The notes beneath the pieces are model-generated. The model was not told where the DNA came from, did not search any database, and worked only from the letters and a program-made list of their open reading frames with translations. A stretch of 64,000 nt of DNA. It comes from Octopus sinensis. Taxonomy: Eukaryota. This document shows positions 1 through 64,000 of this stretch, piece by piece. The position numbers were made by a program, and so were the translations under genes. Within the stretch, counting starts at the first letter, position 1, and every line of letters begins with the position of its first letter. The DNA is taken from NCBI RefSeq assembly GCF_006345805.1, contig NC_043019.1:124001-188000 (forward strand), in the 5' to 3' direction.

Positions 1-301
1 AAATAAGTACCAGTTAGGCACTGGTGTCGTTATAATCAATTTAATCCGTTTGTCTGTCCTTGTTTGTCCCCTCTGTGTTTAGCACCTTGTAGGTAATAAA
101 GAAATAGGTATTTTGTCTGCCGCTGTTGTAGTGTGTATGTGTGTTAGCGATTACGCCCTGTAATCTAGTGGTTCGGCCAAAAAACCGATGGATCATGTAC
201 TAGATCTTTTAAAAATTAGTCCTGGGGTCAACTAAAATCTTTCAAGGTAGTGTTCCAGCATGGCCGCAGTCACATGAGTGAAACTAGTAAAAGAATAAGA
301 G

Positions 302-475
302 AATAGGAGTGGCTGTGTGGTAAGTTCATTGCTTACCAGCCACATGGTTCTGGGTTCAGTTTCACTGCGTGGCACCTTGCGCAAGTGTCTTCTACTATAG
401 CCTCGGGCCGACCAGAGCCTTGTGAGTGGGTTTGGTAGACGGAAACTGAAAGAAGCCGGTCGTATATATGTATAC

Positions 476-511
<36 letters not shown>

Positions 512-735
512 ATGTTTGTGTGTCTGGGTTTGCCCCCCGCCACACACACACACATCGCTAGACAACCGATGCTGGTGTGTTTACGTCCCCGTATTGTAGC
601 GGTTCGGCAAAAGAGTCCGATAGAATAAGTACTAGGCTTACAAAGAATAAGTGCTGGGGTCGATTTGCTCGACTAAAGACGGTGCTCCAGCATGGCCACA
701 TTCAAATGACCGAAAAGAGAAAAGCGTAAAAGAGA
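302..735 (+). mobile_element. Composite tRNA-derived SINE (tRNA-like head, internal (TA)n/(TG)n tract, conserved 3' module)
   Basis: Head ggagtggctgtgtggtaag...ggttctgggttcagt...ccttg(g)gcaagtgtcttc, then a microsatellite, then ...ggggtcgatttgctcgactaaa...gctccagcatggcc. More than 12 similar copies occur in the window. Confidence 0.8.
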
Positions 736-751
736 AAGGGTAATAAATACA

Positions 752-1560
752 TATTCAAGGAGGGAGTAAAGGAAAAAAAACTGGGTTAAATCCATTATGT
801 CAACTGTTCTACAAAACCTGACATATCAGTTACGTTGTCATAGTGAGGTCATTCGTTATAGTATCGCCTTAAGCAATCTGCTATCCTATTTGGTTATGAA
901 ACAATGAAATTCGAACCTGATTCTTTGTTTTCTGTTTGCTTCGAACATTTTAAGAATGTTTATCCTGATTTAAAATGTCAGACGAAACTACTGAATCGGA
1001 AAACTGGTGGTGCGTATGTATGTATGTACAACCTGTTGCATGGTCGGGTTATCGGCGACTAAACCGGCAACCCCACCAAGCTTGCTTGATGAGGAGGGTG
1101 TTTATTGGACACCTTGCGGAATGTAAAACAAAACCTGTTAAAGGGAGGAGGAACTCTTGAGAGTCAACGGCCATCCAGTAAATGTCTTAAGGCTGTATCA
1201 TGTGCGGGACATTGAAATAATCGGGCTGAATACCTGATCGCGCGGTTAAACCATTGGGAGTGAAGGACTCCTAGCCTTTGTAAGGGCATCCTTTTAGGAG
1301 AAGGTAACTGAAGTAGCTGGGATAACTCCGACATGAAACCTGCGGCTCAGTGGTTACCGATGATGTTGACTTGTTCTTCTTTTCGGATTATGGCTGCTGT
1401 TGCTTAGTGAGTGAGATTGACTCAGTGCACAGCCTTTCCCCACTTAAAAAAAATCTTCTTGCACAGGCATTGCACGATAACAACATTGATTAAGCTTCGT
1501 GCAATGGCCATACACGATAACGAGGGGGCAGCCACCATGTATGTATGTATGTATGTATGT
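752..1560 (+). mobile_element. Non-autonomous RTE-like LINE derivative with (ATGT)n tail
   Basis: No ORF. The 5'UTR-like segment resembles RTE leaders, it ends in (atgt)n, and an inverted, moderately diverged copy lies at 52843-53636. Confidence 0.55.
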
Positions 1561-1609
1561 ATGTATTATGCTCGCATGTACGTGTGTATGTATGTATATA
1601 TATATATAT

Positions 1610-1693
<84 letters not shown>

Positions 1694-1696
1694 ATA

Positions 1697-2535
1697 TAAG
1701 TTTAACAATTAAGGATAATCTCTTAATAAGGGATCTTAACAAGAAATTATCGGGTAGTTAGCGTGAAAACCTCATAAAAGAAAAGAATTCGAAAATAATT
1801 TTTTTCTTTTGAACAAATTAATTATATCTATATTGTATAGAGGGCATTATTACACATAAATGCCTCACACTAAGAGGGACAAAGTCATTACTACCAAAAT
1901 TATACTAATCATACCTAAATGCAGTTTTTCAAAGCATTTTTTTAAATGTCTTGCTTTGAAAAACTGCATTTAGGTACGATTAGTATAATTTTGGTAGTAA
2001 TGACTTTGTCCCTCTTAGTGTGAGGCATTTATGTGTAATAATGCCCTCTATACAATATAGATATAATTAATTTGTTCAAAAGAAAAAAATTATTTTCGAA
2101 TTCTTTTCTTTTATGAGGTTTTCACGCTAACTACCCGATAATTTCTTGTTAAGATCCCTTATTAAGAGATTATCCTTAATTGTTAAACTTATTCCGAAAT
2201 ACTTTTCATTACCCGACATGCAGTTCGTAAAAAGCCTGCCATTTACCGGATATATGATTTATAAACATTCCATGTGCTTGGCCGGAGTAGGCAGTTGTCT
2301 GTTCGTCTTCGCTACGTAAGGTTGGTTGTTTATTTATGATGTGTTCAGAATCAGTTCTGCTGATGATCATAAGACGTAAGTTGAATGTGAAATCACGGTG
2401 ATACAGAACTAAATTCATTTTTTTAAATGTCTTGCTTTGAAAAACTGCATTTAGGTATGATTAGTATAATTTTGGTAGTAATGACTTTGTCCCTCTTAGT
2501 GTGAGGCATTTATGTGTAATAATGCCCTCTATACA

Positions 2536-2540
<5 letters not shown>
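1697..2540. mobile_element. Non-autonomous PLE terminal-repeat structure (inverted plus tandem pseudo-LTR) inserted in (TA)n
   Basis: Palindrome 1697-2191 with ~240-bp arms and a ~15-nt spacer; direct repeat of ~1936-2058 at ~2417-2540; hammerhead between them. Confidence 0.75.
2354..2409 (+). ncRNA. Type I hammerhead ribozyme motif
   Basis: gttctg-CTGATGA-(short stem II)-GAAA-tcacggtga-TA-cagaac; stem I is perfect and stem III is near-palindromic. Confidence 0.75.
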
Positions 2541-2576
<36 letters not shown>

Positions 2577-2670
2577 TATCTATATATATATATATATAAA
2601 TACATACACATAAATATATACATATATATACATATATATATATATATACATATATACACATATATCTATC

Positions 2671-2715
<45 letters not shown>

Positions 2716-5575
2716 CCACGACGTCTACACATTTCTCACCTTGAACTTTCAACCTTGAACTTGTTCGCATAAACTGTCCCGTTTGTTGTATTTTTATTTT
2801 CTCTTATATTACCACTTTTTTTTACATTCATTTCATGCTTTCCACATTTTCCTGCATTTTTGTTCTCCTTTCCGTCTTTCTTCCCTCTCTGGATGTCCAT
2901 ACTCCGTTTCCTCTGCCTGCACCCCCCTTTTTTGCCTCCCCCTCTCTCTGCTTCCCTTCTTTCTTTCCCTTTTCTGTTTGCCCCGTCTTTTCTGCCCCTA
3001 TCGCTTACTTATCTAGTTTTTTCATACGATTATTATTTTTTTGTTTTTCTGAACGTTTGTTTTTCCCCTTTTTTCGCTATCCTTTTTTTCTATTGTTTTC
3101 ATACGATAATATTTGTTTTTTGTTTTTTTTCGAACGTTTTTTTCCGCTATCCCATCATGCCGGATCCTAGGTCCTACCTCCTCACCCTCCATCACCGTTT
3201 GAAGGATCATCTCCGTTCGCTCCCTGTATATTGCCTTCAGCCGTCCGTTAATCTCTCTCTACTTCTTTTTAAAAAAACCGCTTCGCTAGCCAAGTCTCTT
3301 TCCTAAGCCGCTGCATACATCACCGACTCATCCCTAAAGGTTTCCGCCTCCACTTCCACCCTGCTCTCCACTCGGATTCTTCCATCTTACCCATACTCCG
3401 CACCACATCTTACCGCCTTATGCGGGCCACCATTCGCTCCAATCTCTCCAAACTACATGCCATCAACCGCCTTCTTCCTCCTGCTTTCTCCACTTCTTCT
3501 CCTCTCTGCCGCCTCTCTATGCTCCAAACACGCTACGCTTCATTATCCATTTGAATCAACTCTTCCATCAATTTCTTTCTGATACCAAACTTCGTAAACT
3601 CCAATCACTCTTTCATTCCACCCTACCCGACGCCACTACCCCAACTCCTCCACCACCCTTCTCCCCTCCCGATAGGCTCCATCCACCCACACCTAACCCC
3701 ACTGCCCCTTCCTACAACCCCTTCTCCCCTCCCGATAGGCTCCATCCACCTACACCTAACCCTACTGCCCCGCCCAACCACCCCCACACACCTCCCCAAT
3801 CCCTCCCCCTCAGACCTCCACGAGACCTACCACCCCTCCTACTTCTATTCCACCCACCCCTTCTCCACTTCCGTCTGTTGTTACCATTCCCCCCGATCTT
3901 CCCCTCTCTGCGGCTGAACGCTCCGTCCTTGGTAGGGGTCTGCGTTTCATCCCCCTCACTCCATCCTGTAAGGAATTCCAGACGCGAGTTGATGTCCACA
4001 GCTTTGTGCGCCGTGTCCGGTTGGGTGCGCATTACCACGACTCGCCACCCACACCCAACGAAGAGGACTGCTTCACTGACCTGGGCCGCCGACCATCCCC
4101 GTGGACGCCTGCCCCTGGCCAGATCCTAGCAGTGGATCTTTTCGCGGGCGCTTGTCAGCGTGCATTGGAGCGGTTCAACTTCTCCAGGCACCAACGCCGC
4201 CTCAACATCTCCCCGGCTGAGCTCTTGGCTCTTCGTTCCCTCCAACGGCGCGCTGACATTATCATCAAACCGGCTGACAAGGGTGGAGCTGTAGTGGTGT
4301 GGCGCGCGGACCTCTATAGGGCCGAGGCTTTCCGCCAACTCAATGACACCTCCTTCTATTCCCCTCTGCCCTCTAACCCCACACTTGGCTACCAACAGAC
4401 GGTATCCTCTACTGTCCACGACCTCATCTCGTCCTCCCGTCTCCCCCACACCGCATCCAACCTAATTGTGCGAACCCCACGTACCCCCACCATTTACTTC
4501 CTCCCCAAAATCCACAAACCCAACAACCCTGGCCGCCCCATCGTCTCAGCCTGTAACTGCCCCACGGAGCTCATCTCTAAATACCTCGACCGTGTCCTTG
4601 CCCCCCTAGTGGCATCTCTTCCCTCCCACATCCACGATACCAACCATGCTCTCCGGCTTTTCAACTCTTTCTCCTTTCCTCCCGGCTCCTCCAAAATCCT
4701 TTTTACTATGGACATCCAAAGCCTCTATAATGTTATCCCTCGCCACGAAGGACTGCAGGCACTTCGACACTTTCTTGACCTCCGCTCTAACCCTGTACCT
4801 GACATCTCCACACTCATTCGTCTGGCCGAACTTGTCCTTACTCTGAACTGCTTCTCGTTCGCGGGCGAGTTCTACCATCAGGTCTCGGGAGTGGCCATGG
4901 GAACGCGAATGGGCCCCAACTATGCGAACCTGTTCGTTGGCTATGTTGAGGCCCAAATATTCTCTAATTTCACTGGTCCCACTCCTGAACTATATGGTCG
5001 TTACATTGACGACATTATCGGTGCCACCTCACTCTCCCGCGAACATCTAGATTCCTTCCTCTCTTTCGTCCAATCTTTCCATCTAGCCCTCCACTTCACT
5101 TCCACTATCTCCAACACCTCTGTCTCCTTCCTCGACATTTCGGTTAGCATTCTTCACTCCAATCTTACCACCTCCATTCACTACAAACACACAGACTCAC
5201 ACTCATACCTCAACTTCTCTTCCTCCCATCCAGAACACACCAAGCTTTCCATCCCCTATTCCCAATTCCTCCGTCTACATAGGCTCTGTAGTGACGACCA
5301 TGACTTTGAGACTCAGTCTCAACGTATGGCTCACCACTTCACCCTACGTGGATACCCCCTCACCACTATCCACACTGCCCTTGCCAGAGCACGGTCCGTG
5401 GACCGTGTATCTGCTCTCTCTCCCCGAACCCGCCCTGTAGTCTCCCGCCTCCCTTTTCCCCTCACTTACCACCCCACGACCCTACGTCTCCAACGCACCA
5501 TTCTTCGAGCTTTCCGTCATCTCCAGTCCGACCCGTCCACTTCACACCTCTTCCCTAACCGACCCCTCCCCTCTT
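2716..5575 (+). mobile_element. Penelope-like retroelement, near full-length 5' part, truncated after RT
   Basis: Frameshifted N-terminal coding (RLIPKGF motif near 3320), RT ORF 4006-5577, C-rich sense strand. Confidence 0.9.
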
Positions 5576-5577
5576 GA
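4006..5577 (+). CDS. Penelope-type reverse transcriptase (truncated; ORF start is not an ATG)
   Basis: IIIKPADKGGAVVVW, LPKIHK...PGRPIVS, DIQSLY, GVAMGTRMGP and YGRYIDD motifs. Confidence 0.9.
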   Translation: MRRVRLGAHYHDSPPTPNEEDCFTDLGRRPSPWTPAPGQILAVDLFAGACQRALERFNFSRHQRRLNISPAELLALRSLQRRADIIIKPADKGGAVVVWRADLYRAEAFRQLNDTSFYSPLPSNPTLGYQQTVSSTVHDLISSSRLPHTASNLIVRTPRTPTIYFLPKIHKPNNPGRPIVSACNCPTELISKYLDRVLAPLVASLPSHIHDTNHALRLFNSFSFPPGSSKILFTMDIQSLYNVIPRHEGLQALRHFLDLRSNPVPDISTLIRLAELVLTLNCFSFAGEFYHQVSGVAMGTRMGPNYANLFVGYVEAQIFSNFTGPTPELYGRYIDDIIGATSLSREHLDSFLSFVQSFHLALHFTSTISNTSVSFLDISVSILHSNLTTSIHYKHTDSHSYLNFSSSHPEHTKLSIPYSQFLRLHRLCSDDHDFETQSQRMAHHFTLRGYPLTTIHTALARARSVDRVSALSPRTRPVVSRLPFPLTYHPTTLRLQRTILRAFRHLQSDPSTSHLFPNRPLPS

Positions 5578-5634
5578 AGACGGGAAGGATTGCTTCCCTT
5601 CGCAAATACTGATAGGGCACAGAAAGTGTGTGTG

Positions 5635-5692
<58 letters not shown>

Positions 5693-5745
5693 CTGAGATA
5701 GATAGATAGATAGATAGATATAGATAGATAGATAGATAGATAGAT

Positions 5746-5782
<37 letters not shown>

Positions 5783-6053
5783 GATAAATCTCAGAGCGAG
5801 TATATGTATTTGTGAAGGGAACCGACTTCTCATCGACAACTATGATTGTCACACGCCGATGACGGGTCAATACTCTGAAACTCGAGTCCGTGTGTATCAT
5901 AAGTTGAAGACTGGAAGGATGGCTTCCCTTCGCAAGTACTGATAGGGCACATAATGTGTGTCTATAGCCAGCTGGAGGAGGTATCCTCCTGGGGCTACAA
6001 ACTACAGTAGCATCCACCCTTAGGGGTTAGCCATATTCAAATGGCAAATATAC

Positions 6054-6055
<2 letters not shown>
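5574..6055 (+). mobile_element. Retrozyme-like hammerhead repeat (partial copy, microsatellite, second copy); uninterrupted allele of the Tx1 target
   Basis: ttgaagac...cttcccttcgcaa..actgatagggcaca at ~5574 and again at ~5904. Homologous to 56333-56615, 61945-62176 and 30400-30640. Confidence 0.75.
5850..5894 (+). ncRNA. Minimal type I hammerhead (core U4C variant, GUC site)
   Basis: cacacg-CCGATGA-cgggt caat actct-GAAA-ctcgag-TC-cgtgtg; stem III is the palindrome CTCGAG. Confidence 0.75.
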
Positions 6056-6095
<40 letters not shown>

Positions 6096-6440
6096 ATATT
6101 GAATATATATTTTTGATATATTTCATATATTTCACATCCTTCTTCAGCACAGCTTTCCATTGAAAAAGATTTATCATAGATTTATCAAATGCTACGTACC
6201 TCAAACCTTCTGACCATGCGACATCAAAATGTTTGAAGAAAGTGAGCAAAAGCTAAACCTACATAGACGTTTGAATTCGTAAATCTTCCCTCCAAAATTT
6301 TGCCATGCGCACTACAAAAATAGTTCTATGTGATTAGGAACTATTGGGTTGTCATAAGGGAGTGAAAAATCCAAATAGTAATATAATAATAAGAGTAAAT
6401 AATTTCTATAAAGGCTTTTAAAAAAAAACCAATTATTTAC

Positions 6441-8718
6441 TGTTATCCCTCACCACGAAGGACTGCAGGCACTTCGACACTTTCTTGACCTCCGCTCTAA
6501 CCCTGTACCTGACATCTCCACACCCATTCGTCTGGCCGAACTTGTCCTTACTCTGAACTGCTTCTCGTTCGCGAGCGAGTTCTACCATCAGGTCTCGGGA
6601 GTGGCCATGGGAACGCGAATGGGCCCCAACTATGCGAACCTGTTCGTTGGCTATGTTGAGGCCCAAATATTCTCTAATTTCACTGGTCCCACTCCTGAAC
6701 TATATGGTCGTTACATTGACGACATTATCGGTGCCACCTCACTCTCCCGCGAACATCTAGATTCCTTCCTCTCTTTCGTCCAATCTTTCCATCTAGCCCT
6801 CCACTTCACTTCCACTATCTCCAACACCTCTGTCTCCTTCCTCGACATTTCGGTTAGCATTCTTCACTCCAATCTTACCACCTCCATTCACTACAAACAC
6901 ACAGACTCACACTCATACCTCAACTTCTCTTCCTCCCACCCAGAACACACCAAGCTTTCCATCCCCTATTCCCAATTCCTCCGTCTACATAGGCTCTGTA
7001 GTGACGACCATGACTTTGAGACTCAGTCTCAACGTATGGCTCACCACTTCACCCTACGTGGATACCCCCTCACCACTATCCACACTGCCCTTGCCAGAGC
7101 ACGGTCCGTGGACCGTGTATCTGCTCTCTCTCCCCGAACCCGCCCTGTAGTCTCCCGCCTCCCTTTTCCCCTCACTTACCACCCCACGACCCTACGTCTC
7201 CAACGCACCATTCTTCGAGCTTTCCGTCATCTCCAGTCCGACCCGTCCACTTCACACCTCTTCCCTAACCGACCCCTCCCCTCTTTCAAACGAGCCCACA
7301 ACCTTCGAGACCTTTTGGTCCATAGCTCCTTCCCTGACCCTACCTCCCAACCCGGCTCGTTCCCCTGCTCCCACCCACGTTGCCGCACTTGCCCTTACCT
7401 CTCCAACACCACCCGCCTCACTAGCACCCACCATCGACCCTATCCCATCATCCACTCCTTCACCTGCACCTCCAGCAATATTATCTATTGCATCTCTTGC
7501 TCTCTCTGCAATTCCTTGTACATCGGACAAACGGGACGCCGCTTGGCTGACCGGTTCGCGGAACACCTTCGTGACATCCACCTTGCGAACGACACACCGG
7601 TCTCACGTCATTTCCGCTCCACCGGTCACTCCTTGCAACACCTATCTGTGTTCGGTTTGTCCTTACACAGAGGCCATCCGGATTCCCGTTTGCGCCGTGA
7701 ACAGGAATTAATCTTCTCTCTTCGCTCTTATACGCCATTTGGTCTCAACTCTCCCCCCCCCTCATCTAACCCCCCTCTCCCCCCTCCTCACCTATCCTTT
7801 CCCCCCGACCCCTACTTCTTCAGTCCTTCATCCTTTCACCCCTCCTCCCCTTCCCTTCTTCCCTCTTTCTCCCTCCCTCCTTCCCTCTGCTCCCTCACTC
7901 CCTCACTCCCCTTCTCTCTCCCCCTCTCCATCTTTCCTCCTTCCTCCCCTCCTTCCTCCCCCTCCTTCATCCCCCTTCTCCCCCTCCACCCCATCCCCTC
8001 TTCTTCCCCTCCCCTTCTCTCCCCCTCCTCTCTTCTCCTCACTACACCACACGACTTTACACATCACATCATATATGATGTGCCATACTAATACATACAC
8101 CAACTAATACATACTAATACATACACCAACTAATACATACTAATACATACTAATACATACACCAACCCTATACATACACACGTCCAGACCCCTCATACGC
8201 ACTTATACTCTCTCATACACACACACACACTTATACATACTAATACGTACTAATACATACTAATACATACACCAACCCCATACATACGCACGTCCAGACC
8301 AATCCTACGCACTAATACTCTCTCATACACACACACTCACACACTTATACATACTAATACATATACCAACCCTATACATACACACGTCCAGACCCCTCCT
8401 ACGCACTATTAGCTGGTCCTTCAACCCTATTATCAACCCTATTATCTCCCCTTATTTCGCTCTCGCGTCTCATGTTTGATCTTTGACCTCTGGCCGAAAT
8501 CAGATCGCCATGTTGATTCGTTAGATACTGCACGCATTTTTTTTCTCTCCTTCTTTCTGTGTTTTTTTTCTCTCTGTGTATCTTTCTGTTGAAGAGCGTA
8601 GGCTCGAAACGTTAAAGACTTGTTTTATTTATATTTCCTGAGCGCCATACTAATACAATTGTTCGTTTGTTTTCCACCTGCCTTCGTCTTTTGTCTATTT
8701 TCATAAAGCTTCCCGTTA
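6441..8718 (+). mobile_element. Penelope-like element 3' part (duplicated RT segment, GIY-YIG endonuclease, 3' tail)
   Basis: 6441-7285 repeats 4731-5575 with ~4 substitutions, then continues into the endonuclease, a polypyrimidine tract, (ctaatacata)n repeats and the tail. Confidence 0.9.
6601..8091 (+). CDS. Penelope RT C-terminus plus GIY-YIG endonuclease (last ~100 aa are low-complexity read-through)
   Basis: YGRYIDD; CSHPRCRTC; IIYCISCSLCNSLYIGQTGRRLADRFAEH; RREQELIFSL. Confidence 0.85.
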   Translation: MAMGTRMGPNYANLFVGYVEAQIFSNFTGPTPELYGRYIDDIIGATSLSREHLDSFLSFVQSFHLALHFTSTISNTSVSFLDISVSILHSNLTTSIHYKHTDSHSYLNFSSSHPEHTKLSIPYSQFLRLHRLCSDDHDFETQSQRMAHHFTLRGYPLTTIHTALARARSVDRVSALSPRTRPVVSRLPFPLTYHPTTLRLQRTILRAFRHLQSDPSTSHLFPNRPLPSFKRAHNLRDLLVHSSFPDPTSQPGSFPCSHPRCRTCPYLSNTTRLTSTHHRPYPIIHSFTCTSSNIIYCISCSLCNSLYIGQTGRRLADRFAEHLRDIHLANDTPVSRHFRSTGHSLQHLSVFGLSLHRGHPDSRLRREQELIFSLRSYTPFGLNSPPPSSNPPLPPPHLSFPPDPYFFSPSSFHPSSPSLLPSFSLPPSLCSLTPSLPFSLPLSIFPPSSPPSSPSFIPLLPLHPIPSSSPPLLSPSSLLLTTPHDFTHHIIYDVPY

Positions 8719-8741
8719 TATATATATATATATATATATAC

Positions 8742-8966
8742 ACAAAATAAAAATAAATAATAAACATATAAAAAATATAAAATTATATACATATTATTTG
8801 TTATTTATGTATTGGTTTATGTCTATCACTGTTTGAGTTGCATAATAGTTGTTTTATCTCTAATTCATATTTTATACACACACACACACAGACATATATA
8901 TATATGTATGTGTGTGTATTAGACATGGCCTGGACCAATCTTTGGTCGAAACATATCTAAGTTTTA
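8742..8966. repeat. ~230-270-bp AT-rich repeat 'unit A' flanked by (TA)n
   Basis: Reverse-complement copies at 55397-55665, 56071-56312 and 63609-63832. Confidence 0.8.
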
Positions 8967-8987
8967 CATATATATATATATATATAT

Positions 8988-10056
8988 TGTTATGGTTTGG
9001 CTAGTGCAGTATTTCTTGACCCACTTTTGGGAGTGGCGCCGGCACGTCTGGAAGAAAAGCAACAGCCCTTTGTTTACTGGAAGAGTAATGGCTTTTTGGA
9101 GGGACCTTTTGGCCTTGTGCGGTCGATTGGGGGTCAGAGAGATGTGAGGGCCGAAGAAGAGGAAGAATCTAGCAGTAGTGAGAAAGATAGAGTAAGGGAT
9201 CTGAGAGCTGTCATGAGAGAATGACAGCAGCAGCGCGGTAGAGTTAGGCAGTTAAGGCTGAGAGCAGATAGAGAGGGTATAAGCAGTAGAGACAGATGGA
9301 GGGGTAGTGATAGAGGGTCAGTTGGTATTCGGTCGTCAAAGAGAGCAGTCGGATTTTGGTCGTCAGAGCAAGTAGTTGGCGGTTTTGGAGCATTGGGACA
9401 GAAGGAGATATATACAGAGAGATAGGCGGCCGTTGGAGAGGAACTACAATATGGGACACTGGCAATTCTAATTAGGAATTAAGGTACGTGAATTGTGTAT
9501 TGATATGTGTAGAAAAAGAAGGACAAGGAATCGAAATGAACAGTGAAAAGAAATGAGACAGTGAAAAGAACATTGTGAATTGAGAAAAGGACTTGTCGAT
9601 GTGTCGATTATCGAGTTGTGGTATTTATGTTCAGAATTGTGTTGATACATGTTGCAAAAGAAAATAGAAAAAGACTTTAAAGAACTGTGAACGTTATCTG
9701 TGATGTGTTTTGAAATAGAACTGTGTCTTCGGACGTGTACCTTTGAAATGCTGATATATTGACCTTGTTGTGTCGTTACCGGACGGTTATATTGTTATTT
9801 GCATGTTTAAATGCTTTGATCTGTTGTATACCTGTATTGATTTGTTGTTTCCTTTAAATGCTTTGATGTTGTAACCATTGATTGTCATAAACTAGTTGTT
9901 AAATGTAAGCCAGTTGTTGCCTTGCCGTTTTGTGTCTCTCTCGGTTGCCTCTCTGTATCTCTCTGTGTTGCTGCTGTTGTTGTGTAGGGTATCTCTCCTC
10001 TTTGGGTTCCGTGGCGAACTTGCCCGTTCGGGCGAGCGGCGACGGGTGATTCCGTA

Positions 10057-10059
<3 letters not shown>
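8988..10059 (+). mobile_element. Probable solo LTR (~1.07 kb) inserted in (TA)n
   Basis: Begins TGTTAT and ends ...ccGTAAAA, one change from GTAACA; no ORF; (TA)n on both sides; mirror copy at 62516-63587. Confidence 0.5.
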
Positions 10060-10117
<58 letters not shown>

Positions 10118-10145
10118 TATGCTCGCAAGTACGTGTGTATGTATG

Positions 10146-10285
<140 letters not shown>

Positions 10286-10404
10286 CATCTCTCTCTCTCT
10301 ATATATATATATACATACATACACATAAATATATACATATATATATATGCATATATACACATACATCTATCTATGTATATATATAAATATATATATATAT
10401 ATAT

Positions 10405-10634
10405 CGTGACGCATATTTGTCATTTGAATATGGCTTACCCATAAGGTTGGATGCTACTGTAGTTTGTAGCCCCAGGAAGATATCTCCTCCAGCTGGCTAT
10501 AGACACACTATCTGTGTCCTTTCAGTATTTGTGAAGGGGAGTCATCCCCCCCGTCTTCAACACATGATACACACGTACCCGAGTTTCAAGGTGTTTACCT
10601 TTCATCAGCGTGTGACAATCATGGTTGTCGACGA
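10405..10634 (-). mobile_element. Retrozyme-like hammerhead repeat, 3' flank of the minus-strand Tx1 copy
   Basis: Exact reverse complement of 61945-62176. Confidence 0.75.
10570..10614 (-). ncRNA. Minimal type I hammerhead ribozyme
   Basis: Reverse complement of 61965-62009. Confidence 0.8.
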
Positions 10635-13084
10635 ATTTCTTTACTACGATTATAAAATCATTACATAGAAGGACAATACAGGACATACATACAAAAAACA
10701 GTTAAGTGGTTCGATTAAAAATTTTCCATAACATTTGGATTATTCATTATACAAAATTTGTATTTAAATTGTCCTTTGCATGACCAATAGAACATTACAA
10801 CATTACATTAAATTGCGATCTTACCGATTTTTAAACCCCGGCAACCTATAAGGCCCCGCAGCTTTTCTTTCCTCTCCTCCATCCATAGTTAAGCTGGGTT
10901 TCTGACACCCACCTTTTTTGCCACTTCCTTCCATCTTTTTTCATACACACCTCGTGTTAAGATCTTTTCCAGCCCCATTTTGCTCTTCAGATGATATCTG
11001 AAGTAAGTGAGCAAGCCGGGGCCTGAGACAAAGGATCCTATTGCGACTCCTTCCATTCTTGTACGCCACATGCATTCTTTTACTACTGCAACCGTGCAGT
11101 GAAAACATGCCTCATCTGCCTTCGAGAGTCCAGTTGGCGGTATCATCTTAATCATAGACTCAGCCGACAACTGTACTCGTCCCAGATGCGATAACACGTG
11201 TTCTGCGTAACTTATCCAGTCTGACAACTTCCGACAGTGTACAAAAGCGTGCTGGACGGTTTCATCGTCCAACCCGCATCTTGGACACGTCGGTGGCACT
11301 GAAATTCCGTGCCGCGATAACTTCTCGCGAACAGGTAAAGCATTCCTATAACACTGCCAGGCCAGGGATCTTTGGAAATTATCCAAATACCCCGTCCTGA
11401 AAGTCTTTTTAAACAGGTTGGTAAGCTGGTCTTCGTCAAACCCCAGAGCCCCTCCTAGGACGTCGTCGTTCTTTGCCTCTACCAGCCTGCTATAAAATAC
11501 CGAGGTGGTATTTCCGCAGCCGGCCTTGCCCGCCTTGTGGATCAGCGTGAGTGCCTGTCGGCACTCCTTTTGCCATAAAGTCAGATTCCGTCTTTTGATG
11601 CAACCGGGTTTAAAATTCACTAAGGAAGCCGGTCTCGGGAAAAATTCCCCTGCCAGCGGACTCCACACCTTATCACCCTCCAGTGGTGCCAGAGATGCTT
11701 CAGCCTCAACGTATGTCTGCGCATCATCAACCAAGGCATTCCTAACCCACCCTTTAACGGTTCCTGGCAGCAAACGGAGCGCCTCACAAGTGGCTTTCCT
11801 CCCTTCCACAAAAAGCGGAAAAGGATTCGCTCCAACTTGCTAAGCCATGAATCGGGGCAAGGGACAACGGTCAGGCGGTAGGTGATTACAGATGCAATGA
11901 ACATCTGTACCACCTCCGCCCTTCCTTTCAAGGACAGAAACCTTCCGGACCAGGTCCGTACTATGGCCTCCACCTTGCCCGTCACCTCACTCCAATTCCT
12001 CTCCGTTTGGGAGTCTGACCCAAACCAAACTCCTAGCAACTTAACAGGACCATCCGTCCAGTGTCCCACGACACTGGACGATATCGACTTGCTCCTCCAG
12101 GTGCCGAGGCGCAAGCCAACCGACTTGTCCTTGTTAACCCTTGCTCCTGCCACCGCCTCGTATCCTCTGATAGCATCTTCTACACAAGGTAGCTGGGCCT
12201 CATTGGACACGATGAGGGTGACGTCATCCGCATAAGCAGTAACCGTCCTCCCACCTCCGATCTCATCCGGGTTACTTCCCAGCCTCTCCAAATTTCGCAG
12301 CAATGGCTCGAGAGCCAACACGTACAAAAGTGGTGACAAGGGGCACCCTTGACGAACTGAACATTCGATCGAAAACGGTTCTGTTAGGTAACCGTTTATC
12401 TGGACGGTGGACTTGATGCCGCTATACATAGCGGAGATCCACCCGCGAAATTCAGGGCCCAGTCCAGCCGCTTCGAGGACCGTCACCAGGTACTTATGGT
12501 CTACCCTATCGAACGCTTTACTTTGGTCTAAATGGACCATTACCCCGCCCTTGCCGGTTAATTTACCCACTCTATCTAAGGTGTAGTGTATAAGGTGAAG
12601 ATTATCCTGGATCGACCTGCCTGGAATTGCACATGTCTGTGCTTTCCCTACAAGTTTCTCCACGACAATCGTCAACCTTTTTGCCAACACCTTGGCCAAA
12701 ATCTTTAACTCTACATTAAGTAGAGTTATGGGCCTGTAATTACTAATGTTATCCCCCTTGCTCGGGTCTTTCTGGATTAGCGTCACCACTCCCCGGCTTA
12801 CAGAACTGGGAATTCTCCCATTCTGCTGCCAGTTCGTGTAGACGCCTGCCAATATTCCCCCGAACAAGTCCGGCATACTTTGGTAAAACTCGTAGGGCAG
12901 ACCATCCAACCCCGGCGACTTCTCCCCGGCGCATCCGGCCAGTATCCCCTCTATCTCCGCGGGAGTGATCGCTTCTTCACAGCACTCCACCTCACGCCCC
13001 GAGAGCCGCGGTCCGCTGGCTAGGAAGTCCTTTAAGGCCCTCCCCCGCTCCGGCGCCACACCACCCCCGAACGCGCGGGCGAAA
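10635..13084 (-). mobile_element. Tx1-clade LINE, 3' 2.45 kb (RT plus C-terminal zinc finger), cut by the assembly gap
   Basis: ORFs 11620-13059 and 10889-11809 match the translations at 59.5-61.7 kb; coordinates sum to 72579 throughout. Confidence 0.9.
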
Positions 13085-13184
13085 NNNNNNNNNNNNNNNN
13101 NNNNNNNNNNNNNNNNNNNNNNNNNNNNNNNNNNNNNNNNNNNNNNNNNNNNNNNNNNNNNNNNNNNNNNNNNNNNNNNNNNNN
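13085..13184. other. Assembly gap (100 N)
   Basis: Run of n. Confidence 0.99.
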
Positions 13185-13190
13185 TATGAA

Positions 13191-13236
13191 GTCACCTGAT
13201 GAATGTCATTTGAAGGCAGGAAACAATTGTAGTGGC
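13191..13236 (+). ncRNA. Minimal type I hammerhead in a PLE-type 3' tail (13185-13420)
   Basis: gtcac-CTGATGA-a tgtc..ggca g-GAAA-caattg-TA-gtggc. Confidence 0.8.
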
Positions 13237-13439
13237 AATTTATTTACTTTATATTAAAATTTTTTTATGTATTGATTAAGTCTTTCCTTGTTTGATTTAC
13301 AAAATAGTGGTTTTGTCTCTAATTAATATTATATAATATTTTACTATAAAATTGGATTCAATCCTAAATCTGATTTTTCCCTGTAAATTTGGATTTATTC
13401 CCTAATATTTTATTCTTTATATATATATATATATATATA

Positions 13440-13895
13440 CGACGGGCTGCTTTCAGTTTCCGTCTACCAAATCCACTCTCAAGGCTTTGGTCGACCCAAG
13501 GCTATATTAGAAGACACTTGCCCAAGGTGCCACGCAGTGGAACTGAACTCTGAACCATGTGGTTCGTAAACAAGCTACTTAGCACACAGCCACTTCTGCG
13601 CCTGTAGCTTGGTAATTTTCTACCGGACTTTTATACCAGATCACTATGTCAAGGGGACATAAACAAACCAACAACAGTTATCAAACTGGTGCAGGGACAA
13701 ACACAAACAGAGACACACACACATAGATTTATACATATGTTTGTATACAAGATGGGCTTCTTCCAGTTTCCACCTACCAAATCCACTTACAGGGTTTTGG
13801 TCAGCCCATGGCTATAGTAGAGGACACTTGCCTTAGGTTCCACACAGCAGGACTGAACCCAAGATTACATGTGGTCGAACAGCAAATTTCTTAGC
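13440..13895 (-). mobile_element. Two tRNA-derived SINE fragments
   Basis: Reverse complement of the common SINE head (cagtttccgtctaccaaatccactc...cccaaggtgccacgcagtgg). Confidence 0.7.
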
Positions 13896-13958
13896 GTTCA
13901 GCCATTACTGAGATAAATTGATAGATAGATAAATAGATAGATAGATAGAGAGATAGCG

Positions 13959-13989
<31 letters not shown>

Positions 13990-14139
13990 TAGATAGATTG
14001 ATAGATGTGATCTTATCACTAATGGAACAGTACTATGTATAATATACATATATATATATATATATATTTCGATGGGTGAATGAATCATCCTATGTTTACC
14101 GTTAACATGGAAAATTCAATGAACTGTTACCAGGGTAGC

Positions 14140-14527
14140 AAATTCACGTCAGAAACACGGTTGAAGCGACCTATCCAGAGGTAGAAACTCCGGGTTAATG
14201 TGCAGTAATTTGTGTGATATAGCTGAATAAATAAATAAATGGAGTTGAACGAAGATGTTAATAAAATTCCTTTACTTTCGACATATGTTTCGAAGCAACA
14301 TGGTTTTATTCTTTCCTGATGAGAAGATTGAATCTTTCACCGTTGAATCCTTTGGAATTAAACTATGTTGTCTTCGAAACATATGTCGAAAGTAAAGGAA
14401 TTTTATTAACATCTTCGTTCAACTCCATTTATTTATTTATTCAGCTATATCACACAAATTACTGCACATTAACCCGGAGTTTCTACCTCTGGATAGGTCG
14501 CTTCAACCGTGTTTCTGACGTGAATTT
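14140..14527. repeat. Palindromic PLE pseudo-LTR (~155-165-bp arms) enclosing a hammerhead
   Basis: 14140-~14295 is the reverse complement of ~14371-14527. Confidence 0.85.
14311..14392 (+). ncRNA. Type I hammerhead (GUC site, extended stem II)
   Basis: ctttc-CTGATGA-gaaga...tcttc-GAAA-catatg-TC-gaaag. Confidence 0.8.
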
Positions 14528-15124
14528 CTTTATTCATATATATATATATATATATATATATAGGTATGTGAAGTTAAGATGCAAGGATCAAGGTATAGGA
14601 TGAAGTAAGGTTTGAGCAGTTTGTAGAAGATATAAAAAACAACTTTCAGAAACAATAGCGGTTTATTTACATAGAAGGTTGTAAATTTTTCCCGTATTGA
14701 AGTTCGATAAGTAAAAACAATTGTGTTACAGCTTATGGATAACAGCAGAGATTGCTGTGTATACAAAGAGAAATCCAAAATTTTGGAATGAGCAGGTAAA
14801 ATTCAGGCTATATATATATTTAATTTGTTTATTCACATAATTGCTTGCATATCTTCTCACCTTGATTCCTCTTATAGCCAATCTTTACCCCGCGAAATTG
14901 GTCCCTCGTAAAGACATCAGAGGCTGAATTCAAATTATTTGAATGTTACTAATTGCTTTCTAATCTGAGAATCTGTGGATCTCATCTGTTGACTACATGT
15001 GTGTGTGTGTGTGTGCGGGCGTGTGCGTGCATGCATGCATTCATGCATGCGCGCGTGTGTGTGTGTCTATATAATATGTGTGTGTACGTACATACATGAA
15101 TATTAATACACATATGTGTAAATA

Positions 15125-15205
<81 letters not shown>

Positions 15206-15294
15206 TATGGTTTACCTACCATTATAAACAATATCAAATGTTTTTTCTCAAACCTTTCATAATGTGATACAAGTCTTTGGTGTAGCAATTGCAT

Positions 15295-15387
15295 GCGGCT
15301 GAAGAGGGCTTTTGAACTATCTGTTATGTCGATTATGCATTGATGTAAGAATAAGTTGTTCTATAAAGCTCGAAACATATGTATCGC
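15295..15387 (+). ncRNA. Type I hammerhead (extended stem II)
   Basis: gcgg-CTGAAGA-gggcttt...aaagctc-GAAA-catatg-TA-tcgc. Confidence 0.75.
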
Positions 15388-15505
15388 AACATCTTTTGTG
15401 TCCTGTTTTTCATTTTATTTCATTTGATACATATATCCTCTCACCTATGCTACTAGCTGGCATATACAGGTGCTTACATTTATCAAGTATTCACCCTGAA
15501 TTTAT

Positions 15506-15551
<46 letters not shown>

Positions 15552-15984
15552 TATATATATTTGTATATATATATATGTGTGTGTATATATATATGTATGT
15601 GTGTATGTGTGACAGGTTTCCATGCCGTTTCCTTCTACCAAATTCACTCACAAGATATTGGTCGGCCTGGGGTTCGTAATAGATTTGCCTAAGGTACAGC
15701 ACATTGGGATTGAACCTGAAAACAACATGGTCACGAGCGTTCTTCTTAACCACATAAGAAACTATATATGCCTGAAACTATATATCTAGAAAAAGGAAAT
15801 AGACAGGATTGCCAAAGTTGGAATGTCCTCAATTATAAGTCTGCTCAATTCAGGTTCACCTTTGAACAACAACAACAACAACAACACCGAGAGTGATGAA
15901 TAAAGTATAAAGCTTCTTCCTGAGTTACATACGGTCACAAAACCAGTTCCACAGATCCTGTGGAGTATATATTACCTTCTGGGA

Positions 15985-16440
15985 CCATGCGGTCAAGTGG
16001 TTAGGTTATTGCAGTCTTGACTGCTAGATCGCGAGTTCAATTCCTAGACCAGGTGGAACACTGTATTCTTGGGCAAAAGACTTCATTTCACATTGCTTCA
16101 GTCCCCCTTTCAATCAGAACCGGGGAGGAACATTGCACTGCTCTCCTAGCCAACAGGGTGGCATCATTCGAAGGCGAAAATGATGTAAAGTGCATTGTAA
16201 CCAGCGATGTGTAGCAACGTCTCATAGTCTAGTTGGTCATGTGATTACTTGATATATTACCCACTGGATGGAACACCATTCCATTTCAGGATTGCTTATT
16301 TTTACAAACTGAATGGACTGGAACAATGTAAAGTGATGTGTTTTCCTCAAGAACGAAACACATTGCCCAGTTCAGGAATCGAAACCACAATCATGCAGTC
16401 ATCGATCCAACACCCTAACCACAAAGCCACACGTCCCTAC
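15985..16440. mobile_element. Two decayed tRNA-derived SINEs in opposite orientation
   Basis: A-box/B-box-like ggtcaagtggttag...gagttcaattcc head on +; caggaatcgaaacc...ctaaccac head on -. Confidence 0.55.
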
Positions 16441-16780
16441 TAAGTGTGATGTGGGCAACATTTTCGTTAATCAATTATTCACGAAATTTTCATTATTGTT
16501 TTGCCACGGTTATTAAGCAGGAGAACATACCAGCTGCGACCATCACTCCATCCTTTTGTGGAAATGTAAAAACACATTATCTAAGATGGCTAATTAGATG
16601 CCTGAATTAGATTTCACTGTAGTGATTTTTAGTAGGTCATATGACTGGTAGAGACCCAATTTCAATGTTTGATGGTTTCTTTCATCTCACTGAGAACTTT
16701 GGGAATATTTTTAGAGTAAGCTTTAATATTTAATCTTGTTCTAAAACTCTGTCTTTCCTAAAATCTTTTTGTTCAAACAG

Positions 16781-16908
16781 GTTGTTGCATGTGGTAAGAA
16801 CAGTCTAAATAATCGATTTTTGCCATTCGACATTATAAGAACTGATGCAATTTTTAGTCTAGATGATGACTTCACTCTACCACAGAAAAACATTCTTCTA
16901 GCTTTCCG
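16781..16908 (+). CDS. EXTL3: EXTL3-like exostosin GT64 domain, exon (128 nt, phase 0 to 2)
   Basis: cag|...|gtaatg; VVACGKNSLNNRFLPFDIIRTDAIFSLDDDFTLPQKNILLAFR; matches the EXT/EXTL NSLNNRF and DDD motifs. The symbol means EXTL3-like. Confidence 0.9.
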
Positions 16909-17094
16909 GTAATGGCTTCTTTTTCATGTTTTCTTTTTCATTTTTCTACATGTTTTATTCATTTAAATGTGTGTGTGTGTGTGTGTGCAATATGTATTTA
17001 TATATATATAAGTGTCTAAGGCTCCCTATAGGAACTGGATAATGTCTATTAATGAAGTGACATAAATAACAGTGGAGTAGGATGTTCAATGCAA

Positions 17095-17340
17095 TAGAAA
17101 ATATACATTTCTTTATTGTCCACAAGGGGCTAAACATAGAGGGGGCAAACAAGGACAGACAAAGGGATTGAGTCGATCAAATCGACCCCAGTGCGAAACT
17201 GGAACTTTATTTATCGACCCCGAAAGGATGACAGGCAAAGGCGACCTCGGCGGAATTTGAACTCAGAACGTAACGGCAGACGAAATACCGCTAAGCATTT
17301 CGCCCGGTGCGCTAAAGTGTCTGCCAGCTCACCGCCCCCA
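17095..17340 (-). mobile_element. tRNA-derived SINE (second family)
   Basis: gtcgatcaaatcgaccccagt...gacctcggcggaatttgaactcagaac. Related pieces at 1-110, 19240-19520, 35310-35445, 40270-40510 and 45690-45905. Confidence 0.7.
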
Positions 17341-18010
17341 GCAATAGAAAATATAGCTGTTACAATAAGCATAAACGTGAGAAAAATCAGGGCTATTAGC
17401 TCTGTTGATAATAATAATAAATAATTCAATTTCAATGTTTTCTTGAAACTATAACTTACTTTAGACATTAGGATTTAAATTCCAATCTTCGAAAATGTTC
17501 CGTTCTATAATATTCTTAAAGGAATGGAAAAATTATCCAGCAACTCAGGATAATACGAATGAGCCTGGTAGGTGCAAAAGACTAACTGGCATTTCTTGTT
17601 AAGAATACGGGTGACAGTCAGATCGCTGATGTTTGTTGTGCACTCTGCTGTCATTATTTGATTGTTGTTATTCTGTGTAGCTGTGTGTAAAGATCAGTTA
17701 TGTTTTGCAGGGTTGCTTTATTTTTACAGTTAACTTAGAAATGGAGAAGGACATGGTGCTAGGTATAAAAAATAAGCCTTTGGGGCTAGAAATATTGCAG
17801 AAAAGCATGAAATTCTTCAAGGAAATTCATGTGTCTTATGCGAAATCTGTGATGGGCCTGAGTGATGCTGATAACTTGGAGTCGCTTCTGCTATATATAT
17901 ATATGCATGCTTTTGGCGCGGAATTTGAGGCATAACTAAAAATGCAATTCGTTAAACCGCTCGTGTTTTTGACGCTCGGGTCGATCTAATTAATTGCATT
18001 TAAGACAAAC

Positions 18011-18085
18011 CTCTGCTGAAGATTTATAGATGTGTATGTAAGTAAAACTACATATTACATTAGTAATGAAACAATTTGTTCAGGG
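18011..18085 (+). ncRNA. Probable type I hammerhead (weak stem II, GUU site)
   Basis: ctctg-CTGAAGA-...-GAAA-caatttg-TT-caggg. Confidence 0.5.
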
Positions 18086-18327
18086 TCAATCTATTTATTC
18101 GTTGTATTTCACTTTCCTTCCGTTAAATGTATGTTAATTCTAGTTGGAAACATCTTTTCTGTGGCTATACTATCGGAGCTATTTTTAGCACTAGAGTTAT
18201 CCACATAGTGGTTAACTCTCTAATAATTTATGTATAAATTTGTATTTTCTCCATAGTTTTTTGTGCTAAGCCACTCGGTGTTAAATTAATGGTATTATTA
18301 AATTAATATCAATTTTTCACCCTCATT

Positions 18328-18373
<46 letters not shown>

Positions 18374-18374
<1 letters not shown>

Positions 18375-18970
18375 TAGCAGTATTGCCCGGCTCAACGGGG
18401 ATTTCAGGGTAGAGTTTCAGGGAGTCGCTGATGTATCGTGATGATCAAAAATCCGGCAAGCTAAATTTTGATTAAAGTGATTCAAACTGCAGACTCACCG
18501 CACAATGGTCACATTTAATTCAAAGCTTAAAAAATGTAATGAAAACAATTGGTATGTGTTCACAAAGTCCAAACGATTAATAAGAAAAAACCCTCCAGGC
18601 TACATCCCGAAAATTCATTTCTTTGCCGAATTTCTACAATGTTTCCGGCGATTCGTTTTTATATCTTGATTTTTTTTATTTTTCATGCAATTTACGCATG
18701 CTTGCACGCGTGGTGAACACAGTTCACGTCAAACAGCTGACTGAGTAAAGTTCACTATTCAATGCATGGGATAAGGCCTAAACAAACACATTATCGATTT
18801 TTGCACTTGCGAGATGAATTTCGGAACAGTTCAACAGTTCAATTTTCATTCGCCTAAACTTTAAGTGACCCATTTTTTGTGGTTCTACGATTTGTTGGCT
18901 AGGAGGAGATGTGCCGGGAAGTTAAACACACAGACACATACACAGATACACACACAGACACACAAGTTGA

Positions 18971-18985
<15 letters not shown>
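18374..18985 (-). mobile_element. Non-autonomous Helitron
   Basis: The minus strand ends ...gccgggcaatactgCTAG with a subterminal GC hairpin; the 5' end is tatataaaactcaacttgtgtgtctg. Confidence 0.65.
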
Positions 18986-19057
<72 letters not shown>

Positions 19058-19697
19058 TGTTAGGGCAGCGGACTCACGGTCGGAGCATCGCGGTTTCGAT
19101 TCCCAGACCGGGCGTTGTGTGTGTTTATTGTGTGTGTTTGTTGGCTTGCTCGCTTAGCCAGCGGGGTGGCGTCACTTGAAGGCTAAATCAATGCTACCCA
19201 AGAACAAAAGTTGTATTACACAGTGTTATTCAAGATAATTATAATGATGGTTTCAAATTTTGGCACAAGGCCAGTAATTTGGGGGGTGGTTGGTGGAGGG
19301 AGCACAAGGCCAGTAATTTGGGGGGAGGGGTTGGTGGAGGGAGCACAAATCAAGTACATCAACCCTAGTGCTCAACTAGTACTCATTTTGTCGACCTTGG
19401 AAGGATAAAAGGCAAAGTGAACCTCGTTAGAATTTGAACTCAGAACGTAAAGAGCTGGAAGAAATGCTCCTAAGCATTTTCCCCAGCATGCCGACAATTG
19501 TGCCAGCTTGCCACCCATATAAAAATAATGATGGACTCTCCCGTCGAAGACAACCTATGAGTGTTTTGCTCAAGAACACAAAACACCACCCGGTTTAGGA
19601 TTTGAAACCACAATTTCACGATCATGAGTGCAAGGCTCTAATCACTAGGCTATGCATCCTCATGGCAACAACAACAACAATAATAATAATAATAATA

Positions 19698-19736
<39 letters not shown>

Positions 19737-19771
19737 TAATAATAATAGCAATAGCAATAACAATAATAATG

Positions 19772-19817
<46 letters not shown>

Positions 19818-19820
<3 letters not shown>

Positions 19821-20217
19821 GCCCTGATACAGTACCAGGCAGTGGCTCTCATGGCTTCTGATCTAAACTGATTGGAAGTGTAATCATGTACATTGTTTTG
19901 TCTTGGTATAAAAGATGGGCTACAGCAAATATTGTGCTCAATACCACAGATTTGCTTGTCAGTTGTTTGACCTTAACCAGTTGAGCATGTCCCTTAGTGG
20001 CTGATGATATGTGCATCTCTGATCATGAGCAGAGGTAGTGGGGGAGCATCATAGCCATGTGTTGAGAGGGATTCTTTGGGGTTTGGATAATTCACCTTTT
20101 GAAACATGGGTGGTTCGTTCGACATCCTTAAACAACCCTTATTCAGGGACCTTTTGAGTGGGATGAGCTACTCGACCAGAAGAAAATTCTAACTGGGCCC
20201 CACCTGCAAGGTCATGC
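19818..20217. repeat. Interspersed repeat adjoining an (AAT)n tract
   Basis: Abrupt transition from (aat)n into a ~400-bp mixed-composition segment. The family resembles one I recall from octopus and is not verified. Confidence 0.35.
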
Positions 20218-20799
20218 ACTGTGTAGCCGACCATGTGAAATTATGGTCAACCTATACTATCCTTATCCGCTGGCCTACAAAATACTCTAAGTGCGATCAA
20301 GATGAATCGATGCAATCTGTCCAAGTTCACATTGGTACATTCGTGTTATTTAGTTGGTATCTGTCAGACAGAAGAAAGCATCTGAGCAGGATTTTGATGC
20401 TTTTGCACCCCACTCTACTATCAGATACTCCCATGCAATCGAAACGTCCATCTCAGACTACGGTCCAATAGAATAAGTACTAGGCTTACAAAGAATAAAT
20501 CCTGGGGTTGATTTCTTCAACTAAATGTGGTGCTCCATCATGGGCACAGTCAGATAACTGAAGCAAGTACAATAATAAAGGATTAAAAGAATAAAAGAAT
20601 ATATGTTCATATAAGACATGGCTGTATATTAAGAAGTTTGCTTTCCAACCCCGTAGTCCCAGGTTCAGTTCCATTACATGATACTTTGGGCAAATGTCTT
20701 CTACAATAGCTTCAGGCCAACCAAAGCTTTGTGGGTAGATTTGGTGGACGGAAACTGAAAGAAGACCCACCCAGGGGACGTTATTTTTCTAGGCACAGG

Positions 20800-20984
20800 A
20801 GTAGCTGTGTGGTAAGTAACTTGGTTACCTACCACATAGTTCTGGGTTCAGTCCTATTCGTGACACCTTGGGTATGTGTCTTCTGCTATAGCCTTGGGCC
20901 AACCAAAGCCTTGTAAGTGGATTTGGTAGACGGAAACTGGAAGAAGCCCATCGTATATGTATATATATGTGTGTGCGTGTGCGT

Positions 20985-21017
<33 letters not shown>

Positions 21018-21510
21018 GGTGTTTGTCCCTCCAACATTGCTTGATAACTGATGTTGGTGTGTTTACGTCTCCGTAACTTAGTGGTTCGGCAAAAGTGACC
21101 AATGGAATAAGTGCTAGGATTATGCAAATATATGGGAATCTACCACCTGTGTCATCTCTTGTGAAAGGTAAGAGAGTCCAATTTGCTGGACATTGTTGTA
21201 GAGCTGAAAAAGAGGTAATTTCTACTCTTCTCCTCTGGAAGCCATCTACACGCAATACCAGAGGGCACACACTCTCCTACCCTGATGTAATCTCCAGGGA
21301 TACAGGCATCCAGCAACAGGACCTCCGTAATGCCATGATGGACCGTGAAGTCTGGCGTAGCATGGTAAATTCCATTGTCTTGACCACGGTCGAACAATGA
21401 TGAATGATGCTAGGATTACAAAGAATAAGTAAGTCCTGGAGCTGATTTACTCGACTGAAGGCGGTGCTCCAGCATAGCCGCAGTTAAATGACTGAAACAA
21501 ATAAAAGAAT
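20800..21510 (+). mobile_element. Composite SINE interrupted by an RTE 3' fragment
   Basis: The SINE 3' module is split at tgctaggatta. Confidence 0.75.
21123..21407 (+). mobile_element. 5'-truncated RTE-like LINE 3' end with an 11-bp TSD
   Basis: RVQFAGHCCRA...DREVWRSMV, (atga)n tail, TSD tgctaggatta at 21112-21122 and 21408-21418. Confidence 0.8.
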
Positions 21511-21689
21511 AAAAGAATATATATATAACAACAACAACAATAATAATGATGATGATGATAATGATGATGATGAGGGTGGTGGTGGTGGTGGTGGTGGTGG
21601 TGTGGTGGTGGTGGTGGTGATGGTGATGATGATGATGATGATGGACTACAGTAGCAGTGATTGTAGAATCTCTAGGAATGATAAAAAAA

Positions 21690-22587
<898 letters not shown>

Positions 22588-22889
22588 TAATAATAATAGG
22601 GAATATAATTCCAAAACTTACAGGGAAAAATTCAATTTAACAATTTAAAATCAAATTTCACAATATGTAATATATGTATATAATTTAGAGAAAAACCAAT
22701 ATTAAACAATTCAATAAAGAAAGATGTTATTCACACCATATAGAAAACATATACTATAAAAAAAATTATTTTAAATCAATAAAGTATAATAAATAGTAAA
22801 CAGTAGTAAAAACATTACGCACGTTTCATGGCTATATTTTCAAATAGATAATTCAATTCACAACTGCAACTCGGTCATGGAGACCAGCT

Positions 22890-23298
22890 GCGGGAAAGCG
22901 CTTCAAGCAAACGGTGACCACATCTGTTCACCATCGTCTATGTAGAGCCAGAGATGTCGCAGTCTCAGGGCACCTTTCAGCAGGTGTTGGTAGCAAACGG
23001 ATCGCCGGACTATCCAAACGCTTCCTTTCCAGAAGAAACAGAAGAAGATGCGTTCCAGTTTGGTGATGATAGGGTCGGGACAAGGCACGACGGTCAGGTG
23101 GTAGTAGTTGACGGGCGCGATGTACGCGTTCGCCACCTCCACCCGACCTTTTAGGGACAGCTTCCTCTCTGCTCATTGCCTGGAGAGAGTGGCCAACCAA
23201 CTGGTTATCTCGTCCCAGTTCTTCTTCGTTTGCAGGTCCGAACCGAACCAGACTCCAAGCAACTTGACCGGCCCGTCCGTCAGCCAATTTCCAGAATG
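22890..23298 (-). mobile_element. Decayed Tx1-clade ORF2 fragment
   Basis: WLTDGPVKLLGVWFG and LTVVPCPDPIITKLERIFFCFFWKG, similar to 60520-60840. Confidence 0.8.
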
Positions 23299-23619
23299 AG
23301 TTGTGGTTGTTGAAAATATTAGCTCCATTACAGAGAATAAGCTCACCCAGTTTTATCCACTAGCAGTAGATATACTCAGTGTGTTGCCATTTATGATTTG
23401 CGTTAAGGGAACGATGGTCATAGATCAATACAAATCCAGGGAAAGAATCAGTAGATAAGTACAATAAAGTTTTTAAAAATTCATATAAAAGTTGACTAAA
23501 AATTATCTAAAAAAAGATTATTACAGTAAGCAAATCAACTAAAAATTTAAAGAGGAAAGTATTTAAAATGAAAATTATATCCAACTATGAATCATTCCAA
23601 AACGTAATTCAACATCCAA

Positions 23620-23703
23620 CATCTATGGCCATTTCGGGAGTTCATTGTTGTTGCATCCATGCATGCTATACGTGTCTTAGGCAATGCCCCCCTCATCAGG
23701 ATG
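23620..23703 (-). ncRNA. Type I hammerhead in a PLE-type tail (23330-23940)
   Basis: Minus strand: catc-CTGATGA-ggggg...ctccc-GAAA-tggcca-TA-gatg. Confidence 0.75.
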
Positions 23704-23965
23704 AACAGAGTTTCATAGTTGCGTACAAATTTAGATGAATTTTAGTCAACTTTTATGTGAGTTTTGTGGGCAGGCCCTGTGTACTTTATATTTTTATATA
23801 TGATTTTAACCTGGTGTTTGTTTTATTTTTCTATATTTGAAAGCCATGGTATCATTTAGTAATAGAAATAGTTCTGTTATTAGAAATACTGGTATTTCTA
23901 ATACTTTCGGTATGTGGTCTAGCAACTTGTTGCAAAGACCCTCATTGTTATAATTATATATATAT

Positions 23966-24058
<93 letters not shown>

Positions 24059-24536
24059 TGTATGTATTTGTAAAAAGAGGGAAGGGCAAACATTAATAAT
24101 CTCCACCACTGTGCTGTCATTCCCTTTGATGTTGTGGTCTTAATATTGTGTTTTAGATTAAGGAGGTTAGCTGGCAGAATCATTAGCTTGCCGGACAAAA
24201 TGCCTCTGATTCTTTTCAGGATTGATAGGGGTCAGTGTAATCAACTCAAACCCTAAAAGCCTCCTCCAAATTTTCAGATTTTGTGTATCAATAGAAAAAA
24301 GAAATATTGTCTTTTGGAGCAAAACAATGAGCTGACAGATTCATTAGCACGTTGGACAAAATACTTAGCATTCTGAGTTCATAAAGTCAACTTCGCCTCT
24401 CATCTCTTTCAGGATTAATAACATAAATACCAGTTGGGTACTGGAGTCAGTATAATCCATAAACTCACTCCACCAAATTTTCAAGCTTTGTGTGTCAATA
24501 ATATATTGTTTTTTTTTCTTTGGATTGTCATTATAG

Positions 24537-24684
24537 GATTTGGAGAGAGAATCGTGATCGACTTGTTGGCTTTCCAGGGCGATACCATTCTTGGAGTCAA
24601 TCTGAAAAGAAATTCTTGTACAAGGCGGACTATCTCGTGGATGGAATATCTCTTGTGTTAACTAGTGCCTGTTTCTTTCACAAG
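24537..24684 (+). CDS. EXTL3: EXTL3-like exon (148 nt)
   Basis: tag|...|gtgagg; (R)IWRENRDRLVGFPGRYHSWSQSEKKFLYKADYLVDGISLVLTSACFFHK; phase is compatible with the previous exon. Confidence 0.92.
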
Positions 24685-25103
24685 GTGAGGAAAATTGTTG
24701 TATTTAGGAATGGTCATTTTGCCACTTTAGCCAATAAAAACACACGCACTATATATTTGGTATTACTTTGCTTCAGCGTTATTTATTTTTTGCATTAATC
24801 TTAATCTTAGTTCGGCAAGAGTTCTTTTGTCACACTCCTGTGACCGCATCAATGGTCCTTTGCTTTCTTCTTTCTTATTTGTGTGTCTCTCCTTACTAAC
24901 CGTCAGCCATTTTGTATTTCTATTGTATGTGTCTTCATTTGCGCATGCGTATATCTCTATGTGCGTCTATGTTTAGTTAGTGTGAGGGGGAGGGGGATGC
25001 CTCTAATATTTGTATCTCCTGTTTATATACATTCGTGTAATTTGTTTATTCTTATTTTGTTCATGTGTTTACACCCACTTATTATTATCATCATCATCAT
25101 CAT

Positions 25104-25147
<44 letters not shown>

Positions 25148-25198
25148 TATTATTATTATTATTACTATTATTATTATTATACATACATACATACATAC

Positions 25199-25229
<31 letters not shown>

Positions 25230-25494
25230 CCTCCACCTCAGGACATGGTTGGTGCAGAGAGCGTGCAGAGGCCTTCATCCTGCAGCGGACTGAACATAGA
25301 CAATTAAATCCAATCCAAATGGTCAGTTTAAATGCTAAAGGGTTAACCAACCCAAGGCTATAGATCATTTTTGTTCAAGACGCCACATTATAAGATTGAA
25401 CTCAGGAACCACTTAGATCCGAAATTTAATTATTTTTTTTCATTTTTGATATATTATTACTACAAATATTAATTGACTTTGTTTTATCAATTAG

Positions 25495-25623
25495 CATTAC
25501 ACTTACCTTTATACATACATGATGCATCGAGCCATCTACAACTATGTTGAGAAGAATTTTAACTGTGAAGATATTGGTATAAACTTTCTTGTTGCTCATG
25601 TGATAAGGAAACCTCTATTCAAA
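25495..25623 (+). CDS. EXTL3: EXTL3-like exon (129 nt)
   Basis: tag|...|gtaagt; HYTYLYTYMMHRAIYNYVEKNFNCEDIGINFLVAHVIRKPLFK, containing the NCEDI motif. Confidence 0.92.
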
Positions 25624-26074
25624 GTAAGTAAACATTTTGGTGTATCAGATATTATTTCAGCTAGGAATGGTTAAAGTGTCTTGTACTATAACACCAAGTT
25701 AACCAAAGCTTCGTGAGTGGACTTCAGAGACAGAAAATGGAAGAAGCCCATCGGGCCATATAAAAAGCAGTGGTGCTGGTGTCACATAAAAAGCACTGGT
25801 GCTGGGCCCTGTAAAAATCACTGGTGTTGGTCCACATAAAAAGCATTGGTGATGGGGCTACATAAAAAGCACCAGTGATAGCATCGTGCAAAAAGTACCT
25901 GGTACTTTCTGTAAATTGGTTGGCATTGGAAAGGGCACCCAGCTGTAGAAACCAAACCAAAAACGGACTATGGAACCAGGTGCTCCTCTTGGTTTTGTCA
26001 AATCCTGTCAAGCCATCCAAGCAACGATGCCAGCATGGAAAACAGACATTAAATGATGACGATGATTAAAAATG

Positions 26075-26930
26075 ATGATGCTTTTAGCTGCTACAAGGAT
26101 AAAGGTGATGACTTAGATAGAAATAACTACAGAGGTATTAAACTGCTAGACCAAGTCATGAAAATTACTGAGAAGGTTATAGCTCAACTGATTAGGAATA
26201 GAATTAAACTCGATGAGATGCAGTTTGGTCTTGTACCTGGGAAGAGTACCACAGATGCCATCTTCCTAGTGCAACAGCTGCAGGAAAAGTACTTGGCCAA
26301 AAGTAAGCCATTGTTCTCAGCCTTTGTTGATCTGGAGAAAGCTTTCGACAGAATTCCTCACTCTGTTATATGGTGGTCTCCAAGGAAGTTAGGAATAGAG
26401 AAGTGACTTGTTAGAGCTGTGCAAGCCATGTACAGTGGTGCTGTCAGTAAGGTGAGAGTCAGCCATGAATACAGTGATGAATTTAGTGTACAAGTACAAG
26501 GCTCAGTTCTAAGCCCACTCTTATTGATTATAGTCCTCGAGGCCATAACAGAGGAATTCAAAACTGGATGCCAGTGGGAACTACTATATGCTGATGACCT
26601 TGTTTTTATCTCAGAATTGGAGAAGAAATTCCAGGTATGGAAACAAAACCTGGAATCAAAATGCCTTATTGTTGACCTAGCAAATACTAAACATTTTGTT
26701 AGTAAGAAAGAAGATAAAACTCTCTATCCATCAGGTAAATGGCCCTGCTCAACATGTAGGAAAGAAGTTATAAGAAATTTCATTCACTGCACTTAGTGTC
26801 AACTATGGACACATAAGAGGTGCAGTGGAATCACAGGTAGATTAACAGATAAAGTCATCTTTCTTTGTGGCAGATGTTCCAGAACAATAAACACTAAGAG
26901 TACACAGGACTTAAATTCTCTCAAATGCCC
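26075..26930 (+). mobile_element. Decayed RTE-clade LINE RT fragment
   Basis: NYRGIKLL...QFGLVPGKSTTDAIF...FVDLEKAFDR; QGSVLSPLL; LYADD; stops and frameshifts. Confidence 0.85.
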
Positions 26931-26949
26931 AGGAAGCTCTCTCATTTTC

Positions 26950-27348
26950 TCTCTCTTTTACTTGTTTCAGTCATTTGACTGCGGCCATGCTGGAGCACTG
27001 CCTTTAGTTGAGCAAATCGACCCCAGGACTTATACTTTGTAAGCCCAGTACTTATTTTATCGGTCTCTTCTGCCGAACCGCTAAGTGACGGGGACGTAAA
27101 CACACCAGCATCGGTTGTCAAGCAATGCTAGGGGGGACAAACACAGACACACAAACATATACACACATACATATATACATACATATATACGACAGGTTTC
27201 TTTTAGTTTCCGTCTACCAAATCCACTCACAAGGCATTGGTCAGCCCGGGGCTAGAGCAGAAGACACTTGCCCAAGATGCCACGCAGTGGGACTGAACCC
27301 GGAACCATGTGGTTGGTAAGCAAGCTACTTACCACACAGCCACTCCTC
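26950..27348 (-). mobile_element. Composite SINE
   Basis: Full reverse-complement copy of the family at 302-735. Confidence 0.8.
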
Positions 27349-27664
27349 TTGAGGTAGTAGATAGCTTCTGTTACTGAGGTGACAAAATTAGCAATGGTGG
27401 CAGATGCTCTGAAAGTATCATTTCTAGAATAAGAATAGGGTGGGGGACGTTCAGAGAGCTACTGCCTCTGTTGGCAACAAAAGGACTCTCTCTCTCTCTC
27501 TTTCTCTCTCTCAGAGTGAAAGGTAGACTGTATGATGGTTGTGTGCAAACAGCTATACTCCATGGTAGTGATACATGAGCTCTGAATGAAGAAGTCATAT
27601 ATAGACTGGAGAGAAATCAAAGTAGTATGCAAGTAAAAGAGTATATATATATATATGTATATAT

Positions 27665-28160
<496 letters not shown>

Positions 28161-28194
28161 ATATGTATATATATATATATATTTTCATATATAT

Positions 28195-28738
28195 TGCACC
28201 AAAAGAAGGTCATGGTTGTTATTTGGCGGTCTGCGACCGGTTTCATCCATCACAGCCTTTTAGATCCAGGTGAAACCATTACGGTGTAGAAGTACTGTCA
28301 GCAAATGGATGAAATGCATAAGAAACTCCGACAACAACAGCCGGCATTGGTCAATAGAAAAAGGCCAATTCTTCTCCATGACAACGCTCGGTCACACGTC
28401 ACACAACTGACCCTGCAGCTGTTGAACGAATTGGGCTACGAAACTCTGCCACATCCGTCATACTCACCAGACTCTCACCTACTGACTACCACATTTTCAA
28501 GCATCACATCAATGCTCCAAAAACCAAGACAATGCCAAACACACCTTCAACGACTTCATTGATACCAGAATGCAGGATTTTTATGCTACTGGCATAAATA
28601 AACTTGTTTTGCGTTGGCAAAAGTCTGTTGATTCTGATGGTGTTTATTTCGATTGCTAAAGTTTTGTTTGAGCCAAGATATGTGCATCTGAATTTAAAGA
28701 TTAAAAACTGCAAAAATTTTCTTGACAACCTAATACAT
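28195..28738 (+). mobile_element. Mariner transposase fragment with right TIR
   Basis: HQKKVMVVIW; ILLHDNARSH; LPHPSYSPD; ends ...ttcttgacaacctaata. Confidence 0.85.
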
Positions 28739-28830
28739 AACTATATAGTTATATCTTGTCTCAGTCTCTACTGTTTGTGTCATGTACCATTGTCTAAGAA
28801 AATAACATTCTTGTTTTTTATACATTTCAG

Positions 28831-28989
28831 GTGACAAAGAAACGAGGTTTTCCTTGCAAATATTGTGGGAGGAAAAGCATTTCCACAAGCGAAGGCCATA
28901 AGTTCAAAAGAAAATATTGTTTGAATTTTTTCACAAAAGTCTATGGTTACACACCATTGATATTTACACAGTTTACAATAGACAATTAA
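28831..28989 (+). CDS. EXTL3: EXTL3-like terminal coding exon
   Basis: cag|VTKKRGFPCKYCGRKSISTSEGHKFKRKYCLNFFTKVYGYTPLIFTQFTIDN*; matches the C..C...R..C.N.F.KVYGY.PL..TQF pattern. Confidence 0.9.
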   Translation: MTKKRGFPCKYCGRKSISTSEGHKFKRKYCLNFFTKVYGYTPLIFTQFTIDN

Positions 28990-29689
28990 CCATAAAAGCA
29001 TAGTTATAACTCAAAGTTCTTAAATGATATATGAGCTATGGTGTGTAGCTAAGAAGAAAGGTGCCACTCTAAAAGAATTAATTATGTTAATTACCTTGCA
29101 TATGTAAGCGAAAGCAGTGTATTGTAATCACTCGTCTTCCTTTGTCTGTGTGTTTGCCAAATTACTGGAAATCGGCTGAATGGATTTTCACCACATTTAG
29201 CAGAAATACTCATTGGGTGAGTGGCTCAAAATGATGAACATTTGGTTTGATTCAAAATTTTTTTTAATTTTTAAAAATTAAACTTACAGATTTCCCAATA
29301 AGTGGTTGCATTATTTTATTCACTTTCTTTTTCATATGAATCGACCCTCGTCTGCATGTGTAAAGGTCATGGTGTACCTATGCACATAGATACATGTGCA
29401 TACATGCATAAATATATACATAGAAATGAGGCTGTGCATGTGTGTGTGTGTGTGTGTGTGTGCATGTATGTGCATGTGTACACTGATGGATTTGAGAATT
29501 TCGTTCATTTAAAAGTTGATTTCTTAATTTCACCAGAGTGTAAATATTTATAATATTTATATTAAAAATTGAAATTAATATTAATATTAAAAAAAAATTC
29601 AGTTCAATTAAAAAGCATAGGTAAGCAATGCATTGTAAGCCACAATATAATTTGCAAAAAGATTTATCTGCAGGCAACGTATGCATCAC

Positions 29690-30084
29690 CCCTCCGATGC
29701 CTGTTTCTTTTTCATTATGTATTTATTCCTATATATTGATGTTGACACATCCAGTAAGAGAGACAGAAGTGGATGAAGTCAGAGTCCAAAGGGTCAAGCA
29801 CAATAAACAAAATCATTGGGAGAAGCAGAAAACGAGAAGTTTGCCTATGTTCAGCGCCGTGAGGGCCAACAAACTGAAGACAGTGTGTGGGAGAAAATTG
29901 TGAAGTCATATGAGAGAAATGTGTCCGCATGGATGATAGCGCACTTGCGCTTAATGATTCTACAAAGAATGAGGCTTGGAGATGCCATTATGAAAGACTG
30001 CTGTACGTGGAGAATGAATGGGAGGAGAAGAGTCTGCCAAATGTTGACCGAGTTGAGGGATCAGATACCCAAATCAACAGTATT
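29690..30084 (+). mobile_element. Decayed RTE-like LINE fragment
   Basis: One frame reads ...NEAWRCHYERLLYVENEWEEKSLPNV, like the RTE linker upstream of RT. Confidence 0.5.
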
Positions 30085-30397
30085 GGCGCAGGAGTGGCTG
30101 TGTGGTAAGTAGCTTGCTTACTAACCACATGGTTCCGGTTTCAGTCCCACTGCGTGGCACCTTGGGCAAGTGTCTTCTACTATAGCCTCGGGCCGACCAA
30201 AGCCTTGTGAGTGGATTGGTAGACGGAAACTGAAAGAAGCCCATCGTATATGCGTGTGTGTGTCTGTGTTTGTCCCCCTAGCATTGCTTGACAACCGATG
30301 CTGGTGTGTTTATGTCCCCGTCACTTAGCGCTTCGGCAAAAGAGACTGATAGAATAAGTACTGGGCTTACAAAAGAATAAGTTCCGGGGTCGAGTTG
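30085..30397 (+). mobile_element. Composite SINE (short internal microsatellite)
   Basis: Same family as 302-735. Confidence 0.8.
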
Positions 30398-30399
30398 CG

Positions 30400-30640
30400 G
30401 GGTCCTTCATCGAAAACCGGTGTTTACCATGCGTTGACGAGAGGCAATTACCTTGAAACTATAGTCCGTATGTAGCACTTAGGTTTTCGAGGGAGGATGA
30501 CCTCCCTTTGCAAATAACACAAGGGCACTGAGATTGTGTCTAAAGTCCATCTGGTGACGTTGATCGCCTGGGGCTAAAAGCATCAGTAACACCCCACCCC
30601 CAGTAGCTAGCCACATTCAGATGGCTAGTACACCTTACGT
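30400..30640 (+). mobile_element. Diverged member of the retrozyme-like hammerhead repeat
   Basis: Shares ctggggcta, ggatg...ccctt.gcaaata and agcca.attca.atggc blocks with 5781-6055. Confidence 0.6.
30428..30472 (+). ncRNA. Minimal type I hammerhead (C3U variant, GUC site)
   Basis: catgcg-TTGACGA-gagg..cctt-GAAA-ctatag-TC-cgtatg. Confidence 0.65.
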
Positions 30641-30645
30641 TATAT

Positions 30646-30705
<60 letters not shown>

Positions 30706-30754
30706 AAAATAAGTCAAAATAGAAAATGCTAAAATAATTTTATAGTGAACATTT

Positions 30755-30792
30755 CAGTACCGGTTTCGGTCATTTTGAGACCTTTTCAACTG
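30755..30792 (-). ncRNA. Minimal hammerhead, U3-A8 compensatory core variant
   Basis: Reverse complement of 34477-34514. Confidence 0.75.
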
Positions 30793-32240
30793 TAACGATT
30801 AAATAATTAAATTTAGAAAAATTAGAAGAAAAGTTTTTTTAAAGGAATATTTCTATAGTAGTGTTCAGATATAAGTAGCATTCTGCTTTTCTCTGACTCC
30901 CTTGTTTGCACTTGTGTGTTGTAGGTCGTTGTGAATTCTTGGTAGGGTAGAAGAAGAAGAAGAAGAAGAAGAAGAAGAAGAAGAAGAAGAAGAAGAAGAA
31001 GAAGAAGAAGAAGAAGAAGAAGAAGAAGAAGAAGAAGAAGAAGAAGAAGAAGAAGAAGAAGAAGAAGGCTGATGTGGAGAGGGGGTGGGAAAATCTGGGA
31101 GTGCCCTGATAAAGAAATAGGTATAATAATGAAGAAATAGGTCGTATTTTGAATGGCCAGTGGCGGCTGGCAGTCGCAGTTCAATTCAGGAGAATATTTC
31201 TATTGACAGGCATGTTTATGGAATTTGCGTAGGTGTTATACTGAAAAAGCATTAGTGACAAAGTTAAGAGGTAGAAGGTGGAGAAGAAGAAGAAGAAGAA
31301 GAAGAAGAAGAAGAAGAAGAAGAAGAAAAGAAGAAGAAGAAGAAGAAGAAGAAGGCTGATGTGGAGAGGGGGTGGGAAAATCTGGGAGTGCCCTGATAAA
31401 GAAATAGGTATAATAATGAAGAAATAGGTCGTATTTTGAATGGCCAGTGGCGGCTGGCAGTCGCAGTTCAATTCAGGAGAATATTTCTATTGACAGGCAT
31501 GTTTATGGAATTTGCGTAGGTGTTATACTGAAAAAGCATTAGTGACAAAGTTAAGAGGTAGAAGGTGGAGAAGAAGAAGAAGAAGAAGAAGAAGAAGAAG
31601 AAGAAGAAGAAGAAGAAGAAGAAGAAGAAGAAGAAGAAGAAGAAGAAGAAGAAGAAGAAGAAGGCTGATGTGGAGAGGGGGTGGGAAAATCTGGGAGTGC
31701 CCTGATAAAGAAATAGGTATAATAATAAAGAAATTGGTCGTATTTTGAATGGCCAGTGGCGGCTGGCAGTCGCAGTTCAATTCAGGAGAATATTTCTATT
31801 GACAGGCATGTTTATGGAATTTGCGTAGGTGTTATACTGAAAAAGCATTAGTGACAAAGTTAAGAGGTAGAAGGTGGAGAAGTAGTAGTAGTAGAAGAAG
31901 AAGAAGAAGAAGAAGAAGAAGAAGAAGAAGAAGAAGAAGAAGAAGAAGATGACGATGTTGATGATGATGATGATGATGAAGAAGAAGAAGAAGAAGAAGA
32001 AGAAGAAGAAGAAGAAGAAGAAGAAGAAGAAGAAGAAGAAGAAGAAGATGGAGAAGATGATGATGATGGTGGTGATGATGATGACGACGATGATGATGAT
32101 AATGATGATGATGAAGAAGAAGAGGAAGAAGAAGAGAAAAACAGAGAAGGGAGAATATGAATGGGTGAAAGTTAGTAATGGATTCTTTGGAAAGTAATAT
32201 TTGTGTATCTATATTTCTTTTATTCTAAATTTGAGGTATA

Positions 32241-32567
32241 TTAATTGTTTGTCGTAGACCCGTTAAGAAGTGGCCTGTATTTTGTAATAAAGAGAGTTTC
32301 TTTACTTATTCGTTGTCTCGAGGTTGTATCGTCCCTAAATTGGTAGAGGGGGAAAATCCTGAAGCTTGGTGTTTTTTTGTTGGCGCAAGTATCTATGTGT
32401 TGGCTAAAAGCTATTTTTCTGTTTTGGGGAATTTTTATCTGGGATCTGTGCAGGGCCATTCGTTTACGCAAACTATTTTTCGTTTGGCCTATGTACTGCT
32501 CTTGACACCCGGAGCAGGTTAGTGAGTATATTAGGTTCTCCGAAGCATATGTGAAGTTGCTTTTCAC
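32241..32567 (-). pseudogene. Penelope GIY-YIG endonuclease (split from the RT frame)
   Basis: NLIYSLTCSGCQEQYIGQTKNSLRKRMALH. Confidence 0.85.
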
Positions 32568-32762
32568 TGTAAACCGTTGTCCCTGTTTGAAGGAGAACTC
32601 TGATCCCTCAATTAGATAGTCGCATATCCCGCAATTGGGTCTTCCACATTTTTTTACTGTCGGCTTGTGTTGAAGAGTGAATTCGGGCTTGTGTTAGAAG
32701 ACTTTTCATGGATTTAGGCTGTCTCTTGCTTTTTATGATCGTGTGTGTTTGGAGAATTGTGT

Positions 32763-34070
32763 TCATTCTGTGGCCTTTTTTAGGAGGGGTATGTTGTGGA
32801 GGATGGTGCCGAAGGCTTCGTTATTGAGAGGTTTGTGTGTGGAGATGTATGGTAAGGCTTTTGGTTGTAAGTTTTTCTTTGATTTGGGATGTCTCAGTTC
32901 CTTGCTGTTAAGTTGAAGGGCACGTTGAATGCACTTGTCAATAAGTGAAGGTGGATAGTTCCTGGTGACAAGGGTATCTTTTAGTTCTTGTAGTCGTGTG
33001 TCTCTGGTGTTTGCGTTAGAGACTATAGTGCATATACTTTTTGCTAGATTGAAGGGGATATTCATCCTGGTGTGTCTAGGGTGGCATGAATTGAATGGAA
33101 GGTATTGCTTAGAGTCTGTAGGCTTATAATATATGTATGTTTCTATTATATTATTGGCTTTCTTAATGAGGATATCGAGGAAGGGGAGTTGTTGCTGGCT
33201 ATATTCCATCGTGAATTGGATGTTTACGTCCAGTCCGTTTAACATTTCCTGGAATTCTATGAGTTTTTCTATACTTTTATGCCAAAGAATGAAACAGTCA
33301 TCTAGATATCTCTTCCAGTTGTTTTCTATGTAGATGGAGAAAGGGCTGCCATATCTTTCTAGAACCTTACGATACAGACTGATCTCTAGATATCCTATGA
33401 CTAGGTTGGCAAAGGAGGAGGCCATTCGTGTACCCATCGCAGTCCCCGATTTTTGTCGGTAGAAGTTGTCATTGAAGGCGAAGAAGTTATTTTCCAGGAT
33501 GAATTTAACCCCTTCTATCACGAATTCTTTTTTGATGCGATGTGGTAGTTCGTTGGCGTGATTCTCTAGCCAGAATTGGATTGCCTCTAGTCCTAGGTTG
33601 TGGGGGATATTGGAGTAGAGGTTGACTACATCGAAGGATACCAGTATGGTGTTTTTGTTTATAGTATTCGGTAGGTGATTGAGCATATCTAAGTCGTCCC
33701 TTATATAGCTTTTGACATGTTTGAGGAGTGGTTTTAACAGGGTGTCTAAAAAGTTACTGAGGCGGTGGGTTTCGCATGCGGGACCTGCTATTATGGGTCT
33801 CAATTTGAGGTCATTAGGATTAGGGACTTTAATTATTTTGTCTGTAGCTATCTTGCATGCGTTGCTTATTTTCTCACTTTTGTGGATCTTAGGTATACCG
33901 TAGAATTGGCTGGTTTTACTTGTGAAATTGGTCATATAATCATATTCTTTGTTGGTGAGCCCTGCTTTGTATGGGTTTAACATGGATTTTAGTTCCCTCA
34001 TTATTTTTTGTTGACTGTAGTTTTGTGCCTTTTCATAGTATGTTGTGTCTTCCAGCATAGAAAGTACCAA
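32763..34070 (-). CDS. Penelope reverse transcriptase (5'-truncated)
   Basis: FYGIPKIHK; LRPIIAG; FDVVNLYSNI; GTAMGTRMA; WKRYLDD; LPFLDI. Confidence 0.9.
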   Translation of the reverse strand: MVLSMLEDTTYYEKAQNYSQQKIMRELKSMLNPYKAGLTNKEYDYMTNFTSKTSQFYGIPKIHKSEKISNACKIATDKIIKVPNPNDLKLRPIIAGPACETHRLSNFLDTLLKPLLKHVKSYIRDDLDMLNHLPNTINKNTILVSFDVVNLYSNIPHNLGLEAIQFWLENHANELPHRIKKEFVIEGVKFILENNFFAFNDNFYRQKSGTAMGTRMASSFANLVIGYLEISLYRKVLERYGSPFSIYIENNWKRYLDDCFILWHKSIEKLIEFQEMLNGLDVNIQFTMEYSQQQLPFLDILIKKANNIIETYIYYKPTDSKQYLPFNSCHPRHTRMNIPFNLAKSICTIVSNANTRDTRLQELKDTLVTRNYPPSLIDKCIQRALQLNSKELRHPKSKKNLQPKALPYISTHKPLNNEAFGTILHNIPLLKKATE

Positions 34071-34476
34071 AGTTATGTAAAATGTCGTATCTATTAAGAC
34101 AACAGCACTCCCTTTATCGGCCTCTTTGATTGTTATTGTTTTATCTTGTTTTTAACACCTACGCAAATTCCATAAACAAGCCTGTCAATAGAAATATTCT
34201 CCTGAATTGAACTGCGACTGCCAGCCGCCACTGACCATTCAAAATACGACCATCAGGGCACTCCCAGATTTTCCCACCCCCTCTCCACATCAGCCTTCTT
34301 CTTCTTCTTCTTCTTCTTCTACCCTACCAAGAATTCACAACGACCTACAACACACAAGTGCAAACAAGGGAGTCAGAGAAAAGCAGAATGCTACTTATAT
34401 CTGAACACTACTATAGAAATATTCCTTTAAAAAAACTTTTCTTCTAATTTTTCTAAATTTAATTATTTAATCGTTA

Positions 34477-34514
34477 CAGTTGAAAAGGTCTCAAAATGAC
34501 CGAAACCGGTACTG
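34477..34514 (+). ncRNA. Minimal hammerhead, U3-A8 compensatory core variant
   Basis: cag-TTGAAAA-ggtc tcaaaat gacc-GAAA-ccgg-TA-ctg; stem III lies in the palindrome ACCGGT. Confidence 0.75.
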
Positions 34515-34600
34515 AAATGTTCACTATAAAATTATTTTAGCATTTTCTATTTTGACTTATTTTTACATATATATCAACTCGTGTGTTCCTTTCCACCCTT

Positions 34601-34671
<71 letters not shown>

Positions 34672-35445
34672 AATTCCAAACAGCTGATTTTCTTTTTATC
34701 ATGCTAGGGCTAATGAAAATAATTAAGAAATAATTTAGTGTTACTTCCTTGAAATGAATCTGGAACTGGTTATTACATATGCTCAATGGGAAAGATCACC
34801 TGACTGAAGATTAACAGCATCCCCTTGACTTGCTATGAATAAACTCTGTTACCTCCAAATTCAAAGAGTCAGCCAGGGGTTAGCGAAGGAAATGACAAGG
34901 TGCTGAGTGGAGAATTGATTTGATGCAATATGTTTCAATGAAACAGACAGCATTCTCAACTAAAGGCGACCGACAACAGTTCCGTTAGTTCGGTTTCAAC
35001 GATATTTCTTCAAAAGAAAAAGAATGGAGAAATGTTTTGTGAGAAAACGAAAAAAAAAACAACTAGAAACAGAAAGCATTAAAATCGGTTTTGGCAAATC
35101 GGTTTCGGTTTTACTGATCGTAATGTAAAACCGGTTTTAACTGGTTTTATAAAACTGGTTTCGAGGCCTAGTATAAATGCGTGGCAGATCAGCTCAAGAG
35201 AGGACCTGGCTAGCTGGGAATTTGTCTTGTTATGTGATTTTCAACAGCTTTCTCAGGCAGTTCGGTTTGCATGGCATTCATAATCTATCCAAGTCTCACA
35301 GGCATTCAGTTGTGGGAGCGTAAAATGTTACCGTTGATTTCAAATTTTGGCACAAGGCCAGCAATTTTAGAGGAGGGGACAAATCGATTACACCAACCCC
35401 CAGTGCTGAACTGGTACTTATTTCATTGACCCCAAAAGGATAACA

Positions 35446-35594
35446 GAGAGAGAGAGAGAAAGAGAGAGAGGGAGAGAGAGGGAGAGAGAGGGAGAGAGAG
35501 GGTGAGAGAAAGAGAGAGAGAGATAGTGGGAGGGAAAGAGAATGGGAGGGACGGAGTGAGAGAGAGAGAGAAAGAGAGAGAGAGAGCGATAGAA

Positions 35595-35663
<69 letters not shown>

Positions 35664-35854
35664 GAGAGAGAGAGAGGGAGAGAGAGAGAGGGAGAGAGAG
35701 AGGGAGAGAGAGGGAGAGAGAGGGTGAGAGAAAGAGAGAGAGAGATAGTGGGAGGGAAAGAGAATGGGAGGGACGGAGTGAGAGAGAGAGAGAAAGAGAG
35801 AGAGAGAGCGATAGAAAGAGAGAGAGAGAGAAAGAGAGAGAGAGGGAGAGAGAG

Positions 35855-35895
<41 letters not shown>
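35446..35895. repeat. Polypurine (GA)n array with an internal ~230-bp tandem duplication
   Basis: The atagtgggagggaaagagaatgggagggacggagt block occurs twice. Confidence 0.9.
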
Positions 35896-36239
35896 CACAC
35901 TACGCTCTCGTTGTTTCAGCTCTATATCAGTACTAATTCCATACAGCTAACAGAGACGGTCAAACAGTGACCATCCCACCTCGTTATTAAAATTCTGACC
36001 GGGACAAATCTGTCGGATATGAACAGATGTTTTTTTTGTTTTTTTTTAAATAATCACAAACATCGCAAGTGAGACAGTCATGGCTGGAAAGGCTTTTCAT
36101 CACAGGACTGACTATTGGAACGGAAACAGTGGTTACGAAGCGAAGTTACGAATCGCTCATGCTGTCGTAGCGTTTTCTCCGTCAACATTCTGAGCCGTTT
36201 AATACGAGAGTTATTTCCCTTGTGGAGAGAAAGGGAGTC

Positions 36240-36812
36240 AGATAGCAGCAGCAAGAGTAAAATCAACCACAGCAAAGGCAAAAAAGGCAGCAGCCATAGC
36301 AGCAGCAGCAGCAGCCATAGCAGCAGCAGCCATAGCAGCAGCAGCAGCAGCAGCAGCCGTAGCAGTAGCAGCAGCAGCAGCCATAGCAGCAGCAGAGGCC
36401 GCAGCCATAGCAGCAGTAGCAGCAGCCATAGCAGCGGCAGCAGCCATAGCAGCAGCAGCAGCAGCCTGAACAGCAGCAGCAGCAGCAGATATAGCAGCAG
36501 CAGATATAGCAGCAGCAGCCTAAACAGCAGAAGCAGCAGCCATAGCAGCAGCAGGAGCAGCCTGAACAGCAGCAGCAGCAGCCATAGCAGCAGCAGCCTA
36601 AACAGCAGAAGCAGCAGCCATAGCAGCCATAGCAGCAGCAGCACCCAGAGCAGCAGTAGCCATAGCAGCAGCAGTCATAGGAGCAGCAGCAGCCTAAACA
36701 GCAGCAGCAGCCATAGCAGCAGCCATAGCAGCAGCCACAGCAGCAACAGCAGCAGCCATAGCAGCAACAGCAGCAGCCATAGCAGCCACAGCAGCAGCCA
36801 TAGCAGCAGCAG
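36240..36812. repeat. Degenerate (AGC)n/CATAGC trinucleotide array
   Basis: Seen directly; one + frame is open and Ser/His-rich. Confidence 0.9.
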
Positions 36813-37157
36813 GAAGGACGCAACTTCAGAATTGAAAGACATGAAATCGCAAACAACTTCTATAACAAACAAACATCTGAATTGAAGCCTTTCTTTCGTC
36901 AAGGGAAATAACTCTTGTATTAAACCGCTGAGAATGCTGAGAGAGAAAACGTCCCGACAGCATGGGTGGACATATGCTTAAGAATCTCGCTTTGCAGCCA
37001 CTAAAATTCCGTTTCAATATATTGCAGTGTATTACAGCTTTGGGCCAATCAATGCCCTGTAAACAAGTATAGTACATGTGGACAATGTGATGGGTACATA
37101 CATACAAACATACGTACATACATATAAGTACATACCCACATCTACATGTATGTAAAG

Positions 37158-37489
37158 GGTAAAGACCCCCTTCGGTCATGAATGACCATGGGATTGCACC
37201 TAGAAAGTTACCCTCCAAGACACAAGTCCGGGCAAGGTTGTTTTATGGAAGACCAGCAGTCGCCCATGCATACCAGCCTCCCCTCTCCACGCCACCAGTA
37301 TTATCCAAGGGAAAGACAAAGGTCGATACAGCTTGGCACCAGTGACGTCGCAACTCATTTCTACAGCTGAGTGAACTGGAGCAACGTGAAATAAAGTGCC
37401 TTGCTCAAGAACACAACACGCAGCCCGGTCCGGGATTCGAGCTCACAACCTCACGAACGTAAGCTCGACGCTCTAACCACTGAGCCATG
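37158..37489 (-). mobile_element. tRNA-derived SINE (third family); second copy at 40555-40890
   Basis: tRNA-like head at the right end (ggattcgagc...ctaaccactgagccat), conserved central block and LINE-like tail. Confidence 0.75.
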
Positions 37490-37491
37490 AT

Positions 37492-37830
37492 ATGCATATA
37501 TGAGTAGAGGACACCACAAATAAACGTAGAACACAACGAGAAACGAAAACATAAAAATCAAACGAGGAAACGGACTTTTTTGTTAACAACGAAAAAACAG
37601 AGTACAAGACAAACAATACAACGAATATTCCCCTTCATCTGCCCTTACCTTCGAAACACGCATTGAGTCGAAACAGGGGCAGCCGATGAAGGGGAATATT
37701 CCTTGTATTGTTTGTCTTGTACTCTGTTTTTTCGTTGTTAAAAAAAAGTCCGTTTCCTTGTTTGATATTATGTTTTCGTTTCTCGTTGTGTTCTACATTT
37801 ATTTGTGGTGTCCTCTACTCATATATGCAT
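37492..37830. repeat. Palindrome with ~147-bp arms (PLE pLTR-like)
   Basis: 37492-37638 is an inverted copy of 37686-37830 with a few mismatches. Confidence 0.85.
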
Positions 37831-38288
37831 GTATGTATACATATAGATGTAAGTATGTACATATATGTATGCATGTATACATATGTTTTATTTATTAAAT
37901 TGTTATTACATACATTCATACATACATTCATACATACATACATACATACATACATACATACATACATACATACATACATACATGCATACATACATACATA
38001 TATACGTACACACATTCATACATACATACATACATACATACATTCATACATACATACATACATAAATACATACATACATACACACACACATACATTCATA
38101 CATACATTCTTACATACATATATTCATACATACATACATACATACATACATACATTCATACATACATACATACACACACACATACATACATATATACACA
38201 CACATACATTCATACATACATACACACATACATACACACACACATACATACATACATACATACATACATACATGCATACATACATACA

Positions 38289-38322
<34 letters not shown>

Positions 38323-38334
38323 CATACAATAGCC

Positions 38335-38492
38335 GTAGGTGTGGGTGTGTGGTATGTAGCTTGCTTACGAACCTCATGGTTCCGGGCTCAGTTCCACTTC
38401 GTGGCACCTTGGGCAAGTGTCTTCTACTATAGCCTCGGGAAGACCAAAGCCTTGTGAGTGGATTGGTAGACGGAAACTGAAAGAAGATCGTC

Positions 38493-38559
<67 letters not shown>

Positions 38560-38760
38560 TGTATGTTTGTGTTTGCTCCCCCAACATCGCTTGACAACCG
38601 ATGCTGGTGTGTTTACGTCCCCGTAACATAGCGGTTCGGCAAAAGTAAGCGATAGACCAAGTACTAGGCTTACAAAGAATAAGTCCTCGGGTCGATTTGC
38701 TCGACTAAAGGCGGTGCTCCTGCATGACCACAGTCAAATGACTGAAACAAGTAAAAAAGT
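38335..38760 (+). mobile_element. Composite SINE preceded by a long (CATA)n tract (37905-38330)
   Basis: Same family as 302-735. Confidence 0.75.
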
Positions 38761-38775
38761 ATATATATATACAAC

Positions 38776-39732
38776 TCTTTCTATATAAACGGCAGTTTGT
38801 TTGTCTGTGTGTCTGTGTGTCTGTCAAGTTGTACCCTCACCCTGACCACGGCTTTCAACCGATTCTGATGAAACTTGACACACACATAGCCCAATGTCAT
38901 AATTCAAAACTAACGCAGCGAAAACTTTGAAAGTTCCACCAGTTCTGAAAAAAATCGATAAATATGACATGGGGTCGAGAATCAGAAACACAAACCACAG
39001 ACTGTCTAGGGGACGCAACTCGACCTTTTTAACTCTCAACTCCATCAATATCCAGCTACTTGAAGCTATTCCTGGTGATGTCCACGTCTACAAATCTATT
39101 GATAGGACAGCAGACCCCGCCGAGCTTGCCGATTATCCTGTTGAATTCCTGAAATCACTTGAACCACCAGGCCTGCCGCCACACATCCTGAAGTTAAAAA
39201 TCGGTGCGCCCATTATGCTCATCAGGAATTTGGTTCCACCTAAACAGTACAACGGCACACATCTGGTAGTGAAACATTTGCCACCACATTTAATAACGGC
39301 CACAATACTTACCGGTTGTGGGAAGGGATAGGACGGCTTCATTCCACGCATGCACCTTCAACCGTCGGGCGCTGACCTACCAATCCACTTCAGGCGTTCT
39401 CAGTTTCCTGTTAAACTCTGCTTCGCAATGTCCATCAATAAATCCCAAGGCCAAACGCTACAAGTCGCTGGGTTACAGTTGGGCGAACAGTGCTTCGCCC
39501 ACGGTCAACTCTACGTGGGCTGTTCACGCGTTGGGAGGCGCAATGATGTTTTCATTTTTTCGCCCAAAGGGACAGCTAGGAACATCGTATACACAGAAGT
39601 ATTCGAGTGAAGAGAAGACATTGCAACCTACACATGCGCCTTCCTTCCCTGGAGGGAAAGGACTAGATTGGGATTAGTCGTTGCCTACTAGGTGCTCTTA
39701 CATACCCGGGCAACGCCGGGCTATGCTGCTAA
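38776..39732 (+). mobile_element. Internally deleted Helitron retaining the helicase C-terminus
   Basis: 5' TC...tatataaa end; 3' hairpin cccgggcaacgccggg plus ctaa (CTAG variant); helicase ORFs inside. Confidence 0.85.
39040..39610 (+). pseudogene. PIF1-like helicase C-terminus of Helitron RepHel (frameshifted)
   Basis: YPVEFLKSLEPPGLPPHILKLKIGAPIMLIRNL; QFPVKLCFAMSINKSQGQTL; HGQLYVGCSRV. Confidence 0.9.
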
Positions 39733-39920
39733 TATATATATAAAATACGAAATGGGACAATTTTTTGGTGTCGTCTATCTGGATGTTTTGTTGCCCTTTT
39801 TGTATCACCTAGTTGCCCAGATGTTTTGCGTTCTTGTCCCATTTTGTATTATATATATATATATATTAAGTGTAGGAAGAAATGGAGCTGAACGAAGATT
39901 TAACAAAATTCCTTTATATT

Positions 39921-40006
39921 ATTTTCTACATATGTTTCGAAGTCTGCAAAGTCCCTAATTCGGATGGAATAAGGAGACCATTTTGCAGCTTTCTCTTCAG
40001 GAAAAT
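39921..40006 (-). ncRNA. Type I hammerhead in a PLE-type tail related to 14140-14527
   Basis: Minus strand: attttc-CTGAAGA-gaa..ctgcaaa...tttgcag..ttc-GAAA-catatg-TA-gaaaat. Confidence 0.8.
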
Positions 40007-41379
40007 CAGGAACTTAATTCTCCAACAAAATGCACAACAAGCTTTTCGACTGAAATAGTGGAGAAGATATGATATTGCTATGGGCTCGCTCTAGGCTCGC
40101 TCTAGGCAAGAAGTTGAACATTTAATTTTTTTGCCCATGAAACAACATGGACCCTGAGTAAGGCATGTGTAAAATTTGAATGAAATTGGTTCTGTAATTC
40201 TCAGGTTTTAGGGAAAAACCCAGACAGACACACATTCTCAGTTTTATATATACATATATATATATATAGACGGACGAAATGCCGCTAAGCGCTTTGCCCT
40301 GCGTAGTAACGATTCTACCATGTCACCACCTTAAATCAATTGTATGTGACCTTCCGTCTACTCGCTTTGAGTTCAAATTCTGCCGAGGTCGACTTTGCTT
40401 TCGTCCTTTCGGGCGGTCAATAATATAAGTATCATTAGTGCACTGTAGTCGACTTCATCTACCAACCCACCCACTGAAATTGCTGGCCTAGTGCCAATAA
40501 TTGAAATCAGAATTATATGTAGCCTTACGTTAAGGCTTACTTTGTAAGATGCAAGAGAAGAAGACACCTTTCTGTCATGAAGGGCCATAGCATTGCACCT
40601 AGAAAGTTCCCCTCCTAGGTACAAGTCCAGGTAAGGTTGTTTATGGAAGACCACCAGTCACCCATGCATACCTGTCTCCCCTCTCCACGCCACCAATGTT
40701 ATCCAAGAGAAACGGACTAGCCAATACAGCTTGGCACTAGTGACATCGCAACTCATTTCTACAGCTGAGTGAACTGGAGAAACGTAAAATAAAGTGAATT
40801 GCACAAGAACACAACACTCAGCCCGGTGCGGGAATCGAAATCACGACCTCATGATTATAAGTCCGACGCGCTAACCACTAACCCGTGCGGGTTCATAAAC
40901 CTCAGTAATATAGACTATATCTATACTCTTTACTCTTTTACTTGTTTCAGTCATTTGACTGCGGCCATGCTGGAGCACCGCCTTTAGTCGAGCAAATCAG
41001 TATTACGTGTTAAAAGTGAAACAAAAATATTTCTCTATTTTATGTCAGATGCTTTCACTTTAACAATAAAAATAATAATAACAATTGAATTATATGTAGT
41101 AAGTAATAATTAAAATCAAACTAAATTATAATATAATCGTAACATAACAAAAGTAAAAATAGCAATTGGTATAAAATTGCATCAATGATTTTGAACTTGA
41201 ATAAGTGGTTTCACATGAATGGGAATAAATTAAAAATAAAATTAGCGTGCAGAAATGGAATAGTCCAGATGTAGGTGTGCAATACCCTTTACCACGGTTT
41301 TTACATTAGATTATCTGCTAATTAGCTAGCATTAAGTATCTATATGAAGTTTGGCTGTATGTAATGTCTGTTTTCTCGA

Positions 41380-42130
41380 ACAGCGCTTCTACTGAGTACT
41401 GTTATTATTACTGTTTAACTGTTGTTATCACGTTTGTTGGTTCCTCGTTAGGGAAACGTTGTTGTGTTGCATTTGTTAAATAATTGTAAACTGTAACCCT
41501 CCCCTTTGGGAGAAAGGGCTTTGGTTATTGTTTAAAAATTGAATTGTGTCTCTGTTTGGGGAAATTGACAATATTTTCACCGTTTACACGGAAGCATTTT
41601 TGTTAAAATGTTTTCGATAGAAGAAAGCCCAAAAATGAAATTCGCTGCAGCCGTCGGCAGGCGCGAACTCATTGAAATTAAAATGGAAGAAATACGGATT
41701 GATCACCGACAAAGACAGTGAATCTAGGATAACTCCACCGAACGAAATAAAAAATTAAATTAAAGAAAAGACTATTGTCTATAAAGAATACAATGTAAAG
41801 AAAAAAAAATTTGAACACCTGGAGGAAAGCACCATCGAAAAGTGTCTTGGTGCGACTATGAAAGATATCTAACCAGAGGCGGTAAATTCGCCACAATAGA
41901 AGCAAGGTTCGAGTCAACGGAGCGTGCAAGGGAGTACTCTACTTGAACCTTGCAAGGTGGAAATATTTTATTTCTACCTTTATATCTGGGACATAGGACG
42001 TCCCGGATAAAAATTAAATCTCCTCCCAGAAGTAGAGGTAGGCTGGATTGTAGCCATACTTCTAAACAAGAGGGAGGACAAGATACAATTGATCGAAATT
42101 GCAAGAGACGGGCCTACAATTCCATTCTGT
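41380..42130 (+). mobile_element. Decayed 5'UTR plus ORF1 fragment of a related Tx1-clade LINE
   Basis: Fragments KTIVYKEY, IEKCL, ATIEARFES and LFLPLYLG align to ORF1 at 57060-57330. Confidence 0.65.
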
Positions 42131-42262
42131 TATATATTTTGTGTATTGTTATCACTAGCGATAGCAAGATATAACTTTGCATTTTGTATTTTGTGTGTAG
42201 ATGTATATATATAGATGTACATGTAATATGTACACATATATATACACATATATACATGCACT

Positions 42263-42303
42263 AGCACTATGACCCGGCAACGACGGGTCATAATGCTAGT
42301 ATA
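42263..42303 (+). mobile_element. Helitron-like 3' terminus
   Basis: atgacccg..cgggtcat hairpin followed by CTAGT. Confidence 0.5.
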
Positions 42304-42709
42304 GTATAAAGATGTGGAGAGAGAAATGTTTATGAGACTGTTATTGGCAGCAACGAAGAATTGTGTCTTTTCAGGTATACAGAAAGACTGGTAGACAGTG
42401 GTTGATATTTTCTGAAAATATCTAGTTTTGGCTGAGAGCCACTTAGATACGATATCCAATATTTACAACGGAGAGGAAAAAGTGGAAGGAGTATTTCCCA
42501 CGTATCCTTTGAATTATTATTATTGTAAAATGGTAAAATAAAATCAAATCCAACTCGGAACGTAAAGTTCTGAAAGCGTGGTTGAGCCACCAATGCATGG
42601 CCAGGATGAAGTGGCCCTTTTCTGTTGATATCCAAGATGAGCGGCCTAATGCCGTTATGTGGAAAGATTCGTTCAAATGTTCTAGTATCTTCGAATTATC
42701 ACAGAAAAT

Positions 42710-42794
42710 CCATGCTGATGAAGAATATGGTTAGTAAAGTATATTTTTTAATATTCTTTATGAAAAAACCTAATTCAGAAACGCGCGTCCATGG
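42710..42794 (+). ncRNA. Type I hammerhead (GUC site, branched stem II loop)
   Basis: ccatg-CTGATGA-a gaat...attc a-GAAA-cgcgcg-TC-catgg. Confidence 0.7.
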
Positions 42795-43106
42795 GCGATC
42801 AGATATTGATTGATTTTCGTTACTTTACTCTCTGCCTGTGTAAATAACCTTCAAGTATTTTGGTTTCTCTGGAAGACCCTTTTTAAAGTAGAAGAAATGG
42901 CTAAGATTTTTGGCTGCTATTTCTGAACTTCGGTGTGTGGTGAGGCAATTCTTTGCTGAACCCTTTTTATTAGTATATATACATATATATATATTTATAT
43001 ATATGATTCTCTAACATATCTTCGAGACTTTCTCATCTCTTATGATAAAAGGCAGATTTTCTCTGCCTGTGACTATGTTTCTTTTTAATACAATTGTACA
43101 ATATAG

Positions 43107-43775
43107 AATTTCTTCAATTCGAATTTACCTATGATTTTTCGAAGTAGATTCGATTGGGTCATGGCATTTAAATTTTTTTCAATTTGACCCCCAATTAAGC
43201 AAAAATTCGAGAAAACTAAATATTTTACAATTTGCCTCTCTCATATCAACTGCTTCACTCCTTCTATTACCACACTTTCTCCTACTTTCTCTTTGCAAGT
43301 GTACCTTAAACAACTACTCAAAAAAAAAAAAAACACAGGAAACAGACACAAATAAATACACAACGATTTACTCCTCACACAATTTCTTCAATTGGAATTT
43401 ACCAATGATTTTTCGAAGAACATTCCATTGGGTCATGGCATATAAATTTCCTTCAATTTGACCCCCAATTAAGCAAAAATTCGAGAAAACTAAATATTTT
43501 ACAATTTGCCTCTCTCATATCAACTGCTTCACTCCTTCTATTACCACACTTTCTCCTACTTTCTCTTTGCAAGTGTACCTTAAACAACTACTCAAAAAAA
43601 AAAAAAACACAGGAAACAGACACAAATAAATACACAACGATTTACTCCTCACACAATTTCTTCAATTGGAATTTACCAATGATTTTTCGAAGAACATTCC
43701 ATTGGGTCATGGCATATAAATTTCCTTCAATTTGACCCCCAATTAAGCAAAAATTCGAGAAAACTCAATATTTTA
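43107..43775. repeat. Tandem repeat, 274-bp period, ~2.4 copies
   Basis: Units start at 43107, 43381 and 43655. Confidence 0.9.
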
Positions 43776-44051
43776 CGATTTGTTTTTAATTTACTTTCTG
43801 TCGCTAAGTTTTCGTAGTATTGATTTGCGAGCGTACTTCAGTTGTCAATTGTTGAAATAAAAAAATTTTAAGCTAAGAAGGTGTGTGTGTGTGCGTGCGT
43901 GTGTGAGTGTGTGTGTGTGTGTGTTGGGGGGGAAGTGAAGGATAAAAACATGGCAAGAAGTGGACAGATGTACACATATACATACATACATCCAGACATA
44001 CATACATGTGTGTGTGTGTGTGTATGTATGTGTATTAATGTGTGTGTGTTA

Positions 44052-44442
44052 TCTCTCTCTATATAAAGCTGAAGTTGTTTGTGTGCGCCAGGTTTGGTAG
44101 CCTTCAACTAACACTATCTCCTCCGAGACCCTACGGTGCAAGTTGACCAAAATTGAGAGTATGATAGAAGAAGGCTTGCTCTTCCTTCCGTACGAGATAA
44201 AATTCAAATCAGACCATGTTAACACCAAAAATTATTTACATCAAAAAGGTGCTTTTTTCTATGAAAATCCATATTTTTTACGATTTTTTCACTGCTGTAT
44301 CGCCACTTTTCGGTGTATTTCAACCAGAAAAATGATCTCTTGAAGAGAATAACAAGCTGCATAATGCAAAATTTTTACTTTCCAAAAATTCCAATTCCAG
44401 CGGGTCGAAACAAACCCGAGCAATTCCGGGCGATACTGCTAG
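44052..44442 (+). mobile_element. Non-autonomous Helitron
   Basis: TC...tatataaag 5' end; cccgagcaattccggg hairpin plus CTAG 3' end. Confidence 0.7.
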
Positions 44443-44859
44443 TTATATGATAGTGATTAACCAGTGAAATTTGGGGATTATTTTATCCCTAATGAGGACC
44501 TGATCTAGAATTGAATACGTGTGTGTGTGTGTGTGTGTATATCTATGTATATATGTATGTATGATTCTACATATATGTGTGTTTGTGTGAATGTGTGTAT
44601 ATGTATGTATTTATATTAATACATGCACTCGCGTGTATGTGTGTGTGTGCGTATGTATTTATAGTAATATATGCACGCGCTCGTCTATTTGTGTATGTAC
44701 TTTTATTGATACACGCGCGCGCATGTATGTATGGGTGTGTACGTGTGTATGTGTATGTATTTATATTAATACATACACTTGCGCATGTATATGTGTATAT
44801 GTTTATATTCATGTATTTATATTAATATATATGCACTGCGTGTGTACGTGTGTGTGTTT

Positions 44860-45105
44860 GTGTGTTTGTATGTTTTCTTTGTCTTCCTCCACCGTTTAAT
44901 AACCGGTGTTGGTGTGTTTACACACACACACACACACAAACACACACAGGTGCACCGCATTTAATCGAGCAACTCGTCCCTGGGACTTATTCTTTGTAAG
45001 CCCAGTACTTATTCTATCGGTCTCTTTTGCCGAACCGCTAAGTTACGGGGACATAAACACACCAGCATCGGTTGTCAAGCAATGCTAGGGGGACAAACAC
45101 ACACA

Positions 45106-45149
<44 letters not shown>

Positions 45150-45302
45150 TACGACGGGCTTCTTTCAGTTTTCGTCTACCAAATCCACTCACAAGCCTTT
45201 GGTCGGCTCGAGGCTATAGTAGAAGACACCTGCCCAAGGTGCCACGCAGTGGAACTGAACCCGGAACCATGTGGTTGGTAAACAAGCTACTTACCACACA
45301 GC
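44860..45302 (-). mobile_element. Composite SINE
   Basis: Reverse complement of the 302-735 family. Confidence 0.75.
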
Positions 45303-46074
45303 AAGTCTTCAAAAAAAAAAAAAAGAAAACCAAAAAAAAGAAAGAAAGAAGATTTAAAAAATAAGAAATAAAAAAATGAGTACTGGGGTGAATTCTTTCT
45401 GATAAAATTCTTCGTGGAGGTGCCCCAGCATGGCCGCAGCCTCATAACTAAAGTAAAGATTGAAGATCACTAACCGTTAAGTCAAGTCCTTGTACCATTG
45501 AATTACGCGGTTGTGTGTGTGAAGATCCGATGTTTTGTATGCACACGTGTCGGGCGTGTTCTGTCTCAAATAGACATTACAAACGATCGAATAACATAAT
45601 GCAAAGATTTGATTGGTCAAGCAAAAAGCATTACACAGAATAAGCAATAGAGTTAATGTATAGTGAGAGGGACAGAGAGAGAACAAAGGAAGAGACTTAA
45701 TCCGTTTGTCTGTCCTTGTTTGTCCTCTCTGTGTTTAGCCCCTTGTGGGTAGTAAAGAAATAGGCATTTAGTCAGGTGGTTGACTTGGCCTTTCATTCTT
45801 TCGGGGTAGATGAAATAAGTACCAGAGGAGCATTGGGGTCGATATAATTGACTTGCTCCCCTACTCCTAAATTTCAGGCCTTTTGCTTTTAGTAGAAAGG
45901 ATTATTTAAACTCTTTGATTTAGCTCCATGCAAAAACTTTCTCACTCAGGCTCAAATTACCGATTCGGAAACCCGAGTCTGAAAAAGCAGGATTTCTATT
46001 AAAATCTTGCGAAACTTGAAGTCTGATGAAGCCGAATCAAATTGGTTTAAATTACACACACGCACACACACGCT

Positions 46075-46118
<44 letters not shown>

Positions 46119-46124
46119 CATAAT

Positions 46125-47994
46125 CTTCATGGTGGAGGCGATGAGGCGATGATCTGTCCAGCACTCATCTGCTCCAGTGGCAGCTCTGGTGAGCAACACA
46201 TCTTGCTGGTCTCGGGATCTCACGATGATATAGTCGATGAGATGCCATTTTTTAGATCTTGGATGCTGCCATTAAACCTTATATCGATTCTTCTGGCAAA
46301 AAAGGGTGTTGGTTATCACCAGGTTATGTTCAGCACATTTGGTGAGTAGCAGAGTTCCATTGGCATTGACTTTTCCCATTCCTTCCTTTCCGATGGTTCC
46401 TGTCCAGAGTTCACGATCTCTCCCAACTCTGGCGTTGAAATCTCCCAGGAGAATGATCTTGTCGTCCTTTGGGACGGTAGAGAGAATGCTATCAAGCTGG
46501 CTGTAAAACTCCTCCTTGACTAAATCCTCCGCGTCAAGGGTGGGAGCATACGCGCTGATGATAGTTGCGTGCTGACTTTTGGCAAGCTGGGTCGGAGTGT
46601 CATGAGTCGTGCGGACATTCCGATGGCTGCTCTGTCAGTTTGGATAGGATGGTGTTTCGTATTGCAAAACCCACACCATGGATCCGTTGATAGTCGGGAT
46701 CGTAACCTTTCCAGAAAAAGGTGTATTGACCGCCTTCTTCTCTCAGCCGGCCTTCTCCGGCTCTCCGGGTTTCACTGAGAGCTACGATGTCAAAATTGAA
46801 TCGATGGAGTCCCCGGGCGATGATTGCAGTTCGCCTTTCGGGTCTGTCTGAGTTGGTGTTATCTATGAGAGTCCTGACATTTCAGGTCCCGAATTTCAGC
46901 GTTGCGTATCTTGATCTTGATTATCGACCGCATGATGGAGATCCCTCTGGACGCGGTTTTCCAGACAGGATTGGGGTGAAGCAGACAATGTTTAGGGCAC
47001 CTTTTCTAGCCCCTTCCCAATTCAGGGTGAGCAGAGTGGATCCTAAACAGGTCTGCTCAGTCGTGGATACTGCTGCCGAACATTTTCCTTGCTTCTTCCG
47101 AAAGATAGAGCGACTGAATCATGTAACCACCGCATCCGTGCTGGTTCTGCCCTTGGAGCCACCAGCCTTCACGAGCCTGCTCCCGTCATCCATCGCCGAT
47201 TTCTGCTACCTTGGGAGCCATCTGTCAGCAAAGGTAGACCTCAGCAACGAAATCCAACACCGTCTGATGTGTGCAGGAACAGCTTTCGGCAAGCTTCGAA
47301 GAAGAGTTTTTGCTGATCAGGACATACGAACCGAAACCAAACTCATGGTGTACAGGGCAGTCATTATTCCAACCCTCCTTTACGCATCCGAAACCTGGAC
47401 CCCGTATAGTCACCACATGAAAACGCTCGAGAAATTTCACCTACGCTGTCTTCGGAAGATCCTTAACATCAGCTGGGAAGACAGAAGAACAAACGTCAGC
47501 GTGCTACAAGAAGCAAACATGACCAGCATCGAAGCCTATGTCATCAAAGGCCAACTAAGATGGAGCGGCCACGTGGTTAAAATGACTGACGAACGACTTC
47601 CCAAACAGATCTTCTACTCCAAACTCAAAGACGGCGAGCGTACAAAAGGAGGCCAGAAGAAATGCTACAAGGACTCCCTGAAAACGAACCTCAAAAAGTG
47701 TGACATCGACTTCACTAACTGGGAGGAAACGGCAAAAAACAGACCACTCTGGAAAACCACCATCCATGAGGGAACGGCGACTTTCGAGTCGAAAAGGCCT
47801 GCAGAGCTGGAGGAGAAAAGACGACGACGGAAGGAGCGCCAACAACAACCACGTGCGACTCTCCCTTCCGGCACTAGTTGTCCGCACTGCGATCGATCTT
47901 TTCAAGCAAGAATTGGTCTTATCGGTCACCTACGGACTCACCAGTAAATTTGCGCGAAGACGATCATCCTCGACCTTGAGGGATTGCCTTCATC
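46125..47994. mobile_element. RTE/BovB-like LINE with inverted 5' segment (5'UTR plus endonuclease on -, C-terminus on +)
   Basis: - strand: GTWNV, ALSET, LGDFNARVG, IDYIIVR, TDHRL. + strand: F.YLGS...LLYASETW...LRWSGHV...CPHCDRSF...HLRTH. 10-bp TSD atatacataa. Confidence 0.85.
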
Positions 47995-48019
47995 ATATAC
48001 ATAAATATATATAAATATG

Positions 48020-48480
48020 CGTAGCTGTGTGGTAAAAAGTTTGATTCCCAGTCACATGGTTTTGGGTTCAGTTCTACTGCGTGACACCTTGGACTTTAAT
48101 ACCTTGGCAAGTGTCTTCTGCTATAACCGGGAGCCGACCAAAGCTTTGTGAGGGGATTTAGTGGACAGAAAGTGAGAAAAAGCCCATCACACACACACAC
48201 ACACACACACCACACACACACACACACATATATACACACACATACACACACTCATCTATATATATATAGAGAGAGATGTGTGTCTTTGTGTCTGTTTGTC
48301 TCCTGACACACTGCTTGACATCCGGTGTTGGTCTGTTTACATCTCTTTAAGTTAGCGATTCGGCAAAAAAAAAAAATCGAAAGAAAATGTACCAGCTCAA
48401 TAAATAAATTAATAAAACAAAATATAAAAGTCCGGATGTCTATTCATTCGCTTAAAGATTCTTCATGGGCTCGTCCCAGC
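48020..48480 (+). mobile_element. Older composite SINE copy
   Basis: Diverged member of the 302-735 family. Confidence 0.65.
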
Positions 48481-48959
48481 ATGGGATCCTTTTACCATCT
48501 TTAGGAACTGTGCTATCAGTTTAATAACATGCAGCTGTTTTACTGAAGGAAGAGAGAAAGGTTTGGGGGTAATTAAAAACAAGATTAAACACTTTCGACA
48601 AGAATGAAATTATTCATGTCAAGGTAACAGTCATTCGATTTAAATTCACAAAAGCACTACATATTTCAGCTAACTTCAATGCAGAAGATTCTTAATACTT
48701 ACGAACTAAGGATAGATTATTGATTTACACGAGTACAATGCTAGCCGTATAACTTGTTGACAAAAATCAATAATATATTCTATATTGTTATATAACGTGT
48801 CGCTCAAGTCCTGGTTTAGTTTCACAACTTTTTTTAAGACAGCAACACAATACCGTTGTAGATTTTAAATGCATAAAACCCGGAATAGTTCATACATACA
48901 TACATACATACATACATACATACATACATACATACATACATACATACATACATACGTAT

Positions 48960-49380
48960 ATATACTCTCTTTTATTCTTTTACTCTTTTACTTGTTTCAG
49001 TCATTTGATTGCGGCCATGCTGGAGCACCGCCGTTAGTCGACCAAATCGATTCCCGGGACTTATTCCTTGTAAGCCCAGTAATTATTCTATCGGTCTCTT
49101 TTTGCCGAACCGCTAAGTGACGGGGACGTAAACACACCAGCATTGGTTGTCAAGCAATGCTAAGGGGACAAACACAGACACACAAACATATACACACACA
49201 CCTATATATATATATACATATATACGACAGGCTTCTTTCAGTTTCCGTCTACCAAATCCACTCACAAGGCATTGGTTGGCCCGGGGCTATAGCAGAAGAC
49301 ACTTGCCCAAGATGCCACGCAGTGGGACTGAACCCGGAAACATGTGGTTGGTAAGCAAGCTACTTACCACACAGCCACTC
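48960..49380 (-). mobile_element. Composite SINE
   Basis: Same family. Confidence 0.8.
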
Positions 49381-49639
49381 CTATACATATATTTAAATAA
49401 TGAGGGAGATAAATTGAATATTAATTTAATTAATATCAATTTAAAACCAGTATCCTAGCATACAAAAATTTGAAAAAAACAGAGAAAATTCTAATACATG
49501 TGTATATTATATCTTCTTATATAACGTGTCGCTCAAGACCTGGTTTAGTTTCACAACTTTTTTAAGTCAGCAACACAATACCGTTGTAGATTTTAAATGC
49601 ATAAAGCACGGAATAGTTCATACGTATATTATCTAAGGC

Positions 49640-51700
49640 AGGATACAACCAAAAGATTACCTTTATTGATAAGGAGAGCTTACATATTCCTAATAAAGGA
49701 GGTAACAGTAACCACGTAAACAACAATATAGATCACGCCCGAAATAAAAGTAGAAATAGATTTACGGTGACAACAAATCTAACGTACAAGCCTAATCATA
49801 AGAATAAAAATATAGACCAGGGCATAGGTAACTCGGATAAAACCAATTTAGATAAATTAAAAAAGCATACAAATAATAGTAATAAATATAATGGCTCTGG
49901 TGAGATTAGTAATAATTCAACTAACCCCAATTCTAATTTAAGGAAATTTAATAAGAAAGATATAATCTGGCTGAATATTCCTTTCAACTGTGCGATTTTA
50001 TCGGATATACAAGGCAGATTCAAAGTAATTCTAGAAAAAAATTTCCCAGCCTCTCATAAATATCATAGAATAATTTCTAAAAAAGCGGTTAGGATTTCTT
50101 ATTCAACCCTCCCAAATATGTCCACTATAATAGCTAAGACTAATAATAATAACATTAAGCTAGCCAGGAATAATAAGACTAATACCAACATGAATACCAA
50201 TAACAATTGTAATAATATTATCAAAAATAAAAATAATAACCACAATAATAGTAACTATCAAAACAAAGGTAGCATCAATAACCAATTAGTAGCATCAACT
50301 AATAATAATATTAATATTAATAGGAGCAATAATGTTAATAATATGAGCAATGCTAATAGAGAAAATATCGGGAATGAAGACAACATTGATATCTATAACA
50401 ACAATATACATTCGGATATAAATGCAGCAATAATAATAGCAATACCAATAATGCAAGTAATTATGATAGGGCTATAGAACTGAATGATAGTGTAAACGGA
50501 TCGATAAATGATAACACTGCTATAGATAACAATATTAACTATAATAACGATAAATATACTCATATTAATCAGAATAGCAAAAATATGGGATATCTATCCT
50601 TAACAAATTCTACATCTGAAGATGATTCCTCCTAGGTGTAATTGTAGAATTAGTTCAAAATGCCCAGCACCTGGTCTGTGTGGGGTAAATAACGTAATCT
50701 ATAAATGTACCATAACTACTGAGAATAGCAATTTTTTTTATTTAGGTTGTACTATAAAATTTTAAAAAGAGTTAGCAACCATATCTCCTCTTTTAAGTTA
50801 CGTCATAAAGCTGGTTCCACCACACTTCCAGGTAAGATCTGGGAACTCAAAAATAATAATATTAAATATAACCTTAATTGGGAAATAGTTAGAAGAGCGA
50901 AGCCTTATAGAAATAACAGGGTTGTTTGCCAACTCTGCTCCATGGAGACATATGAAATTCTAAGGCATAGAAAAAAAAAAGAATTTGTTAAATAACCGTA
51001 TAGAATTGGGTCCCGTCTTGTATTCACGCAAAAATTAAGACTCTAAAATATTTTAAATAAAAATCGTATAGAATAATCGTATGGAGCTAGGTCTATCTTG
51101 CTTTTACTAAAAAGCAAAACTCTAATATATTTTTAAATAGATATCTGCAAGCTCTTACACTGTGGTTCTTTCTTTCTAACTGTACCTGGTTTAGAACACA
51201 AAGAAATAAATAGTATTTGTACGTTGCCAAAAATTTTAATTGACTATATAGTTAATTTAATTTAATCTAATTTTAATCTAATTTAATTAACCCAACTTAA
51301 ATCAAATAAGTTGCTAATACTTCATAATTCTATTATAAGTTTAAATAAGTAATGCTACTCCCTTAATAATAATATAAGGAATTTTCACTATGATTTTCAC
51401 TATTTTTTTGAATAAACACTACTCTCACACCTTTTATTATAGAAATTAATTGACCTCTAGGTATAGACCTAAAGTCTGTCTTACAATGTATAAACATTTG
51501 TATAAATAGTAACAATAATAAATAAATTAATTAAATGACCTCCTTTCTAGTATTGCACTTAAACCTCTTAATGTTTTTTCCTCTACTGATAGCCTTTGAC
51601 CCCTTTGATACTTTCTCTTGTTCTCTTTATATTCTTATATCTGCTTTCTGCATTAATGTTCAAATAAATTAAGTTGCCGTCCGTGTTTCTTCAGTAAGGG
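49640..51700 (+). mobile_element. Decayed Penelope-like element (post-RT domain, Asn-rich insert, GIY-YIG)
   Basis: IIWLNIPFN...ILEKNFP...RISYSTLPNM; CNCR..KCP..GLC...NVIYKC; WEIVRRAKPY...CQLC. Confidence 0.75.
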
Positions 51701-51734
51701 CGCTAAGATTAATGCATATTTATGCAGCACGGAG

Positions 51735-52083
51735 ATATCGCTCATATAAAATGTGTGTGTGTGTCTCTTCGGATCTCAGGCATCCTCCATCCGATTGCGC
51801 TCAAATTTGATATGTAGATACCGACGGTATCAAGGCGTGTATAAATCTTGAAAAATTACAAACAAATTTGCCAAACTCAATTTAGTTACCTCCCTTTACA
51901 GTCTGAGGCGACGCATCATGCATGGATATACTCCTTGAAGAATTTACTCTACAGTCAAACTTATTGTTTTCATTTATTATGAATGGACGAACATTATCAC
52001 TCAGACATCCACCTCTTCTTTCTTTCTCATCTTTCACTCTTCCTTTCTTACCTCCTTTTTTTCTTTCTTTCTTCATTCTTATT

Positions 52084-52141
<58 letters not shown>

Positions 52142-52330
52142 TCTCTTATATAAAATCCGTTTTGTCTGTGTGTGTGCGTGTGGCTTCTAGGATCTCGGAA
52201 ACCCTCCATTCGATTGCACTCAAGTTTGATATGTACATACCGACGGTATCAGGGCGTGTATAGATCTTGAAAAATTACAAAAATCGATTCCAGGAGAGAA
52301 TGCGATCGATAAAGCCGTGGGAAATCGATT
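51735..52330 (+). mobile_element. Two Helitron-like 5' fragments
   Basis: Repeated tatataaaat..tgtgtgtg...cgattgc.ctcaa.tttgatatgta.ataccgacggtatca at ~51740 and ~52145. Confidence 0.5.
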
Positions 52331-52842
52331 TTTTTTTAGTGGGGAATAGAAAAATGTCTATCTTTATTTCTTCTTTTGCTGGTGTCTCAAATATCGGTTA
52401 AATCAGTGTTTCTCAAAGAGGAGGACTATGGGACGGTCGGACAAGTTGTTTTGAGAAAATTTGGTGTAAATGTTTGACAACTCAGCACCATCCATTGGAC
52501 GGGGGGCGTTTTGCTCGTATATATATATATATATTTATATATATACAACAATAATATTAAAGAATGGCTTTAATAGGTCATTCAACTCACTAAAACGAGC
52601 AGCCAAACTCAAACCGCTAAATAGTAGTAATTCAGAAATCAAAGGTAAAATTAAAAACATTTACCCTTATCATCTTTGGACTATGCATAGTTTCGACGTA
52701 CTTTTTGGCAAACCAGCCCAATTAAATTAAATGCGGTATGGCTTGGAAATACAGGCATTCTCTTCAAATTTAAGCTGGTTTATATACACATACATACATA
52801 CATACATACATACATACATACATACATACATACATACATACA

Positions 52843-53636
52843 TACATGGTGGCTGCCCCCTCGTTATCGAGTATGGCCATTGCTCGAAAATTAATCAATG
52901 TTGTTATCGTGCAATGCCTGTGCAAGACGATTTTTTTAAGTGGGGAAAGGCTGTGCACTGAGTCAATCCCATTCACTAAGCAACAGCAGCCGTAATCTGA
53001 AAAGAAGAACAAATCAACATCATCGGTAACCACTGAGCCGCAGGTTTTATGTCGGAGTTATCCCAGTTACCTGAATTACCTTCTCCTAGAAGGACGCCCT
53101 AACAAAGGCTAGGAGTCCTTCACTCCCAATGGTTTAACCGCGCGATCAGGTATTCAGCCCGATTATTTCAATGTCCCCGCACATGATCCCGCCTTAAGAC
53201 ATTTACTGGATGGCCGTTGACTCTCAAGAGTTCCTCCTCCCTTTGACAGGTTTTGTTTTTCATCCCGCAGGGTGTCCAATAAACACCCTCCTCATCAAGC
53301 AAGCTTGGTGGGGTTGCCGGTTTAGTCGCCGATGACCCGACCATGCAACAGGTTGTACATACATACATACGCACCACCAGTTTTCTGATTCAGTAGTTTC
53401 GTCTGACATTTTAAATCAGGACAAACATTCTTAAAATGTTCGAAGCAAACAGAAAACAAAGAATCAGGTTCGAATTTCATTGTTTCATAACCAAATAGGA
53501 TAGCAGATTGCTTAAGGCGATACTATAACGAATGACCTCACTATGACAACGTAACTGATATGTCAGGTTTTGTAGTACAGTTGACATAATGGATTTAACC
53601 CAGTTTTTTTTCCCTTACTCCCTCCTTAAATATATA
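52843..53636 (-). mobile_element. Second copy of the RTE-like non-autonomous element
   Basis: Reverse complement of 752-1540. Confidence 0.6.
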
Positions 53637-53644
53637 TTTATTAT

Positions 53645-54050
53645 TCTTTCTCTTTTACTCTTTTCTTGTTTCAGTCATTTGACTGTGGCCATGCTGGAGC
53701 ACCGCCTTTAATCGAGCAAATCAATCCCAGGACTTATTCTTTGTAAACCTAGTACTTATTCTATCGGTCTCTTTTGCAGAATCGTTAAGTTACGGGGACA
53801 TAAACACACCAAAATCGGTTGTCAAGTGATGTTGGGGGAACAAACACAGACACACAAGTATAAACACACACACACTCACACACATATATATATATATACA
53901 TACAACGGACTTCTTTCTGTTTCCTTCTACCAAATCCACTCACAAGGCTCTGGTCGGCCCGAGGCTAGCGCAGAAGACTCGCCCAAAGTGCCACGCAGTG
54001 GGACTGAACCCAGAACCATGTGGTTGGTAAGCAAGCTAATTACCACACAT
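53645..54050 (-). mobile_element. Composite SINE
   Basis: Same family; shares ggttctggg and accagagcc variants with 302-735. Confidence 0.75.
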
Positions 54051-54064
54051 CACGGCAAAATTTA

Positions 54065-54420
54065 ACAATGCTTCATGTGGATCAATCGTATTTCTTGAGC
54101 CTTACCTGAGCTACGATGAGTGTTTGGCTCCATCACGTTGAGCCTCAGACAAAGAGATAATCCATTCAGTGGAAACGACTTCTCTCCTCTCTCATGGCCT
54201 TATAAACCTCCGCGAGCTCATGACGACTGATCATCTACTAGGAGTAAGACCTGAGATCACCCCTCAGCACTCGATAGATCAATGTCTGGTTTATTTTTAA
54301 CGTGGCGGGCAGTTTTCCTATGGAGGAACGAGGATTTCGCCGTATCTTCTCTCTACTACTTTCGATACGCTGAGTGGCCCGCACACTGCATTTTCAACCA
54401 AATCCAGAGCGATCAGCCGT
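54065..54420 (-). mobile_element. Decayed Tc1/mariner-type transposase N-terminal fragment
   Basis: - frame REKIRRNPRSSIGKLPATLKINQTLIYRVLRGDL with stops. Confidence 0.5.
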
Positions 54421-54434
54421 GAAACCTGCATACT

Positions 54435-54684
54435 CTTACTCTTTACTCTTTTATTTGTTTCAGTCATTTGATTGCGGCCATGCTGGAGCACCGCCATTAG
54501 TCGAGAAAATCGACCCCAGGACTTATTCTTTGTAAGCCCAGTACTTATTCTATCGTACATATTTGCCGAACCGCTACGTTACGGGGACGTAAACACACCA
54601 GCATCGGTTGTCTAGCAATGCTAGGGAGACAAACACAGACACACAAACATAAACAGACAAACACACACACACTTTATATATATA

Positions 54685-54775
<91 letters not shown>

Positions 54776-54950
54776 CATACATATATACGACGGACTTCTT
54801 TCAGTTTCAGTCTACCAAATCCACTCACAATGCTTTCGTCGGCCAGAGGCTACAGTAAAGCACACTTGCCCAAGATGCTACGCAGTGGGACTGAACCCGG
54901 AACCATGTGGTTCGTAAGCCAAGCTACTTACCACACAGCCACTCCTGCGC
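54435..54950 (-). mobile_element. Composite SINE
   Basis: Same family. Confidence 0.8.
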
Positions 54951-55215
54951 ATCTTGAAATTTCCAGACAATTTTTCCGAAATATTATTCTGTTAATTTGA
55001 AGCTTTTTTTTTTGCAGTAGCTGTATTTCCCTCGCCTTCTTTTATGAGCGTTATGAGTGCATTTTGGTCAAAAGCCATTATCGAATAAAGAAATCTGAAA
55101 ATATTTCATCTTAAACGAAAACAAGACACACTTAGCGTTAATAAAAGATAGTTTTCGTAACTTCTCCATTGATTGTTATTAAAGCTTCAAAATTGATTGT
55201 CTTAATCTCAGTACA

Positions 55216-55274
<59 letters not shown>

Positions 55275-55305
55275 ACATACATATATATATATATATAATA
55301 TATAT

Positions 55306-55396
<91 letters not shown>

Positions 55397-55398
<2 letters not shown>

Positions 55399-55454
55399 AA
55401 ACTTAGATAAAATTTAGATATGTTTCGACCAAAGATTGGTCCAGGCCATGTCTA

Positions 55455-55507
<53 letters not shown>

Positions 55508-55661
55508 TATATATATGTCTGTGTGTGTGTGTATAAAATATGAATTAGAGATAAAACAACTATTATGCAACTCAAACAGTGATAGCCATAAACCAATAGA
55601 TAAATAACAAATAATATATATATAATTTATATTTTTATATGTTTATTATTTATTTTTATTT

Positions 55662-55701
<40 letters not shown>

Positions 55702-55781
55702 GTATATATATATATGTATATATATATATGTATATATATATATGTATATATATACATAGATAGATGTATGTGTATATATGC

Positions 55782-55837
<56 letters not shown>

Positions 55838-55932
55838 GTATATATTTATGTGTATGTATATATATAGAGAGAGAGGTGTATATATATATATATATGTATA
55901 TTTATATATATATACATGTATATATATATACG

Positions 55933-56005
<73 letters not shown>

Positions 56006-56038
56006 GTATACATACATACACACGTACATGCGAGCATA

Positions 56039-56070
<32 letters not shown>

Positions 56071-56312
56071 GTAAAACTTAGATAAAACTTAGATATGTTT
56101 CGACCAAAGATTGGTCCAGGCCATGTCTAATACACACACACACACATACATATATATATATGTCTGTGTGTGTGTGTGTATAAAATATGAATTAGAGATA
56201 AAACAACTATTATGCAACTCAAACAGTGATAGACATAAACCAATAGATAAATAACAAATAATATATATATAATTTTATATTTTTTATATGTTTATTATTT
56301 ATTTTTATTTTG
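55397..56312. repeat. Unit A - compound microsatellite cassette - unit A
   Basis: gtaaaacttagata...ttttattttg at 55397-55665 and 56071-56312. Confidence 0.85.
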
Positions 56313-56332
56313 TATATATATATATATATATA

Positions 56333-56615
56333 ATGACTCCCCTTCACAAATACTGAGAGGACACAGATAGTGTGTCTATAGCCAGCTGGAGGAGATATCT
56401 TCCTGGGGCTACAAACTACAGTAGCATCCACCCTTATGGGTAAGCCATATTTAAATGGCAAATATGCGTCACGATGTGTTACCGCTACTGTTTATAACTC
56501 GCTCTGAGATTTATCATTGTTTGATTTCACTTTTTCAATATCAGTATCAATCGACACTGGAAAAAGTATATGTATTTGTGAAGGGACCTGACTTCTCGTC
56601 GACAACTATGATTGT
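56333..56615 (+). mobile_element. Retrozyme-like repeat, 5' flank of Tx1 (ends in the TSD at 56596-56615)
   Basis: 56333-56475 is a direct repeat of 62034-62176. Confidence 0.75.
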
Positions 56616-56842
56616 TATTCGTCTAGGGACCCCTCTTTCATCTGCGTTTTGAGAATTTTGCTGCCTTCTCGTTGAGTGAGTTCGTATTTTTTGTTCGTTG
56701 TTGTTTATGTTACTTGTGAATTGAACAGTTGTCCGTTGTGTAACAGTAATTTTCGCCCCACGGGGCAGAAAATTCTGTGTTTAAACATTGTCATTACCTT
56801 CGAGGTAATTTTTTTGAAACATTTGTTCTCATAATTTGAGAA

Positions 56843-58277
56843 ATGGATTTCGACTTGGCGTCGAAGAGTGACTTTCCCGTGATGGGAAAAGGTGAACAAA
56901 AGGATACCGAAGTAAAAAAACAGTCTTTTTCGGCCGCAGTGGGCGGAACCGTAACGGATGTAGAATTTAAGATTGAACAGTTATTCGAATACCGGAACTT
57001 GGTAAAAACGGAAGGAAATGAAATTAAACTGGTACCGCCGCAAGCGAAGGTACAGGAAATAAAGGCAAAGACAGTTATATACAAAGTTTATAGCAATAAA
57101 GAAAAAAAATAATGGATGTCAAGAACGAGATAGTAGAAAAGTGCTTGTCCCCGGTGTGGGACAAAATTCGCCACGTTGTTCGAGGTGCTCGCAGCGCTAC
57201 CGTTGAAGCACATTTCGACTCGGCTGATGTGGCAAGAGAGGTGTCATCAATGACCTTGAAAAGTGAGGATATCATGTTGCTACCCTCGTATATGGGGAAA
57301 AGAACAGCCAAACTACATGTAGAGGATATACCAAGAGGGTATGACATAACGTGGGTAGCAGCGGCAGTCCTGCACAACGTAGAGCGGGAAGTTTCAATTC
57401 TGCAGATGAGAAGGAAAGAGGAGGTGCACTGGAAAGGACAAACGCTAGAACTCCTCGTTCAAGCAGAAAATAAGATACTAGAAAACTTACCCGATAGGGT
57501 ATTTAATGAGGAGGGAACTTCAATGAGAGTGTCAGTGGAGGGGTGCAGACCTAGGTGCTTCAAATGTGGCGAAAAGGGTCATGTCCGCTCAAACTGCATA
57601 AAAAAAAGAAAATCAACGAAGCCCCTCCTCAAAGTGCTTCAAACACTGAAAAAGAAAAGGCGGAAAAAGAACCCAAGACTGCGACAAGGAAAGGAACCGA
57701 AACAGAAGATGAAAATGAACAAATGGACTTTACACAGGTGACACACAAAAGAAAAAAAGATAACACCCTGGACTCCCCTCCCCAAACAAAGAAAAAATCA
57801 GCAAACACCGCAGAGATACATAAAAAACAAATTCCCCAGCCCTACCCCCACGGCACTGTATTCATTGGAACACAGTTCGCCAAGCCCCTCCCCATAAAAC
57901 AAGATTTGAAAAAATTGATAAAAAAAAATGAAAAAATTATAGCATTTGACGAGAAGAACGATAGGGTGTACAAGTATTTCAAATTTTCAAAATTTAAACT
58001 ATTCAGTAAGTCTACAGACACAAAATCAACCACTCGCTTTGCGAAAATAAAGGAAGACGAGTGGAAGGAAAAAACACTACAAGAACATTTAAAGAATAAT
58101 CTCATCAGAGATGTAACGAATGAAATAATGGAGGGTAAACTCATTATAACCCCGGCAACCACACCTACCCAGAGCCCGATGGCAACGCCGGTTAAGAGCC
58201 CTGCAGCTACGACCACAAGGGAGGAAGAAGGGGAAGCAGGCAGATTTAAACTGTCATGCTTCTTGTCCCAACCGTAA
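56843..58277 (+). CDS. Tx1 ORF1 (CCHC zinc knuckle), two apparent 1-nt deletions in A8 runs
   Basis: CFKCGEKGHVRSNC; the frames join if one A is added at ~57102-57109 and at ~57600-57607. Confidence 0.8.
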
Positions 58278-58304
58278 GTTTGTTTATTTTTTCTCTCTCC
58301 GACA

Positions 58305-61300
58305 ATGGCAAAGCTGGGTTGTGTAAATGTGCGTGGAATGGGGTCGAAATGGAAACAAATTTGTTTCCTGAACGACCTCACGACACACGGAGTGGACGTA
58401 GCTATTGTAACCGAGTCCAAGATGAACGGGGCCCAAGCGTTCTCGCCTCTTCTAAATGGTTTCGAGAAATTTATTTCTCCTAGCCGAGGAAGAGGAAGAG
58501 GCGTGGCAGTCCTTATCAGGAAGAGCTTGGACTTGCAGGTAAGTACTGTCTTTCTGGACCCAGGAGGCAGGCTGGTCGTTCTGGATGTGACCCACGTAAG
58601 TAAACAGTCCCTCGGGTTGGTAGCTGTCTACGCTCCGAATGAGTGTAGGCAGGCGGGTTTTTTTCGGAATCTGGAGCCCTTTCTAGCGACGTCGAAAACG
58701 GTAGTCTTAGTAGGGGACTTTAACACTATCCTTGAAGCGCGGGTCGACAGTTTTGGCTCAACCAATAGGAAGGGGAACCCTAGCCTCAAGGGTCTACTAG
58801 AGAGCTTTGATCTAGTGGACCGTTATCGACTGGATGAGCCGAGCGTTCCACAGTGGACGTGGAGTAACAACGACGGCTCACACAGATCGTATATAGATAG
58901 GATATTCGTTAGGAAAAGAGATAAGGATACGTTTAGTTGTCCACAGTTTCACATTGTGCCTTACACGGATCACAAATTTGTGACTTGTAGGGTGCAATTA
59001 GATAAGTGCCATAGACAGGGACCCGGGTACTGGAAGCTGAACAAGTCTATTTTGAATTGTGAAGACTTCCGTACCCGGATTAAGGTGTTAGTACAGAGGG
59101 CATTGTGTGGCACCATCATTAACAATAGATGGTGGCACTCCCTCAAAAGAGCCATTCGTTCAGAGTCCATTAGATTTAGCAATCAGCTAAGATTAGATAG
59201 GTCTAGGATAGAGGACTATTTAGTTAAGAATCTAAACGAGGCAATGGAAGCTGGCTCTGCATCCGGAGTGATGGCGGCAAGGACGGTATTGTACCGTCAC
59301 CTTAACTCCAAACACGAAGGTTGCAGAGTTAGAGCTAAGCTACGCGCTGGGAAACGAGAAGGTATTAACGTTGCCGGATGGGCCCGTCGAGTGGAGAGTC
59401 AGAGAGGTAACAAAGCTTCAATCAAGTCTTTAACTGACGAACAGGGACAAAAGATCTACGGACAGGAGGAGATGCAAAAGTTTCTTCACCAGCATTTCGC
59501 CCGCGCGTTCGGGGGTGGTGTGGCGCCGGAGCGGGGGAGGGCCTTAAAGGACTTCCTAGCCAGCGGACCGCGGCTCTCGGGGCGTGAGGTGGAGTGCTGT
59601 GAAGAAGCGATCACTCCCGCGGAGATAGAGGGGATACTGGCCGGATGCGCCGGGGAGAAGTCGCCGGGGTTGGATGGTCTGCCCTACGAGTTTTACCAAA
59701 GTATGCCGGACTTGTTCGGGGGAATATTGGCAGGCGTCTACACGAACTGGCAGCAGAATGGGAGAATTCCCAGTTCTGTAAGCCGGGGAGTGGTGACGCT
59801 AATCCAGAAAGACCCGAGCAAGGGGGATAACATTAGTAATTACAGGCCCATAACTCTACTTAATGTAGAGTTAAAGATTTTGGCCAAGGTGTTGGCAAAA
59901 AGGTTGACGATTGTCGTGGAGAAACTTGTAGGGAAAGCACAGACATGTGCAATTCCAGGCAGGTCGATCCAGGATAATCTTCACCTTATACACTACACCT
60001 TAGATAGAGTGGGTAAATTAACCGGCAAGGGCGGGGTAATGGTCCATTTAGACCAAAGTAAAGCGTTCGATAGGGTAGACCATAAGTACCTGGTGACGGT
60101 CCTCGAAGCGGCTGGACTGGGCCCTGAATTTCGCGGGTGGATCTCCGCTATGTATAGCGGCATCAAGTCCACCGTCCAGATAAACGGTTACCTAACAGAA
60201 CCGTTTTCGATCGAATGTTCAGTTCGTCAAGGGTGCCCCTTGTCACCACTTTTGTACGTGTTGGCTCTCGAGCCATTGCTGCGAAATTTGGAGAGGCTGG
60301 GAAGTAACCCGGATGAGATCGGAGGTGGGAGGACGGTTACTGCTTATGCGGATGACGTCACCCTCATCGTGTCCAATGAGGCCCAGCTACCTTGTGTAGA
60401 AGATGCTATCAGAGGATACGAGGCGGTGGCAGGAGCAAGGGTTAACAAGGACAAGTCGGTTGGCTTGCGCCTCGGCACCTGGAGGAGCAAGTCGATATCG
60501 TCCAGTGTCGTGGGACACTGGACGGATGGTCCTGTTAAGTTGCTAGGAGTTTGGTTTGGGTCAGACTCCCAAACGGAGAGGAATTGGAGTGAGGTGACGG
60601 GCAAGGTGGAGGCCATAGTACGGACCTGGTCCGGAAGGTTTCTGTCCTTGAAAGGAAGGGCGGAGGTGGTACAGATGTTCATTGCATCTGTAATCACCTA
60701 CCGCCTGACCGTTGTCCCTTGCCCCGATTCATGGCTTAGCAAGTTGGAGCGAATCCTTTTCCGCTTTTTGTGGAAGGGAGGAAAGCCACTTGTGAGGCGC
60801 TCCGTTTGCTGCCAGGAACCGTTAAAGGGTGGGTTAGGAATGCCTTGGTTGATGATGCGCAGACATACGTTGAGGCTGAAGCATCTCTGGCACCACTGGA
60901 GGGTGATAAGGTGTGGAGTCCGCTGGCAGGGGAATTTTTCCCGAGACCGGCTTCCTTAGTGAATTTTAAACCCGGTTGCATCAAAAGACGGAATCTGACT
61001 TTATGGCAAAAGGAGTGCCGACAGGCACTCACGCTGATCCACAAGGCGGGCAAGGCCGGCTGCGGAAATACCACCTCGGTATTTTATAGCAGGCTGGTAG
61101 AGGCAAAGAACGACGACGTCCTAGGAGGGGCTCTGGGGTTTGACGAAGACCAGCTTACCAACCTGTTTAAAAAGACTTTCAGGACGGGGTATTTGGATAA
61201 TTTCCAAAGATCCCTGGCCTGGCAGTGTTATAGGAATGCTTTACCTGTTCGCGAGAAGTTATCGCGGCACGGAATTTCAGTGCCACCGACGTGTCCAAGA

Positions 61301-61690
61301 TGCGGGTTGGACGATGAAACCGTCCAGCACGCTTTTGTACACTGTCGGAAGTTGTCAGACTGGATAAGTTACGCAGAACACGTGTTATCGCATCTGGGAC
61401 GAGTACAGTTGTCGGCTGAGTCTATGATTAAGATGATACCGCCAACTGGACTCTCGAAGGCAGATGAGGCATGTTTTCACTGCACGGTTGCAGTAGTAAA
61501 AGAATGCATGTGGCGTACAAGAATGGAAGGAGTCGCAATAGGATCCTTTGTCTCAGGCCCCGGCTTGCTCACTTACTTCAGATATCATCTGAAGAGCAAA
61601 ATGGGGCTGGAAAAGATCTTAACACGAGGTGTGTATGAAAAAAGATGGAAGGAAGTGGCAAAAAAGGTGGGTGTCAGAAACCCAGCTTAA
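58305..61690 (+). CDS. Tx1 ORF2: APE endonuclease, RT and C-terminal zinc finger; one frameshift near 60890
   Basis: NVRG, VTES, VYAPN, VGDFN, YIDRIF, TDHK; PGLDG, YRPITLLN, LDQSKAFDRV, VRQGCPLSPLLY, AYADD; CPRCG...ETVQHAFVHC. Confidence 0.92.
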
Positions 61691-61964
61691 CTATGGATGG
61701 AGGAGAGGAAAGAAAAGCTGCGGGGCCTTATAGGTTGCCGGGGTTTAAAAATCGGTAAGATCGCAATTTAATGTAATGTTGTAATGTTCTATTGGTCATG
61801 CAAAGGACAATTTAAATACAAATTTTGTATAATGAATAATCCAAATGTTATGGAAAATTTTTAATCGAACCACTTAACTGTTTTTTGTATGTATGTCCTG
61901 TATTGTCCTTCTATGTAATGATTTTATAATCGTAGTAAAGAAATTCGTCGACAACCATGATTGT

Positions 61965-62009
61965 CACACGCTGATGAAAGGTAAACACCTTGAAACTCGG
62001 GTACGTGTG
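61965..62009 (+). ncRNA. Minimal type I hammerhead directly after the 3' TSD
   Basis: cacacg-CTGATGA-aaggt aaac acctt-GAAA-ctcggg-TA-cgtgtg; canonical core; predicted cleavage after 62003. Confidence 0.85.
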
Positions 62010-62289
62010 TATCATGTGTTGAAGACGGGGGGGATGACTCCCCTTCACAAATACTGAAAGGACACAGATAGTGTGTCTATAGCCAGCTGGAGGAGATATC
62101 TTCCTGGGGCTACAAACTACAGTAGCATCCAACCTTATGGGTAAGCCATATTCAAATGACAAATATGCGTCACGATATATATATATATATTTATATATAT
62201 ACATAGATAGATGTATGTGTATATATGCATATATATATATGTATATATTTATGTGTATGTATGTATATATATATAGAGAGAGAGAGATG

Positions 62290-62429
<140 letters not shown>

Positions 62430-62457
62430 CATACATACACACGTACTTGCGAGCATA

Positions 62458-62515
<58 letters not shown>

Positions 62516-62518
<3 letters not shown>

Positions 62519-63587
62519 TACGGAATCACCCGTCGCCGCTCGCCCGAACGGGCAAGTTCGCCACGGAACCCAAAGAGGAGAGATACCCTACACAACAACA
62601 GCAGCAACACAGAGAGATACAGAGAGGCAACCGAGAGAGACACAAAACGGCAAGGCAACAACTGGCTTACATTTAACAACTAGTTTATGACAATCAATGG
62701 TTACAACATCAAAGCATTTAAAGGAAACAACAAATCAATACAGGTATACAACAGATCAAAGCATTTAAACATGCAAATAACAATATAACCGTCCGGTAAC
62801 GACACAACAAGGTCAATATATCAGCATTTCAAAGGTACACGTCCGAAGACACAGTTCTATTTCAAAACACATCACAGATAACGTTCACAGTTCTTTAAAG
62901 TCTTTTTCTATTTTCTTTTGCAACATGTATCAACACAATTCTGAACATAAATACCACAACTCGATAATCGACACATCGACAAGTCCTTTTCTCAATTCAC
63001 AATGTTCTTTTCACTGTCTCATTTCTTTTCACTGTTCATTTCGATTCCTTGTCCTTCTTTTTCTACACATATCAATACACAATTCACGTACCTTAATTCC
63101 TAATTAGAATTGCCAGTGTCCCATATTGTAGTTCCTCTCCAACGGCCGCCTATCTCTCTGTATATATCTCCTTCTGTCCCAATGCTCCAAAACCGCCAAC
63201 TACTTGCTCTGACGACCAAAATCCGACTGCTCTCTTTGACGACCGAATACCAACTGACCCTCTATCACTACCCCTCCATCTGTCTCTACTGCTTATACCC
63301 TCTCTATCTGCTCTCAGCCTTAACTGCCTAACTCTACCGCGCTGCTGCTGTCATTCTCTCATGACAGCTCTCAGATCCCTTACTCTATCTTTCTCACTAC
63401 TGCTAGATTCTTCCTCTTCTTCGGCCCTCACATCTCTCTGACCCCCAATCGACCGCACAAGGCCAAAAGGTCCCTCCAAAAAGCCATTACTCTTCCAGTA
63501 AACAAAGGGCTGTTGCTTTTCTTCCAGACGTGCCGGCGCCACTCCCAAAAGTGGGTCAAGAAATACTGCACTAGCCAAACCATAACA
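62516..63587 (-). mobile_element. Probable solo LTR (mirror of 8988-10059)
   Basis: Reverse-complement identity. Confidence 0.5.
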
Positions 63588-63859
63588 ATATATATATATA
63601 TATATATGTAAAACTTAGATATGTTTCGACCAAAGATTGGTCCAGGCCATGTCTAATACACACACATACATATATATATATGTCTGTGTGTGTGTGTGTA
63701 TAAAATATGAATTAGAGATAAAACAACTATTATGCAACTCAAACAGTGATAGACATAAACCAATACATAAATAACAAATAATATGTATATAATTTTATAT
63801 TTTTTATATGTTTATTATTTATTTTTATTTTGTGTATATATATATATATATATATATAA

Positions 63860-64000
63860 CGGGAAGCTTTATGAAAATAGACAAAAGACGAAGGCAGGTG
63901 GAAAACAAACGAACAATTGTATTAGTATGGCGCTCAGGAAATATAAATAAAACAAGTCTTTAACGTTTCGAGCCTACGCTCTTCAACAGAAAGATACACA
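63860..64000 (-). mobile_element. 3' tail of a Penelope element running off the window edge
   Basis: Reverse complement of 8575-8718. Confidence 0.75.

What the first reader, a model, noticed from the sequence alone, without database searches (positions are those of the whole stretch)
56596..62009. Tx1-clade LINE inserted directly 5' of a hammerhead ribozyme, with the empty site present in the same window
Seen: the 5.3-kb LINE is flanked by TCGTCGACAAC(T/C)ATGATTGT at 56596-56615 and 61945-61964. The 3' copy abuts stem I (CACACG) of a canonical hammerhead at 61965-62009. An uninterrupted homolog has TCATCGACAACTATGATTGT (5830-5849) running straight into its hammerhead (5850-5894). Established: many Tx1-clade elements are sequence-specific and target rRNA, snRNA, tRNA and miRNA genes, microsatellites or other transposons. 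Inference: this family may target a ribozyme-bearing repeat, a target class I do not recall being described. Only one independent insertion is visible, because the minus-strand copy is a mirror duplicate.
Basis: partly seen in the sequence, partly recalled or inferred. Interest (0 to 1): 0.9.

Follow-up and report, generated by a model that had tools for sequence, protein, structure and literature searches.

The report
LINE nested in a hammerhead retrozyme repeat
A 5.3-kb L1/Tx1-type jumping gene really has landed inside a small hammerhead-ribozyme repeat of an octopod genome, but only one insertion can be seen and related elements sit elsewhere, so deliberate targeting of ribozyme repeats is unproven and this is most likely an ordinary nested transposon.

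Summary
A 5,329-bp LINE (56616-61944) with APE endonuclease, reverse transcriptase and zf-RVT domains is flanked by a 20-bp target-site duplication (TSD). The 3' copy abuts a hammerhead motif (61965-62009). A paralogous unit (5780-6056) is uninterrupted at that point. The minus-strand copy is the same locus assembled twice, with no substitutions in 4.5 kb and an N gap at its end.

The host repeat looks like a metazoan non-LTR retrozyme. Its reconstructed monomer is 352 nt, 42% GC and strongly self-paired (z = -5.9). Copies are 5'-truncated 1.4-mers ending in (AT)n, and Penelope-like elements lie beside one of them. The TSD is the 5' strand of the ribozyme's extended helix I, so the ribozyme downstream of the LINE stays complete.

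Targeting is not supported. No second copy of this family could be retrieved. The LINE's 3' tail is shared with tRNA-derived SINEs in this window and with LINE relatives in Octopus sinensis and Argonauta hians. Their seven 3' junctions have unrelated flanks, and none is beside a hammerhead. One post-hoc lead remains: the O. sinensis relative shares TTGTCACA at the same offset (p about 0.002).

Verdict: a real nested insertion, with specificity untested and modest interest.

The parts
56333..56475 (+). Upstream, 5'-truncated retrozyme monomer. It holds only the part 3' of the ribozyme, is preceded by (AT)n, and ends ...GCGTCACGAT.
   Evidence: 97.2% identical to 62034-62176; alignment A1.
56476..56595 (+). 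Linker and 5' arm of the retrozyme monomer that was hit by the LINE.
   Evidence: 56565-56615 matches 5799-5849 at 94%. 56493-56518 is present in reverse complement at 5780-5804 of the paralog, so this stretch belongs to the element. It pairs within the monomer fold.
56596..56615 (+). 5' copy of the 20-bp target-site duplication, TCGTCGACAACTATGATTGT.
56616..61944 (+). L1-group (L1-Tx1-type) LINE of 5,329 bp. It has no poly(A) tail and ends ...GTAGTAAAGAAAT.
   Evidence: ORFs and Pfam domains. Best solved-structure match is human L1 ORF2p, E = 7.8e-66. Boundaries come from alignment to the paralog.
57112..58277 (+). ORF1 region, split between two reading frames (57112-57741 with the CCHC knuckle; 57555-58277). 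A further 89-aa ORF at 56843-57112 may be its N-terminus in a third frame.
   Evidence: The Argonauta hians relative matches ORF1 residues 35-173 at L125 2314-2742, upstream of its ORF2.
58305..60959 (+). ORF2, main part: APE endonuclease (about 58377-58973) and reverse transcriptase (about 59826-60554).
   Evidence: Pfam PF03372 and PF00078.
60770..61690 (+). ORF2 C-terminal part in another frame, with zf-RVT at about 61208-61351. There is a 1-nt gap relative to the O. sinensis relative near 60892.
   Evidence: The mirror copy shows the same pair of overlapping ORFs.
61870..61944 (+). 3' tail of the LINE, homologous to the tails of tRNA-derived SINEs and of octopod LINE relatives.
   Evidence: Alignment A3.
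61945..61964 (+). 3' copy of the TSD, TCGTCGACAACCATGATTGT. In RNA it forms the 5' strand of the extended helix I.
   Evidence: The fold of 61945-62030 gives -32.5 kcal/mol, z = -4.5.
61965..62009 (+). Type I hammerhead motif. The predicted cleavage is GUA/C between 62003 and 62004, which is 59 nt past the LINE's 3' end.
   Evidence: No Rfam match.
62010..62176 (+). 3' part of the retrozyme monomer, followed by the (AT)n tract 62175-62515.
5780..6056 (+). Paralogous uninterrupted retrozyme copy. It has a 5' inversion at 5780-5804, a degraded hammerhead at 5850-5894, and an (AT)n tail.
5574..5631 (+). Retrozyme fragment joined directly to the 3'-truncated Penelope-like element (PLE) copy that ends at 5573-5575.
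8575..13084 (-). Mirror duplicate of 59495-64000 (3' half of the LINE, the retrozyme and its flank), ending at the N gap 13085-13184.
   Evidence: No substitutions and two 2-bp indels in (AT)n.

Best explanation
One copy of an L1-group (L1-Tx1-type) LINE integrated by target-primed reverse transcription into a monomer of an older mobile repeat that carries a hammerhead. That repeat is a retrozyme-like, Penelope-associated element with a monomer of about 352 nt.

The bottom-strand nick fell after ...GACTTC. The top-strand nick fell 20 bp downstream, exactly at the base of the ribozyme's inner helix I. Repair duplicated those 20 bp.

Shown here: the insertion, its boundaries, the TSD, the domain content of the LINE, the hammerhead motif, and the retrozyme-like properties of the host repeat.

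Inferred: that this is a nested insertion with no demonstrated family-level preference for ribozyme repeats. The adjacency to the ribozyme would then be a consequence of where the staggered cuts fell, not of ribozyme recognition.
For: - Junctions and TSD.
- LINE domains.
- The host repeat occurs at two loci and makes up about 1.4% of the non-redundant window, so a chance hit is not far-fetched.
- The reconstructed monomer is 352 nt and 42% GC, and folds as a circle at -111 kcal/mol with z = -5.9. These values lie in the range described for metazoan non-LTR retrozymes (PMC7229834).
- Both complete copies end in (AT)n, which is the preferred target reported for Neptune and Naiad PLEs (PMC8557442).
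- The LINE's 3' tail is homologous to SINE tails in this window and to LINE relatives in O. sinensis and A. hians. The seven 3' junctions have unrelated flanks.
- One SINE has a perfect 15-bp TSD in unique AT-rich DNA.
- No hammerhead motif lies in the relatives' loci scanned with the descriptor, L001-L004. The retrozyme unit has no BLAST match in L001-L004.
Against: Many Tx1-clade families have sharp target preferences for repeats, including other transposons and satellites (PMC4494074). The only visible copy of this family does sit in a repeat, in the same orientation as the ribozyme.

The O. sinensis relative also sits in a repeat, a 31-bp satellite. Its 3' flank shares ACCAnnnTTGTCACAnG with this one at the same offset (8-mer p about 0.002; 15 of 30 matches, p about 0.009; both post hoc).

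The SINEs whose flanks are unrelated have tails closer to the O. sinensis-type LINE than to this family. They may therefore be moved by a different enzyme.
Confidence: 0.55

Rival explanations
1. The family is sequence-specific, like other Tx1 elements. Its endonuclease recognises a DNA motif in the retrozyme's helix-I region (roughly CTTC-N16-TTGTCAC, or ACCAYGATTGTCACA). Copies would then accumulate 5' of hammerheads, with the motif and not the ribozyme as the determinant.
For: - The clade is known for target preference (PMC4494074).
- The TSD is long and precise at 20 bp, and there is no poly(A) tail.
- The O. sinensis relative, which has the same ...TAAAGAAAT terminus, sits in a 31-bp satellite whose unit holds CTTC and TTGTCAC at the same 16-nt spacing. 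TTGTCACA lies 17-18 nt from the LINE's end in both elements.
- ACCANNNTTGTCACA occurs in this window only in the retrozyme copies: 3 matches against 0.47 expected.
Against: There is one insertion for this family and one for the O. sinensis relative. The motif was found post hoc. The TSD lengths differ (20 bp versus 6-7 bp). The A. hians relative and all SINE junctions lack the motif.
Confidence: 0.28
2. The association is functional. The LINE homes into transcribed retrozyme arrays and uses the resident hammerhead to trim read-through transcripts 59 nt past its 3' end. That leaves a target-homologous 3' extension that can pair with the nicked target during priming.
For: - The LINE and the ribozyme have the same orientation.
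- The TSD regenerates the whole extended helix I, so the downstream ribozyme is structurally complete.
- Retrozyme repeats are reported to be highly transcribed (PMC7229834).
- From general knowledge, R2 uses an HDV-like ribozyme to cut its 5' end out of the rRNA co-transcript.
Against: This is purely structural inference from one copy. The upstream monomer lacks a ribozyme. Helix III has only 2 bp and the 10.1-11.1 pair is A-U, so activity as a monomer may be low. Rfam does not recognise the motif. There are no expression data.
Confidence: 0.07
3. The juxtaposition is an assembly artefact, with a chimeric join of LINE and retrozyme reads.
For: The window contains an inverted, essentially identical duplicate ending at an N gap. 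This region was therefore difficult to assemble.
Against: Both junctions are present. They carry a matching 20-bp TSD that reconstitutes the paralog's contiguous sequence exactly. The 3' junction is reproduced in the second assembled copy.
Confidence: 0.03

Closest known systems
Tx1 elements that insert into other transposons or satellites (Tx1L in Tx1D; Tx1-Mar in Mariner-N4_AMi; PMC4494074)
   Same: An APE-type L1-group LINE without a poly(A) tail sits inside another repeated mobile element. It is in a defined orientation and has a clear TSD.
   Different: In those families tens of independent copies share the target. Here there is one copy, and relatives have other flanks. The host element would be a hammerhead retrozyme, which is not among the targets described in that paper.
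Metazoan non-LTR retrozymes (Cervera and de la Pena 2020, PMC7229834; Li et al. 2026 preprint, 10.64898/2026.07.22.740005)
   Same: A type I hammerhead with a 2-bp helix III plus tetraloop, a monomer of a few hundred nt, GC below 50%, a highly self-paired RNA, tandem or multimeric copies, and PLEs in the same genome.
   Different: Only 1.4-mers at two loci are seen. Circular RNA and self-cleavage are untested. Cephalopods were not among the species studied experimentally in that paper (a coral, a mussel and a salamander), and its main text does not mention them.
Hammerheads of Penelope-like elements (cited in PMC8557442 and PMC7229834)
   Same: Minimal type I hammerheads associated with PLEs. 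The paralog's helix III region ACUCGAGU is palindromic, as in motifs that act as dimers. The PLE copies lie immediately beside one retrozyme locus, and one is fused to it.
   Different: The retrozyme shares no detectable sequence with the PLE in this window. The PLE's own 3' region holds a different hammerhead-like motif with a mutated core (8581-8618).
R2 and other LINEs with HDV-like ribozymes at their 5' ends (general knowledge)
   Same: A LINE lies next to a self-cleaving ribozyme within a transcribed repeat.
   Different: There the ribozyme belongs to the LINE and cuts at its 5' end. Here it belongs to the target and lies 3' of the LINE, and no use of it is shown.
LINE-SINE pairs with shared 3' tails (stringent type; Kajikawa and Okada 2002, cited in PMC4494074)
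   Same: About 70 nt of the LINE's 3' tail is homologous to tRNA-derived SINE tails in the same window and in A. hians.
   Different: The middle of this LINE's tail has diverged. The SINEs match the O. sinensis-type tail better.

Membership tests
L1-group LINE (L1/Tx1) | ORF2 with an APE endonuclease followed by a reverse transcriptase | tested here: met
   PF03372 E = 2.2e-15 and PF00078 E = 1.5e-32. Human L1 ORF2p is the best PDB match over residues 7-866, E = 7.8e-66.
L1-group LINE (L1/Tx1) | C-terminal cysteine-rich (zf-RVT) domain, and an ORF1 with a CCHC knuckle | tested here: met
   PF13966 E = 4.1e-10 and PF00098 E = 1.2e-4.
Tx1 clade | RT-domain phylogeny places the element with Tx1L, Keno, Kibi and Koshi rather than with L1 proper (RTclass1-type test) | not tested
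   No reference Tx1 sequences or classifier were available. Indirect support: no poly(A) tail, and L1-Tx1 is the only L1-type class in the table of recently active TE families in O. vulgaris (PMC13282606).
Sequence-specific Tx1 family | Many independent copies share the same flanking target (more than 20% of copies in Kojima's analysis, PMC4494074) | not testable with these tools
   Only one independent copy exists in the window. No copy of the family is in the searchable collections; the best relative is 62% identical. Relatives and SINEs that share the tail have other flanks.
Hammerhead ribozyme, type I | Conserved core CUGANGA...GAAA, an A15.1-U16.1 pair, and H17 | tested here: met
   CUGAUGA at 61971-61977, GAAA at 61992-61995, A61995-U62002, and A62003. 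There were no hits in 300 shuffles.
Hammerhead ribozyme, type I | Three helices around the core, with helix I open | tested here: met
   Helix I has 6 bp plus an extension through the TSD. Helix II has 5 bp. Helix III is 2 bp plus the UCGG loop. The MFE fold shows helices I and II but pairs part of the core instead of helix III. The 10.1-11.1 pair is A-U rather than G-C.
Hammerhead ribozyme, type I | Match to the curated covariance model (Rfam) | tested here: not met
   No match at the gathering score or at E <= 10 in 64 kb, 201 nt or 59 nt.
Hammerhead ribozyme, type I | Self-cleavage | not testable with these tools
   This needs an in-vitro transcription assay.
Metazoan non-LTR retrozyme | Unit of 170-400 nt with a type I hammerhead, low GC, and a highly self-paired RNA | tested here: met
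   The monomer is 352 nt and 42% GC, with z = -5.9. It was reconstructed across the LINE, so its length is an inference.
Metazoan non-LTR retrozyme | Tandem multimeric genomic copies | tested here: inconclusive
   Two loci each hold about 1.4 units, with 5' truncation points 15 nt apart. No long array is present.
Metazoan non-LTR retrozyme | Expressed as circular RNA | not testable with these tools
   No transcript data were available.

The most novel reading that the evidence does not exclude
An octopod L1-Tx1 family homes to the helix-I DNA of a hammerhead retrozyme. Because its 20-bp TSD regenerates the complete ribozyme, it could use that target-borne hammerhead to cut read-through transcripts 59 nt beyond its 3' end. 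The resulting template would carry a target-homologous primer-binding extension. This would be the 3' counterpart of R2's 5' HDV-like ribozyme.
Probability: 0.07. Interest if true: 0.8.

Novelty: new member of a known kind. Interest (0 to 1): 0.3.

Why it matters
If the family really homed to retrozymes, it would add self-cleaving-ribozyme repeats to the list of Tx1 targets. It would also link two retroelement systems, LINEs and PLE-dependent retrozymes, that are currently discussed separately.

As it stands, the window gives three things:
- a clean example of a retrozyme-like repeat in an octopod;
- a LINE-SINE tail relationship;
- a PLE-retrozyme chimeric junction that fits the current proposal that PLEs mobilise animal retrozymes.

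The targeting claim itself rests on a single insertion.

Tried and rejected
- **Rfam.** Searches at the gathering score and at E <= 10 on 64 kb, 201 nt and 59 nt found no hammerhead. The motif was therefore validated with a structural descriptor and shuffles.
- **Metagenome scan.** A scan with the LINE's last 16 nt returned only chance matches of about 20 nt.
- **Protein searches.** Three searches found no member of the same family. The best hits were 62% identical (P0002), then 40-60%.
- **Short contigs.** L001, L126-L130, L131 and L132 end before the 3' junction or give no recognisable LINE terminus. L002 and L004 show no recognisable junction.
- **Other LINE pieces in the window.** Related fragments are at 22864-23313 (-), 41854-42030, 26053-26631 and 20267-20452. 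The only one examined for its ends, 22864-23313, is internal and gives no junction.
- **LINE mobilises the retrozyme.** Rejected, because the retrozyme has no BLAST match inside the LINE, so no shared 3' tail was detected. The retrozyme copies end in (AT)n, as PLE insertions do.
- **Retrozyme is the pLTR of the neighbouring PLE.** Rejected, because there is no sequence similarity between them.


Full report
**1. Observation**

They differ only at 56607 (T) versus 61956 (C).

Between them lies a 5,329-bp element.
- ORF1 (57112-57741) has a CCHC knuckle. It continues in another frame to 58277.
- ORF2 (58305-60959) has APE and RT domains.
- The ORF2 C-terminus with zf-RVT is in a third frame (60770-61690).
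- Human L1 ORF2p is the best solved-structure match (E = 7.8e-66).

Alignment with the paralog at 5760-6075 shows the paralog running straight through the point where the LINE starts and ends. The 20 bp are present once in the paralog.

The hammerhead motif at 61965-62009 has every core nucleotide and three helices. A structural descriptor finds it and its mirror copy only, and found nothing in 300 shuffled windows. Rfam does not recognise it at any threshold tried. The 10.1-11.1 pair is A-U. 'Canonical' therefore holds for the core, not for the curated model.

**2. The mirror copy**

The stretch 8575-13084 (-) equals 59495-64000 (+) with no substitutions. The only differences are two 2-bp indels inside (AT)n. 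The copy stops at the N run 13085-13184. This is one locus represented twice, most likely a contig placed in inverted orientation. There is therefore one insertion. The 'empty site' at 5780-6056 is a paralog at 84-86% identity, not an allele.

**3. What the host repeat is**

Upstream of the LINE lies a second, 5'-truncated copy of the part that follows the ribozyme (56333-56475, 97% identical to 62034-62176). The locus was therefore about 1.4 tandem units before the LINE arrived.

Joining 62004-62176, 56476-56615 and 61965-62003 gives a 352-nt monomer measured from cleavage site to cleavage site. It is 42% GC. Folded as a circle it reaches -111 kcal/mol, against -81 +/- 5 for shuffles (z = -5.9).

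The complete copies end at ...ACGT or ...GCGTCACGAT followed by (AT)n. The copy upstream of the LINE instead continues from ...GCGTCACGAT into the next unit. The two loci begin 15 nt apart in unit coordinates. The paralog carries a 5' inverted segment: 5780-5804 is the reverse complement of 56493-56518.

These properties match metazoan non-LTR retrozymes. Those have units of 170-400 nt, GC below 50%, self-paired RNA, and a type I hammerhead whose helix III is 2 bp plus a tetraloop (PMC7229834). The (AT)n context matches the (TA)n insertion bias reported for Neptune and Naiad PLEs (PMC8557442). [quoted passage not shown]

Two PLE copies with RT and GIY-YIG domains flank the paralogous unit.

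**4. Geometry of the insertion**

The TSD is the 5' strand of the extended helix I. The stretch 61945-62030 folds into one long hairpin with the ribozyme core at its tip (-32.5 kcal/mol, z = -4.5).

The top-strand break lies exactly between the internal loop and the inner 6-bp helix I. The bottom-strand break lies 20 bp upstream, after GACTTC. Because the 20 bp were duplicated, the ribozyme downstream of the LINE keeps its full helix I. A read-through LINE transcript would be cut 59 nt past the LINE's end if the ribozyme is active. That last step is inference only.

**5. Is the family targeted?**

No other copy of the family is in the window or in the searchable collections. The relatives that could be read give the following.
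- **O. sinensis (L003).** This is a 5'-truncated relative at 9670-11069 with the same ...TAAAGAAAT terminus and a TSD of about 6-7 bp. It is embedded in a 31-bp satellite, AGATGTTCCATCACAGTTGTCACCAGTCTTC.
- **Argonauta hians (L125).** This is a full-length relative that ends next to (ATT)n and starts right after a tandem of tRNA-derived SINEs.
- **SINEs in this window.** They lie at 1-105 (+), 17340-17107 (-) and 45694-45761 (+). They share about 70 nt of 3' tail with these LINEs (alignment A3). One has a perfect 15-bp TSD in unique AT-rich DNA.

The seven 3' junctions have unrelated flanks. The descriptor found no hammerhead in the relatives' loci L001-L004, and the retrozyme unit has no BLAST match there. 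The lineage as a whole is therefore not ribozyme-directed.

One lead remains. The window's flank and the O. sinensis flank share ACCAnnnTTGTCACAnG at the same offset. For the 8-mer p is about 0.002, and 15 of 30 matches gives p about 0.009. The satellite unit also has CTTC 16 nt before TTGTCAC, as the retrozyme does. This was noticed post hoc and rests on two insertions.

**6. Weighing**

Tx1 families often have targets, including other transposons and satellites (PMC4494074). The prior for a target preference is therefore not small. The retrozyme fills about 1.4% of this window, so a chance hit is also not rare. I put about 0.55 on an incidental nested insertion and about 0.28 on a real DNA-motif preference. 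I put about 0.07 on a functional use of the ribozyme and about 0.03 on an assembly artefact.

**7. Novelty**

LINEs nested in other repeats, Tx1 target preference, PLE hammerheads and mollusc retrozymes are all known. An octopod retrozyme-like repeat carrying an L1-Tx1 insertion is a new instance of these. My literature searches found no description of a Tx1 family that targets a hammerhead repeat. That claim remains untested here.

Noticed in passing
window 3551-5575 and 6438-8717: There are two copies of a Penelope-like element with RT and GIY-YIG domains, 99.4% identical over an 848-bp overlap (4728-5575 = 6438-7285). The first copy is cut off inside its ORF at 5573-5575 and joined, with 1-2 nt of microhomology, to retrozyme sequence. 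This looks like a template switch from retrozyme RNA to PLE RNA during reverse transcription, which would fit PLE-driven retrozyme mobilisation.
   Followed up: partly
window 8581-8618 (+); mirrored near 63957-63994 (-): The PLE's 3' region holds its own hammerhead-like motif. Helix I is UCUUU/AAAGA, helix II is GAGC/GCUC, and GAAA is followed by the palindrome AACGUU. The core reads CUGUUGA (A6 replaced by U), so it is probably inactive. It is unrelated in sequence to the retrozyme's ribozyme.
   Followed up: partly
window 1-105 (+), 17107-17340 (-), 45694-45761 (+); L125 903-1357: tRNA-derived SINEs have a 3' tail (...CTCTATGTTTAGCCCCTTGTGGNTAATAAAGAAAT) homologous to the tail of this LINE lineage, which indicates a LINE-SINE partnership in octopods. 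The copy at 17107-17340 has a perfect 15-bp TSD, TATATTTTCTATTGC. In A. hians three SINE units are in tandem, directly followed by a full-length LINE.
   Followed up: partly
L003 8057-9216 and flanks of 9670-11069 (Octopus sinensis CM016876.1): A 31-bp satellite of about 38 copies hosts a 5'-truncated relative of the LINE. Its unit shares CTTC-N16-TTGTCAC with the retrozyme target site.
   Followed up: partly
window 8575-13184 versus 59495-64000: An inverted duplicate is identical except for microsatellite length and ends at a 100-N gap. It is probably a mis-oriented or redundant contig in the assembly.
   Followed up: yes
window 303-733, 13418-13606, 20790-21132, 26953-27347, 27643-28182, 30085-30398, 38336-38761, 44949-45302, 48969-49384, 53627-54049, 54430-54950: An interspersed repeat of about 400 bp is present in a dozen copies on both strands, at 78-93% identity. 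It is the most abundant repeat in the window. It was not classified.
   Followed up: no
window 22864-23313 (-), 41854-42030 (+), 26053-26631 (+), 20267-20452 (-), 32763-34070 (-): There are fragments of other retroelements. One is an internal piece of a related LINE (54% aa identity to ORF2). The others are an ORF1-like piece, two more distant RT and APE pieces, and a 435-aa RT ORF.
   Followed up: partly
window 8723-8987 (-), 55489-55683, 56057-56332, 63588-63852: An AT-rich repeat of about 270 bp is flanked by (AT)n or (GT)n. It contains a hairpin followed by GAAAC (GGACCAAUCUUUGGUCGAAAC). It lies directly upstream of the truncated retrozyme monomer at 56333. Its nature is unknown.
   Followed up: no
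window 46787-47947 (+): A 386-aa ORF has a weak C2H2 zinc-finger match. It may be a host gene exon or another element.
   Followed up: no
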